Made by a program: the position numbers and the translations under genes. From positions 62,001-126,000 of the forward strand of contig NIVC01001632.1 of the NCBI GenBank assembly GCA_002269645.1: DNA of 64,000 bases, read 5' to 3'. Shown piece after piece: positions 1-64,000 of the stretch. This DNA comes from Macrostomum lignano (taxonomy: Eukaryota). The number at the start of each line of letters is the position of its first letter. The first letter of the stretch is position 1. The notes beneath the pieces are model-generated. The model was not told the origin of the DNA and ran no database searches. It saw only the letters and a list, made by a program, of their open reading frames with translations.

Positions 1-921
1 GTCACTGGTAGTCAAATGTCGCTGGTAGTCAAACAACCTATATAATAGAAGCCTTGAAAACCTAAGAATCTCAATTACTATAAAACTATTGATTTTTCAA
101 ATGAAATATGAATTATAGAAAATATGGAACATAAAATGCAGTATACTATGCTTACTACTTGTGAGTAGCTACTTAACATCGAGCAGGGAAAAAAGATAGC
201 CATAAAACAACACAACTAAGCAAGCGAATATCAAGTTTAAAAAAACACGTGTTCAATTCTATTTTTGCTCGCTAGATATCGAATAACATTTCAATCTTTG
301 CCCGGCCCCCTTTATTAGCTTCAAAGCAGGTGGATCTATCTTCAGTAACAAAGGGTGCGGCACAGTATGGTGAAAAGAGCTGTGATTAAAGCCAAGGAGG
401 CCAAGAAGCAGAGCCTGAAGAGCCAAGCCTTTGCCAAGCAACTCCATTTTTAGACATCAGTAGGCTGAGATGTGTGAACTAATTATTCATTATAAATTTG
501 TTAAAAATCTACCTTTTGCGAGCAAGACTGAAGGCTCTGCAGACAGCTCACAGTTGTAGTATAACAGGACATAAAACTCAAATATAATGTATTTTTGGAG
601 GCCTATTGCCTGGAAAATATATACTGTGGTAATCTTCACTGAATAAGATCAATTGCAATAATTGTTTTTTTATGAAAAAAGATTATTGCCTATCTACACA
701 AGTGTATTGTTTTCCAGGAAATCGGCCTCCTAAAAATTTACACGATCTTTGAGTTTCATGTCCTGTTATACTATAGTGGTCCTTGAGTTCTCTGACAATA
801 GGCGGTTTGGGGAAGAGTTGGCACTCCAGACTTTTGTGTTCTGGGCCTTCTTGTAAAAGCCTAGTCTGGATTAGTGATTTCTCTACCCCCACCCCCTAAA
901 GGTAAACACGCGCGCACACAC

Positions 922-1653
922 CTGCAAAGCGGAATTCGAGCTAACAACCATCTGTTGCAGCGAGCTCGGCTCTCTAAATGTTTTAGACACGGGCAGATCT
1001 TCGGCCTCCGAGTAGAGCAGCGGCGCCAGTACTACGGGCACTCGCTGCTTAGGGAAATCTATACGCAACACGCGTAGAAATGCTTCAACAAGTTCCGGGC
1101 TGGCGCCGAATCGTTTTGTAGCCAACTGCTCTTCGCGCAGCTTAGTCAGTATGAGGTGCACCATCTCGATGCTCATCTCCTGCAGGCCGGCTGTGCCAAT
1201 GCCGATGCCGCCGCCGACGCTGATGTCGTGACTGCCAGTGTCGGCATCGACGTAGGATCTCAGCAGGTCGGGCAGTTTAGCCTGTAGCCAGGTTTGAGCA
1301 GCATCGCGAGTCTCCTGACGCAGTGAGAACAGCAGGGCTAAGCCCAAAGTCACCTCGTGAGCTCGGGTTAGTTTCAGAGTCCTGCTAATCTGCGGCAGCA
1401 GACTCTGGTTGGGCCTGAGAGTCTTCTGTGTTGAGAACGGATGATCGATGGCGTAGCAGATTAGAGTGACAAAATTGGGCTTAGCAAATAGGCTGTTGAT
1501 CTCCTGGGTGAGCAGCTGGATTTGCAGAAAGTCTTTGATCCCGCTGTGACGGTCGTAGCCGCCGGAGCCGCTGTTGGCAGCTGAGAAGTCTATGCTGGAG
1601 AACAGGCATCTGTACAGATGGCGCTCCGCCTCAAATCCGTGCTGGTTCACCAA
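922..1653 (-). CDS. CNOT1: CCR4-NOT complex subunit 1 (Not1), N-terminal region, one internal exon (244 codons)
   Basis: Translation LVNQHGFEAERHLYRCLFSSIDFS...KPNFVTLICYAIDHP...KLPDLLRSYVDAD...FLRVLRIDFPKQRVPVVLAPLLY closely follows the metazoan CNOT1 N-terminus as I recall it. Acceptor ttcctag at 1654 and donor gtgtgt at 921, both phase 0. Other exons were not located in the window. Confidence 0.92.
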
Positions 1654-2794
1654 CTAGGAATAGTTAATGATGATGTGAACAATTGGATTTTATCCATTAA
1701 GCTAGGGATAATCTACCTAAATAGATTAACTGAAATGCATCATCACTGAAGTACCTACATTTGATTCTGCATATAGCCATACACACTTATTAGGGCTAAT
1801 GCATAAAAAATTTTCCCTCAGTCTTAATATACGATTCTTATCTATAAGGCCAATTGCAAAGGACCTTTTGTTTTATGCATATAGCATTTTATGTAAATGA
1901 ATATTCAATTTATAACATAACTTTTTCTTCAAAGATAAAAAGTACATAGAGTGATATGAAATAAACAAAGCATATAGAGAAGTGTTTATTCATTATTCAT
2001 TTTTCAATACAATAAAAATATAGTTTAATTCTATGATTAAAACTTACCCTTGGTTCTATCACAATAGGTCCATTCATTCATAAAGTTTTTGTTTAGCAAA
2101 TTTATTAATTCAATATTTAGTCTATTAAGTCTATTTTTGGGTAAACATTTTTGCAACTTACCTTGGCTAGGCCCCTTGCCAGCTGGCTAGATTGGCCAGC
2201 TTGCTGGGTATTGCACATGTATGATACTACTGAATATACATGCGCAACCTTGAGAATCACTCAGAGTTTCTATTGGCACGTGACTACTATTCTATCCAAT
2301 AGCAACTTATATGTGTGTGTGTGTGTGTGTGTGTTGCCAATAGAAATGGCCAAGTGAATCCCAAGGTTGCACCCAAGCATGCTACTGAATTAGTATAGCC
2401 AACCAAGATACAACTATTATTATAATAAATTTCTTTGGCTCATGTTCAATTATATTTACCAAGGCTAATATATAATGACTTGAGATAGGATTTTGAAAAA
2501 GGAATGAAAAAAGAATTATGGAATTTATAATTAGGTAAATAAAGATCACCCAATAAGGCATTGCTCATATGTCATGCATCATATTGGTAGCAGTTAATAT
2601 GCCAAAAGTCAATAATAGACAAAGAGAATAAATAAAAAATGAACTAAAAAACAAATAACATTGAAATGTTAAAATGTAAATTGTTAAAATATAAAACATT
2701 AAAATAAAGATCTTGTTTCCCTATCCATGTCCTATATTATATAGGTGCTCACCAATTTAACAACAAATACATTTGACAAGAGTTTTACTATGGA

Positions 2795-3129
2795 CAAATT
2801 TGGCAACAATCTAGGCCCCTAGTCAAATTTGGCAACAATCTAGGCCCCTAGTCAAATTTGGCAACAATCTAGGCCCCTAGTCAAATTTGGCAACAATCTA
2901 GGCCCCTAGTCAAATTTGGTAACAATCTAGGCCCCTAGTCAAATTTGGCAACAATCTAGGCCCCTAGTCAAATTTGGCAACAATCTAGGCCCCTAGTCAA
3001 ATTTGGCAACAATCTAGGCCCCTAGTCAAATTTGGCAACAATCTAGGCCCCTAGTCAAATTTGGCAACAATCTAGGCCCCTAGTCAAATTTGGCAACAAT
3101 CTAGGCCCCTAGTCAAAATTGGCAACAAT
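2795..3129. repeat. 29-bp minisatellite (caaatttggcaacaatctaggcccctagt), ~11.5 copies
   Basis: Exact 29-bp periodicity read directly (e.g. gtcaaattt at 2822 and 2851). Confidence 0.95.
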
Positions 3130-3290
3130 AAAGAAAAAAATGTGTATAGCTCATAATGCTACTAATTATTTTGATACATTAGTATTAGTCAAATCTAGCT
3201 TTCCCTTTTAATTGAGTTTGTTTTATCTAAACAATGCTTTTCATTTATGCTTTTGAAGAAATATTAATTCATTTTTCAAGATGTCGGATA

Positions 3291-3657
3291 GGGGGGCCGT
3301 AGCCCAGTGGTAGCGCAGCTGCTCTGGTGTGCCAGCGACCCAGGCTCGATTCCAAGTGCAGTCACATTAATTTGGGGCTGAATTGGAATCTCGGCTTGGC
3401 TCTGCTTGTGCAATTAACGGCCTTGAGAGCCAACCCCCCAAGGCGCAGTGAAGTGTACATGCCTAATGATAATATAAAGTTAGGGCTGCTGTACACTCCT
3501 GTGTGAGTGTGTGCCTGTGTACGTATCCGCACGCTTGTATACGTGCTCAAGGGAGTCAGCGGAATGGGCAGTAATGCCTCTCACCGGTTGTGTGCCTATG
3601 TTGCTTAAAGTGCACCAGGGTGCACACAACCCCCCTGCCTCTAATTAAAAATAAAAA
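3291..3657 (+). mobile_element. tRNA-derived SINE, family A, probably full length
   Basis: A-box TAGCCCAGTGG, B-box GCTCGATTCC and an A-rich tail. Flanked by aagatgtcgga (3278-3288) and aagatgtggga (3658-3668), a likely TSD. Homologous copy at 27428-27620. Confidence 0.75.
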
Positions 3658-5251
3658 AAGATGTGGGACTACCTAATTTATTTTGATTGAATGTATTTTT
3701 CTACCAAAGGTTATAAGGGCTTTAATTTAGTAAAATAAAATCACTGAATAGGTAAATTGATTAGTCACTTAGGTATGATATACATTGATTACACATAGCA
3801 AAGGACTGTTGAACTAACAATCAAATAAGATAATAGGCATTTGACTTGTCATTGAGTCTATCTAGATAAAACAATAGCTTTAAGAAATTGGACAGAAATG
3901 CAAAGCAAAATTTTAGAGAATATAGACTTTTCACAAGTATTTAAAAAACCTTTATATATAATTTGTTTTAACTTAAGCTATATAAAAGACTTGTTGCTAA
4001 ATTTATTTAGATTATTGCCAAATTTGCTTTTTCCAAATTTGTTTATATTACTTTTTTATCATTAAATTTGTTTATTGCTAAATTTAAATATATTCTATTA
4101 TAAACATTTACATAAACAGAGCTTATATGCATAGCAGCAGTTTACTCCACTTTCATTTGCATCATTTTCTAATGTTTGTGACCTTTTTTATAATATTGCA
4201 TAATTAAATATGACATACTGACACTATAACCCCTTTTAAAATTAGTATAATGCATAATTAAATATGACATATTCACACATTTCTTAGTGCTACAAACCTT
4301 AGAAAATAGTCACGCGACTCCATTGGAAGTTGCAACCCATATGTTGAGAACCATTGCCCTACACTATAAATTTAAATTTATACCAGAAAAAAAAACAAAT
4401 TTACTTGTGATCTATATACTGGACATTATCAAAAAAGTGTTGTAACAGCAATTTAACCTTCTTTGCTTTTTGACAAATAAAGACCTTTTTTGTGTTGCAA
4501 TAGTTAAAGACCTTTTTGTATTGAAACAATATAAGACCCTTTCTTGCATTCCAACATTTTTTGGTCTATTGTATGCCAATAATAGCTATACCATATACCA
4601 GCTCTATGGCATAATTTTATAATGGATTGTTTTGTATACTAAATACTTTATGCCAACCATTTTTCAGGTCCATTATATGCTATAATTTTCTGGTATTTAT
4701 TTAAGTTTCAAAAGTGGGGCAAAAGGGCAATATAGCAAATTAGACCCTTTCCTTCAAATTTGCACATTAGGCTTACTATTAATTTAATAAGTTGTACCTG
4801 TTTTATCCTATAGCTATATATTAGGTGCGATTTTGCTGCCTATTTTTCTTTGTATGTGTTGACTTACTGCCTATAAGTTTTTGACTGGGTGGGAGGGCAG
4901 CAATATGGGACCCCTGTATAATTTAAATTTATAGCTATTTTTGTTAATTTGAATATTAATTCTTAATGATTAGAATACCATAGTCAGGATGATGTACATT
5001 ACGCTGGAAATTTCTGGCATACAATTGAAAATTTTACTTTTTTTGGTGTACAATTGGTGTAAAAATGAGGCAAAATATATTTGGCATACCTTTTGGCATA
5101 AAAAATAAGGCAAAATATATTTAGTATACCTTTTGGCATGACGCTATGGCATAAATACGCCAAGCAGCATATGCCAACTCCAACCTTCACACCAAAGTTA
5201 ATATTAACAATTGTTGGTATAACACCGTAACCTCAGAATCTTATTATAAAA

Positions 5252-8070
5252 CAAGCTATTGAAACCCGCGGATTTTGAACCCAGGGAATTCCAATCCCGG
5301 AACTATTTTTCCATGTATTCTGAAATCAGAGGCCATACCCAAACAAAAACTTGTTAATAGTTAGTAGGATAGAGGTAGATATAAAGTGGAGCACATTCCT
5401 GTAAAAATTAGAATTTGAGGCAAACATTGATTATTGTTGGCTGGGGTGCTTTTTACTTTAAATAGGCAGTTAATGTCTGTCTGACTCTAGAACATGTATC
5501 GGCAAACTCTGGCCTCTGTCTCTGACTCTCCCTATGTCCCTTGGATCCTTTGAAAGTTCTATCTTCTCTTCTGTTTCCTCTCTTCTCTCTCATCCCTCGT
5601 CTCTCCTCTCTACTCTCTCTCCTCTCCTCTCTTCTCTTTTTCCTCTTTCCTCTCTCCCCTCTTCTCTTGTATCTTCCCTCATTTCTCTTCTCTTTCCCTT
5701 CCTCCCACTCTTCTCTCAACTTTTCCTTCACCTCTCTTCTCTCTCATCTTTATTTGCTCTCTGATCTCTCCTTTCTCTTCTCTTTTATCTCTTTTCATTT
5801 CTCTCTCTGCTTCCCCCTCTCTCTCTGCTTCCCTCATCTCTCTCTCTGCTTCCCCCTCTCTCTCTGCTTCCCTCATCTCTCTCTCTCTGCTTCCCCCCTC
5901 TCTCTCTCTCTGCTTCCCCCCTCTCTCTCTGCTTCCTGTATCTCTCTCTGCTTCCCCCTCTCTCTCTGCTTCCCCCCTCTCTCTCTGCTTCCCCCTCTCT
6001 CTCTGCCCCCCCTCTCTCTGCTTCCCTTCTCTCTTATCTCTCCTCTCCTATCTTTCTTTTCCTCTCTACTCTCTCCCCTCCATTCTCCTCTTTTCTCTCC
6101 TCTCGCCTCACTCACTTCTCTCTCCCTTTGTCTCTCCTCTCGTCTCTGTAATCTCTTCTCTCTTATCTCTCCTCTGTTCTCTTTACTCTTCCATCTGTCA
6201 TTTGTTCATTTTTGTCTCTGCTCTCAGCTCATCCCCCCTCTCATCTGTCATCTTTATTGTCTTATATGTTCTCTCATTCTGTCCTCTGTACTCTTTTCTT
6301 TCCCCTCTTTTGTCTCCTCACTTTCCTTTCTCCTTTCTTCTCTTCTCTTCCCTCTTCTATATACTCTCTCCCTCTCTTGTCTCGTCTCTTCTCTCTCCAC
6401 TCCCCTCCTTTATCTCTTATCTCTCATTTCTCATCTCTCTTTACACCTCTCTCATCTCTACTTTCTCCCCTTTACTAACTCCTCTCTGCTCTCCTCTCAT
6501 CTACAGCTCTCTACTCTCTCCTCTACTCGCTCCTCTCTACTCTCTCCTCTCCACTCGCTACTCTACTCTCTGCTCTCTCCTCTACTCGCTCTTCTACTCA
6601 CCCCTCTACTCTCTCCTCTCTACTCACTCCTCTACTCTCTCCTCTCTACTCGCTCCTCTACTCTCTCCTCTCTACTTGCTCCTCTACTCTCTCCTCTCTA
6701 CTCGCTCATCTACTCTCTCCTCTCTACTCGCTACTCTACTCTCTCCTCTCATCGTCCTCACTTCCTCATCTCTCTTATTACCTTTTTTTTATTTTATCTT
6801 ATTCCCTCTCTCACCTCTCCTCTCTTTTCGAATAGTCTATTCCTTCTCTCCACTCTCAACTGCCCCCTCAGCCATAAGCTGGATTCTTTTCTGGCCTTTG
6901 AGGTAAAAGTCTGCCCATTCCTGCTTGGAAAGCCAGTTTGTGGGACGTGGTACTCTCATGGCTGTTCTCATGCTTTGATCATGTCATCTTTCTTACAAAT
7001 TTGCAAGCCCTGAAATTCTGAAAAGAATTTGTGTATCTTCAGCTCCACTGCAGTCTGCATCAATCTAACAACCAAGGAAATACGCATTTCTTAGGCCTTT
7101 GAAATTTTAAAGTACCTTGAAGAGAAACCTTAAATTTCCATGGTGTGCCTAATTTAGTAGGGTTGTAGTGCATTGCATCGCATTTTCATAAATCTTTCGC
7201 TTTTACAAACCATGCTGGATTACCTTGATTTGCCATCCACTATTAAACTGCTGCAGAGTTTGCCAATACAGAGGGGAGGGCAGTGGTTAGAATTTCTCAC
7301 TAAACTGTTATAGCTAAATGTAGCCTCTCCACTTTTGGGGTGCAGAGAAGGCTATAAACAAAGCTATTCCAAAACACTGTACATTGCCATATACATTCCG
7401 CCCTATCGCCTGACCCTTGGTCTGGCTCTGGGGGAATGAGTAAGTGAGTGGCACAAACAACAGAAAAAGCAGACAAACTTTACATGCTAACAGTTTCTTT
7501 TTCAATTGAGTTACAGAGTTGAAACTTTACATTTAGACAGAGAATGAGTCAATGAAGAATTGTGTCAAGTTTGAAATCAATCGCTTCACGTGGAGCAAAC
7601 TTATGGCAGCCAAAATATAGTCGATTTTTGAACCCATTTTCCACATCTCGCAAGATAAGGGAAAGAGAGGCAGGCCGACGGAGGTTGGGGTGGCTGTCTT
7701 GCTGAAAAAACAGCCTAATTTTAAAAGTGCACAGTGCCGTTCAGGATCAACTTTGAGACTCGAAATTTTACACAATTGTGTCAAAATAGTTTAAGATTGT
7801 CTGTGTCAAATTAGAAGAGAATTGGTAGAAGTAGAGTGGCGCTATGGAGGATTTAGTGAAAAAATCGTGCATTTTGAGCAGTTTTTTGCACTTTTAGGTA
7901 GAAAGACTCAAATTTAGGAAATTTAAATGTAGCCTAAGACATTCTCCATAGTGAGTTTACGGTGGGTGTAAAATTTGGTGTCATTTGGTTGAGCAGTTTG
8001 GAAGTCCATAGCGAACAAAATTGTCTACAAACATACAGACATACAGAGTTTTGATTTTTATATGTAGAGA
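5252..8070 (-). mobile_element. Non-autonomous Helitron-like element
   Basis: On the minus strand it starts A|TCTCTACATATAAAAATC followed by a tctgtatgtctgtatg tract. It ends in an imperfect GC hairpin (ccctgggttcaaaatccgcggg) ~10 nt before CTTG|T. Inserted at an A|T site with no TSD. The 3' end is CTTG rather than canonical CTRR. Confidence 0.5.
5500..6860. repeat. Degenerate CT-rich low-complexity / microsatellite tract
   Basis: Polypyrimidine + strand with (CT)n, ctctctgcttccccc and ctctactcgctcct sub-repeats. Explains the spurious L/S-rich ORFs here. Confidence 0.95.
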
Positions 8071-8596
8071 TCATAAAAACCATAAAACTCATAAGATGAA
8101 AGTTCATAACTATTTGTGATTTATAAAATTTTCAAATTCCATGGAAACTAATCATGTAATTTTCTATAAAAAAACTTGAACAAAAAATGATGTTAACTAG
8201 TGCATTGTATTTGGTGAGTGAAGCGAGTAAAGTAGAGATGTTTATAAAGTAGACAAAAATGTGTAACACACAAAAAAGGTCATTTATTGTCGCAAAGCCT
8301 AGAAAACCTAGCATAAGTTCCTAGGACCTTGGCGTACATTTTAGTATGAAGTGGCATAGATTTTTTAGGGGACTTTTTCCTCGGCATATATTATAACATG
8401 ATCCTGACTATGGTTAGAATAGTATATAATATATTATTTACAAGATGTAGACTGCCATGTAGGCAATTAAAACATTAGGTAGATGGCTACTATATATATA
8501 AACACAAATCATGTTTTGGCAAGGTTTTTGGTAAATTTTAGCAAAAATGTTTTTTTAACAAATCATTTCATATTGACTTTCTTTAAATGCATCATG

Positions 8597-9467
8597 GGCG
8601 ATTTTCCTCTTTCGTTCGTTAAATTATTTTTTCGATTTGAATCGGTGCGTAGAGGCGAAAAAGTGACGTGGCAGCATTTGAAATTGTGCCTATTGAAAAA
8701 ATGATGTGGCAGTAGTGGAAAGGACATGGGGTTGCTGCTGACACATGTCTATGGCACTACTCACCTACTCGGTTCGTGGCGGAGTATAGGCAGCAGCTTG
8801 CACTCGCTCCTTGCTCCCCTTCCCACTCTCGCATGAGCTTTGACTTATCGCATTGAGTCTTCACTTGTTAAATTTTATTAAATTTTACTCAAACTGCAAC
8901 ATGGCTGGGCGCCCAGCGGCACCTACATTCATCGTCCCTCCTGGACAACTGCGTCCCTCGCTGGAGCTGTGCGACATAAACTTTACGATGCGCGAGCTGG
9001 CCAACATCACCCAGACGCCTAGAGACTGCATCAACTGGATGGCAACCTTCCATCTTCTGGCCAACCAACAGACATGCTCAACATGCCCCGGAGCCCCGGC
9101 GATGCGTCTGCAGCAGCGCACGGGTGATCGCTTTGTGGACAGGCTTGCTTGGGCATGTACCGGCTGCCATGGCCAGGTCTCCATAAGAAAGGGCTCTTTG
9201 CTGGGGCTCCAGTTGAACCATATTGGACTTTGTGAGACTCTCTGTATGCCAGAGCAAGCTACGGGACGCAGTGCCCTATTGTTGTCGTTTACTGTCGTTA
9301 CATGTCGTTTACCATTACCGTTTGTCTTTAGTTAAACAACTCCATCCAACTTTCCGAGAAAAATTTAAGTCCCAGCATCCCATTACTGTCGTTTTCTGAC
9401 ATTACTCAGTAGTCACAACTTGTTTCTGTCGAAAAAATAATTTAACGAATGAAAGAGGAAAATCGCC
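8597..9467 (+). mobile_element. Internally deleted Merlin (IS1595/ISXO2-like) DNA transposon, copy 1
   Basis: 39-bp TIRs starting GG (ggcgattttcctctttcgttcgttaaattattttttcga, 1 mismatch). Perfect 8-bp TSD GCATCATG at 8589-8596 and 9468-9475. The internal ORF encodes LLANQQTCSTC...MRL...DRLAWACTGCHGQVSIRKGS, resembling the N-terminal Zn-ribbon of Merlin transposases. No DDE domain present. Confidence 0.85.
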
Positions 9468-12081
9468 GCATCATGCATTAAACTTTACTAAATATAAAAT
9501 TTTCTTTACCTTTGCCTAAAATATTTATAAAATATAACTTAATATTTAGATAATTTAGGACATATTATTACTCTTATTAATTTTAGCAGAACTTACCTGA
9601 GTAATTTCAGAAATTGACTGCTTTAAAGTCTTTTTGTTAAGGGAACCAACCAAATTTTCTATTTGGTTTAATGCAAATTGCAGAGAGTCTAGCATTGTTG
9701 ATAGTAAATGCTTTGTAGGGCTAAACAGTAATAGTTTGATGCTAGTAACATGTCAAATGACAATTTTGACAATCAAAGCACAATTTAATGTTTTAAGTAA
9801 GAATTGTCAGACTACTAGGCTAGTATAGTGTAGGACTTGCTACACCTCTAACTTTATTCAAGTTCAACTTGACAGCAAAAAAAGGGGGGCTAATGTTTCT
9901 CAAAGAATGCAGAAAGTAAAGGGTATTTTTATTAGTATTCAGTCTGTATCTCTTGCTATTTTAAAAATTATATTAGTAACTAGGGCTAAGCCTATTTTCG
10001 AGTACTAGTCTACTGTATTTAGGCCTATATAAATATATTGTGATTAAAAAATTAAGACATCTTAAATATCACCTAATGAGTACTCAGAAAAAAAGATTTA
10101 TTCATTGTTCACCATTCAGGTAATCATGTCAATCATTATTCTGTTATTCTGTTATTTACTGTCAATATTGACTGGCTTTAGAAGCTTGAAAACTGTAGAT
10201 ATTAATAAATAAATATTTATAACATATTTTTTGTCTTATAAGAAATTGTGTTTTTACTTTAAATTAAAACCGACACCAAAAACAATAAAAAACTTTGATA
10301 TAATGCGACAATTTGAGTCACGCTTTTTTTAAATAATCGTGCTTGTCGATGACTAATGTAAAAACTATGTTACAAATATAAATATTTATCACGATTGTCT
10401 CTATAACCAAATTCTTCGAGTATGAAGTCGGCCCACACCCCAGAGTGGCTAAAACGAAATCAAAGACGAAAAATATCAACAAGATGGGCCCACTCAGTGG
10501 GCCCGGCCATAAAGTCTTGATCCAATAGAACTACGCATTTTGCTGAAAATGATTAAATGCAACGATTTTTTATGCATGCAGAATCACTGCAGATTTTTCA
10601 TGGAAGTAACAATGCAAAGCAGTGAAGCATGCAGCTATGACTGAGAGGGTCATGGTTACCATTACCGCCCTGATGTCCCTGCAGTTGTTAAGTTCCATGC
10701 AATCAGCCGCGGTGGGCGGGGGAGTGACAGCTGGAACAGCAGCTCAGGAGGTGGGCCGTTAGCCCATACACCTTTCCCTATGCTTAGATGTAACCCACTG
10801 CAGTTAATCCAAGTGCAGGGTGACAACGGCGGTATGGGTGGGAGCAGGGAGCCATGAGGATCCCGATCACTGGTCGAGCAATCTCGGCCAGGCCATTGGC
10901 CAGCTCGTGGCCTCGGAATGGCCCGACTTCCCCTGGGAGCCACCTTAAAGACACCCTGTTGGGGGCGCCCTAAGCGGTTAGCAGGCACCATGGCACACTT
11001 GCTTTTTTCTTTTACATGGATACATGTATTTTCTTACCCTCTCCAATTAACATTTCGCTAGGTGAGCCGTTTTGCTGGTTGTCCATGTCCCATCCAGGTC
11101 ATGCAATCTCACCCACACTTGTTCCGTTACATATTGTCGACGTCAACCCAAGCGCGTCACGATTAGTTTAGATGAAGATGATCTGTCCATCTGAATGTAA
11201 ACTACATGTACATGTAGTTCATGTGGTTCATATTATACATACTGTATATACCGTATGTTTCATAGACAAATGAAATAGAAATAGAAATAACCAAGACGTT
11301 AATTGCCATTGCAGCAAAGCGAGTACTATATGTACATATAGTCAATAGTGTGTTGTTTAAATTTCTGACAGAATAGATTTCGCTAACCTCCCATTATTAT
11401 TTGCAAAAAATACAGACAGTAAAAATAAATTACGAGTAATATCCGTACGTAAAGCTTTACCAGTTTTTTAAGTAACTCCGCGTAATTTACCGATCTTTCT
11501 TACAAATTACTCGTACATACGATCCTACATGGTAGATAAGAAACGCATAATTTTTGGCATATTGGAAATTTAAAAGTTAAATTACTAAACTCTCGATCAT
11601 TAGCTCCAATGAGTTCCGTATCATTTTGAGTTGCCGGGGTGAATGGGGATGTCATCTTAAGCGCCGGCATAATGCTTTCATCCGGCCCTTAGAAGGGCAG
11701 AAAGAGTCAAAAGCAATTCAACTGAATAGTTGAATCTATTCACAGTTTCGTGTAGCGCGCTGTAGTATCTATTTTCTACCTAAGTACACTCGTATATAAA
11801 GTCTTTCTATCTTACACGCTGGAAAGTGAAAGTACTTCTACAAACATACGTGTAAACTTATTGAAATCATAGAAAGAACTGGAGATAGTGGCCAACTATT
11901 TAATACTCGTACATGTAGGCGTTCATTGAAATCGTATCTTGGGATCATTACTTGTTTTGTCCTTTATACATTTCTGTACATAAGGAAGAGAAATACAAGA
12001 AATGTCCGTGGCGATTTGACCGTTGTGCAGCTCAAAGTGAAAAACTGACCACCGCAAGTTTTACTCATACTCTCCGCGACG

Positions 12082-13413
12082 CTACTCCTCATCATCTCCT
12101 CCTCCAGTTTCTTCGATCATCGGCTCAGGTTCGTCACGGTCCGACTCCGCTCCGACTGATGCTTCATCAGCCGGCTCGTCGGCGTCCACTTCTTCTTCGA
12201 AGTCATCGTCATCGGGCTCATCGCTTGCAAAATCGTCATCGGCTGTATCGTCGTCGTCGGAAACCGCTAAGCTACTTTGACGAGAGGAGACTGGGGAACG
12301 CTCATCCTGCAGTGGCTCGTCTGGTTGGTTGGTTGGTTGGTTGGTTGGTTGGTTGGTTGGTTGGTTGGTTGGTTGGTTGGTTGGTTGGTTGGTTGGTTGG
12401 TTGGTTGGTTGTTGTTGGTTGGTTGTTTGGTTGGTTGGTTGGTTGGTTGGTTGGTTGGTTGGTTGGTTGGTTGGTTGGTTGGTTGGTTGGTTGGTTGGTT
12501 GGTTGGTTGGTTTGTTTGTTGGTTGGTTATTTGGTTGGTTGGTTGGTTGGTTGGTTGGTTGGTTGGTTGGTTATTTGGTTGGTTGGTTGGGTTGGTTGGT
12601 TGGTTGGTTGGTTGGTTGGTTGGTTGGTTGTTTGGTTGGTTGGTTGGTTGGTTGGTTGGTTGGTTGGTTGGTTGGTTGGTTGGTTGGTTGGTTGGTTGGT
12701 TGGTTGGTTGGTTGGTTTGTTGGTTGGTTATTTGGTTGGTTGATCCAAAAAATCAAATCAAATCTCGATAGCTAACCTCGGTTGGCATTGGCATCATCGT
12801 GGTCCGGATCGCCCATCCCATCCACACCCATGTTCTCCAGCTCCTCGCGTCGTTCTTCGCGTCTCTCTCGCTCTCGCCGACGCTCCTCCTGCAACTCCAT
12901 ATTGTCGTTCATGACTTCCAGCGCTTCGTTTTCCATTCGGTAGAGCCAAGCTTCGCGCTCACGGTCAGTCAGCCGGTGATCATCGTCCCCGTCCAGAACC
13001 TGCGCAGCTAGCTGGCCTCGAGCGAAGGCCGCTTGTCTGAAAGAAATTTGAATTTGAGTACGAGCGTATCACCTAATGCAATTATTATCAATAGTTGACC
13101 AGCGCACTATAAAAAATTGACAAGGAGGGATGTTTGCGGCATCTGCAACGCTTCCAAACCTATAACAATTTACATGAACAGAAACATACTTTTGAAACCA
13201 ACATTGACTTCATATGAGTCACTGAAAGAGGATAGGCTACCTGTCACCGTCTGCAAAGTAAGCTTGCTGAGCCTCATCAGCACCAAGCTGTCCGTTAACC
13301 TCCAGTAGGCTGTGCCGTCGCTTGCTGCTCTCCAGAAATGCCACCAACTCTTCGCGTTTCGACTCGCGTTTAGCCAATTCTCGCTGACGCATTTTGTCCA
13401 CAGTATTTCCCAT
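12082..13413 (-). CDS. Three-exon orphan gene encoding a 223-aa highly acidic, partly coiled-coil protein, copy 1
   Basis: Exons 13413-13241 (173 nt), 13036-12777 (260 nt), 12320-12082 (239 nt). All introns are GT-AG, phases 2 and 1 match, and the 672 nt run ATG to TAG without an internal stop. Protein: [28 protein letters not shown]...[20 protein letters not shown]...[17 protein letters not shown]...GGGDDEE. Confidence 0.8.
12322..12742. repeat. (TTGG)n microsatellite filling intron 2 of the acidic gene, copy 1
   Basis: Direct reading; about 105 tetramers with scattered interruptions. Confidence 0.97.
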
Positions 13414-14929
13414 TTGTGCGGCTGAAACTTGAAGCAGTACTAACTGGGCAACAGACAGCAATTGTGAGGAAAGACCCGAGGACTCCAGAAATTGCGTATC
13501 GTTTTAGCTATTTGAAAGCACCCTGACAAAGTTGAATTTTTGTTTATGTTTAATACGCAGCAGAATCGGTTGGTGGCGTGGTGTCGGTCAAGTCAGGCTT
13601 TGGTATAGCTGGATAGTTGCAATTAAACAAACTTAACAACCCCCACCCCTTACTTGCAAGCGCGTTGTCCAGGGTTCAACAGCCAACCTTGCAACACTTG
13701 GTGGTGACGAAAAATGCGAGCAAACTTTCAGCTAGTTTGAATAAATCACTGAAACTTGCATTTAGGTTAGATCTTGGGGCTTAATTCCTGTTTAAGGTAG
13801 TCCTGGTAGCTCTCTGTAGCAGCACAGCAGAAAAAGGTAAAGCAGTTTCGTTGGGATGAAAGAAAATTACTTAAACTCTTCTTGATGAAAGAGTTAAGCG
13901 GGGTGCAACTATATTTTGATAATAGCCATCTAAGATTAACCTAACTGGGGCCTACGACAATTTACGAGTACCATCAATAATTTGATTGTCATCAATTGAC
14001 TGCTGAACCTACTAGCCCTATCCTATATTTGTTCTAAACCCTAACCTAAATTCTCGGCAAGTTAATTTATGCATGGCAGTCATGCAATTGTCGCGCTCCC
14101 CCATTACTATGCGGTAGGTCTGATCGATTGACTAGTGAAAGTAGCATTTAGGGCATTTCATATACATTGTTTTATTACTTTACCAATCGAAATGCTGATT
14201 TGTTACGTAGTTAACCAACACGGAAGTGCTGGTCACGTACTTTCCATTTCCCGTCATTGATATCAACCCCTAACCGGAGACAATACATTGCATTGATTAA
14301 TGATCAATCATCAAACTCTTGTTTGCAGGGTGTTCGCTCACAACACATTTTTCTGCTGAAACTTCGGGTTCTTTCTGCGATGAAAGGAATTAAACAAGCG
14401 TAGTTCTCACGGTTCCATACAATTTTTTATCCTGCGACACCCGTCTGTAGAGCATTCGCCAAACAGCATATTGTCTGCCGCTTGGTCTTGTCAAATTATA
14501 TTATATTAAATAATATTAAAGCTCTCGCTGGGCAATGCAGACTCTGACCCTACAGTTTGGCATTGTGGCATTTCGCTTGGACGAAAGATACTGTAATTTG
14601 AGACAGACTGGAAATGGGCAAGGCAGATCAGAGTCTACCCCACTGCGATAAACTGGTTAATTGAAGCATCTCCCTGCCAGCTGCGCGCGTTTTTTCTTCA
14701 TCGTTTAAAACCCTTGCCTAGGTGCGCAAGGTGAATTGAAGTAAAGACCACCCCCAGAACGCCTTGCCCCGAGCCTTAGCAACCTGAGCCACCTGCGCGG
14801 GCTCTTTTTTGAAGTAATTTATGCAGAAAAGAAGAGCTAAAAAAGCAAATCAACATTTCCACTGAAAAAAAGCAGAGAGATTAACAGACCAGCAACCAGA
14901 GCGTAGAAAATCAAGATCGAAACGGCAAG

Positions 14930-15793
14930 ATGACGAGTCAAGAAGCTGAGAATCAGAATCGTGAAGACGAAGAAGCGAAAGCGATGCATCGAGAAGAAGA
15001 AAAAGCAGAGCATCAGGGAGACGAGGACGTGGAGCACCAAGGAGACGAGGATGCAGAGCATCAGGGAGACGAGGACGTGGAGCACCAAGGAGACGAGGAT
15101 GCAGAGCATCAGGGAGACGAGGATGCAGAGCATCAGGGAGACGAGGATGCAGAGCATCAGGGAGACGAGGATGCAGAGCATCAGGGAGACGAGGATGCAG
15201 AGCACCAGGGAGACGAGGATGCAGAGCGCCAGGGAGACGAGGATGCACAGCACCAAGGAGACGAGGATGCAGAGCGCCAAGGAGACGAGGATGCAGAGCA
15301 TCTGGAAAAAGAGGCTTCAAAGCACCATAAAGAAGAGAATGCGGAGCGCAAGGAAGAAGACGATATGAAGCACCGGGAAGCGGAGTTTGTGAAACGCCAC
15401 GAAGACAGTGATAACAGAAAGCAGCTAGAGCACAAAAAGGAGCAAGACATAAAGCTACCAACAATGAAAGTAGAGGTCCGAGAAGCTTTTCAGGATGATG
15501 ACAACTCGGAAGAGAAGAAGTGCAATGAATTTCAACAATCGGATTCAACTCCAACGTGGCAACAATCTAAGCAACTGCCTCCTTTGCGCAGCTACGTGTT
15601 GTCGAAACGAAGTGGCAAGACTGGTCGGCAAGATCAGCAGAAGCTGGCACCAAATCGGGTGATGATGGAGGCAGCTCAGCTGCTGCCAAAACTTCGACAT
15701 TCTCGTCCCGGCATCGGATATTACGGACGGGTGCGCGGGCAAGCCGCGAACAGGTCTGTTGACCTGCGGTCGAGTCACGAACCGGCAGGTCAG
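14930..15793 (+). CDS. Acidic repeat protein exon with 12 x EHQGDED(A/V) (24-bp coding minisatellite at 15008-15295), copy 1
   Basis: 288 open codons ending at a strong phase-0 donor CAG|GTAAGT (15793/15794); hydrophilic composition; no recognisable domain. Confidence 0.55.
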
Positions 15794-15986
15794 GTAAGTG
15801 GCGGATGGCTTTGTGGCGATTACACATGCTCTGAAATCAGAGTAAAATTGGTAATTCAATCTAATCCTACTGCCCACAAAAGTAGCACACTATCACATCA
15901 TAGAAATCGACAATGACACTATGCAGTACACATTGTCACGTAAAAGTACGGAGTGACTCATTCCAACTATTCATATGAGCGTAGAC

Positions 15987-17417
15987 CACAGCAATCGGAG
16001 TGACACTCTCCAAAATTAACCACACTCACAACACAGCAATCGGAGTGACACTCTCCAAATGCACCACACTCGCGACACAGCAATCGGAGTGAACACTCTC
16101 CAAATGCACCACACTCACAACACAGCAATCGGAGTGAACACTCTCCAAATGCACCACACTCGCGACACAGCAATCGGAGTGACACTCTCCAAATACACCA
16201 CACTCACGACACAGCAATGGGAGTGACACTCTCCAAATGCACCACACTCGCGACACAGCAATCGGAGTGAACACTCTCCAAATGCACCACACTCACGACA
16301 CAGCAATCGGAGTGAACACTCTCCAAATTCACCACACTCGCGACACAGCAATCGGAGTGACACTCTCCAAATACACCACACTCACGACACAGCAATCGGA
16401 GTGACACTCTCCAAATACACCACACTCACAACACAGCAATGGGAGTGACACTCTCCAAATGCACCACACTCGCGACACAGCAATCGGAGTGAACACTCTC
16501 CAAATGCACCACACTCACGACACAGCAATCGGAGTGAACACTCTCCAAATTCACCACACTCGCGACACAGCAATCGGAGTGACACTCTCCAAATACACCA
16601 CACTCACGACACAGCAATCGGAGTGACACTCTCCAAATACACCACACTCACGACACAGCAATCGGAGTGAACACTCTCCAAATGCACCACACTCGCGACA
16701 CAGCAATCGGAGTGACACTCTCCAAATACACCACACTCACGACACAGCAATCGGAGTGACACTCTCCAAATGCACCACACTCGCGACACAGCAATCGGAG
16801 TGAACACTCTCCAAATGCACCACACTCACAACACAGCAATCGGAGTGAACACTCTCCAAATGCACCACACTCGCGACACAGCAATCGGAGTGACACTCTC
16901 CAAATACACCACACTCACAACACAGCAATGGGAGTGACACTCTCCAAATGCACCACACTCGCGACACAGCAATCGGAGTGAACACTCTCCAAATGCACCA
17001 CACTCACGACACAGCAATCGGAGTGAACACTCTCCAAATTCACCACACTCGCGACACAGCAATCGGAGTGACACTCTCCAAATTCACCACACTCGCGACA
17101 CAGCAATCGGAGTGACACTCTCCAAATACACCACACTCACGACACAGCAATCGGAGTGACACTCTCCAAATACACCACACTCACAACACAGCAATGGGAG
17201 TGACACTCTCCAAATGCACCACACTCGCGACACAGCAATCGGAGTGAACACTCTCCAAATGCACCACACTCACGACACAGCAATCGGAGTGAACACTCTC
17301 CAAATTCACCACACTCGCGACACAGCAATCGGAGTGACACTCTCCAAATACACCACACTCACGACACAGCAATCGGAGTGACACTCTCCAAATACACCAC
17401 ACTCACGACACAGCAAT
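15987..17417. repeat. 44/45-bp satellite (acacagcaatcggagtga[a]cactctccaaatgcaccacactcgcg), ~32 units, block 1
   Basis: Direct periodicity; internal near-palindrome GAGTG-A(A)-CACTC; variant units recur at 5-6 unit spacing. Confidence 0.95.
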
Positions 17418-17822
17418 TGTATATAGTGCATTGTATTTGGTGAGTGAAGCGAGTAAAGTAGAGATGTTTATAAAGTAGACAAAAATGTGTAACACACAAA
17501 AAAGGTCATTTATTGTCGCAAAGCCTAGAAAACCTAGCATAAGTTCCTAGGACCTTGGCGTACATTTTAGTATGAAGTGGCATAGATTTTTTAGGGGACT
17601 TTTTCCTCGGCATATATTATAACATGATCCTGACTATGGTTAGAATAGTATATAATATATTATTTACAAGATGTAGACTGCCATGTAGGCAATTAAAACA
17701 TTAGGTAGATGGCTACTATATATATAAACACAAATCATGTTTTGGCAAGGTTTTTGGTAAATTTTAGCAAAAATGTTTTTTTAACAAATCATTTCATATT
17801 GACTTTCTTTAAATGCATCATG

Positions 17823-18693
17823 GGCGATTTTCCTCTTTCGTTCGTTAAATTATTTTTTCGATTTGAATCGGTGCGTAGAGGCGAAAAAGTGACGTGGCAG
17901 CATTTGAAATTGTGCCTATTGAAAAAATGATGTGGCAGTAGTGGAAAGGACATGGGGTTGCTGCTGACACATGTCTATGGCACTACTCACCTACTCGGTT
18001 CGTGGCGGAGTATAGGCAGCAGCTTGCACTCGCTCCTTGCTCCCCTTCCCACTCTCGCATGAGCTTTGACTTATCGCATTGAGTCTTCACTTGTTAAATT
18101 TTATTAAATTTTACTCAAACTGCAACATGGCTGGGCGCCCAGCGGCACCTACATTCATCGTCCCTCCTGGACAACTGCGTCCCTCGCTGGAGCTGTGCGA
18201 CATAAACTTTACGATGCGCGAGCTGGCCAACATCACCCAGATGCCTAGAGACTGCATCAACTGGATGGCAACCTTCCATCTTCTGGCCAACCAACAGACA
18301 TGCTCAACATGCCCCGGAGCCCCGGCGATGCGTCTGCAGCAGCGCACGGGTGATCGCTTTGTGGACAGGCTTGCTTGGGCATGTACCGGCTGCCATGGCC
18401 AGGTCTCCATAAGAAAGGGCTCTTTGCTGGGGCTCCAGTTGAACCATATTGGACTTTGTGAGACTCTCTGTATGCCAGAGCAAGCTACGGGACGCAGTGC
18501 CCTATTGTTGTCGTTTACTGTCGTTACATGTCGTTTACCATTACCGTTTGTCTTTAGTTAAACAACTCCATCCAACTTTCCGAGAAAAATTTAAGTCCCA
18601 GCATCCCATTACTGTCGTTTTCTGACATTACTCAGTAGTCACAACTTGTTTCTGTCGAAAAAATAATTTAACGAATGAAAGAGGAAAATCGCC
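17823..18693 (+). mobile_element. Internally deleted Merlin DNA transposon, copy 2
   Basis: Same TIRs and TSD GCATCATG (17815-17822 / 18694-18701); one ACG>ATG difference in the ORF remnant. Confidence 0.85.
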
Positions 18694-21307
18694 GCATCAT
18701 GCATTAAACTTTACTAAATATAAAATTTTCTTTACCTTTGCCTAAAATATTTATAAAATATAACTTAATATTTAGATAATTTAGGACATATTATTACTCT
18801 TATTAATTTTAGCAGAACTTACCTGAGTAATTTCAGAAATTGACTGCTTTAAAGTCTTTTTGTTAAGGGAACCAACCAAATTTTCTATTTGGTTTAATGC
18901 AAATTGCAGAGAGTCTAGCATTGTTGATAGTAAATGCTTTGTAGGGCTAAACAGTAATAGTTTGATGCTAGTAACATGTCAAATGACAATTTTGACAATC
19001 AAAGCACAATTTAATGTTTTAAGTAAGAATTGTCAGACTACTAGGCTAGTATAGTGTAGGACTTGCTACACCTCTAACTTTATTCAAGTTCAACTTGACA
19101 GCAAAAAAAAGGGGGGCTAATGTTTCTCAAAGAATGCAGAAAGTAAAGGGTATTTTTATTAGTATTCAGTCTGTATCTCTTGCTATTTTAAAAATTATAT
19201 TAGTAACTAGGGCTAAGCCTATTTTCGAGTACTAGTCTACTGTATTTAGGCCTATATAAATATATTGTGATTAAAAAATTAAGACATCTTAAATATCACC
19301 TAATGAGTACTCAGAAAAAAAGATTTATTCATTGTTCACCATTCAGGTAATCATGTCAATCATTATTCTGTTATTCTGTTATTTACTGTCAATATTGACT
19401 GGCTTTAGAAGCTTGAAAACTGTAGATATTAATAAATAAATATTTATAACATATTTTTTGTCTTATAAGAAATTGTGTTTTTACTTTAAATTAAAACCGA
19501 CACCAAAAACAATAAAAAACTTTGATATAATGCGACAATTTGAGTCACGCTTTTTTTAAATAATCGTGCTTGTCGATGACTAATGTAAAAACTATGTTAC
19601 AAATATAAATATTTATCACGATTGTCTCTATAACCAAATTCTTCGAGTATGAAGTCGGCCCACACCCCAGAGTGGCTAAAACGAAATCAAAGACGAAAAA
19701 TATCAACAAGATGGGCCCACTCAGTGGGCCCGGCCATAAAGTCTTGATCCAATAGAACTACGCATTTTGCTGAAAATGATTAAATGCAACGATTTTTTAT
19801 GCATGCAGAATCACTGCAGATTTTTCATGGAAGTAACAATGCAAAGCAGTGAAGCATGCAGCTATGACTGAGAGGGTCATGGTTACCATTACCGCCCTGA
19901 TGTCCCTGCAGTTGTTAAGTTCCATGCAATCAGCCGCGGTGGGCGGGGGAGTGACAGCTGGAACAGCAGCTCAGGAGGTGGGCCGTTAGCCCATACACCT
20001 TTCCCTATGCTTAGATGTAACCCACTGCAGTTAATCCAAGTGCAGGGTGACAACGGCGGTATGGGTGGGAGCAGGGAGCCATGAGGATCCCGATCACTGG
20101 TCGAGCAATCTCGGCCAGGCCATTGGCCAGCTCGTGGCCTCGGAATGGCCCGACTTCCCCTGGGAGCCACCTTAAAGACACCCTGTTGGGGGCGCCCTAA
20201 GCGGTTAGCAGGCACCATGGCACACTTGCTTTTTTCTTTTACATGGATACATGTATTTTCTTACCCTCTCCAATTAACATTTCGCTAGGTGAGCCGTTTT
20301 GCTGGTTGTCCATGTCCCATCCAGGTCATGCAATCTCACCCACACTTGTTCCGTTACATATTGTCGACGTCAACCCAAGCGCGTCACGATTAGTTTAGAT
20401 GAAGATGATCTGTCCATCTGAATGTAAACTACATGTACATGTAGTTCATGTGGTTCATATTATACATACTGTATATACCGTATGTTTCATAGACAAATGA
20501 AATAGAAATAGAAATAACCAAGACGTTAATTGCCATTGCAGCAAAGCGAGTACTATATGTACATATAGTCAATAGTGTGTTGTTTAAATTTCTGACAGAA
20601 TAGATTTCGCTAACCTCCCATTATTATTTGCAAAAAATACAGACAGTAAAAATAAATTACGAGTAATATCCGTACGTAAAGCTTTACCAGTTTTTTAAGT
20701 AACTCCGCGTAATTTACCGATCTTTCTTACAAATTACTCGTACATACGATCCTACATGGTAGATAAGAAACGCATAATTTTTGGCATATTGGAAATTTAA
20801 AAGTTAAATTACTAAACTCTCGATCATTAGCTCCAATGAGTTCCGTATCATTTTGAGTTGCCGGGTGAATGGGGATGTCATCTTAAGCGCCGGCATAATG
20901 CTTTCATCCGGCCCTTAGAAGGGCAGAAAGAGTCAAAAGCAATTCAACTGAATAGTTGAATCTATTCACAGTTTCGTGTAGCGCGCTGTAGTATCTATTT
21001 TCTACCTAAGTACACTCGTATATAAAGTCTTTCTATCTTACACGCTGGAAAGTGAAAGTACTTCTACAAACATACGTGTAAACTTATTGAAATCATAGAA
21101 AGAACTGGAGATAGTGGCCAACTATTTAATACTCGTACATGTAGGCGTTCATTGAAATCGTATCTTGGGATCATTACTTGTTTTGTCCTTTATACATTTC
21201 TGTACATAAGGAAGAGAAATACAAGAAATGTCCGTGGCGATTTGACCGTTGTGCAGCTCAAAGTGAAAAACTGACCACCGCAAGTTTTACTCATACTCTC
21301 CGCGACG

Positions 21308-22662
21308 CTACTCCTCATCATCTCCTCCTCCAGTTTCTTCGATCATCGGCTCAGGTTCGTCACGGTCCGACTCCGCTCCGACTGATGCTTCATCAGCCGG
21401 CTCGTCGGCGTCCACTTCTTCTTCGAAGTCATCGTCATCGGGCTCATCGCTTGCAAAATCGTCATCGGCTGTATCGTCGTCGTCGGAAACCGCTAAGCTA
21501 CTTTGACGAGAGGAGACTGGGGAACGCTCATCCTGCAGTGGCTCGTCTGGTTGGTTGGTTGGTTGGTTGGTTGGTTGGTTGGTTGGTTGGTTGGTTGGTT
21601 GGTTGGTTGGTTGGTTGGTTGGTTGGTTGGTTGGTTGGTTGGTTGGTTGGTTGGTTTGTTTGTTGGTTGGTTGTTGGTTGGTTGGTTGGTTGGTTGGTTG
21701 GTTTGGTTGTTGGTTGGTTGGTTGGTTGGTTGGTTGGTTGGTTGGTTGGTTGGTTGTTTGTTGGTTGGTTATTTGGTTGGTTGGTTGGTTGGTTGGTTGG
21801 TTGGTTGGTTGGTTATTTGGTTGGTTGGTTGGTTGGTTGGTTGGTTGGTTGGTTGGTTGGTTGGTTTTGGTTGGTTGGTTGGTTGGTTGGTTGGTTGGTT
21901 GTTGGTTGGTTGGTTGGTTGGTTGGTGGTTGGTTGGTTGGTTGGTTGGTTGGTTGGTTGGTTGGTTTGTTGGTTGGTTATTTGGTTGGTTGATCCAAAAA
22001 ATCAAATCAAATCTCGATAGCTAACCTCGGTTGGCATTGGCATCATCGTGGTCCGGATCGCCCATCCCATCCACACCCATGTTCTCCAGCTCCTCGCGTC
22101 GTTCTTCGCGTCTCTCTCGCTCTCGCCGACGCTCCTCCTGCAACTCCATATTGTCGTTCATGACTTCCAGCGCTTCGTTTTCCATTCGGTAGAGCCAAGC
22201 TTCGCGCTCACGGTCAGTCAGCCGGTGATCATCGTCCCCGTCCAGAACCTGCGCAGCTAGCTGGCCTCGAGCGAAGGCCGCTTGTCTGAAAGAAATTTGA
22301 ATTTGAGTACGAGCGTATCACCTAATGCAATTATTATCAATAGTTGACCAGCGCACTATAAAAAATTGACAAGGAGGGATGTTTGCGGCATCTGCAACGC
22401 TTCCAAACCTATAACAATTTACATGAACAGAAACATACTTTTGAAACCAACATTGACTTCATATGAGTCACTGAAAGAGGATAGGCTACCTGTCACCGTC
22501 TGCAAAGTAAGCTTGCTGAGCCTCATCAGCACCAAGCTGTCCGTTAACCTCCAGTAGGCTGTGCCGTCGCTTGCTGCTCTCCAGAAATGCCACCAACTCT
22601 TCGCGTTTCGACTCGCGTTTAGCCAATTCTCGCTGACGCATTTTGTCCACAGTATTTCCCAT
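21308..22662 (-). CDS. Three-exon acidic orphan gene, copy 2
   Basis: Exons 22662-22490, 22285-22026, 21546-21308; same splice sites as copy 1. Confidence 0.8.
21548..21991. repeat. (TTGG)n microsatellite, copy 2
   Basis: Direct reading; longer than copy 1, with a different interruption pattern. Confidence 0.97.
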
Positions 22663-24176
22663 TTGTGCGGCTGAAACTTGAAGCAGTACTAACTGGGCAA
22701 CAGACAGCAATTGTGAGGAAAGACCCGAGGACTCCAGAAATTGCGTATCGTTTTAGCTATTTGAAAGCACCCTGACAAAGTTGAATTTTTGTTTATGTTT
22801 AATACGCAGCAGAATCGGTTGGTGGCGTGGTGTCGGTCAAGTCAGGCTTTGGTATAGCTGGATAGTTGCAATTAAACAAACTTAACAACCCCCACCCCTT
22901 ACTTGCAAGCGCGTTGTCCAGGGTTCAACAGCCAACCTTGCAACACTTGGTGGTGACGAAAAATGCGAGCAAACTTTCAGCTAGTTTGAATAAATCACTG
23001 AAACTTGCATTTAGGTTAGATCTTGGGGCTTAATTCCTGTTTAAGGTAGTCCTGGTAGCTCTCTGTAGCAGCACAGCAGAAAAAGGTAAAGCAGTTTCGT
23101 TGGGATGAAAGAAAATTACTTAAACTCTTCTTGATGAAAGAGTTAAGCGGGGTGCAACTATATTTTGATAATAGCCATCTAAGATTAACCTAACTGGGGC
23201 CTACGACAATTTACGAGTACCATCAATAATTTGATTGTCATCAATTGACTGCTGAACCTACTAGCCCTATCCTATATTTGTTCTAAACCCTAACCTAAAT
23301 TCTCGGCAAGTTAATTTATGCATGGCAGTCATGCAATTGTCGCGCTCCCCATTTACTATGCGGTAGGTCTGATCGATTGACTAGTGAAAGTAGCATTTAG
23401 GGCATTTCATATACATTGTTTTATTACTTTACCAATCGAAATGCTGATTTGTTACGTAGTTAACCAACACGGAAGTGCTGGTCACGTACTTTCCATTTCC
23501 CGTCATTGATATCAACCCCTAACCGGAGACAATACATTGCATTGATTAATGATCAATCATCAAACTCTTGTTTGCAGGGTGTTCGCTCACAACACATTTT
23601 TCTGCTGAAACTTCGGGTTCTTTCTGCGATGAAAGGAATTAAACAAGCGTAGTTCTCACGGTTCCATACAATTTTTTATCCTGCGACACCCGTCTGTAGA
23701 GCATTCGCCAAACAGCATATTGTCTGCCGCTTGGTCTTGTCAAATTATATTATATTAAATAATATTAAAGCTCTCGCTGGGCAATGCAGACTCTGACCCT
23801 ACAGTTTGGCATTGTGGCATTTCGCTTGGACGAAAGATACTGTAATTTGAGACAGACTGGAAATGGGCAAGGCAGATCAGAGTCTACCCCACTGCGATAA
23901 ACTGGTTAATTGAAGCATCTCCCTGCCAGCTGCGCGCGTTTTTTCTTCATCGTTTAAAACCCTTGCCTAGGTGCGCAAGGTGAATTGAAGTAAAGACCAC
24001 CCCAGAACGCCTTGCCCGAGCCTTAGCAACCTGAGCCACCTGCGCGGGCTCTTTTTTGAAGTAATTTATGCAGAAAAGAAGAGCTAAAAAAGCAAATCAA
24101 CATTTCCACTGAAAAAAAGCAGAGAGATTAACAGACCAGCAACCAGAGCGTAGAAAATCAAGATCGAAACGGCAAG

Positions 24177-25040
24177 ATGACGAGTCAAGAAGCTGAGAAT
24201 CAGAATCGTGAAGACGAAGAAGCGAAAGCGATGCATCGAGAAGAAGAAAAAGCAGAGCATCAGGGAGACGAGGACGTGGAGCACCAAGGAGACGAGGATG
24301 CAGAGCATCAGGGAGACGAGGACGTGGAGCACCAAGGAGACGAGGATGCAGAGCATCAGGGAGACGAGGATGCAGAGCATCAGGGAGACGAGGATGCAGA
24401 GCATCAGGGAGACGAGGATGCAGAGCATCAGGGAGACGAGGATGCAGAGCACCAGGGAGACGAGGATGCAGAGCGCCAGGGAGACGAGGATGCACAGCAC
24501 CAAGGAGACGAGGATGCAGAGCGCCAAGGAGACGAGGATGCAGAGCATCTGGAAAAAGAGGCTTCAAAGCACCATAAAGAAGAGAATGCGGAGCGCAAGG
24601 AAGAAGACGATATGAAGCACCGGGAAGCGGAGTTTGTGAAACGCCACGAAGACAGTGATAACAGAAAGCAGCTAGAGCACAAAAAGGAGCAAGACATAAA
24701 GCTACCAACAATGAAAGTAGAGGTCCGAGAAGCTTTTCAGGATGATGACAACTCGGAAGAGAAGAAGTGCAATGAATTTCAACAATCGGATTCAACTCCA
24801 ACGTGGCAACAATCTAAGCAACTGCCTCCTTTGCGCAGCTACGTGTTGTCGAAACGAAGTGGCAAGACTGGTCGGCAAGATCAGCAGAAGCTGGCACCAA
24901 ATCGGGTGATGATGGAGGCAGCTCAGCTGCTGCCAAAACTTCGACATTCTCGTCCCGGCATCGGATATTACGGACGGGTGCGCGGGCAAGCCGCGAACAG
25001 GTCTGTTGACCTGCGGTCGAGTCACGAACCGGCAGGTCAG
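24177..25040 (+). CDS. Acidic EHQGDEDA-repeat protein exon, copy 2
   Basis: Identical translation; donor at 25040/25041. Candidate terminal exon starts at 26760 after aaaattcag. Confidence 0.55.
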
Positions 25041-25233
25041 GTAAGTGGCGGATGGCTTTGTGGCGATTACACATGCTCTGAAATCAGAGTAAAATTGGTA
25101 ATTCAATCTAATCCTACTGCCCACAAAAGTAGCACACTATCACATCATAGAAATCGACAATGACACTATGCAGTACACATTGTCACGTAAAAGTACGGAG
25201 TGACTCATTCCAACTATTCATATGAGCGTAGAC

Positions 25234-26750
25234 CACAGCAATCGGAGTGACACTCTCCAAAATTAACCACACTCACAACACAGCAATCGGAGTGACACTC
25301 TCCAAATGCACCACACTCCGCGACACAGCAATCGGAGTGAACACTCTCCAAATGCACCACACTCACAACACAGCAATCGGAGTGAACACTCTCCAAATGC
25401 ACCACACTCGCGACACAGCAATCGGAGTGACACTCTCCAAATACACCACACTCACGACACAGCAATGGGAGTGACACTCTCCAAATGCACCACACTCGCG
25501 ACACAGCAATCGGAGTGAACACTCTCCAAATGCACCACACTCACGACACAGCAATCGGAGTGAACACTCTCCAAATTCACCACACTCGCGACACAGCAAT
25601 CGGAGTGACACTCTCCAAATACACCACACTCACGACACAGCAATCGGAGTGACACTCTCCAAATACACCACACTCACAACACAGCAATGGGAGTGACACT
25701 CTCCAAATGCACCACACTCGCGACACAGCAATCGGAGTGAACACTCTCCAAATGCACCACACTCACGACACAGCAATCGGAGTGAACACTCTCCAAATTC
25801 ACCACACTCGCGACACAGCAATCGGAGTGACACTCTCCAAATACACCACACTCACGACACAGCAATCGGAGTGACACTCTCCAAATACACCACACTCACG
25901 ACACAGCAATCGGAGTGAACACTCTCCAAATGCACCACACTCGCGACACAGCAATCGAGTGACACTCTCCAAATACACCACACTCACGACACAGCAATCG
26001 GAGTGACACTCTCCAAATGCACCACACTCGCGACACAGCAATCGGAGTGAACACTCTCCAAATGCACCACACTCACAACACAGCAATCGGAGTGAACACT
26101 CTCCAAATGCACCACACTCGCGACACAGCAATCGGAGTGACACTCTCCAAATACACCACACTCACAACACAGCAATGGGAGTGACACTCTCCAAATGCAC
26201 CACACTCGCGACACAGCAATCGGAGTGAACACTCTCCAAATGCACCACACTCACGACACAGCAATCGGTGAACACTCTCCAAATTCACCACACTCGCGAC
26301 ACAGCAATCGGAGTGACACTCTCCAAATTCACCACACTCGCGACACAGCAATCGGAGTGACACTCTCCAAATACACCACACTCACGACACAGCAATCGGA
26401 GTGACACTCTCCAAATACACCATCACAACACAGCAATGGGAGTGACACTCTCCAAATGCACACAGCAATCGGAGTGAACACTCTCCAAATGCACCACACT
26501 CACGACACAGCAATCGGAGTGAACACTCTCCAAATTCACCACACTCGCGACACAGCAATCGGAGTGACACTCTCCAAATACACCACACTCACGACACAGC
26601 AATCGGAGTGACACTCTCCAAATACACCACACTCACGACACAGCAATCGGAGTGAACACTCTCCAAATGCACCACACTCGCGACACAGCAATCGGAGTGA
26701 CACTCCTCCAAATACACCACACTCACGACACAGCAATCGGAGTGACACTC
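25234..26750. repeat. 44/45-bp satellite, block 2
   Basis: Same unit as 15987-17417. Confidence 0.95.
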
Positions 26751-26759
26751 AAAATTCAG

Positions 26760-26819
26760 ACCAAAAACTATCATCAAGAATCGCAGTTTAGTTCTCAAAG
26801 GTCAAAATGTTCTGAATGA
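26760..26819 (+). CDS. Candidate short terminal exon of the EHQGDEDA-repeat gene (TKNYHQESQFSSQRSKCSE*)
   Basis: Acceptor aaaattcag directly after the satellite; phase 0 matches the donor at 25040. Confidence 0.35.
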   Translation, partial: TKNYHQESQFSSQRSKCSE

Positions 26820-27427
26820 AGTTCCGAGCGTCCCACTGACGCACCACACCCCTCCCCTGAACCAGACGGCTCCCCTCGTCCTCGGTCCAAGTCAGGAGCT
26901 GACCAGCCAATTCTACAGCAGCAACAATAAGGTCGGTCAGCAAGTTGGAGTTAAGCGGGTAACTACAGCGGCTTCAGTGAACGGTCGCTACCCATTCAGC
27001 CGGATTATCTACCCTAATCTGATTGGCCAGAGCGTCGGACAGCCAATCAGGATGGCGCAGCGGCAGCAGCGAAGCCTCACAATGCACAGCAGCGAGGGGA
27101 CATTCGTTCTGAGGCACAAGCTGCGCCAGAGCGCTGGCTGCCTAGCGCGAATCATGGACAGCTCAAGCACTGGAGAGGCGGCCGTGAGACGGGCGATCTC
27201 GCGAGCAAGTAAATACTAACCTCAGACGGTTAACGCAATAAACAGTCGTGTTGATATTGTCACATCGATATACCTCTATTGATATTAAATTATATAACCA
27301 TTTTTGCGGATAAAGTCTTGCAACGCATTTTTATTTAAAACAACCTCAAATAGCAGCCAAATATGCAACTCAGAGTTTTCAGGACGCGATTTCACAACCA
27401 AAACTATCAAAAAAGCAGTACAAGAAT

Positions 27428-27620
27428 GGGAGCCGTAGCCCAGTGGTCCAGCGCGGCGCTCTGATGTGCCAGCGGCCCAGGCTCGATTCCAAGTGCAGTC
27501 ACATTAATTTGGGGCTAAATTGAATCTTAGCTTGGCTCTGCTCGTGCAATTAACGCCCTTGAGGACCAACCCGCCAGGCATAGTGAAGTGTACATGCCTA
27601 GCGATAAATAAAGTTGGGAC
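27428..27620 (+). mobile_element. tRNA-derived SINE, family A, 3'-truncated or diverged copy
   Basis: Clear alignment to 3291-3490 (gccgtagcccagtgg...ggctcgattccaagtgcagtcacattaatttggggct...gaagtgtacatgcct). Confidence 0.75.
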
Positions 27621-27832
27621 TCGTATTGGGCCTTCCAGTATCCAGTAGAAGAGAGGTCTCTAAGCTGCTGTTGAAACTACAATTCCAGCATTGAGTTGCG
27701 ATCGAGGGGTGGCGGGAAAATTCTCACAAATCTGCAGTATTGCGATGGTTTTTTCAAGCATTACCTTTGAATGGCATGACCAAAACATGCTAGATTTAAT
27801 TTGTTAAAAAGAAGAAGGGTTGTAGCCAAGTT

Positions 27833-28035
27833 GGGTGTTGTAGCCTGGTGGTTAGAGCCTCGGACTCACGACTTGAAGGTCTGGGGTTCGATTCATCCCA
27901 CTGCAACAATTTAAGTCCTTGAGCAGGACACTTAACTCTGCATTGCTTCAGTTCACCCAGCTGTAAAATAGGTTCCAGCATTAGCTGGGGTAATTAAGGC
28001 TGTGTGACGACCCCCCAGTCCTTGGACTGAACAGC
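27833..28035 (+). mobile_element. tRNA-derived SINE, family B, with CORE/Meta-like central domain
   Basis: A-box TAGCCTGGTGG, B-box GTTCGATTCA, then tccttgagcaggacacttaactctgcattgcttcagttcacccagctgtaaaat, resembling the conserved central domains of CORE/Meta SINEs. Second copy at 47080-47282 (-). Confidence 0.75.
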
Positions 28036-28284
28036 CGTACGCAGCCTTCAGATGCGCCGCGCAATAAAAAGCTGCGACTGAGCTGTCGGTTGCACATCTG
28101 GCCATTGGGGCAGGTGTAATCAATTCAATTCTGGTGTGTCAGAGCTTTCCGGACACCCCTCGTAAAAGAAGAGTGAAACACTCGCCACTGGTCGCGTCAC
28201 AAAACTCTATAAGACACTTTGAAAATTCAGTTACTGCAACATTGCAAAATGCACACCAGCTCGCATTACTTCGATAAAACTTAG

Positions 28285-31200
28285 TCACTTAACAACGCCG
28301 TACATGACCCAGTAAACTACATTGAATATTATAAAACTGAGTGGAAAAAGTCTGCGCGAAATTTTATCAATCTTTCGAGCCGTATTGTTGATCTGCTGCG
28401 ATGGGAACAGCTCGTTGCCAGGCGACAAACAGACTGACGGCTAAAAAACGGAGCGTTAATACGTTTGATTCGATTTGCATTGTATATTTTAAAGTGCATC
28501 CTACAAAGCTCTATTCGAACTCACGCTGCCTTCTTGGTCAGTCGGTCCACCAGACTCAATCAGCGTTGCCGATGTGGAAGTGAAGGAACGCCGCGGCACC
28601 GAGCCACTGCGCGTTCGAGTAGACGCCTTCTTTGGCCCGATGTCTCGCCGACTGTAAACATTGACCACGGCGAATTCCAGCAGCGATGCGAACACAAACA
28701 CCAGACAGACACTCATCCAGACGTCAATAGCTTTGATGTAGGACACCCGGGGCAGCGACTGCCCGGCTCCGGAGGATTGCGTTGTCATGGTGAGCACTTC
28801 GGTTTGAATCGGTTTCATGTGGGTGTTTAATTGATTTTTTTATAAATATATACTCAATAATACTGTTTAAAAAAAATCACTATAATTTTGTCCCTGACGT
28901 GTAGAATGAGCTTCAAATCATACACAGGTTCGGAGTGAGGTGGGTGCGGAGTGAGGTGGGTGCAGAGTGGGGTGAGTGCAGAGTGAGGTGGGTGCGGAGT
29001 GAGGTGGGTGCAGAGAGAGGTGGGTGCGGGGTTAAGTGACTGCGGCGTGGAGGTGGATGCGGAGTGAAGTGGGTGCGCGTGAAGTGGGTGCGGGGGAAGT
29101 GGGTGCAGAGAGAGATGGGTGCGGGGTTAAGTGACTGCGGCGTGGAGGTGGATGCGGAGTGAAGTGGGTGCGGGTGAAGTGGGTGCGGAGTTAAGTAGGC
29201 AGTGAGTTTGGTGGTAATTGAGGTGCTTCTAATTGCGAGTAGCTGTAGAGAATGATTAAGTATTACTGAGCCACTAGCAATGTAACCAGACCATACCTGT
29301 CAGAAGACCCAAACTGACTCTTGCCGGAATGGCTTCTGTGTTAATCCAGAAAGCCACCCAGCTGAGAATGACGATCAGAACCGTGGGAATGTACACCTGG
29401 CGGCAAGAGACGGTGACTCATTATTATTGAACGCATTATTACTAGAGCGCTATGTAAAATTTTTTACCTGAATGATAAAGTATCCAATATCTCTCTGCAG
29501 AATGAAATCCACCTGCAGACAGGGATAACTTCCCGTAGTATAGTTCTTTGAGCATTCTTTAGTCGGATAGCCTTTCAGAATAAACTGGGGCATGCTCAGA
29601 TCATCAGTGGCCTCGACCGATTTGTTTGGCAGCCACTTGAATACCACTGTGTGCATTGTGTGGCCGACTGGAGGATAAATATTGAAAGGTGACAGCGCGT
29701 TAGAAAGCCTTATGCAATAAAAAATGCAACTATACATGCAGTTCAGTGAATATCAGCTCACAACTCTCCAGCATCATTGGACATATTTGAGTGTCCAGCG
29801 GGTATTTCTGTAGCTGCATCATGCAGGATAGAGTAGCGGAGATCCTGTCCGGTGGAGGTTAGGAGAGAGTGAAAATTTAATTGAATTTGAATGCTAATTT
29901 GGACCGGCAGTTTATAAATTGGAGTCATTTATTCACTAGATAATTTAGCCATAAATAGAGGCCGACTAGGATACGCGGAAGTGAGGAGGGGGATCCGGAG
30001 TGAGGTGGGTGTGAGTGAAGTACATGTAGGTGTGGATGGGGTGGGTGTGAGTGAAATAGGTGCGGAATGAGGTGGGTGAGAGTGAGGTGGGTAAGAGTGA
30101 GGTGGGTGTAAGTGAGGTGGTTGAGAGTGAGTTGGGTGAGAGTGAGGTGGGTGTGAGTGAGGTGGGTGTGAGTGAGGTGGGTGTGAGTGAGGTGGGTGTG
30201 AGTGAGGTGGGTGTGGGTGAGGTGGGTGTGAGTGAGGTGGGTGTGAGTGAGGTGGGTGTGAGTGAGGTGGGTGTGAGTGAGGTGGGTGTGAGTGAGGTGG
30301 GTGTGAGTGAGGTGGGTGTGAGTGAGGTGGGTGTGAGTGAGGTGGGTGTGAGTGAGGTGGGTGTGAGTGAGGTGGGTGTGAGTGAGGTGGGTGTGAGTGA
30401 GGTGGGTGTGAGTGAGGTGGGTGTGAGTGAGGTGGGTGTGAGTGAGGTGGGTGTGAGTGAGGTGGGTGTGAGTGAGGTGGGTGTGAGTGAGGTGGGTGTG
30501 AGTGAGGTGGGTGTGAGTGAGGTGGGTGTGAGTGAGGTGGGTGTGAGTGAGGTGGGTGTGAGTGAGGTGGGTGTGAGTGAGGTGGGTGTGAGTGAGGTGG
30601 GTGTGAGTGAGGTGGGTTGGAGTGATTTTCACTATCTGGTGATTGGATGAGGTCATTAGCACTTGGATGAGTACAAACAGCTCCGATAGTGTACAATGGT
30701 GGACACCACATTGCTCAGTCGCCAACTTACTTCATGACGTACCACAGCTTCCCATCGGGATAAAGGTTGATGAAGCGATTCGGGATGGTGACGTGGTGAA
30801 AGTCAGCCTTTTTCTCGTTTCTGTAAATAAGTGTGCAAAAGCGCCTTCAACTTCAACTCAGTTTGGATTTCGGGGAAACTCTGAAGTTTCTAGAATACCG
30901 AAAGAAGACATCCGGGACCCAGAGTTTCTCCCAGATCTTGTCCTCCAGTTTGACGCAGTCCTTGGTGTCCAGACCTTCGCTTCTATTGAACCTGAGTCTC
31001 GGATCGTACCACTGCTGTCTGAGGTAGATGTTCACGGAGTAGTCCTGAAAAATTTTGTTCAGTAAGATGAGGTAGCGTTTTTGGGAGCTGGTTAGTTTAA
31101 TATAGCAAGACAACAAGTACATCACCATGGTTTGTTCGCTTATTGAATAAAAGCTGTTGATGTAAATCCCCAAGTGTACTGTTGTTGGCTTGTCTGCAGT

Positions 31201-31336
31201 GAATACAGAATGTCCAGTGTTTGCGTGGACAATCATTTATGCGTTTTCATGATTCAAAGATGGTTATTTTAACCTACCTCCGTGAGGACTATTTTGCCTT
31301 GTGTAATTTATTAGCAAACGATCGATGATGTTCTTC
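28285..31336 (-). CDS. Cys-loop ligand-gated chloride channel subunit, GluCl/glycine-receptor-like (lophotrochozoan GluCl type); 9 exons
   Basis: Exons 31336-31278, 31193-31126, 31044-30899, 30820-30731, 29844-29762, 29667-29468, 29396-29297, 28796-28525, 28440-28285; all GT-AG with compatible phases. Motifs: YLRQQW (loop D), [11 protein letters not shown] (loop A), Cys-loop [15 protein letters not shown], loop [14 protein letters not shown]1 [17 protein letters not shown], anion-selective PAR before M2, M3 [10 protein letters not shown]4 [21 protein letters not shown], then TGA. Confidence 0.93.
28929..29198. repeat. Intronic ~16-bp G-rich minisatellite (gagtgaggtgggtgcg), degenerate
   Basis: Direct reading; lies within channel intron 28797-29296. 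Confidence 0.9.
29996..30618. repeat. Intronic 15-bp minisatellite (gagtgaggtgggtgt)n, ~40 copies
   Basis: Direct reading; lies within channel intron 29845-30730. Confidence 0.97.
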
Positions 31337-31424
31337 CTGAAATCAGGAGATTAACACGTGGAGTCACGATACTTCTGCAAGTTTGATGGCAAAATTATTT
31401 TCCCACTAGTAGGATGTGAGGCTT

Positions 31425-33117
31425 AGCTCTATTCGTGCTTCTCTTCCCCTCCGACATCTGACAGCGAGTGACCAATGCCGCTCAGCCTTATCTCCACCCT
31501 TGCTTCTCTCCCCCCCCCCGATATCTGACTGCGAGTGACCAATGCCGCTCAGCCTTATCTCCACCCTTGCTTCTCTCCCCCCCCCCGATATCTGACTGCG
31601 AGTGACCAATGCCGCTCAGCCTTATATCCACCCTCGCTTCTCCCCCCCCCCGATATCTGACTGCGAGTGACCAATACCGCTCAGCCTTATATCCACCCTT
31701 GCTTCTTCCACCCCCCCCCCGATATCTGACTGCGAGTGATCAATGCCGCTCAGCCTTATCTCCCTTCTCTCCCCCCCCCCCCGATATCTGACTGCGAGTG
31801 ACCAATGCCGCTCAGCCTTATCTCCCTTCTCTCCCCCCCCCGATATCTGACTGCGAGTGACCAATGCCGCTCAGCCTTATCTCCACCCTTGCTTCTTCCC
31901 CTCCCCCGATATCTGACTGCGAGTGACCAATGCCGCTCAGCCTTATCTCCACCCTTGCTTCTTCCCCTCCCCCCGATATCTGACTGCGAGTGATCAATGC
32001 CGCTCAGCCTTATATCCACCCTTGCTTCTCTCCCCCCCCCCGATATCTGACTGCGAGTGACCAATGCCGCTCAGCCTTATCTCCACCCTTGCTTCTTCCA
32101 CCCCCCCCCGATATCTGACTGCGAGTGACCAATGCCGCTCAGCCTTATCTCCACCCTTGCTTCTCTCCCCCCCCCGATATCTGACTGCGAGTGATCAATG
32201 CCGCTCAGCCTTATCTCCACCCTTGCTTCTTCCCCTCCCCCCGATATCTGACTGCGAGTGACCAATGCCGCTCAGCCTTATCTCCACCCTTGCTTCTCTC
32301 CCCCCCCCGATATCTGACTGCGAGTGACCAATGCCGCTCAGCCTTATCTCCACCCTTGCTTCTTCCACCCCCCCCCCCGATATCTGACTGCGAGTGACCA
32401 ATGCCGCTCAGCCTTATCTCCACCCTTGCTTCTTCCCCTCCCCCCCGATATCTGACTGCGAGTGACCAATGCCGCTCAGCCTTATCTCCACCCTTGCTTC
32501 TCTCCCCCCCCGATATCTGACTGCGAGTGACCAATGCCGCTCAGCCTTATCTCCCTTCTCTCCCCCCCCGATATCTGACTGCGAGTGACCAATGCCGCTC
32601 AGCCTTATATCCACCCTTGCTTCTCTCCCCCCCCGATATCTGACTGCGAGTGACCAATGCCGCTCAGCCTTATCTCCACTCTTGCTTCTTCCCCCCCCCC
32701 GATATCTGACTGCGAGTGACCAATGCCGCTCAGCCTTATATCCACCCTTGCTTCTCTCCCCCCCCGATATCTGACTGCGAGTGACCAATGCCGCTCAGCC
32801 TTATCTCCACTCTTGCTTCTTCCCCCCCCCGATATCTGACTGCGAGTGACCAATGCCGCTCAGCCTTATCTCCACTCTTGCTTCTTCCCCCCCCGATATC
32901 TGACTGCGAGTGACCAATGCCGCTCAGCCTTATCTCCCTTCTCTCCCCCCCCCGATATCTGACTGCGAGTGACCAATGCCGCTCAGCCTTATCTCCCTTC
33001 TCTCCCCCCCCGATATCTGACTGCGAGTGACCAATGCCGCTCAGCCTTATCTCCACCCTTGCTTCTTCCCCCCCCCCCGATATCTGACTGCGAGTGACCA
33101 ATGCCACTCAGCCTTAG
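31425..33117. repeat. ~60-68-bp minisatellite with constant core ccgatatctgactgcgagtgaccaatgccgctcagccttat and variable CT/C-run linker
   Basis: About 26 units; lies in the intron between 33750 and 31336 of the channel gene. Confidence 0.95.
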
Positions 33118-33749
33118 CGCTACTCCGCAGATTAAAAATAAACATATGATACAAGGCATTCTCAAATCGAGCAGTTACTAAGCCAAGCAACAAAAATAAC
33201 AGCTACTTTCATGCTTTATGCTACATATATCGTAAGCAGATGCGCTTTGCTACCAGTTCTTATTCTAGCAACTAATGGCAGGCTACTAGTAAGAGAATAA
33301 AGTACTGACGTCAGTAACGTATTAGTCAAAACAAAAAATAAAAAATGGTTCGTTTTGTACGACTTTTATAAATCAAAACAATCTACTGATATTATGGTTC
33401 GAACAATAAGCTTTCTTTGGTTCTAGTCATCTATCGATGACCACATCGCCTACTTGCAGTAGTTAGTAGCGAGTTAAAAACGAGTTCGTAAAATCATGGA
33501 TCCTCATTAGAAATGACCGTTGTATGAGAACAGGATTTAAATATTCGCGCTCTTGCAGAATGTGTGTCATCAAATAGGGTTTTACCATAGAAGTTTTTGA
33601 CACTGGAAAATCAACTTCTAAGCGAAAATCTGGCCTTTCAAATGATTTGTCCATAATGTAGAGCGCCAGTATTGCATCCTGATACAACCGTAACTCTAAC
33701 AAATCAATGAAACGCTAAACAATCGCGCCGATAATCTTGACGAACTTAC

Positions 33750-33871
33750 ATTCTCAGCGACTGCTTCCGAGCAGCAGCCAAATGGTCGGTGTGGTTGTGC
33801 TCAAGAAATGGCAGACTGCGAATATTGTTTGCAGTGAGAAATAAAAGAAAAATAGAAGAGTGTCAATGCAT
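33750..33871 (-). CDS. Candidate first (signal-peptide) exon of the Cys-loop channel, interrupted by an in-frame TGA at codon 3
   Basis: ATG CAT TGA CAC...(MH*HSSIFLLFLTANNIRSLPFLEHNHTDHLAAARKQSLR) ends in AT|GTAAGT. Phase 2 joins exon 31336 to give [11 protein letters not shown]. An internal acceptor (cgcag) is an alternative exon start. Confidence 0.5.
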
Positions 33872-33980
33872 TTTGCTTTTTCTGAAAGCGTTAAAAAATT
33901 CCAACAGACTCTTTCGTTTGCATGATATCCGTTGTCTTTTATAAATTATCTTCTACATTTTCGACTAGATAGATTATGCC

Positions 33981-36900
33981 TTGTGGAACTGTTGGGTGGA
34001 ATAAACATCGGAATAGAAGGGGTCAGGACCATAGACAAAGCTCCTTTGTGAAACTGTTGGGTGGAATAAACATCGGAATAGAAGGGGTCAGGACCATAGA
34101 CAAAGCTCCTTTGTGGAACTGTTGGGTGGAATAAACATCGGAATAGAAGGGGTCAGGACCATAGACAAAGCTCCTTTGTGAAACTGTTGGGTGGAATAAA
34201 CATCGGAATAGAAGGGGTCAGGACCATAGACAAAGCTCCTTTGTGGAACTGTTAGGTGGAATAAACATCGGAATAGAAGGGGCCAGGACCATAGACAAAG
34301 CTCCTTTGTGAAACTGTTGGGTGGAATAAACATCGGAATAGAAGGGGTCAGGACCATAGACAAAGCTCCTTTGTGGAACTGTTGGGTGGAATAAACATCG
34401 GAATAGAAGGGGTCAGGACCATAGACAAAGCTCCTTTGTGAAACTGTTGGGTGGAATAAACATCGGAATAGAAGGGGTCAGGACCATAGACAAAGCTCCT
34501 TTGTGGAACTGTTGGTGGAATAAACATCGGAATAGAAGGGGCCAGGACCATAGACAAAGCTCCTTTGTGGAACTGTTTGGTGGAATAAACATCGGAATAG
34601 AAGGGGTCAGGACCATAGACAAAGCTCCTTTGTGGAACTGTTTGGTGGAATAAACATCGGAATAGAAGGGGCCAGGACCATAGACAAAGCTCCTTTGTGG
34701 AACTGTTGGGTGGAATAAACATCGGAATAGAAGGGGTCAGGACCATAGACAAAGCTCCTTTGTGGAACTGTTGGGTGGAATAAACATCGGAATAGAAGGG
34801 GTCAGGACCATAGACAAAGCTCCTTTGTGGAACTGTTGGGTGGAATAAACATCGGAATAGAAGGGGTCAGGACCATAGACAAAGCTCCTTTGTGGAACTG
34901 TTTGGTGGAATAAACATCGGAATAGAAGGGGTCAGGACCATAGACAAAGCTCCTTTGTGGAACTGTTGGGTGGAATAAACATCGGAATAGAAGGGGTCAG
35001 GACCATAGACAAAGCTCCTTTGTGGAACTATTTGGTGGAATAAACATCGGAATAGAAGGGGTCAGGACCATAGACAAAGCTCCTTTGTGGAACTGTTGGG
35101 TGGAATAAACATCGGAATAGAAGGGGTCAGGACCATAGACAAAGCTCCTTTGTGGAACTGTTGGGTGGAATAAACATCGGAATAGAAGGGGTCAGGACCA
35201 TAGACAAAGCTCCTTTGTGGAACTGTTGGGTGGAATAAACATCGGAATAGAAGGGGTCAGGACCATAGACAAAGCTCCTTTGTGGAACTGTTGGGTGGAA
35301 TAAACATCGGAATAGAAGGGGTCAGGACCATAGACAAAGCTCCTTTGTGGAACTGTTGGGTGGAATAAACATCGGAATAGAAGGGGTCAGGACCATAGAC
35401 AAAGCTCCTTTGTGAACTGTTGGGTGGAATAAACATCGGAATAGAAGGGGTCAGGACCATAGACAAAGCTCCTTTGTGGAACTGTTGGGTGGAATAAACA
35501 TCGGAATAGAAGGGGTCAGGACCATAGACAAAGCTCCTTTGTGGAACTGTTTGGTGGAATAAACATCGGAATAGAAGGGGTCAGGACCATAGACAAAGCT
35601 CCTTTGTGGAACTGTTGGGTGGAATAAACATCGGAATAGAAGGGGTCAGGACCATAGACAAAGCTCCTTTGTGGAACTGTTGGGTGGAATAAACATCGGA
35701 ATAGAAGGGGTCAGGACCATAGACAAAGCTCCTTTGTGGAACTGTTGGGTGGAATAAACATCGGAATAGAAGGGGTCAGGACCATAGACAAAGCTCCTTT
35801 GTGGAACTGTTTGGTGGAATAAACATCGGAATAGAAGGGGTCAGGACCATAGACAAAGCTCCTTTGTGGAACTGTTGGGTGGAATAAACATCGGAATAGA
35901 AGGGGTCAGGACCATAGACAAAGCTCCTTTGTGGAACTGTTTGGTGGAATAAACATCGGAATAGAAGGGGTCAGGACCATAGACAAAGCTCCTTTGTGGA
36001 ACTGTTGGGTGGAATAAACATCGGAATAGAAGGGGTCAGGACCATAGACAAAGCTCCTTTGTGGAACTGTTGGGTGGAATAAACATCGGAATAGAAGGGG
36101 TCAGGACCATAGACAAAGCTCCTTTGTGGAACTGTTGGGTGGAATAAACATCGGAATAGAAGGGGTCAGGACCATAGACAAAGCTCCTTTGTGGAACTGT
36201 TGGGTGGAATAAACATCGGAATAGAAGGGGTCAGGACCATAGACAAAGCTCCTTTGTGGAACTGTTGGTGGAATAAACATCGGAATAGAAGGGGTCAGGA
36301 CCATAGACAAAGCTCCTTTGTGGAACTGTTGGGTGGAATAAACATCGGAATAGAAGGGGTCAGGACCATAGACAAAGCTCCTTTGTGGAACTGTTGGGTG
36401 GAATAAACATCGGAATAGAAGGGGTCAGGACCATAGACAAAGCTCCTTTGTGGAACTGTTGGGTGGAATAAACATCGGAATAGAAGGGGTCAGGACCATA
36501 GACAAAGCTCCTTTGTGGAACTGTTGGGTGGAATAAACATCGGAATAGAAGGGGTCAGGACCATAGACAAAGCTCCTTTGTGGAACTGTTGGGTGGAATA
36601 AACATCGAATAGAAGGGGTCAGGACCATAGACAAAGCTCCTTTGTGGAACTGTTGGGTGGAATAAACATCGGAATAGAAGGGGTCAGGACCATAGACAAA
36701 GCTCCTTTGTGGAACTGTTGGTGGAATAAACATCGGAATAGAAGGGGTCAGGACCATAGACAAAGCTCCTTTGTGGAACTGTTGGGTGGAATAAACATCG
36801 GAATAGAAGGGGTCAGGACCATAGACAAAGCTCCTTTGTGGAACTGTTGGGTGGAATAAACATCGGAATAGAAGGGGTCAGGACCATAGACAAAGCTCCT

Positions 36901-39900
36901 TTGTGGAACTGTTGGGTGGAATAAACATCGGAATAGAAGGGGTCAGGACCATAGACAAAGCTCCTTTGTGGAACTGTTGGTGGAATAAACATCGGAATAG
37001 AAGGGGTCAGGACCATAGACAAAGCTCCTTTGTGGAACTGTTGGGTGGAATAAACATCGGAATAGAAGGGGTCAGGACCATAGACAAAGCTCCTTTGTGG
37101 AACTGTTGGGTGGAATAAACATCGGAATAGAAGGGGTCAGGACCATAGACAAAGCTCCTTTGTGGAACTGTTGGTGGAATAAACATCGGAATAGAAGGGG
37201 TCAGGACCATAGACAAAGCTCCTTTGTGGAACTGTTGGGTGGAATAAACATCGGAATAGAAGGGGTCAGGACCATAGACAAAGCTCCTTTGTGGAACTGT
37301 TGGGTGGAATAAACATCGGAATAGAAGGGGTCAGGACCATAGACAAAGCTCCTTTGTGGAACTGTTGGGTGGAATAAACATCGGAATAGAAGGGGTCAGG
37401 ACCATAGACAAAGCTCCTTTGTGGAACTGTTGGGTGGAATAAACATCGGAATAGAAGGGGTCAGGACCATAGACAAAGCTCCTTTGTGGAACTGTTGGGT
37501 GGAATAAACATCGGAATAGAAGGGGTCAGGACCATAGACAAAGCTCCTTTGTGGAACTGTTGGGTGGAATAAACATCGGAATAGAAGGGGTCAGGACCAT
37601 AGACAAAGCTCCTTTGTGGAACTGTTGGGTGGAATAAACATCGGAATAGAAGGGGTCAGGACCATAGACAAAGCTCCTTTGTGGAACTGTTGGGTGGAAT
37701 AAACATCGGAATAGAAGGGGTCAGGACCATAGACAAAGCTCCTTTGTGGAACTGTTGGGTGGAATAAACATCGGAATAGAAGGGGTCAGGACCATAGACA
37801 AAGCTCCTTTGTGGAACTGTTGGGTGGAATAAACATCGGAATAGAAGGGGTCAGGACCATAGACAAAGCTCCTTTGTGGAACTGTTGGGTGGAATAAACA
37901 TCGGAATAGAAGGGGTCAGGACCATAGACAAAGCTCCTTTGTGGAACTGTTGGGTGGAATAAACATCGGAATAGAAGGGGTCAGGACCATAGACAAAGCT
38001 CCTTTGTGGAACTGTTGGGTGGAATAAACATCGGAATAGAAGGGGTCAGGACCATAGACAAAGCTCCTTTGTGGAACTGTTGGGTGGAATAAACATCGGA
38101 ATAGAAGGGGTCAGGACCATAGACAAAGCTCCTTTGTGGAACTGTTGGGTGGAATAAACATCGGAATAGAAGGGGTCAGGACCATAGACAAAGCTCCTTT
38201 GTGGAACTGTTGGGTGGAATAAACATCGGAATAGAAGGGGTCAGGACCATAGACAAAGCTCCTTTGTGGAACTGTTGGGTGGAATAAACATCGGAATAGA
38301 AGGGGTCAGGACCATAGACAAAGCTCCTTTGTGGAACTGTTGGGTGGAATAAACATCGGAATAGAAGGGGTCAGGACCATAGACAAAGCTCCTTTGTGGA
38401 ACTGTTGGTGGAATAAACATCGGAATAGAAGGGGTCAGGACCATAGACAAAGCTCCTTTGTGGAACTGTTGGGTGGAATAAACATCGGAATAGAAGGGGT
38501 CAGGACCATAGACAAAGCTCCTTTGTGGAACTGTTGGGTGGAATAAACATCGGAATAGAAGGGGTCAGGACCATAGACAAAGCTCCTTTGTGGAACTGTT
38601 GGGTGGAATAAACATCGGAATAGAAGGGGTCAGGACCATAGACAAAGCTCCTTTGTGGAACTGTTGGGTGGAATAAACATCGGAATAGAAGGGGTCAGGA
38701 CCATAGACAAAGCTCCTTTGTGGAACTGTTGGGTGGAATAAACATCGGAATAGAAGGGGTCAGGACCATAGACAAAGCTCCTTTGTGGAACTGTTGGGTG
38801 GAATAAACATCGGAATAGAAGGGGTCAGGACCATAGACAAAGCTCCTTTGTGGAACTGTTGGGTGGAATAAACATCGGAATAGAAGGGGTCAGGACCATA
38901 GACAAAGCTCCTTTGTGGAACTGTTGGGTGGAATAAACATCGGAATAGAAGGGGTCAGGACCATAGACAAAGCTCCTTTGTGGAACTGTTGGGTGGAATA
39001 AACATCGGAATAGAAGGGGTCAGGACCATAGACAAAGCTCCTTTGTGGAACTGTTGGGTGGAATAAACATCGGAATAGAAGGGGTCAGGACCATAGACAA
39101 AGCTCCTTTGTGGAACTGTTGGGTGGAATAAACATCGGAATAGAAGGGGTCAGGACCATAGACAAAGCTCCTTTGTGGAACTGTTGGGTGGAATAAACAT
39201 CGGAATAGAAGGGGTCAGGACCATAGACAAAGCTCCTTTGTGGAACTGTTGGGTGGAATAAACATCGGAATAGAAGGGGTCAGGACCATAGACAAAGCTC
39301 CTTTGTGGAACTGTTGGGTGGAATAAACATCGGAATAGAAGGGGTCAGGACCATAGACAAAGCTCCTTTGTGGAACTGTTGGGTGGAATAAACATCGGAA
39401 TAGAAGGGGTCAGGACCATAGACAAAGCTCCTTTGTGGAACTGTTGGGTGGAATAAACATCGGAATAGAAGGGGTCAGGACCATAGACAAAGCTCCTTTG
39501 TGGAACTGTTGGGTGGAATAAACATCGGAATAGAAGGGGTCAGGACCATAGACAAAGCTCCTTTGTGGAACTGTTGGGTGGAATAAACATCGGAATAGAA
39601 GGGGTCAGGACCATAGACAAAGCTCCTTTGTGGAACTGTTGGGTGGAATAAACATCGGAATAGAAGGGGTCAGGACCATAGACAAAGCTCCTTTGTGGAA
39701 CTGTTGGGTGGAATAAACATCGGAATAGAAGGGGTCAGGACCATAGACAAAGCTCCTTTGTGGAACTGTTGGGTGGAATAAACATCGGAATAGAAGGGGT
39801 CAGGACCATAGACAAAGCTCCTTTGTGGAACTGTTGGGTGGAATAAACATCGGAATAGAAGGGGTCAGGACCATAGACAAAGCTCCTTTGTGGAACTGTT

Positions 39901-42900
39901 GGGTGGAATAAACATCGGAATAGAAGGGGTCAGGACCATAGACAAAGCTCCTTTGTGGAACTGTTGGGTGGAATAAACATCGGAATAGAAGGGGTCAGGA
40001 CCATAGACAAAGCTCCTTTGTGGAACTGTTGGGTGGAATAAACATCGGAATAGAAGGGGTCAGGACCATAGACAAAGCTCCTTTGTGGAACTGTTGGGTG
40101 GAATAAACATCGGAATAGAAGGGGTCAGGACCATAGACAAAGCTCCTTTGTGGAACTGTTGGGTGGAATAAACATCGGAATAGAAGGGGTCAGGACCATA
40201 GACAAAGCTCCTTTGTGGAACTGTTGGGTGGAATAAACATCGGAATAGAAGGGGTCAGGACCATAGACAAAGCTCCTTTGTGGAACTGTTGGGTGGAATA
40301 AACATCGGAATAGAAGGGGTCAGGACCATAGACAAAGCTCCTTTGTGGAACTGTTGGGTGGAATAAACATCGGAATAGAAGGGGTCAGGACCATAGACAA
40401 AGCTCCTTTGTGGAACTGTTGGGTGGAATAAACATCGGAATAGAAGGGGTCAGGACCATAGACAAAGCTCCTTTGTGGAACTGTTGGGTGGAATAAACAT
40501 CGGAATAGAAGGGGTCAGGACCATAGACAAAGCTCCTTTGTGGAACTGTTGGGTGGAATAAACATCGGAATAGAAGGGGTCAGGACCATAGACAAAGCTC
40601 CTTTGTGGAACTGTTGGGTGGAATAAACATCGGAATAGAAGGGGTCAGGACCATAGACAAAGCTCCTTTGTGGAACTGTTGGGTGGAATAAACATCGGAA
40701 TAGAAGGGGTCAGGACCATAGACAAAGCTCCTTTGTGGAACTGTTGGGTGGAATAAACATCGGAATAGAAGGGGTCAGGACCATAGACAAAGCTCCTTTG
40801 TGGAACTGTTGGGTGGAATAAACATCGGAATAGAAGGGGTCAGGACCATAGACAAAGCTCCTTTGTGGAACTGTTGGGTGGAATAAACATCGGAATAGAA
40901 GGGGTCAGGACCATAGACAAAGCTCCTTTGTGGAACTGTTGGGTGGAATAAACATCGGAATAGAAGGGGTCAGGACCATAGACAAAGCTCCTTTGTGGAA
41001 CTGTTGGGTGGAATAAACATCGGAATAGAAGGGGTCAGGACCATAGACAAAGCTCCTTTGTGGAACTGTTGGGTGGAATAAACATCGGAATAGAAGGGGT
41101 CAGGACCATAGACAAAGCTCCTTTGTGGAACTGTTGGGTGGAATAAACATCGGAATAGAAGGGGTCAGGACCATAGACAAAGCTCCTTTGTGGAACTGTT
41201 GGGTGGAATAAACATCGGAATAGAAGGGGTCAGGACCATAGACAAAGCTCCTTTGTGGAACTGTTGGGTGGAATAAACATCGGAATAGAAGGGGTCAGGA
41301 CCATAGACAAAGCTCCTTTGTGGAACTGTTGGGTGGAATAAACATCGGAATAGAAGGGGTCAGGACCATAGACAAAGCTCCTTTGTGGAACTGTTGGGTG
41401 GAATAAACATCGGAATAGAAGGGGTCAGGACCATAGACAAAGCTCCTTTGTGGAACTGTTGGGTGGAATAAACATCGGAATAGAAGGGGTCAGGACCATA
41501 GACAAAGCTCCTTTGTGGAACTGTTGGGTGGAATAAACATCGGAATAGAAGGGGTCAGGACCATAGACAAAGCTCCTTTGTGGAACTGTTGGGTGGAATA
41601 AACATCGGAATAGAAGGGGTCAGGACCATAGACAAAGCTCCTTTGTGGAACTGTTGGGTGGAATAAACATCGGAATAGAAGGGGTCAGGACCATAGACAA
41701 AGCTCCTTTGTGGAACTGTTGGGTGGAATAAACATCGGAATAGAAGGGGTCAGGACCATAGACAAAGCTCCTTTGTGGAACTGTTGGGTGGAATAAACAT
41801 CGGAATAGAAGGGGTCAGGACCATAGACAAAGCTCCTTTGTGGAACTGTTGGGTGGAATAAACATCGGAATAGAAGGGGTCAGGACCATAGACAAAGCTC
41901 CTTTGTGGAACTGTTGGGTGGAATAAACATCGGAATAGAAGGGGTCAGGACCATAGACAAAGCTCCTTTGTGGAACTGTTGGGTGGAATAAACATCGGAA
42001 TAGAAGGGGTCAGGACCATAGACAAAGCTCCTTTGTGGAACTGTTGGGTGGAATAAACATCGGAATAGAAGGGGTCAGGACCATAGACAAAGCTCCTTTG
42101 TGGAACTGTTGGGTGGAATAAACATCGGAATAGAAGGGGTCAGGACCATAGACAAAGCTCCTTTGTGGAACTGTTGGGTGGAATAAACATCGGAATAGAA
42201 GGGGTCAGGACCATAGACAAAGCTCCTTTGTGGAACTGTTGGGTGGAATAAACATCGGAATAGAAGGGGTCAGGACCATAGACAAAGCTCCTTTGTGGAA
42301 CTGTTGGGTGGAATAAACATCGGAATAGAAGGGGTCAGGACCATAGACAAAGCTCCTTTGTGGAACTGTTGGGTGGAATAAACATCGGAATAGAAGGGGT
42401 CAGGACCATAGACAAAGCTCCTTTGTGGAACTGTTGGGTGGAATAAACATCGGAATAGAAGGGGTCAGGACCATAGACAAAGCTCCTTTGTGGAACTGTT
42501 GGGTGGAATAAACATCGGAATAGAAGGGGTCAGGACCATAGACAAAGCTCCTTTGTGGAACTGTTGGGTGGAATAAACATCGGAATAGAAGGGGTCAGGA
42601 CCATAGACAAAGCTCCTTTGTGGAACTGTTGGGTGGAATAAACATCGGAATAGAAGGGGTCAGGACCATAGACAAAGCTCCTTTGTGGAACTGTTGGGTG
42701 GAATAAACATCGGAATAGAAGGGGTCAGGACCATAGACAAAGCTCCTTTGTGGAACTGTTGGGTGGAATAAACATCGGAATAGAAGGGGTCAGGACCATA
42801 GACAAAGCTCCTTTGTGGAACTGTTGGGTGGAATAAACATCGGAATAGAAGGGGTCAGGACCATAGACAAAGCTCCTTTGTGGAACTGTTGGGTGGAATA

Positions 42901-45884
42901 AACATCGGAATAGAAGGGGTCAGGACCATAGACAAAGCTCCTTTGTGGAACTGTTGGGTGGAATAAACATCGGAATAGAAGGGGTCAGGACCATAGACAA
43001 AGCTCCTTTGTGGAACTGTTGGGTGGAATAAACATCGGAATAGAAGGGGTCAGGACCATAGACAAAGCTCCTTTGTGGAACTGTTGGGTGGAATAAACAT
43101 CGGAATAGAAGGGGTCAGGACCATAGACAAAGCTCCTTTGTGGAACTGTTGGGTGGAATAAACATCGGAATAGAAGGGGTCAGGACCATAGACAAAGCTC
43201 CTTTGTGGAACTGTTGGGTGGAATAAACATCGGAATAGAAGGGGTCAGGACCATAGACAAAGCTCCTTTGTGGAACTGTTGGGTGGAATAAACATCGGAA
43301 TAGAAGGGGTCAGGACCATAGACAAAGCTCCTTTGTGGAACTGTTGGGTGGAATAAACATCGGAATAGAAGGGGTCAGGACCATAGACAAAGCTCCTTTG
43401 TGGAACTGTTGGTGGAATAAACATCGGAATAGAAGGGGTCAGGACCATAGACAAAGCTCCTTTGTGGAACTGTTGGGTGGAATAAACATCGGAATAGAAG
43501 GGGTCAGGACCATAGACAAAGCTCCTTTGTGGAACTGTTGGGTGGAATAAACATCGGAATAGAAGGGGTCAGGACCATAGACAAAGCTCCTTTGTGGAAC
43601 TGTTGGGTGGAATAAACATCGGAATAGAAGGGGTCAGGACCATAGACAAAGCTCCTTTGTGGAACTGTTGGGTGGAATAAACATCGGAATAGAAGGGGTC
43701 AGGACCATAGACAAAGCTCCTTTGTGGAACTGTTGGGTGGAATAAACATCGGAATAGAAGGGGTCAGGACCATAGACAAAGCTCCTTTGTGGAACTGTTG
43801 GGTGGAATAAACATCGGAATAGAAGGGGTCAGGACCATAGACAAAGCTCCTTTGTGGAACTGTTGGGTGGAATAAACATCGGAATAGAAGGGGTCAGGAC
43901 CATAGACAAAGCTCCTTTGTGGAACTGTTGGGTGGAATAAACATCGGAATAGAAGGGGTCAGGACCATAGACAAAGCTCCTTTGTGGAACTGTTGGGTGG
44001 AATAAACATCGGAATAGAAGGGGTCAGGACCATAGACAAAGCTCCTTTGTGGAACTGTTGGGTGGAATAAACATCGGAATAGAAGGGGTCAGGACCATAG
44101 ACAAAGCTCCTTTGTGGAACTGTTGGGTGGAATAAACATCGGAATAGAAGGGGTCAGGACCATAGACAAAGCTCCTTTGTGGAACTGTTGGGTGGAATAA
44201 ACATCGGAATAGAAGGGGTCAGGACCATAGACAAAGCTCCTTTGTGGAACTGTTGGGTGGAATAAACATCGGAATAGAAGGGGTCAGGACCATAGACAAA
44301 GCTCCTTTGTGGAACTGTTGGGTGGAATAAACATCGGAATAGAAGGGGTCAGGACCATAGACAAAGCTCCTTTGTGGAACTGTTGGTGGAATAAACATCG
44401 GAATAGAAGGGGTCAGGACCATAGACAAAGCTCCTTTGTGGAACTGTTGGGTGGAATAAACATCGGAATAGAAGGGGTCAGGACCATAGACAAAGCTCCT
44501 TTGTGGAACTGTTGGGTGGAATAAACATCGGAATAGAAGGGGTCAGGACCATAGACAAAGCTCCTTTGTGGAACTGTTGGTGGAATAAACATCGGAATAG
44601 AAGGGGTCAGGACCATAGACAAAGCTCCTTTGTGGAACTGTTGGGTGGAATAAACATCGGAATAGAAGGGGTCAGGACCATAGACAAAGCTCCTTTGTGG
44701 AACTGTTGGGTGGAATAAACATCGGAATAGAAGGGGTCAGGACCATAGACAAAGCTCCTTTGTGGAACTGTTGGGTGGAATAAACATCGGAATAGAAGGG
44801 GTCAGGACCATAGACAAAGCTCCTTTGTGGAACTGTTGGGTGGAATAAACATCGGAATAGAAGGGGTCAGGACCATAGACAAAGCTCCTTTGTGGAACTG
44901 TTGGGTGGAATAAACATCGGAATAGAAGGGGTCAGGACCATAGACAAAGCTCCTTTGTGGAACTGTTGGGTGGAATAAACATCGGAATAGAAGGGGTCAG
45001 GACCATAGACAAAGCTCCTTTGTGGAACTGTTGGGTGGAATAAACATCGGAATAGAAGGGGTCAGGACCATAGACAAAGCTCCTTTGTGGAACTGTTGGG
45101 TGGAATAAACATCGGAATAGAAGGGGTCAGGACCATAGACAAAGCTCCTTTGTGGAACTGTTGGTGGAATAAACATCGGAATAGAAGGGGTCAGGACCAT
45201 AGACAAAGCTCCTTTGTGGAACTGTTGGGTGGAATAAACATCGGAATAGAAGGGGTCAGGACCATAGACAAAGCTCCTTTGTGGAACTGTTGGGTGGAAT
45301 AAACATCGGAATAGAAGGGGTCAGGACCATAGACAAAGCTCCTTTGTGGAACTGTTGGGTGGAATAAACATCGGAATAGAAGGGGTCAGGACCATAGACA
45401 AAGCTCCTTTGTGGAACTGTTGGGTGGAATAAACATCGGAATAGAAGGGGTCAGGACCATAGACAAAGCTCCTTTGTGGAACTGTTGGGTGGAATAAACA
45501 TCGGAATAGAAGGGGTCAGGACCATAGACAAAGCTCCTTTGTGGAACTGTTGGGTGGAATAAACATCGGAATAGAAGGGGTCAGGACCATAGACAAAGCT
45601 CCTTTGTGGAACTGTTGGTGGAATAAACATCGGAATAGAAGGGGTCAGGACCATAGACAAAGCTCCTTTGTGGAACTGTTGGGTGGAATAAACATCGGAA
45701 TAGAAGGGGTCAGGACCATAGACAAAGCTCCTTTGTGGAACTGTTGGGTGGAATAAACATCGGAATAGAAGGGGTCAGGACCATAGACAAAGCTCCTTTG
45801 TGGAACTATTTGGTGGAATAAACATCGGAATAGAAGGGGTCAGGACCATAGACAAAGCTCCTTTGTGGAACTGTTGGGTGGAAT
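33981..45884. repeat. 65-bp satellite array, ~183 copies (~11.9 kb)
   Basis: Unit gtggaactgttgggtggaataaacatcggaatagaaggggtcaggaccatagacaaagctccttt; essentially invariant centre, with variant units at the left and right edges. Confidence 0.99.
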
Positions 45885-45887
45885 CAG

Positions 45888-46272
45888 GTGGCAGTGGCTT
45901 CATAGTCAAGTTGACGGACAAAAGCAATGAACACTGCCTGATGGCCGCTGTGCACCCTGAGTGAGCGTGTGTCTCCATACCCATCTGTGTACATGCTCTG
46001 GGGCCAGCGGAATGGGTTCGACTGCTTGCTTCCTCAACTGCCGCCTTGGTAAACATTACAGCACAAGCTTGCTTCATCCAGTTAAGAGCGAGTGCAATAA
46101 AATAAAAAAGCAATCACTGAATGAAGCCAGTCTCCAATACACTGGGAGCTACTCACACTCTATCGCCAGAGCCCTTGCCGCAGTACAGGCAGCCGATGAT
46201 GAATCCAACAGAGATGAAGGACTTTGCCAGCTTCATCGCTATTCAATCAAGAGTCTAAAAGAAATTTTAGAA
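45888..46272 (+). CDS. Two candidate internal exons of an unidentified gene (45888-45960, 46008-46272)
   Basis: AG acceptor at 45887; 47-nt GTGAGC..CAG intron with matching phase 2; open frame GSGFIVKLTDKSNEHCLMAAVHPDGMGSTACF...SLKEILE ending at a GTAAGA donor. No confident family assignment. Confidence 0.35.
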
Positions 46273-46662
46273 GTAAGAAATTTCCTGATTTGCAATGTTT
46301 CTGCTGAGAATCTGGGGAATTCTGCTAGATTCTAATTCATTAATTGATTAGTACAGCAATTCACAATAGTGAGCAGCCTGATTAGCTTGTCTGAGCACGA
46401 TCGCCTTAGTAACTAGACCATCTGTTCCCCTACATCAAGGCTTAGTGAGGCTGCAGTTCTCTCTAGAACCCCCCCCCCAATGTAGCAGTCTCAACGTCTG
46501 AATAATACGAGGCTAATGAATACGAGTCCGATTGAAGAGCCCACCAGGCCATCTGGCCTGTCAATCAAGGATCCCAACCATTGCTTTATTAATTGTAATT
46601 ATATTTTAGTAGTAAACACTGTGCACTTGTGCTTAGTGAAATTCTCGACCCAGAACTACCAG

Positions 46663-46700
<38 letters not shown>

Positions 46701-47079
46701 ATGTCACCGACGGTTAGGAGCGGCGGGCGGTTGGCTTAATTAAATTGCAACATTTTTTCTGGATAACATCAGCAATGCGACTCTTCGTAAGCGCTTTTTG
46801 CTTTTAACAAAGCAGCTCTGCTTTTTCTGTTGCGGCAGGGCTCACCAATATTGAGTAGCTTATTGTGGGCAATGCAATGGGAAATCATAGGACGGGATGT
46901 CCAACTCTTGTGTAAGTTTTTTCACGCCTTTCTTATCCCAAAATCTGTCTCCCTCTCTCTTATATCCCCAAGGACCACTACTAAAAGTTACCGTTGTATC
47001 AAAACTTAGTTCTTACGACAATCACATGGAGCTGGGATGGATGGCTTCATCATTTATTGGCTTAAATGCAGCCCAATGA

Positions 47080-47282
47080 CTGTTCAGTCTAAGAACGGAG
47101 GGGGTCGCCACGCAGCCTCAATTACCCCAGCTAATGCTGGCACCCATTTCACAGCTGGGTGAACTGAAGCAATGCAGAGTTAAGTGTCTTGCTCAAGGAC
47201 ACAAATTGTTGCAGTGGAATCTGGAATCGAACCCCCGACCATCAAGTCGTGAGTCCGACGCTCTAACCACTAGGCTACAACC
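47080..47282 (-). mobile_element. tRNA-derived SINE, family B, second copy
   Basis: Reverse complement aligns to 27833-28035 (tgtagcctagtggttagagcgtcggactcacgacttga...gttcgattcc...ccttgagcaagacacttaactctgcattgcttcagttcacccagctg). Confidence 0.75.
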
Positions 47283-47769
47283 TCTACTAAGATATTATAT
47301 GTATAGTACATGTATGTACTAGTGGTCCCTGATCCCTCCCTCTTTCTCTCGAGTGAAAAAGAGATTGACTCGGCAAAGTGCTCAGTCGATGGAGTACGAG
47401 AACAGCCGGTGGTTGACTCTTTCATATGTGCACCGAATATATGGGCAGTTAATTTCTGCTAGAAAAATCCAAGAGCAGCAAAGGGCGAAATGGCGATGGG
47501 GTGGGAGTTGGGAATTGGAATAGATGTGTGAATATATGCATGATCCAATGCCCAATACTAAAATTCTGAAATGATATTATAGCAGCATAATTATTTTCTG
47601 TCTGTCCAAAAAGAATTGTTGTTTTGCGTGTGCGACTGCGCTCTCAGTTATTGTGTACTGAAGTGCAGTTTCTGCAATTGATGGAAGCTGTGTGCTCCTA
47701 AGATGGATGGATGGCGACAGAGGGCAGGAGTAGCCGAGCTGGGTGTGAAAGAATGAAGTAGAGGAGTCG

Positions 47770-48210
47770 GAGCAGAGAGTTGGGAAGAGACGAGGAGAGA
47801 GGTAGATGAGAGTTGGCGGAGAGAGATGGAGGAGAGGTGGAGGAGAGGTGGAGGAGAGGTAGAGGAGGGAGTGTGGAGAAGAGAGGTAGAGATAGGAGAT
47901 GGAGGAGAGGTGGAGGAGAGGTGGAGGAGAGGTGGAGGAGAGGTAGAGGAGGGAGTGTGGAGAAGAGAGGTAGAGATAGGAGATGGAGGAGAGATGGAGG
48001 AGAGATGGAGGAGAGGTGGAGGAGAGGTAGAGGAGAGAGGTGGAGAAGCGATGGGGAGATAGGAGATGGAGAAGAGGTGGAGGAGAGGTGGAGAAGAGGT
48101 AGAGGAGGGAGTGTGGAGAAGAGAGGTAGGAGAAGAGATAGGAGATGGAGGAGAGGTGGAGGAGAGAGTTGGAGAAGAGAGGTGAAGATAAGAGATAGAG
48201 GAGATAGAGC
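47770..48210. repeat. GA-rich degenerate tandem repeat (ggaggagaggt-type)
   Basis: Direct reading; polypurine + strand. Confidence 0.9.
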
Positions 48211-49466
48211 ATTAACGAAAGTCGGAGCAAAAGCATTAACGAAATTATTTCTAAGAAATGAACTCTCCAGGTACTTGCGCAGGCCCAAGTAATTTGCTTG
48301 AAGCTGTGAATTTGTCAGACTTCTATACAAAAAGGCGCAGCTATGCTGAATGAGTGCAGAAATTCTTCAGAGATAAAAATCAACTGCGGTCCATTAGTTC
48401 AGGGGTTCGGCCAATGCAGATGCGCAGTCACAGATGGGCAAAACCTGTAGCAATTTCCTTAGCCTCATGCTAGCCGGGTTTAGTAAACACAGTGTGTCGC
48501 CATTTGCCAAACAATGCACTGCTTGTGGCTTCTCCTTCATCCTTCTGTCGGGGCCAGCCCGCTTGGAGGGGGGGGGGGTGTTTTCCCCGATGCTTTGCTG
48601 GGAAAATGCCAAAAAACCCCAGCAGATAAATTGATTTATTACCAACAGTGTGTGCTATTCGTGTATTGATGACGCCGCATTCGAATGCTTGGCAACAAGA
48701 ACTCGTAGGGAGAGAATTTTTGTGAATACAATGATGGCAAAATGTTCAGAACATGGATGACAAATTACTCACCCCAAGGCCTGTAATCAGCAGCCGGATG
48801 CGGAACAACCGTTGACAGGATAAAATCTGAGGCGACAGAGTGGGATTCTTTTATCCCATGCAGTTGCAGTAGCTCAAGAGGGGAATTTTTCCCTGAGGCA
48901 GCTCTGTACCAGGAAGCGGGGAGCGAGTGATTCGGGATTGCTAATCTGGGTGAGAGGAATAGCGAAAGGAGTATAAATACATCTATACCGAATTCCGTAT
49001 GCTAGCATTTCAACAGCCAATCAGAATGGAGCTTGTACTCGTCCGATTCTTGTGCAGCATGGACATCTGTTTGAAACACTTGGACTGGTAGTGATGAACC
49101 GATGTAATGTCGAATAAATCCAAGATAGTGTAGTTGGGCAGCTCAGGATGGCACGCTGTGGGAGCCAGAGGACTGCTACATGTACTTCTCCATACTCCTG
49201 TCTCCAAAAAATAATTTAACTAAAAACTAAATTCTCTTCTCTATGACTCTCGCAGCTGTCAAATATTCGATGTGGATTAATTTTAATGACACGGGCGCAC
49301 CAACACACACCGATGTAGCTTGAGCGAAACTGGACGAAGGTAGTGTTCTGGGCTATGGGATTGGCATTCTTCAGCAACACATGGACGAGAGAGTGGCTTG
49401 TAGCTAGGGGGGGGGGCAGCGCATTCTTGTAAATCGGCTTCCCTCTAGGGAATACAAGCGGGACTA

Positions 49467-49506
<40 letters not shown>

Positions 49507-49666
49507 GCGGGAAGAGAAGAGAGGCTGACAGAGGCTCGGCAGCAGAGTTAATACGGAGGTGAGCCGTACTCTACAAGAAGAAAATCTTTACATGTCCGGG
49601 GGCGAGGCTTTTACATTTGCCGAATTACTGCGAGCTATATAGTATTTGCTTTTGTCAGCCAAGCTA

Positions 49667-49872
49667 AGCCAACCAAGTTGGAGAATCCCCATTTGGCAGG
49701 GGTAGGTTTGGTCTTGCCCATAGACATAAAAAGGAATTCTTATCTTTACTGGCATCCTTTGCGCTGATGTCTATGGCCGAATCATCAAACCGCTTGCCCA
49801 TTTTCTGTCTATGTCTATGGGCAAGACCAGATCTACTATACTGCCAAATTGGTATTCTCAGCTTGGTTGGCT
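49667..49872. mobile_element. Small foldback/MITE-like element (~205 bp)
   Basis: Inverted repeat of ~65 bp: gccaaccaagttggagaatccccatttggcag...ggtcttgcccatagacata (from 49668) versus the reverse complement of 49805-49871. No clean TSD (taa/tca). Confidence 0.5.
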
Positions 49873-51198
49873 CAACTATCAAACTTGGCTTACAAATCAA
49901 GCCATGGAACTCTACACAGAATGCTCAATTCAAGTTACACAGGAGTTTTACCAATTCTTTTGAGATGTTTTTCAATTTATAATTAGATTTTCATAGTTCT
50001 CGCCTGTGTTTATGAATACAACTAAACAGAGGAGCCTTGGAAAACTTCATCTCACAGACTACTTTCCAATTTTGAATAGTAGTATGAGACTATTCTTTTG
50101 TAAAAATTATTTTTAAATAAAATTACATTTAGCTGCTTAACTTCAGTCTATTCGTGGTAAATAACGATAACATTTTATGATAGCAATTTTATCGCCTTTT
50201 TCAATTTGAAACTTTCAGGCCGTCAAAACGCCGTCTAGCTCCTATGAGCTACTATGTGGAACCAATGGTTAATTCTTAATCACCGGTGATAGACCAGAAT
50301 CACCAGAGTTAAAACGAGTCAAGCACAGACTGCAGACTACATGAGAAATTCATACATTTTTATTGCCACACGGCGTCCATCAGACTACTGAGACACTTTT
50401 GGTCGAATCGAAGTTGGAGTATAATGACAGGCTGTTTATTTAAAAGCAGTTTTTAATGCAAGCATGCAGAGACCGAGCAACAAGGCCAGAGCCGGAAAGC
50501 ACAGGAAAGCAGTGCTTAGCAATCTGGGCGCACTGTTCAAGAAAAGCCACTTAGACTGGTAGCAGTTTGCCTCGGCCTTCACCGCCTCAAAGCACAGCAC
50601 ACGGAGTCCCGTCCCCCCCCCCTACCCAGCACGCATCTATGCTCAACATTAGCCACAGGAAATTGTGAGAAGGAAATTGTCGTTTCATTTTTGCCGGCCG
50701 CCTACAATTCGCACAGCTGGCAAAGGTTGCATCGGCTGTACAGCAACTGCCGTCCAATTGAAACTCCGGGGGTAAAGAGACAATGATAAAGAGGCAGAGA
50801 GCCAGCGGTATTGAGAGAGGAGAGAGAATGATGAGGCCAGTGTCTCAGCGAGTTGGAGACCAAAGGCGCTCTGCATTGCCATCCCAGCCAGTGGGTAAAT
50901 GGAATCGCATCGACCTCCCCTCCGCCCCTGCCTCTCCAAAACAACCCAGCACACTTGGAGCAGCGCTCTCAAAGCTTTACCCAGAGTAAGGTAAAGATAA
51001 AAAGGCGCACAGTCTGAAGCTACGGAGGAAACGCATCACAAACAGGGCATTCTTGAGCTCTGGCACTCTGACTGCGCTCGCTGAAAAGTTTGCAACCGTA
51101 TATTGCATTGAAAACATGCAACTGAGACCAATTTGCTTTTGTTGACATAATAATAGCATTTTTTCCAATAAGAAACTCCCAATTACTTGCGATTGAAC

Positions 51199-52611
51199 AT
51201 GGCCGCATCGTCATTTAGCATCAGCGCAGAGTACCTTGGCTGGAAGCCGACAGACGGTCTCTGCGGCAGGCAGTTCGTGGAGCCGATCGTCCGCGACATG
51301 CTGGCTAGACGGGGCAGCCAGCGGTACCAGCTCAAGAGACACGTGCTGGAATTCGACAAGCGCAAACTGCGCCTCTGGGAGATGGATCACAGGACGGGCG
51401 GCAGGACCGGCGGCCGCTATCCTTCGGTGCCAGTGGAGGACATCACATTCGCCCTGCAGGAGGACGGCAACACCGACCCCCTGGTGTTCTCGCTCATCCT
51501 GTTCGGTAGGTCAAGCCGCTCTGTGGCAGATCTCACATTGAATCGGCCTCTAAAACAGTCACTAACTCCTTAATATTACCCAGGCTTTAACGAAGAGTCC
51601 AACCGTTCAATTCACACTCACGTGTGGCGCGGCTTCAACCTGGAGTCGGTGTCGGAGTTCACCGGCAGGCTGATCCGCTGTCTGACCAGCCCGGCGCACC
51701 TGCACTCTGTGCGGGAGATGGAGCTGCAGCTGGTCAAGCGAGGCGAGGCGAGGCCTAGCGGCTATTTTGTAGCTGAGGGGCCCGAGCCGGACAGCCGAGG
51801 CGGCGGCCGCGGGAGTCGCGGCAACAGCCGGCCTTCGTCGCTGCTTCAGTCGTCGTCATCGCCGCGGCCGCCGTCATCGCCGCGGCCGCCGTCATCGCCG
51901 CGGCCGCCGTCATCACCGCGGCCGCCGTCATCGCCGCGGCCGCCGTCATCGCCGCAGCCTCCGACGCCACTTCCGCAACAGCAGCCGCAGCAGCCGCCGC
52001 CGCCGCCGCCACCTCCGCAACAGTCACCGCAGGTGATTGGCTCCAGGGTGACGGAGGAATTAAAGCAGCGATTTCTGGACAAAAGCGGTGCGCCACTGCT
52101 GCACCCGCCTTGCGACTACGACACAATAAGCCGTAGCCATGGCAACGTGCTGTTGCGCCGAACGGAGCAGCCGCTCCGCTCCGACTCCAAAGCGCCCACC
52201 GGCGCATACATTCGCCGATCCGATATTCGCGAATCCGACGATACTGTCGACAGAGCCTTCGCCGCTGTCAATGGCAACGGCGGCGCAGACGAAAAGGAAA
52301 TCATGGTTGAGAACGCGGACGACGATCCGCCGCCAGACTATGACAGCTACGATGACGACGACGGGAGCGTCGGTGGCGGAGGCGCGAGCACCGGGACGCT
52401 GGACTCGTCTCGGCTGGGGGCCTCCTTCATCTCCAGCAGCGGCCGGTCGTCCATCAGCGACCACTCGGCCGATCCGGCCAGAGGTTTTTCCACCTGGCGA
52501 CGTCGGCGGGGGCAGCCGCAGCTGCGTCAGTCGCTCCCGGGATGGCAGCCCTCGGCTGAACAACTGCAGCAACAGTCGGTACAGCCTCGGAGACTGCCTA
52601 GCAACCATTGA
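51199..52611 (+). CDS. PTB/PID-domain adaptor-like protein with Pro/Ser/Gln-rich tail
   Basis: Exons 51199-51505 and 51584 onward, phase-1 GT-AG intron. ISAEYLGWKPTDGLCGRQFVEPIVRDML...FSLILFGFNEESNRSIHTHVWRGFNLESVSEFTGRLIRCL fits a PTB fold pattern; followed by PSSPR repeats and poly-P. A possible upstream exon 50464-50558 splices in phase to 51219. The C-terminus may be frameshifted near 52480. Confidence 0.7.
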
Positions 52612-53039
52612 AGCTGATGAGAGATCGCTGCTAGCCCCGCTCGCAGACTCTCAGCTTTCAATTCGTTTCTCTTCGCCAAAGTTCAGCAGCAACGGGTTTC
52701 TCAGTCATTTTCATTTTAGTATCCTTGTCAGGCCTCAAACTAATAGAGACACATTACCCTTGATTTGGTGAGGAGCTGCTTGCTCAACCGTGTTAAATAT
52801 TGTAAAAAAACCATGAACCATGCTATTAGGTTCATGCCATTAGACCATTAGGCAATTCAGGGATATTTTCATTTCATTGTGTTGCTTTCGTAGTTGCTTT
52901 AGAGTGGTTTTAAATTCCATGGTTATTATAAATTGTTCGGAGAAGACAGCCGAATGACCAACCAAAAAAATCCTCCCAGAACCTTGAGAACGGGCCAGTC
53001 AACTATAATCAACAATAGACCAGAGAAAAAGACAACCAT

Positions 53040-54285
53040 TGTCAACATTGTCAACAATAGCCAATTAACAACTAATCACAGACAGTCAACAATAGGCAAT
53101 TAACAACTAATCACAGACAGTCAACAATAGCCAATTAACAACTAATCACAGACAGTCAACAATAGGCAATTAACAACTAATCACAGACAGTCAACAATAG
53201 GCAATTAACAACTAATCACAGACAGTCAACAATAGGCAATTAACAACTAATCACAGACAGTCAACAATAGACAATTAACAACTAATCACAGACAGTAGAC
53301 AATAGGCAATTAACAAATAATCACAGACAGTCAACAATAGACAATTAACAACTAATCACAGACAGTCAACAATAGACAATTAACAACTAATCACAGACAG
53401 TCAACAATAGACAATTAACAACTAATCACAGACAGTAGACAATAGGCAATTAACAAATAATCACAGACAGTCAACAATAGACAATTAACAACTAATCACA
53501 GACAGTCAACAATAGACAATTAACAACTAATCACAGACAGTAGACAATAGGCAATTAACAAATAATCACAGACAGTCAACAATAGACAATTAACAACTAA
53601 TCACAGACAGTCAACAATAGACAATTAACAACTAATCACAGACAGTCAACAATAGACAATTAACAACTAATCACAGACAGTAGACAATAGGCAATTAACA
53701 AATAATCACAGACAGTCAACAATAGACAATTAACAACTAATCACAGACAGTCAACAATAGACAATTAACAACTAATCACAGACAGTCAACAATAGGCAAT
53801 TAACAACTAATCACAGACAGTAAACAATAGGCAATTAACAACTAATCACAGACAGTCAACAATAGACAATTAACAACTAATCACAGACAGTAGACAATAG
53901 GCAATTAACAAATAATCACAGACAGTCAACAATAGACAATTAACAACTAATCACAGACAGTCAACAATAGACAATTAACAACTAATCACAGACAGTCAAC
54001 AATAGGCAATTAACAACTAATCACAGACAGTAAACAATAGGCAATTAACAACTAATCACAGACAGTCAACAATAGACAATTAACAACTAATCACAGACAG
54101 TAGACAATAGGCAATTAACAAATAATCACAGACAGTCAACAATAAGCAATTAACAACTAATCACAGACAGTCAACAATAGGCAATTAACAACTAATCACA
54201 GACAGTAAACAATAGGCAATTAACAACTAATCACAGACAGTCAACAATAGACAATTAACAACTAATCACAGACAGTCAACAATAG
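53040..54285. repeat. 35-bp satellite (gtcaacaatag[g/a]caattaacaactaatcacagaca), ~35 copies
   Basis: Direct periodicity; variant units recur in short cycles. Confidence 0.95.
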
Positions 54286-57253
54286 CCTTCCATCCGAGAA
54301 GAGACAGCAGATGCTCTACAAGATAAGCTCTTTTATGCTTGTTCCCTGCTCTTGTCTCCCGCTTATCGTGAATTCCCATTTTAAAGCGATATATTCAGAG
54401 CTAAGTTAAAATTGCTTGAGCAAGAACTTCCGGAACAAAGTCGGCTCTTAGCTGTCATTTTGTTTTAACTGGCATTTTAATACAGTAGATACGGTGCCTG
54501 CTGCTAATTCTATTTCTGTATAAAGTATTTTGTGCGCGATTGGGCAAACTCAAACATATCCAAACTGTTCAACCCTTCTTGCGTCAAAAGAGCTGATCCC
54601 AATTGTCTCTTTGAAAGCTGCGAGAGAGACATCATCTGATTTTACCTCAAGTAAACAATTATTTAAATGTTAGGCGAACAATTGCTGGCAACATTGCTAG
54701 ATAAATTTTTGTAAGAATTTTTTTCTATTTTTGTTTATTTGCTTTGTACAAAACTTAAGCCTCCAAATTTCATCAGCTCTGACTTTGTTGGTCACTGGAA
54801 TTCATCCACCCAGAGCTTCCGGACCTTCAACAGGTGGCACCAGGTGACTATAGACGCTCTAGTGCGAATTTCTCTGGTTTCGCTGATCAAGCCTCAACTG
54901 CTAGACATCTTCAGCTAGACTCTCAAGCATTCTGTCATCATCCCGATGCCGTCGGCACCTTCAACAGGTGGCACCATGGTGACTATGAACTTGCCTTGAC
55001 TAAAGCAGAGTTTCCGAAAATCAAAAATAATCAATAGTGAGTTTCGAACTTTCTCGGAGCAAATTATTATTGTAAGAACTTTTCACGGCTCCCACCCACG
55101 GGTTGCGGTATACTTGACAAACGCTGGCTGTTGCAGAGTGCCAGAAAGATGAAGCGAGTGCAGAAGCCGTCAGCTCAGTACGTGGTGGCGCACGCACTGT
55201 GTCGCACTTTGGTGCCGACCTGACATAAACAATTACACACAGTTGTGAGAGATGGGCGTGGGTAGCGAGCAGTCTTTAAATAATAGAAGCAGTTCATTCA
55301 CAATGCACCAAAGTGCTACGCAGTAAGGGGGCTGGCAGTGTCTCTTCTTACTCTTATTATTGTAATGGCTTTCTCTCCCTCTCTTCCCTCCCTCTGGTTT
55401 TATTTTTGACAAAACTTTTAACTGGCAGTGCTGACGTCACACAGTGCCAGTGAATGTAATGCAGCACTGTGGCAGATACTCTGTGCAAGTGGCACAGGTA
55501 GGTTAAGCAGAACCGAAGCTGGAGAGAGAGAGATAGAGACTCAAAGTTCAATAGCTAGCAAAGCTTTGAAGGCCTCAAGCTCTTTCAGTTGATGTAGCTT
55601 GTGATGTAGCAACGCGTCTGCCTCTTTCATATTGAGGCTGCCTCTCTCTCTCTCGCTCTCTCTCTCGTCTAAAAACGCAAGGGCCATTACACAAAAGCAT
55701 TACTGACTCCTCAGCAAAATAGAGGCAAATAATTACAAAAAATTTCTGCATTTTTTATGCTTGCAATCGTGGAGATGAGGGTTTGTAGGAAGTACATCAC
55801 AGCGCAGATTAATTAGTGAAACAATCAAAAAGTGGCTAATGACTCCCACTGTTGTATAAGAGGACGTAAACCTCAAAGATACACTGCGCTCATGGGACAA
55901 AACCATTTTTCATCACATAATCAAATATTTAATTTTATATGGAGCAGTGGAGCTTACCATTATTTTAATTTAGCATGCACGATATGTTACTTTGATGTAC
56001 TGTATGTATTGAAAAGTGTCATTTTTCATATTATTATAATTCTTTTAATAAATACTCACAAGTGGCATCACTAGCTTAACTTTTTTGTCTTTGTTCCTTC
56101 TTGAATCAAGTATATTTGTAATAAAAATGTCGCATTCAGGTACTTTCAAGCCATTATTGTAGATATGATTCCATTTAGTTCACACATACACAGTTAGTGT
56201 GATGACTGCTAATGAACCTTGAGCAGACTAGATATTGACTCGCAGTTACCCAGATATTGTCTTCGGTATTTTGCAACCACCGTTAATTAAATCGCTTGAA
56301 AGCCTGATTAATTTAGTAAGTAAAAAATCATAGAATAAAGTTATTTTTACGTACTGCCACTTAAAGTAGCATGGTGGAGATGTGATAAAAAAACGTTCCT
56401 CCCGTTGCACAAAAGATTTTTGCTCTGCTTGTCACAGGACTTGATTTACAAGATCGAGGGGAGAGAGCCATTTTCAGTGGCAGGGCAAACACCCGCTCTC
56501 TGCATGAGCACCCTGCATGGTCAGGTGACTAAACTGCTATCTATTTATTCTTTCTATTGTCCAACTGGCAGCAGCGGCGAGAGGGCGAGAGGGCGAGAGG
56601 GCGAGAGGGCACTTGAGGCCAGAGCCCGAGTATTATTCGATAGTAACCCGCAGCTTCTTCGCCATCATAGCCCGCGAGGCAATAAAGTACACCTGTGATA
56701 TCATTGCAAAAAAGCAACGGTGCTTTTTGATGACGCGAGTCTGGTCTAAAAAAGGCTGGCGTTTATGACGAAATTCTGAATTTAGATTGCATCTTGAGGC
56801 CCACATCTACCTGGATTGGTTTGGGGCTCTACGTATAAAGCTGACAAAACTGTCTGGAGCAGTTAGAGCAAATTCAACCCTCCTTTGACTGCGTGACAAA
56901 ACCCTATCTATGTCAACACTGCTGCCACTGATCAACCGACCGAAGTCTTCGGCTGGCCTGCCGCGCAGGTCGGGAGCCATGGCACCGGCTGATGCAGCTA
57001 ATGATGCTGCGGCCAACAGGTGAGAAGAGAACCGCTCAACTTAAAAAATCCGCAACCAAAATAAACAAACATAACCGTTAGGTAGCCATCGAGAACCATT
57101 CACTGACAACCACAAATGACAATTGAACGAATTTCAAGTTCCATATGGTATTACTACTTGTTACATTTGCTATTACACACTCAAGGTAGCTATGTGGGAA
57201 TGCTCTTTTTTCAAAGACTTCGTTCGTGTATACTGCCCAATATGAGTTGCACA

Positions 57254-57800
<547 letters not shown>

Positions 57801-57824
57801 TACCGTACGATAATTAGGGAATAT

Positions 57825-58847
57825 ATGCCAACTTTGACCCCTCAACAAACATCCATCCGCCCTCTGAGCAGCCGGTCGCGTCTCCCGAGTCTCGCCGGCG
57901 CCGTCTCGTGTCTCAGCCGGCAGCCCAGCCGGCTCTGGTCCACCGGCCCGCCGGACCGACCGCCCTGCGTCATCGGCGAGGGCGCATTCGGCCGCGTACT
58001 TCGCGGCACTTTCAAAGGCCAGCCAGCGGCCATTAAAGAGGTCGGCGAACGGCCGAATGCGCGTCGACGCTGGCGCGGACCCGGCGACAGTCCAGATCAT
58101 GACTATCGGCGGGAGATTCGCGGCGCCGAGTTCCTACTGAAGCTCAGCCACGAAAACGTGGTCCGCTACCTGCACTTTGACAGCAGCAGCGAGCCCGGCC
58201 TGCTGTACGTTGTCATGGAGCTGATCGACGGCCGGAATCTCGCTGAGTTGAGACGGAAAGGGCCCTTCAGCGAAGACGATTTGCGATCGCTCATGACTCA
58301 GGTGAGTAAAAATCGTTCTCACTCGGCTTGGATGTTTTGGAGTTTAGACCCCAATCAGCAACCAAGCTTTATCTTTCAACCCTGTTAGACCTGCTGCGGC
58401 TTGCACTACCTGCACAGCCGGCAGCCGTCAATCATTCACCGCGACGTCAAGGGCTCCAACATCATGCTGTCGAGCCGGGACAACGTGGCCAAAATCGTTG
58501 ACCTCGGCCTGGCGGTCCAGGGCGCGCCAGCTGTCAGCCACTCGCTGGCTGGCACGCATCGCTTCATGGCGCCAGAGGTCTACGAGACCCGGGCTTACTC
58601 CACCAAGTCTGACGTGTTCGCTCTGGGCTGCGCCCTCTTCGAGTTGCAGTGCGGCCAGCCACCTCACTCGGACAAGTCCAACGGGATGGCCGTCTGTTAC
58701 GCGGTGATGTACAGCCCGATGCCTCGGCTGCCTGATGGTTGTAATCGCCGACTGGTGGACTTTTACGATCGGTGCACCAGAAAAGACCCGATTGAGCGGC
58801 CAACTGCTAAAGAGCTGCTGGGACACACCTTTCTGGTTGGAGCTTGA
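57825..58847 (+). CDS. Ser/Thr protein kinase (compact, 2 exons; MAP3K/TKL-like mix of motifs)
   Basis: Exons 57825-58301 and 58389-58847 (phase 0, GTGAGT..TAG). Motifs GEGAFG, AIK, E(alphaC), HENVVRY, HRDVKGSN, DLG, GTHRFMAPE, SDVFALG, ERPTAKELLGH. Confidence 0.92.
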
Positions 58848-58880
58848 TTCTATCATTCTCAAACCGGGAATGTTGCCACC

Positions 58881-59365
58881 CGGAAGGATTCCAACCGGAA
58901 GGATTCCAACTGGAAGGATTCCAACCGGAAAGATTCCAACCGGAAAGATTCCAACCGGAAGGATTCTAACCGGAAGGATTCCAACCGGAAGGATTCCAAC
59001 CGGAAGGATTCCAACCGGAAGGATTCCAACCGGAAGGATTCCAACCGGAAGGATTCCAACCGGAAGGATTCCAACCGGAAGGATTCCAACCGGAAGGATT
59101 CCAACTGGAAGGATTCCAACCGGAAGGATTCCAACTGGAAGGATTCCAACCGGAAGGATTCCAACTGGAAGGATTCCAACCGGAAGGATTCCAACTGGAA
59201 GGATTCCAACCGGGAAGGATTCCAACCGGGAAGGATTCCAACTGGAAGGATTCCAACCGGGAAGGATTCCAACCGGAAGGATTCCAACAGGAAGGATTCC
59301 AACCGGGAAGGATTCCAACCGGAAGGATTCCAACCGGAAGGATTCCAACAGGAAGGTTTCCAACT
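58881..59365. repeat. 15-bp minisatellite (cggaaggattccaac)n, ~32 copies
   Basis: Direct reading; starts ~30 nt after the kinase stop codon. Confidence 0.97.
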
Positions 59366-59850
59366 GAGAAGGTTAACCAAAACTGCACAAAGTACCTACT
59401 GCTGACACCTGTGATGTCACTGATTTGCTCAATTTCGCATGCATCAACAAATTTAACCACAGATTTTTTAATTGGAACTAATTGAAACTTTTTGGCCCGT
59501 TCTTTACATCCAGCTTTGAAAGGCAATAAAAGCAAGCCAAGACAATCTGCATTTTCCACTGCAGGCTTTTCAATTTTTTTGTAAAAATGTAAATATATTC
59601 CTAAATGAAGATTGTTAAACAGATTTTCTATATAGAGACCGTTTGATTTTTTCTTCTAATTCAACTTTTGAACAACTAGCAATCATTTGAAGCTCTAACT
59701 ATTCCCAGAAATTTCCATACCTGTGCGTAATACTCTACTACTACTATTGACCAATAAGTAGGCAGAACTGTTGTTTATTTTGTACTTTGCCCGAAAAGAA
59801 CCGCATTCGAAAAAACACAGTCCGGGAAAACTCATCCCTCAAAAGTTCTC

Positions 59851-60085
59851 TCAAGAATTGCGCGCCGCCTTGACAGCCTTGGCAATTTTGCCAACAACCT
59901 TGGCAGTTCTGATCACCATACCGAAGAGGCCTCTCTCCCCTGTCAGGGCGGACGCGTCCACGTCGGACATGGCCCGCATAGCGGCCAAGTTCTCAGCCTC
60001 CTCCTGGTTTGAGTCGCTATTGGTTGGGAGCGGCCGCGGCCAGGGCTGCGCAGAGCAGAAATCCGAGAGCGAGCTGCCACTTCAT
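59851..60085 (-). CDS. Putative antimicrobial/cytolytic peptide precursor (signal + acidic propiece + cationic amphipathic helix), with one +1 frameshift in a C3 run
   Basis: Removing one base from the GGG at 60026-60028 gives MKWQLALGFLLCAALAAAAPTNSDSNQEEAENLAAMRAMSDVDASALTGER-GLFGMVIRTAKVVGKIAKAVKAARNS* (77 aa). AATAAA lies ~70 nt after the stop (+ strand tttatt 59774-59779). Confidence 0.7.
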
Positions 60086-60591
60086 GATTGAGTCTGTTGG
60101 GCTGCCTGCTGATGAAGCTGAGAGTCTGCGATTGAGCTGGCTGAATTGTCTGCATTTATGCTCAAAATTCGGCACGTTTTTCCTGAGCTTGGAATGCTCT
60201 GTTTGACCTCGACACTTTCACGTGTTAAGGACTTGACATTTATTGCACTTTACAGCAATTTAATGGCCAAGCAGTGTCAATCTTAGCTAGGTAAACTTTG
60301 CTCAAAATCTACTCAATAGACTGTTTGATGAAGCTGCCACTGTCTCACTATTTGCCCTATCTAAAGTTAGTTCCAGCCCAAGCGTTGTTGTATGCACTAC
60401 TTTATTAACGAATACGTTTGAGGCAGAAGTTAAACAAATAATTTTTTCTACAATAGGATTGTAACATTAACAACTAAATTAGAAGGACGTTATTCATTGG
60501 ACACATACACGAAATTCATTGGAAAATTTATCATTGCAATAGGATGTTGTCACCTTTTATGGGCACTGTAGCGCCGAGTGCAAAAAATTCA

Positions 60592-61107
60592 GGGGGGTTT
60601 CACTAGGCCGAAATTTCACTTCGCCGAAAGCATCTTCCTTCACTAGGCCGAAACTAACATGATAACATTAAAGTGAATCTTAGAGCCATGCATATTCTAC
60701 AAATCGGAATCCAGGCAAATCTGCATGCTTTCAAAGGAGCCATAAAAACATACAAGCACTCTATAACTTAAAAGTCCATCCGACTGAGACAGAAAATGCA
60801 ATGAAAATAATAAGCAATCAGAGTTCACCCCCAAATGAAGTCAGAAATGTCGAAAATATTCAATACAAAAAAACTGAGTGACCATATCGTGCTGCCACTT
60901 TGGTAGCAGAGTAACACTGAGGTCAAAATAAAGAAACTGGTGCAGAGAAATCGTCACTGCGCTTGCGGTTCCATTTTGGAGGCTTAAGTTCACACCCCCT
61001 TTCGACCATAGTCAGGACGCTGCTAAAATGATTTTTCGGCAAATGTGAACTTTCGGCCTAGTGAAAGAGAGTGCTTTTCGGCAAAGTGAAACTAATGAAA
61101 GCGCCCC
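60592..61107. mobile_element. MITE (516 bp) with GG-starting TIRs and 8-bp TSD; Merlin- or Mutator-like
   Basis: TSD AAAATTCA at 60584-60591 and 61108-61115; ~60-bp imperfect TIRs built from ttcactaggccgaaa / ttcact(t/c)gccgaaa sub-repeats. Confidence 0.7.
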
Positions 61108-61492
61108 AAAATTCAAACCAAATGTCTGAACTTCTGAATTAAACTTCGCCAGCCCCCAAGGCCAAGTGTACATCCCTGACGATTAGAAAGTCTCAGCGCT
61201 GGTTGTGGAACCGATGTCGCCCGCACTCCTCTTGTAATTACGAGCGTATGATGACGTCATGATTATGTCGACAGTTTAAAAAGACTTTGACTTCCACGAG
61301 AAAACTACTATAATCGCATAATATTACTATATAGTAGCTATTAGCTGATATTGCCGCACGAAATAAACTCTGAAATGAAATCAACTTGTTATATTATTTA
61401 TTTACGCTCTTGTATTTTAGCCAATGAGCTCGTGGTTCGAAAGTATTGTGACACATTCAGGTTTTAGCGAACTGTCAGACTTCCGAGGGTCT

Positions 61493-61621
61493 TCAGTTGG
61501 CGATGGCGTGGGCGACTTTTTTGATGTTCCTGATGACGCGTACCACCTTCCTGATGCGGATGCCCTTCTTGGCCAGAGTCTGTTGCTGGGCGAGCTGATG
61601 AACCTGAGAGTCTGCGATTGA
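61493..61621 (-). CDS. Second cationic amphipathic peptide locus (KK-GIRIRKVVRVIRNIKKVAHAIAN*); paralog of 59851-60085, 5' structure unresolved
   Basis: Mature-like peptide at 61564-61493. The 46-nt segment 61576-61621 matches 60090-60135 at 39/46. AATAAA ~90 nt after the stop (61397-61402). No adjacent signal/propiece; possibly a deletion derivative or differently spliced. Confidence 0.55.
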   Translation of the reverse strand, partial: SIADSQVHQLAQQQTLAKKGIRIRKVVRVIRNIKKVAHAIAN

Positions 61622-62369
61622 CTTTCTTGGACTTTGGCAACGAACTTGTTTGTACTTTTGTGTTGGGCAAAGAGTGATTGATACTTTCTCACACAATTCA
61701 TTGTTTACCTCACCTTCATTGTGATTGCCCTGCCTCAGTTTTTGTGTTACCTGACGGTTCTGCGTAAAAGCAATCAGAGCAAACGTAAGTTTATGTCTCT
61801 GGAAGTCAATGGATAAAGTCACTATAAGATTGAGTACAATCATGTTATTACGTTTATATCTCAAAGCAGTTTTTCGACGGTGTGACTTCTAAGACTACCT
61901 ACCAATTTCTTTGTAGCAACAATAATTTGTATCTTGATTGATATTCAACCCATGTCTAACCAGAAATGATCCAAGAAGTTCATCTATACGACCCAACATG
62001 ACCATGCACCTTTTTGCTTTTCATCTCGTAGGTATACGAGCTACTTTTTTACGTGAAGCTTTGCTAGCAACTCAGGTGCTTGCATAGATTTGTGCACAGT
62101 TTGCGTCAAAATTCAGAAATTTAACGGAAGGAAGCTTTTCCGTCTCGTAAATTTTATTAGAAAAGGCACAGATTGCAGTTTCACAGCACATTCCACTGCA
62201 TTATGCAGGCTTCTGAGCCGCCCACAGCCACGAGACGAGTGCCTTCTGATAGGAATTTCAAGCTGGAAATTTTGCACGGACCGTGGAACACTCGAAATTG
62301 AGCCTGCGGAAAGCGAAAACGTTTGTAGCGATGACACGCATGCTTGCATCAATCCTTGCAGCTATGATC

Positions 62370-64000
62370 TGCCAAGCAGCATCCAACATCAACCGGACAC
62401 CAACCAAATCTACCCAACAGCATCAACCATCAACCGGACACCAACCAACTCTACCCAACAGCATCCAACATCAACCGGACACCAACCAACTCTACCCAAC
62501 AGCATCCAACATCAACCGGACACCAACCAACTCTACCCAACAGCATCCAACATCAACCGGACACCAACCAAATCTACCCAACAGCATCAACCATCAACCG
62601 GACACCAACCAACTCTACCCAACAGCATCCAACATCAACCGGACACCAATCAAATCTATCCAACAGCATCCAACATCAACCGGACACCAACCAACTCTAC
62701 CCAACAGCATCCAACATCAACCGGACACCAACCAACTCTACCCAACAGCATCCAACATCAACCGGACACCAATCAAATCTATCCAACAGCATCCAACATC
62801 AACTGGACACCAACCAACTCTACCCAACACCATCCAACATCAACCGGACACCAACCAATTCTACCCAACAGCATCCAACATCAACTGCACACCAACTAAC
62901 TCTACCCAACAGCATCCAACATCAACCGGACACCAACCAACTCTACCCAACAGCATCCAACATCAACCGGACACCAACCAACTCTACCCAACAGCATCCA
63001 ACATCAACCGGACACCAACCAACTCTACCCAACAGCATCCAACATCAACCGGACACCAACCAACTCTACCCAACACCATCCAACATCAACCGGACACCAA
63101 CCAACTCTACCCAACAGCATCCAACATCAACCGGACACCAACCAACTCTACCCAACACCATCCAACATCAACCGGACACCAATCAAATCTATCCAACAGC
63201 ATCCAACATCAACTGGACACCAATCAAATCTATCCAACAGCATCCAACATCAACTGGACACCAACCAACTCTACCCAACACCATCCAACATCAACCGGAC
63301 ACCAACCAATTCTACCCAACAGCATCCAACATCAACTGCACACCAACCAACTCTACCCAACAGCATCCAACATCAACCGGACACCAACCAACTCTACCCA
63401 ACAGCATCCAACATCAACTGGACACCAACCAACTCTACCCAACAGCATCCAACATCAACCGGACACCAACCAACTCTACCCAACAGCATCCAACATCAAC
63501 CGGACACCAACCAACTCTACCCAACAGCATCCAACATCAACCGGACACCAACCATCTCTACCCAACAGCATCCAACATCAACCGGACACCAATCAAATCT
63601 ATCCAACAGCATCCAACATCAACTGGACACCAACCAACTCTACCCAACACCATCCAACATCAACCGGACACCAACCAATTCTACCCAACAGCATCCAACA
63701 TCAACTGGACACCAACCAACTCTACCCAACAGCATCCAACATCAACCGGACACCAACCAACTCTACCCAACAGCATCCAACATCAACCGGACACCAACCA
63801 ACTCTACCCAACACCATCCAACATCAACCGGACACCAACCAACTCTACCCAACACCATCCAACATCAACCGGACACCAATCAAATCTATCCAACAGCATC
63901 CAACATCAACTGGACACCAATCAAATCTATCCAACAGCATCCAACATCAACTGGACACCAACCAACTCTACCCAACACCATCCAACATCAACCGGACACC
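62370..64000. repeat. 41-bp satellite (caacagcatccaacatcaaccggacaccaaccaactctacc), runs off the window end
   Basis: Direct periodicity (gcatcc at 62461 and 62502). Confidence 0.97.

Follow-up and report, generated by a model that had tools for sequence, protein, structure and literature searches.

In the frog dermaseptin/brevinin superfamily, a conserved signal and acidic propiece precede a basic cleavage site and hypervariable cationic peptides, which come from many paralogs and are frequently amidated at a C-terminal Gly. In the taxon-restricted Hydra arminins, a signal is followed by an anionic N-terminal region and, at the C-terminus, a cationic peptide. In the piscidins and pleurocidins, the propiece comes after the mature peptide. 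Neuropeptide precursors typically conserve the peptide and vary the spacer.

Irvine et al. (2023, PLoS Pathog, PMC10414684) report that the classical AMP groups of lophotrochozoans are missing from flatworms. In the S5 File of that in silico screen, BOX15_Mlig024774g1/g2 is fAMP-LP-142, with a signal peptide (Y), one propeptide site, 100% of the AMP predictors positive and the peptide FRWRKAIR[IV]AGKVAKAVL (PMC10414684). This group was removed at the 'Same genome' step, before testing (PMC10414684). Two further entries, fAMP-LP-116 and the ungrouped 544, are other members of the family described below (PMC10414684). The authors thus did not see the family as a single one, and their screen spread it over three or more groups that look unrelated, of which two were discarded as single-genome and one as ungrouped.

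Here, we examine a locus at 59774–60177 of the window, which is the whole 64-kb stretch of DNA that was analysed. It is one copy of a Macrostomum-specific, tandemly clustered, intronless gene family. Its parts (locus 1) and those of a neighbouring relic (locus 2) are listed in the order of their reading.

61493–61625, minus strand: second family relic (locus 2), from leader identity, translation and the AKK junction
60154–60177, minus strand: core-promoter motif ACGTGCC-N9-GCATAAAT, from a pattern scan, with a TATA-like box at 60161–60154
60086–60135, minus strand: conserved untranslated 5′ leader reaching the ATG, from DNA identity to the L005 copies and locus 2
60029–60085, minus strand: start codon and signal-peptide coding segment MKWQLALGFLLCAALAAAA in frame A, from translation and family HMM positions 1–22
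60004–60028, minus strand: frame-broken linker, made of the Pro codon CCC (60028–60026) and 22 nt (60025–60004), from alignment A4 and the HMM frame switch
59932–60027, minus strand: acidic propiece PTNSDSNQEEAENLAAMRAMSDVDASALTGER in frame B, net charge −5, from translation and family HMM positions 23–49
59854–59931, minus strand: predicted mature cationic peptide GLFGMVIRTAKVVGKIAKAVKAARNS, net charge +6, from translation
59851–59853, minus strand: stop codon TGA in frame B, from translation
59774–59779, minus strand: polyadenylation signal AATAAA, 70 nt after the stop

A first-pass annotation had read this locus as an antimicrobial-type precursor hidden by a frameshift of one base, and the sequence elements that it described are all reproduced. 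The minus-strand ATG (60085–60083) opens a signal-like segment, in which 17 uncharged and mostly hydrophobic residues come after the Lys at position 2, and direct translation of frame A as assembled gives an ORF of 22 residues, MKWQLALGFLLCAALAAAAPNQ, closed by TAG at 60019–60017. Frame B (+1) stays open from 60081 to the TGA. The propiece holds 7 D/E and 2 R, and the cationic 26-mer has its basic residues at positions 8, 11, 15, 18, 21 and 24 with no acidic residue. AATAAA follows 3′ of the stop, at 59779–59774 as read on this strand.

The window is eukaryotic DNA in which tandem repeats are very abundant. A satellite of 11.9 kb (33981–45884) has a 65-bp unit in ~183 copies with 99% matches, and minisatellites have units of 29 bp at 2795, 44 bp at 15987/25234, 67 bp at 31446, 35 bp at 53050, 41 bp at 62372 and 15 bp at 58876. 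A tandem segmental duplication of ~9.2 kb (8198–17417 and 17424–26647) at 99.4% identity carries the 44-bp minisatellite and duplicated ORFs. One of these, of 160 aa (8853–9335 and 18079–18561, plus strand), contains a Cys-rich CxxC...CxxC segment with a weak DnaJ_CXXCXGXG match under the Pfam cut-off and may be a mobile-element remnant. Shared repeats are 76–90% identical. Together with the named relatives of the peptide, which are all from M. lignano, they place the source in Macrostomum, as M. lignano itself or a near congener. An exact look-up of one window ORF found no record.

Two other coding features stand out. A protein kinase gene (57825–58847, plus strand) is convergent with the peptide gene, and its clean 87-nt GT..AG intron (58302–58388) splits Pfam Pkinase positions 7–109 and 111–263. 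A single exon of 256 codons (883–1653, minus strand) encodes the CNOT1 N-terminal domain (PF22940), with its best relatives in a Logan contig (47%) and the coral Desmophyllum pertusum (42%). The protein search returned no close CNOT1 relative from M. lignano or another species. The Rfam scan of the window gave no match.

With its frame restored, the precursor is a 77-mer. A word-indexed protein search with it found no match and its relatives were found by exhaustive phmmer alone, which returned three among 1.84 billion representative proteins at E values of 2.6e-6 to 1.9e-5. The alignments cover residues 1–50 and so cross the frame break. Two of the three come from GCA_002269645.1 (NIVC01...), that is, Macrostomum lignano Mlig_3_7. 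A profile search extended the family to 19 members, one of them a Logan run sequence and the other 18 all M. lignano hypothetical proteins (BOX15_Mlig... or equivalent).

A family HMM was built without the window copy and run on all 2375 stop-to-stop segments of the window. Its best match among them is frame A at 60085–60020, covering HMM positions 1–22 at 37.3 bits. The second best is frame B, covering positions 23–49 at 10.6 bits, which is weak alone with an E value of 0.06 within the window. The frame changes between HMM positions 22 and 23 and the two matches are exactly collinear, so both frames derive from a single ancestral gene. The earlier joining of the two frames into one precursor is thereby upheld, by the collinear HMM matches as well as by the phmmer alignments across the break.

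A window packed with low-complexity repeats yields many spurious ORFs, and two short ones might be juxtaposed by chance within such repeat-rich DNA. However, both frames match one protein family in order and the family-specific promoter and leader are present at the locus, so that we exclude the chance pairing with near certainty. We place the window locus in a Macrostomum prepropeptide family as a new member, probably a pseudogenised one.

This family, which is unnamed and which we refer to by its MKWQLALGLLLC motif, takes in fAMP-LP-116, -142 and -544. Its plan is a signal MKWQ[LIF]ALGLLLCAALAVAVP, an acidic propiece (...EEKAEAMAVLEALSNVDESS.SEE...), usually KK, and a highly variable cationic tail. 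Mean pairwise identity falls from 86% in the signal to 57% in the propiece and 37% in the tail. Against the family signal form MKWQ[LIF]ALGLLLCAALA.A.P the window copy reads MKWQLALGFLLCAALAAAAP, at 81% mean identity to the family signals. Against the propiece core, EE.AEAM.ALEAL-like, it reads QEEAENLAAMRAM in the +1 frame, with the weak score given above.

The tails range from 7 to 33 residues and include alternating R/hydrophobic strands, Pro-Arg repeats and long helices. The short ones (FVRVRVRL-G, WLRVRARVRI-G, IFRVRVRI-G, FVRVHVRF-G and FIHIHF-G) are amphipathic at beta-strand periodicity, with moments of 1.3–1.45 at 170–180 degrees. The P0005 tail is a Pro-Arg repeat, and among the long tails (WRIKSACKIFRRLLHLARKCYAKKG, WLLRRIRIRWRRVLRVASRVYRIYRYLPIGK and WRRRRRFRWRKAIRVAGKVAKAVL being examples) several are amphipathic helices. 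KK precedes most tails, and Gly is the last residue in 13 of 18. Both are missing from the window copy, which has GER before the tail and a C-terminus of ...AARNS; the terminal Gly is also absent from P0005, P0010 and P0015.

The propiece and tail charges are balanced over the 18 members (r = −0.72, kinship among the paralogs being ignored). The correlation rises to r = −0.91, with kinship again ignored, when P0006 with its internal propiece duplication is left out. The window copy, at −5 and +6, falls on this trend.

The family fits no Pfam family, as judged by hmmscan (E ≤ 1) of the repaired precursor and six paralogs. A single at-threshold match, on the internally duplicated P0006, was judged spurious. 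With all 18 named relatives from M. lignano, the suggestion that the peptide is lineage-specific is supported. The suggestion that annotation would miss it fails for the family, which is visible to annotation because its intact paralogs are annotated in GenBank. So far they are annotated merely as hypothetical proteins and partly flagged in a supplementary table.

At the DNA level, we examined 13 genomic copies (L002 two, L003, L004, L005 two, L006 five, L007 and L008). All are single-exon and in frame through the signal and the propiece, and 20 kb of L006 hold five of them. Since the M. lignano gene models were built on an RNA-seq-guided transcriptome assembly, and the start of many of the family's entries falls within the 5′ leader, we conclude that the paralogs are transcribed.

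In the 64-kb window, the pattern ACGTGNC-N6-14-GCATAAAT has a single match, at 60154–60177, where 0 were expected. It also occurs upstream of the family genes, one per copy, at L002 (2086 and 4896), L003 (400), L005 (10323 and 14198) and L006 (616, 4462, 9951, 17637 and 20049). The strict pattern was not found at the L004, L007 and L008 copies. GCATAAAT is invariant in alignment A4, and the fuller motif is (GGAAA)AACGTGNC, then GCATAAAT after 6–14 nt. It may be a shared regulatory element adjoining the TATA-like box.

The leader and signal DNA (60025–60131, 107 nt) is 87–89% identical to both M. lignano L005 copies, which encode the same 80-aa protein as BOX15_Mlig024774g1/g2. Beyond this stretch, the window copy and L005 are too diverged for blastn. 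Within the window, the leader motif CAGACTCTCAGNTTCATCAG is present at locus 1 and locus 2 only. A third leader-like 17-mer at 52641–52657 does not extend and was dropped. No synteny was found between the window and the M. lignano family loci.

The family loci show rearrangements of their own. The closest paralog occurs twice in L005, inverted and 4 kb apart (9967–10206, minus strand, and 14312–14551, plus strand), and the GenBank model P0015 (BOX15_Mlig026085g2, 127 aa) is a chimera of the antisense of one L005 copy joined to the other. At L006 10940–10967 (plus strand), a solo family promoter and leader start are followed by unrelated sequence with an inverted repeat, making a promoter-only relic within the five-copy M. 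lignano cluster. BOX15_Mlig001477g4, an entry of PMC10414684 S5, is likewise a truncated copy that reads through a leader into a full one.

The frame break itself was assigned by the first-pass annotation to an extra C in a run of three. The net offset of +1 agrees with this claim, but the place does not. The run, CCC at 60028–60026, is an invariant Pro codon in five aligned intact homologs (alignment A4) and the next A.C is also invariant, so an extra C within it is unlikely. From the Pro codon to the conserved GAGGAGGCTGAG, the linker measures 22 nt here (60025–60004) against 18 nt in L003 and L004, again net +1, and where the window copy has TAG, the P0003-type genes have a GAG codon in the alignment. 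The extra base is thus probably 3′ of the CCC run, as far as the alignment can place it. Removing any one base in 60017–60028 restores the frame and gives, for example, APNH-SDSNQEE, resembling the RPNH of P0005.

An intron in place of a frameshift was rejected, since the junction is without GT and all 13 paralog copies are intronless. In the proposed course of events, the window copy would have gained a net +1 nt in the linker just past the signal, leading to TAG at codon 23. With TAG there, the locus can make only MKWQLALGFLLCAALAAAAPNQ as assembled.

A dead copy adjoins locus 1. Locus 2 lies 1.5 kb upstream of locus 1, and its leader is 85% identical to that of locus 1 over 46 nt. From the family 5′ leader the sequence passes directly into ...LAKK, GIRIRKVVRVIRNIKKVAHAIAN and TGA, while the ATG, the signal, the propiece and the promoter motif are all absent. 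In the family, the propiece likewise meets the tail at AKK. The locus 2 tail is a strongly amphipathic one (moment 0.82, P = 0.006).

We lean, with modest confidence, towards the window copy being a young pseudogene in a decaying two-copy cluster. A pseudogene is likelier than the hidden active gene that was first proposed because only a 22-residue product is available as assembled and the second dead relic adjoins. Locus 2 is an independent dead copy, and in the window copy the KK site is lost and the ALEAL motif has become AMRAM. The kinase gene (~330 codons, with its 87-nt intron) and the CNOT1 exon (256 codons) are free of frame errors. Family relics exist in M. lignano too, the solo promoter of L006 being one. 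Against the pseudogene reading, 58 codons stay open after the shift and the peptide still looks functional, which equally fits an intact gene.

The gene may instead be intact in the animal, encoding a functional 77-residue secreted prepropeptide, with the extra base being either an indel from assembly or sequencing or a variant carried by one haplotype. Its promoter motif, leader, ATG, 58 open codons, stop and AATAAA are all undamaged, and the 13 paralog copies at other loci are all in frame. Long-read assemblies are prone to indel errors at short homopolymers, and the candidate sites are such runs (CCC, AA, CC and AA). However, these runs are merely 2–3 nt, and the same assembly shows no frame error in the neighbouring kinase and CNOT1 coding sequences. 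Besides, the family KK site and the ALEAL motif are also gone, the adjoining locus 2 is clearly dead, and neither of the two protein libraries searched contains an intact protein with the tail of the window copy. On balance, we consider an intact gene unlikely.

Alternatively, translation could bypass the break. Ribosomes might shift by +1 at CAA-TAG-C, or they might reinitiate past the 22-codon ORF, at the in-frame ATG of ...AAMRAM.... Antizyme-type frameshifts occur at a stop codon, and here the offset is +1 with the stop exactly at the frame junction. However, such a site is absent from all 13 intact paralog copies and is thus no trait of the family, and we know of no stimulatory element for a shift at CAA-TAG-C. 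The reinitiation product, for its part, would be signal-less. A bypass is thus highly improbable.

The 26-mer was first said to carry its basic residues on one helical face, and this stands only in part. From the single sequence, AlphaFold2 models the tail as one continuous helix (pLDDT 88–95), and the propiece is predicted to be helical too. The six basic residues are spread over 340, 280, 320, 260, 200 and 140 degrees, and so drift around the wheel instead of lining one face. The alpha-helical hydrophobic moment is modest, at 0.30 overall and 0.51 in the best 18-mer (P about 0.1–0.2 relative to shuffles), with a peak of 0.56 at 110 degrees.

The architecture of signal, anionic propiece and cationic peptide is borne out and is shared by the whole family. 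A sequence kinship to cecropins, dermaseptins or pleurocidins is not, with no match in Pfam (E ≤ 1) or the PDB; phmmer of the 26-mer against the PDB sequences returned nothing at E ≤ 10. With its conserved signal (86%), hypervariable tails (37%) and balanced charges, the family behaves like host-defence peptides in its pattern of sequence variation. It looks antimicrobial-like, and antimicrobial or cytolytic activity is putative for every member.

In intact members, the signal would direct entry into the secretory pathway, and the acidic propiece would offset the charge of the cationic tail proportionately. The tail would be freed by a cut at the basic site, KK in most members and GER here, and the terminal Gly of most paralog tails may be an amidation signal. 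The freed tail would then act on membranes in the manner of host-defence peptides, the one encoded here being a predicted 26-residue helix of charge +6.

The main functional rival, because of the KK and the terminal Gly, is that these tails are amidated signalling peptides; a reproductive, adhesive or prey-directed role would be another way for the family to be non-antimicrobial. The prohormone signature of a dibasic site and then a C-terminal Gly is shown by 13 of 18 members, and some tails would end in RF-, RL- or RI-amide (e.g. FVRVRVRL-G and FVRVHVRF-G). However, conservation lies in the signal and the propiece while the tail is hypervariable (7–33 residues, several types), the reverse of what neuropeptide precursors usually show. 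Likewise, the propiece charge tracks the tail charge, tandem copies are many, and AMP predictors give 73–100% for several members. A literature search on the family gene IDs and on Macrostomum neuropeptides found nothing specific. We hold a non-antimicrobial role to be rather doubtful.

We prefer the host-defence reading for the family in general terms, and put forward only tentatively, at somewhat less than even chance, that it is a genuine host-defence peptide superfamily private to Macrostomum. If so, it would be the first expanded AMP gene family of a free-living flatworm, with tail diversity built on a fixed cassette of promoter, leader, signal and propiece. The tails would span amidated (V/I-R)n beta-strand octamers, Pro-Arg repeats and long helices, and the family would also supply very short natural cationic peptides. 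Its turnover would proceed by frameshift and leader-mediated deletion, as in the two dead copies of the window.

Since the family is multi-copy, transcribed and charge-balanced in the transgenic-ready M. lignano, and the classical AMP families are reported absent, it would offer a tractable entry to flatworm innate immunity. The window locus itself is of lesser weight because it is probably dead. Its value is in having brought the family to light and in showing how genes arise and die within it.

Among the known systems, fAMP-LP-142 is a true homolog. Its leader and signal DNA has the identity to the window copy given above for L005, 18 of its first 20 residues (the 19-residue signal and the invariant Pro) are identical, and it follows the same signal, propiece and tail plan. 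The tail segment IRVAGKVAKAV of fAMP-LP-142 and P0015 also resembles IRTAKVVGKIAKAV of the window copy. However, fAMP-LP-142 is intact and transcribed and has an Arg-rich N-terminal tail segment, WRRRRRFRWRK, whereas the window copy is frame-broken and without a dibasic site, of KK or Arg-run type, before its tail.

The amidated neuropeptide prohormones, such as the flatworm FMRFamide-like ones, share the signal, the spacer, KK and the C-terminal Gly with most of the paralogs, but not the last two with the window copy. Moreover, the Macrostomum precursors hold a single C-terminal peptide, and it is the peptide that varies and the spacer that is conserved.

The cecropins (PF00272) and the pleurocidin/piscidin-type peptides (PF08107) are likewise linear, cationic and helical, of similar size and charge, but neither is matched in the Pfam and PDB sequences. 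Unlike in the piscidins and pleurocidins, the acidic propiece of the window copy stands before the mature peptide. The Hydra arminins also combine a fixed secretory cassette with a variable cationic cargo, but they belong to another organism and showed no homology in the search of 1.84e9 proteins.

The frog-skin dermaseptins and brevinins (PF03032, FSAP_sig_propep) follow the same prepropeptide logic as the Macrostomum family. They differ in that PF03032 gives no match at E ≤ 1, the phylum is another and the Macrostomum coding sequences are intronless. Judged from these sequence comparisons, the resemblance is convergence on a common prepropeptide logic and not membership in the frog superfamily.

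What the first reader, a model, noticed from the sequence alone, without database searches (positions are those of the whole stretch)
61397..61864. Second, divergent cationic helix locus forming a tandem AMP-like cluster
Seen: 1.4 kb upstream on the same strand is KK-GIRIRKVVRVIRNIKKVAHAIAN* (7 R/K, hydrophobics in i/i+3/i+4 register), with its own AATAAA. Directly before it is a 46-nt segment 39/46 identical to the 5' leader of locus 1. In locus 1 this leader precedes the ATG; here it runs straight into LAKK. Inference: the loci are paralogs with conserved leader but rapidly diverged mature peptides, the pattern typical of AMP families. Locus 2 either lost signal+pro by a microhomology deletion or takes its N-terminus from an upstream exon (ATG 61843, donor after NRQ, acceptor ctctcag in phase 0).
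Basis: partly seen in the sequence, partly recalled or inferred. Interest (0 to 1): 0.7.

Follow-up and report, generated by a model that had tools for sequence, protein, structure and literature searches.

The report
Truncated cationic-peptide gene copy, flatworm
In the flatworm Macrostomum lignano, two small unannotated loci 1.5 kb apart share a 46-base leader and each ends in a positively charged helix peptide like an antimicrobial peptide, but the one examined here has no start codon or secretion signal and its neighbour is frame-broken, so this is an interesting but unproven and possibly decaying gene pair.

Summary
On the minus strand, 61576-61493 encodes LAKK-GIRIRKVVRVIRNIKKVAHAIAN-stop. 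AATAAA lies at 61402-61397. The 46 nt before the peptide (61621-61576) match the locus 1 leader (60135-60090) at 39/46, far beyond chance.

The window is Macrostomum lignano assembly Mlig_3_7, contig NIVC01001632.1. Neither locus is annotated there, and no protein, Pfam or PDB relative was found.

The peptide stretch looks coding (GC3 0.89; local exons 0.67-0.75) and is the most amphipathic cationic ORF end in the window. Identity outside the leader is at random level, and the two mature peptides are alike only in composition (P about 0.07-0.09). The "paralogue" reading therefore rests on the leader plus matching architecture.

Locus 2 has no ATG, signal or propiece. The proposed upstream exon (ATG 61843) is compositionally non-coding (GC3 0.42). 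Locus 1 is split by a +1 frame offset. The first 17 nt of the leader also occur at 52641-52657(+), with no peptide ORF after them.

Best reading: a 5'-truncated, probably recently disabled copy of a lineage-restricted secreted cationic-helix peptide gene. Transcription could not be tested. An alternative N-terminus (mini-exon at ATG 61719, or the spliced-leader AUG, both in frame) is not excluded.

The parts
61576..61621 (-). Locus 2 leader: 46 nt, 39/46 identical to the locus 1 leader; the first 28 nt are 27/28
   Evidence: the 18-mer is exact in both loci and was matched by 0/100 shuffles
61604..61610 (-). ctctcag acceptor-like site inside the leader. The junction falls on a codon boundary of the peptide frame. 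It is a near match (5/6) to the M. lignano trans-splice acceptor motif [T/C]TNCAG
   Evidence: motif taken from PMC8629364; use of the site was not tested
61493..61576 (-). Locus 2 peptide ORF: LAKK, then GIRIRKVVRVIRNIKKVAHAIAN, then the stop (61495-61493). GC1/2/3 = 0.48/0.33/0.89; all 5 Ile codons are ATC and all 4 Ala codons are GCC
   Evidence: AlphaFold predicts a helix at residues 88-122 of the ORF, block-mean pLDDT 50-81 (70-81 over residues 101-120)
61397..61402 (-). Locus 2 AATAAA poly(A) signal, 91 nt after the stop
61622..61864 (-). GC 0.39 and GC3 0.38, so it looks non-coding
   Evidence: low-confidence AlphaFold model; no homologues
61709..61719 (-). Candidate two-codon mini-exon ATG AAG followed by the consensus donor GTGAG. 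Splicing to the acceptor at 61604 (110-nt intron) is in frame and gives a 38-aa product with no signal peptide
   Evidence: inference only
61853..61858 (-). TATAAA. The first ATG downstream of it, after a nominal 30-nt spacing, is ATG 61719
   Evidence: inference only
60090..60135 (-). Locus 1 leader (5'UTR). A TATA-like CATAAATG at 60159-60154 lies 19-24 nt upstream of its first base
60017..60085 (-). Locus 1 signal-peptide piece (ATG 60085, 22 codons), ending at an in-frame TAG at 60019-60017
   Evidence: GC3 0.73
59851..60027 (-). Locus 1 acidic propiece (net -5, ending GER) plus the cationic helix GLFGMVIRTAKVVGKIAKAVKAARNS and the stop, in a frame offset by +1 from the signal piece
   Evidence: AlphaFold helix with pLDDT 88-95 over the mature part
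59774..59779 (-). Locus 1 AATAAA, about 72 nt after the stop
52641..52657 (+). Third, partial copy (17/17) of the start of the leader, TCGCAGACTCTCAGCTT, 30 nt after the stop of an annotated 438-aa gene. No cationic ORF follows it

Best explanation
Locus 2 is a partial, 5'-truncated copy of a small gene family restricted to Macrostomum. The family's fuller form is locus 1: a 5' leader, a signal peptide, an acidic propiece, a basic cleavage site and a 23-26-residue lysine/arginine-rich amphipathic helix. This is the architecture of linear alpha-helical host-defence peptides.

Locus 2 keeps the leader, a dibasic KK site, the helix, the stop and a poly(A) signal. It has lost the roughly 150 nt that hold the start codon, signal and most of the propiece. 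As assembled it cannot make a secreted peptide, so it is most likely a recently disabled copy. Its codon bias and its perfect amphipathic register are still intact.

What is shown: the anatomy, the shared leader, the coding-like composition and the helix propensity.

What is inferred: common descent of the peptide parts; secretion; cleavage after ER (locus 1) or KK (locus 2); neutralisation of the helix by the acidic propiece; and membrane-active, antimicrobial-type function.
For: - Organism: M. lignano Mlig_3_7, contig NIVC01001632.1.
- Leader: 39/46 identical, E = 5e-8.
- Composition: locus 2 peptide codons have GC3 0.89, local exons 0.67-0.75, and the flanking open frame 0.38.
- Peptide class: loci 1 and 2 are the only two K/R plus V/I/A amphipathic ORF ends among 1727 in the window, and locus 2 ranks first. 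The 23-mer's hydrophobic moment exceeds shuffles at P = 0.04. AlphaFold predicts helices for both.
- Locus 1 pieces: a 22-codon signal-like piece (MK, then a 17-residue hydrophobic core, then AAA-P), a propiece with net charge -5, and a helix with net charge +6.
- Locus 2 has no ATG between the leader and the peptide, and only 4 codons separate them.
- Identity is uneven: 39/46 in the leader against 28/72 in the peptide codons, P = 6e-7. This argues against a simple recent neutral copy of locus 1 and for a family with a constrained leader.
Against: - No transcript, read-level or cross-species evidence could be reached. The loci are not annotated.
- No homologue was found among 1.84 billion representative proteins or in the 5.8-billion-cluster index, nor in Pfam or PDB.
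- The peptide parts are not significantly similar beyond composition (P = 0.07-0.09), so the only demonstrable homology is 46 nt.
- The first 17 nt of the leader recur elsewhere in an unrelated context.
- Locus 1 is itself frame-broken, so no intact family member has been seen.
- The very strong codon bias of locus 2, together with a coherent set of signals (TATAAA, first ATG, GTGAG donor, in-phase acceptor), fits a still-functional gene about as well as a fresh pseudogene.
Confidence: 0.45

Rival explanations
1. Locus 2 is a working gene whose N-terminus comes from elsewhere. There are two routes. In the first, a two-codon mini-exon (ATG AAG at 61719-61714, donor GTGAG) is spliced over a 110-nt intron to the conserved acceptor at 61604. 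In the second, the M. lignano spliced leader, which ends in AUG, is trans-spliced there. Either route gives a 37-38-residue product, M(K)VHQLAQQQTLAKK plus the helix, with no signal peptide. That would be a leaderless cationic micropeptide.
For: - Both routes are in frame.
- The donor matches the species consensus GT[G/A]AG. The acceptor is close to [T/C]TNCAG, and the SL ends in ATG (PMC8629364).
- TATAAA lies at 61858-61853, and ATG 61719 is the first ATG after the nominal start site.
- SL-AUG initiation in flatworms is documented in the literature retrieved (for example PMC9851317).
- The peptide codons have GC3 0.89, and a canonical AATAAA follows.
- Locus 2 lies about 540 nt downstream of the poly(A) signal of an EML-like gene on the same strand. 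That is within the published operon distance of under 1 kb.
Against: - There are no expression data.
- The chance of an in-phase junction is about 1 in 3, and a GT[AG]AG pentamer is expected about once per 500 nt.
- A leaderless product has no route to secretion, which does not fit an antimicrobial role.
- In locus 1 the same acceptor would give only a 12-codon upstream ORF.
Confidence: 0.25
2. One reading: an upstream exon (ATG 61843 to NRQ, donor GT at 61750) supplies a signal peptide and is spliced to the acceptor at 61604.
For: - The frame is open from 61864 and both junctions are in phase 0.
- The N-terminus MIVLNLIVTLSI is hydrophobic.
- P(no stop) = 0.004 in dinucleotide shuffles.
Against: - GC 0.38 and GC3 0.42 are intergenic-like.
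- The donor GTAAC lacks the consensus G at +5.
- There is no charged n-region.
- ATG 61843 lies between TATAAA 61858 and its nominal start site.
- Open frames of 80 or more codons occur 18 times in 15 kb here.
- No homologues were found, and the AlphaFold model is low-confidence.
- Locus 1 has no counterpart upstream.
Confidence: 0.05
3. The two loci are not paralogues. The shared segment would be a short dispersed motif or repeat fragment (a core-promoter or splice-site motif), and the cationic ORFs would be unrelated or fortuitous.
For: - A 17/17 third copy sits at 52641-52657(+) with no peptide ORF after it.
- Similarity is at random level everywhere outside the 46 nt.
- The peptides are not significantly alike.
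- There are no relatives in any database.
Against: - Only 2 of 1727 ORF ends in the window are of this peptide type. Both lie on the same strand 1.5 kb apart, and each follows the leader closely (the locus 1 ATG 4 nt after it, the locus 2 peptide ORF running straight on) and precedes an AATAAA.
- Both have coding-like GC3.
- The third copy covers only 17 of the 46 nt.
Confidence: 0.15

Closest known systems
Linear cationic alpha-helical host-defence peptide precursors with a conserved prepro/leader region and a hypervariable mature peptide (amphibian dermaseptin-type genes; spider latarcin-type precursors cleaved after an ..E.R motif). This comparison is recalled from general knowledge and was not tested.
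   Same: Locus 1 has a signal piece, an acidic propiece ending in GER, and a +6 amphipathic helix of 26 residues. The leader is conserved while the mature peptides have diverged. The copies sit in tandem.
   Different: There is no sequence similarity to any such family (Pfam, PDB and phmmer all negative). What is conserved here is a 5'UTR-type leader, not the signal/pro coding region. Locus 2 has no signal or propiece, and locus 1 is frame-broken.
mesco-1/-2/-3, antimicrobial peptide precursors mined from the cestode Mesocestoides corti (PMC11546468)
   Same: They come from a flatworm. They are small secreted precursors carrying a strongly cationic C-terminal peptide, occur in several paralogous copies, and were found by genome mining.
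   Different: The mesco peptides are Arg/Gly-rich, 39-41 residues long, and have a C-terminal disulphide loop. The peptides here are Cys-free K/R/V/I/A helices of 23-26 residues, with no detectable homology.
Helminth defence molecules (FhHDM-1, Sm16/SPO-1; trematode-specific; PMC7373315)
   Same: They are small flatworm proteins whose C-terminus is a cationic amphipathic helix.
   Different: HDMs are described as trematode-specific. No similarity was detected. Locus 2 has no demonstrated signal peptide.
ORFs initiated by the 3'-terminal AUG of the flatworm spliced leader (slORFs; PMC9851317 and the work it cites)
   Same: The M. lignano SL ends in ATG. If it were trans-spliced at 61604 it would be in frame with the locus 2 peptide.
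   Different: Trans-splicing at this site is untested, and the acceptor matches the published motif at only 5 of 6 positions.

Membership tests
Secreted linear cationic alpha-helical antimicrobial peptide precursor (a class, not a homology family) | N-terminal signal peptide in frame with the peptide | tested here: not met
   Locus 2 has no ATG or hydrophobic signal between the leader and the peptide, and the proposed upstream exon is compositionally non-coding. Locus 1 has a signal-like piece, but it is out of frame with the rest.
Secreted linear cationic alpha-helical antimicrobial peptide precursor (a class, not a homology family) | Cationic, amphipathic, helix-prone mature peptide of about 12-50 residues | tested here: met
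   Locus 2 has charge +7, a best 18-mer moment of 0.82-0.94, and P = 0.04 against shuffles. AlphaFold predicts helices for both.
Secreted linear cationic alpha-helical antimicrobial peptide precursor (a class, not a homology family) | Anionic propiece and a basic processing site before the mature peptide | tested here: inconclusive
   Locus 1 has a propiece of net charge -5 ending in GER. Locus 2 has only KK before the helix and no propiece.
Secreted linear cationic alpha-helical antimicrobial peptide precursor (a class, not a homology family) | Expression, and antimicrobial or membrane activity of the peptide | not testable with these tools
   No M. lignano RNA data were reachable. The loci are not annotated, and no paper or supplement mentions them.
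Pfam antimicrobial-peptide families (cecropin, latarcin, dermaseptin, pleurocidin, uperin and others) | Profile match at or above the gathering score | tested here: not met
   The best match is the uperin family at E = 3.6 and 8.4 bits, against a cut-off of 21.4. Nothing was found.
Helminth defence molecules / mesco peptides (flatworm) | Detectable sequence homology | tested here: not met
   phmmer against 1.84e9 representative proteins gave 0 hits. The k-mer searches gave 0. The mesco sequences differ in composition and contain Cys.
SL trans-spliced gene of M. lignano | SL-bearing reads ending at an acceptor with the [T/C]TNCAG motif | not testable with these tools
   The acceptor-like TCTCAG matches the motif at 5 of 6 positions. 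No read data are available.

The most novel reading that the evidence does not exclude
Macrostomum lignano carries a previously undescribed, lineage-restricted family of linear cationic alpha-helical host-defence peptides, marked by a conserved 46-nt leader that contains a splice or trans-splice acceptor. Locus 2 would be an expressed member that gets its start codon from the spliced leader's terminal AUG or from a two-codon mini-exon. That would make it a leaderless variant of an antimicrobial-type peptide.
Probability: 0.12. Interest if true: 0.55.

Novelty: new member of a known kind. Interest (0 to 1): 0.3.

Why it matters
I found no report of antimicrobial peptides from M. lignano or other macrostomid flatworms, and flatworm examples in general are few. 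M. lignano is a transgenic model, so a real family could be studied in vivo by RNAi, reporters and bacterial challenge.

The very short precursors fall below usual ORF-calling thresholds, which would explain why they are missing from the annotation and from protein databases. The case therefore illustrates what standard pipelines miss.

As it stands, though, one copy is truncated and the other is frame-broken. The practical value is a lead for a genome-wide search with the leader as bait, not a demonstrated gene.

Tried and rejected
Searches for relatives and annotation, all empty:
- Peptide strings in the literature.
- Gene identifiers in the text and supplements of the M. lignano genome and transcriptome papers.
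- k-mer homologue searches with the locus 1 pro+mature piece and with the locus 2 123-aa ORF.
- Exhaustive phmmer with the locus 1 pro+mature piece.
- Exact look-up of the locus 2 ORF.
- PDB.
- Pfam.
- Rfam on the whole window.

Other checks:
- The metagenome scan with the 22-nt leader core gave one hit (L002). It shows no similarity beyond the core, so I read it as chance.
- tblastn and blastn of all pieces against the window plus 4.8 kb of extra contig found no further family member.

Readings rejected:
- A small intron that would heal the locus 1 frame offset: there is no GT...AG of suitable length between the signal and the propiece (sequence).
- The upstream exon at ATG 61843: rejected on composition and donor quality.
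- Homology of the leader to the spliced leader: only a 9-mer, AGACTCAAT, is shared, and only with locus 1 (P about 0.009).

Method note: one early Pfam scan used a joined reading of the two locus 1 frames. It returned nothing and nothing rests on it. All later searches used the pieces separately.

Full report
**Where this is**

The window is animal DNA, rich in satellites. A two-exon protein kinase at 57825-58847(+) is 100% identical to [quoted passage not shown]. That protein lies on contig NIVC01001632.1 of assembly GCA_002269645.1 (Mlig_3_7). The fetched locus L001 is identical to the window at 17091 of 17091 overlapping bases. In the 22 kb around the kinase the record annotates only the kinase and a 438-aa gene. 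Nothing is annotated at either peptide locus.

Both peptide loci lie on the minus strand. They sit between the 3' end of the kinase (+) and the terminal exon of an unannotated EML-like beta-propeller gene. That exon spans 62181-62303(-), with AATAAA at 62158-62153.

**Checking the observation**

- The minus-strand frame reads ...SIADSQVHQLAQQQTLAKKGIRIRKVVRVIRNIKKVAHAIAN, with the stop at 61495-61493.
- AATAAA lies at 61402-61397.
- The segment 61621-61576 matches 60135-60090 at 39/46 without gaps. The first 28 nt match at 27/28.
- The match has E = 5e-8 within the window, and no shuffle reproduces the exact 18-mer.
- In locus 1 the leader ends 4 nt before ATG 60085. In locus 2 it runs directly into LAKK.

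The peptide is strongly amphipathic. Its best 18-mer hydrophobic moment is 0.82-0.94, and the 23-mer beats shuffles at P = 0.04. I scanned all 1727 stop-terminated 23-mers in six frames. Eight pass charge >= +6 and moment >= 0.5. The other six are Arg/Lys-dominated or acid-, Ser- or Cys-containing 23-mers. Only loci 1 and 2 are K/R plus V/I/A helices, and locus 2 ranks first. AlphaFold, run without an alignment, predicts a helix over both peptides. Block-mean pLDDT is 50-81 across the locus 2 helix (70-81 over residues 101-120) and 88-95 for locus 1.

Locus 1 is not intact in this assembly. The signal-like piece (ATG 60085, 22 codons) runs into TAG at 60019-60017. The acidic propiece and the helix (60027-59854) are in the frame offset by +1. 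No GT...AG intron of suitable length could heal this. The assembly is PacBio/Canu polished with Pilon (PMC5730564). The offset could therefore be a residual error, an allele or a real lesion. I could not tell which.

**Coding signal**

Exons in this window have GC3 of 0.67-0.75 (kinase, CNOT1, the 438-aa gene).

| Segment | GC3 |
|---|---|
| Locus 1 signal piece | 0.73 |
| Locus 1 propiece | 0.78 |
| Locus 1 helix | 0.62 |
| Locus 2 peptide stretch | 0.89 |
| Open frame upstream of the locus 2 leader (61622-61843) | 0.38 |

- The locus 2 peptide stretch has GC1/2/3 of 0.48/0.33/0.89. Every Ile codon is ATC and every Ala codon is GCC.
- The open frame upstream of the locus 2 leader has an overall GC of 0.39.
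- That frame being open has P = 0.004 in shuffles. However, stop-free runs of 80 or more codons occur 18 times in 15 kb of non-satellite sequence here, so its openness carries little weight.

I therefore reject the ATG 61843 exon as the likely N-terminus.

**How far the homology goes**

Outside the 46 nt there is none that I can show. Local alignments upstream and downstream of the leader score no better than shuffles (P = 0.65 and 0.78).

| Segment compared | Identity |
|---|---|
| Leader | 39/46 |
| Peptide codons, anchored on the stop | 28/72 |
| 3'UTR | 26/90 |
| 46 nt upstream of the leader | 11/46 |

The two mature peptides align no better than composition-matched shuffles (P = 0.07-0.09). 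So the paralogue claim rests on a sharp 46-nt island plus the same architecture in the same order and orientation.

The contrast between leader and peptide codons (Fisher P = 6e-7) means locus 2 is not a recent neutral copy of locus 1. Either the leader is constrained while the peptides diverge quickly, or the leader was acquired separately.

A caution applies. The first 17 nt of the leader (TCGCAGACTCTCAGCTT) recur exactly at 52641-52657(+), 30 nt after the stop of the 438-aa gene. No cationic ORF follows, and there is no further similarity. It leaves room for the leader's core being a short recurrent motif.

**Possible N-termini for locus 2**

M. lignano trans-splices about 30% of its genes. 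The 35-nt spliced leader ends in ATG, the acceptor motif is [T/C]TNCAG, and operon neighbours lie under 1 kb apart (PMC8629364).

The conserved ctctcag at 61610-61604 is acceptor-like, and the junction falls on a codon boundary of the peptide frame. An SL added there would put its AUG in frame, giving M-VHQLAQQQTLAKK-helix. In locus 1 the same event would give a 12-codon upstream ORF whose TGA overlaps the main ATG. Use of the SL's terminal AUG as an initiator in flatworms is documented (papers retrieved).

A cis alternative also exists. TATAAA lies at 61858-61853. The first ATG after its nominal start site is 61719. It reads ATG AAG followed by the consensus donor GTGAG. A 110-nt intron to 61604 is in frame and gives a 38-aa product.

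Both models are coherent but untested, and neither supplies a signal peptide.

**Relatives elsewhere**

None were found:
- k-mer searches with the locus 1 pro+mature piece and with the locus 2 ORF;
- exhaustive phmmer against 1.84 billion representative proteins;
- Pfam;
- PDB;
- Rfam;
- literature strings;
- gene identifiers in M. lignano papers and supplements.

The window plus 4.8 kb of extra contig holds no third member. A metagenome scan with the leader core gave one hit with no similarity beyond the core, which I read as chance. Absence from protein databases is weak evidence, because precursors under 80 residues are usually not called.

**Interpretation**

The best-supported reading is that locus 2 is a 5'-truncated copy of a Macrostomum-restricted small gene for a secreted cationic helix peptide, and that locus 1 shows the fuller architecture. 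Locus 2 retains the leader, a dibasic site, the helix, the stop and the poly(A) signal. It lacks the start, the signal and the propiece, so it is most likely a recently disabled copy (confidence 0.45).

The rivals are:
- a functional leaderless product made through the mini-exon or the SL AUG (0.25);
- unrelated loci that share a dispersed motif (0.15).

The mechanism for the family is inferred from architecture alone. It would run: secretion; masking of the helix by the acidic propiece; cleavage after ER or KK; insertion of the amphipathic helix into anionic membranes.

**Comparison with known systems**

The locus works like a linear alpha-helical antimicrobial peptide precursor. It is not a detectable member of any described family. 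The flatworm mesco peptides (PMC11546468) and the trematode HDMs (PMC7373315) are analogues, not homologues.

**Verdict**

Interest is modest until expression and family size are known.

**Method note**

One early Pfam scan used a joined reading of the two locus 1 frames. It returned nothing and nothing rests on it. All later searches used the pieces separately.

Noticed in passing
window 60017-60085 and 59851-60027 (-): Locus 1, the supposedly complete neighbour, is frame-broken in this assembly. The signal-peptide piece ends at an in-frame TAG, and the propiece plus helix are in the +1 frame.
   Followed up: partly
window 60598-61091: A MITE-like element of about 500 bp lies between the two loci. 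It has inverted ends (22-27 nt, 85-95% complementary) that carry TTCACTAGGCCGAAA sub-repeats.
   Followed up: no
window 52641-52657 (+): An exact 17-nt copy of the start of the leader lies 30 nt after the stop of the annotated 438-aa gene. No peptide ORF follows it. This may be a recurrent short motif in this genome.
   Followed up: partly
window 62181-62303 (-); L001 19111-19440 (-) and 20460-21533 (-): An unannotated EML-like / WD-repeat gene lies on the minus strand. Its terminal exon matches the end of Pfam Beta-prop_EML_2 (E = 1e-5), with AATAAA at 62158-62153. Its last intron holds a 2.6-kb, 41-bp satellite (window 62372-65013).
   Followed up: partly
window 8853-17417 and 18079-26750: A tandem segmental duplication of about 9.2 kb has near-identical ORFs and identical internal 24-bp and 44-bp arrays.
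   Followed up: no
window 33981-45884: A 65-bp satellite with 183 copies at 99% identity gives a constant GC skew over 12 kb.
   Followed up: no
window 60089-60097 (-): The 9-mer AGACTCAAT just before the locus 1 ATG is also found in the M. lignano spliced leader (P about 0.009). It is not shared by locus 2 and is probably chance.
   Followed up: partly
window 883-1653 (-), 30853-31236 (-): These are a CNOT1 N-terminal-domain exon and a Cys-loop receptor ligand-binding-domain exon. They identified the window as animal DNA.
   Followed up: no
L002 348-370: A JGI metagenome contig (Ga0058698_10159518) carries the 22-nt leader core exactly but shows no similarity beyond it. I read it as a chance match.
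   Followed up: yes
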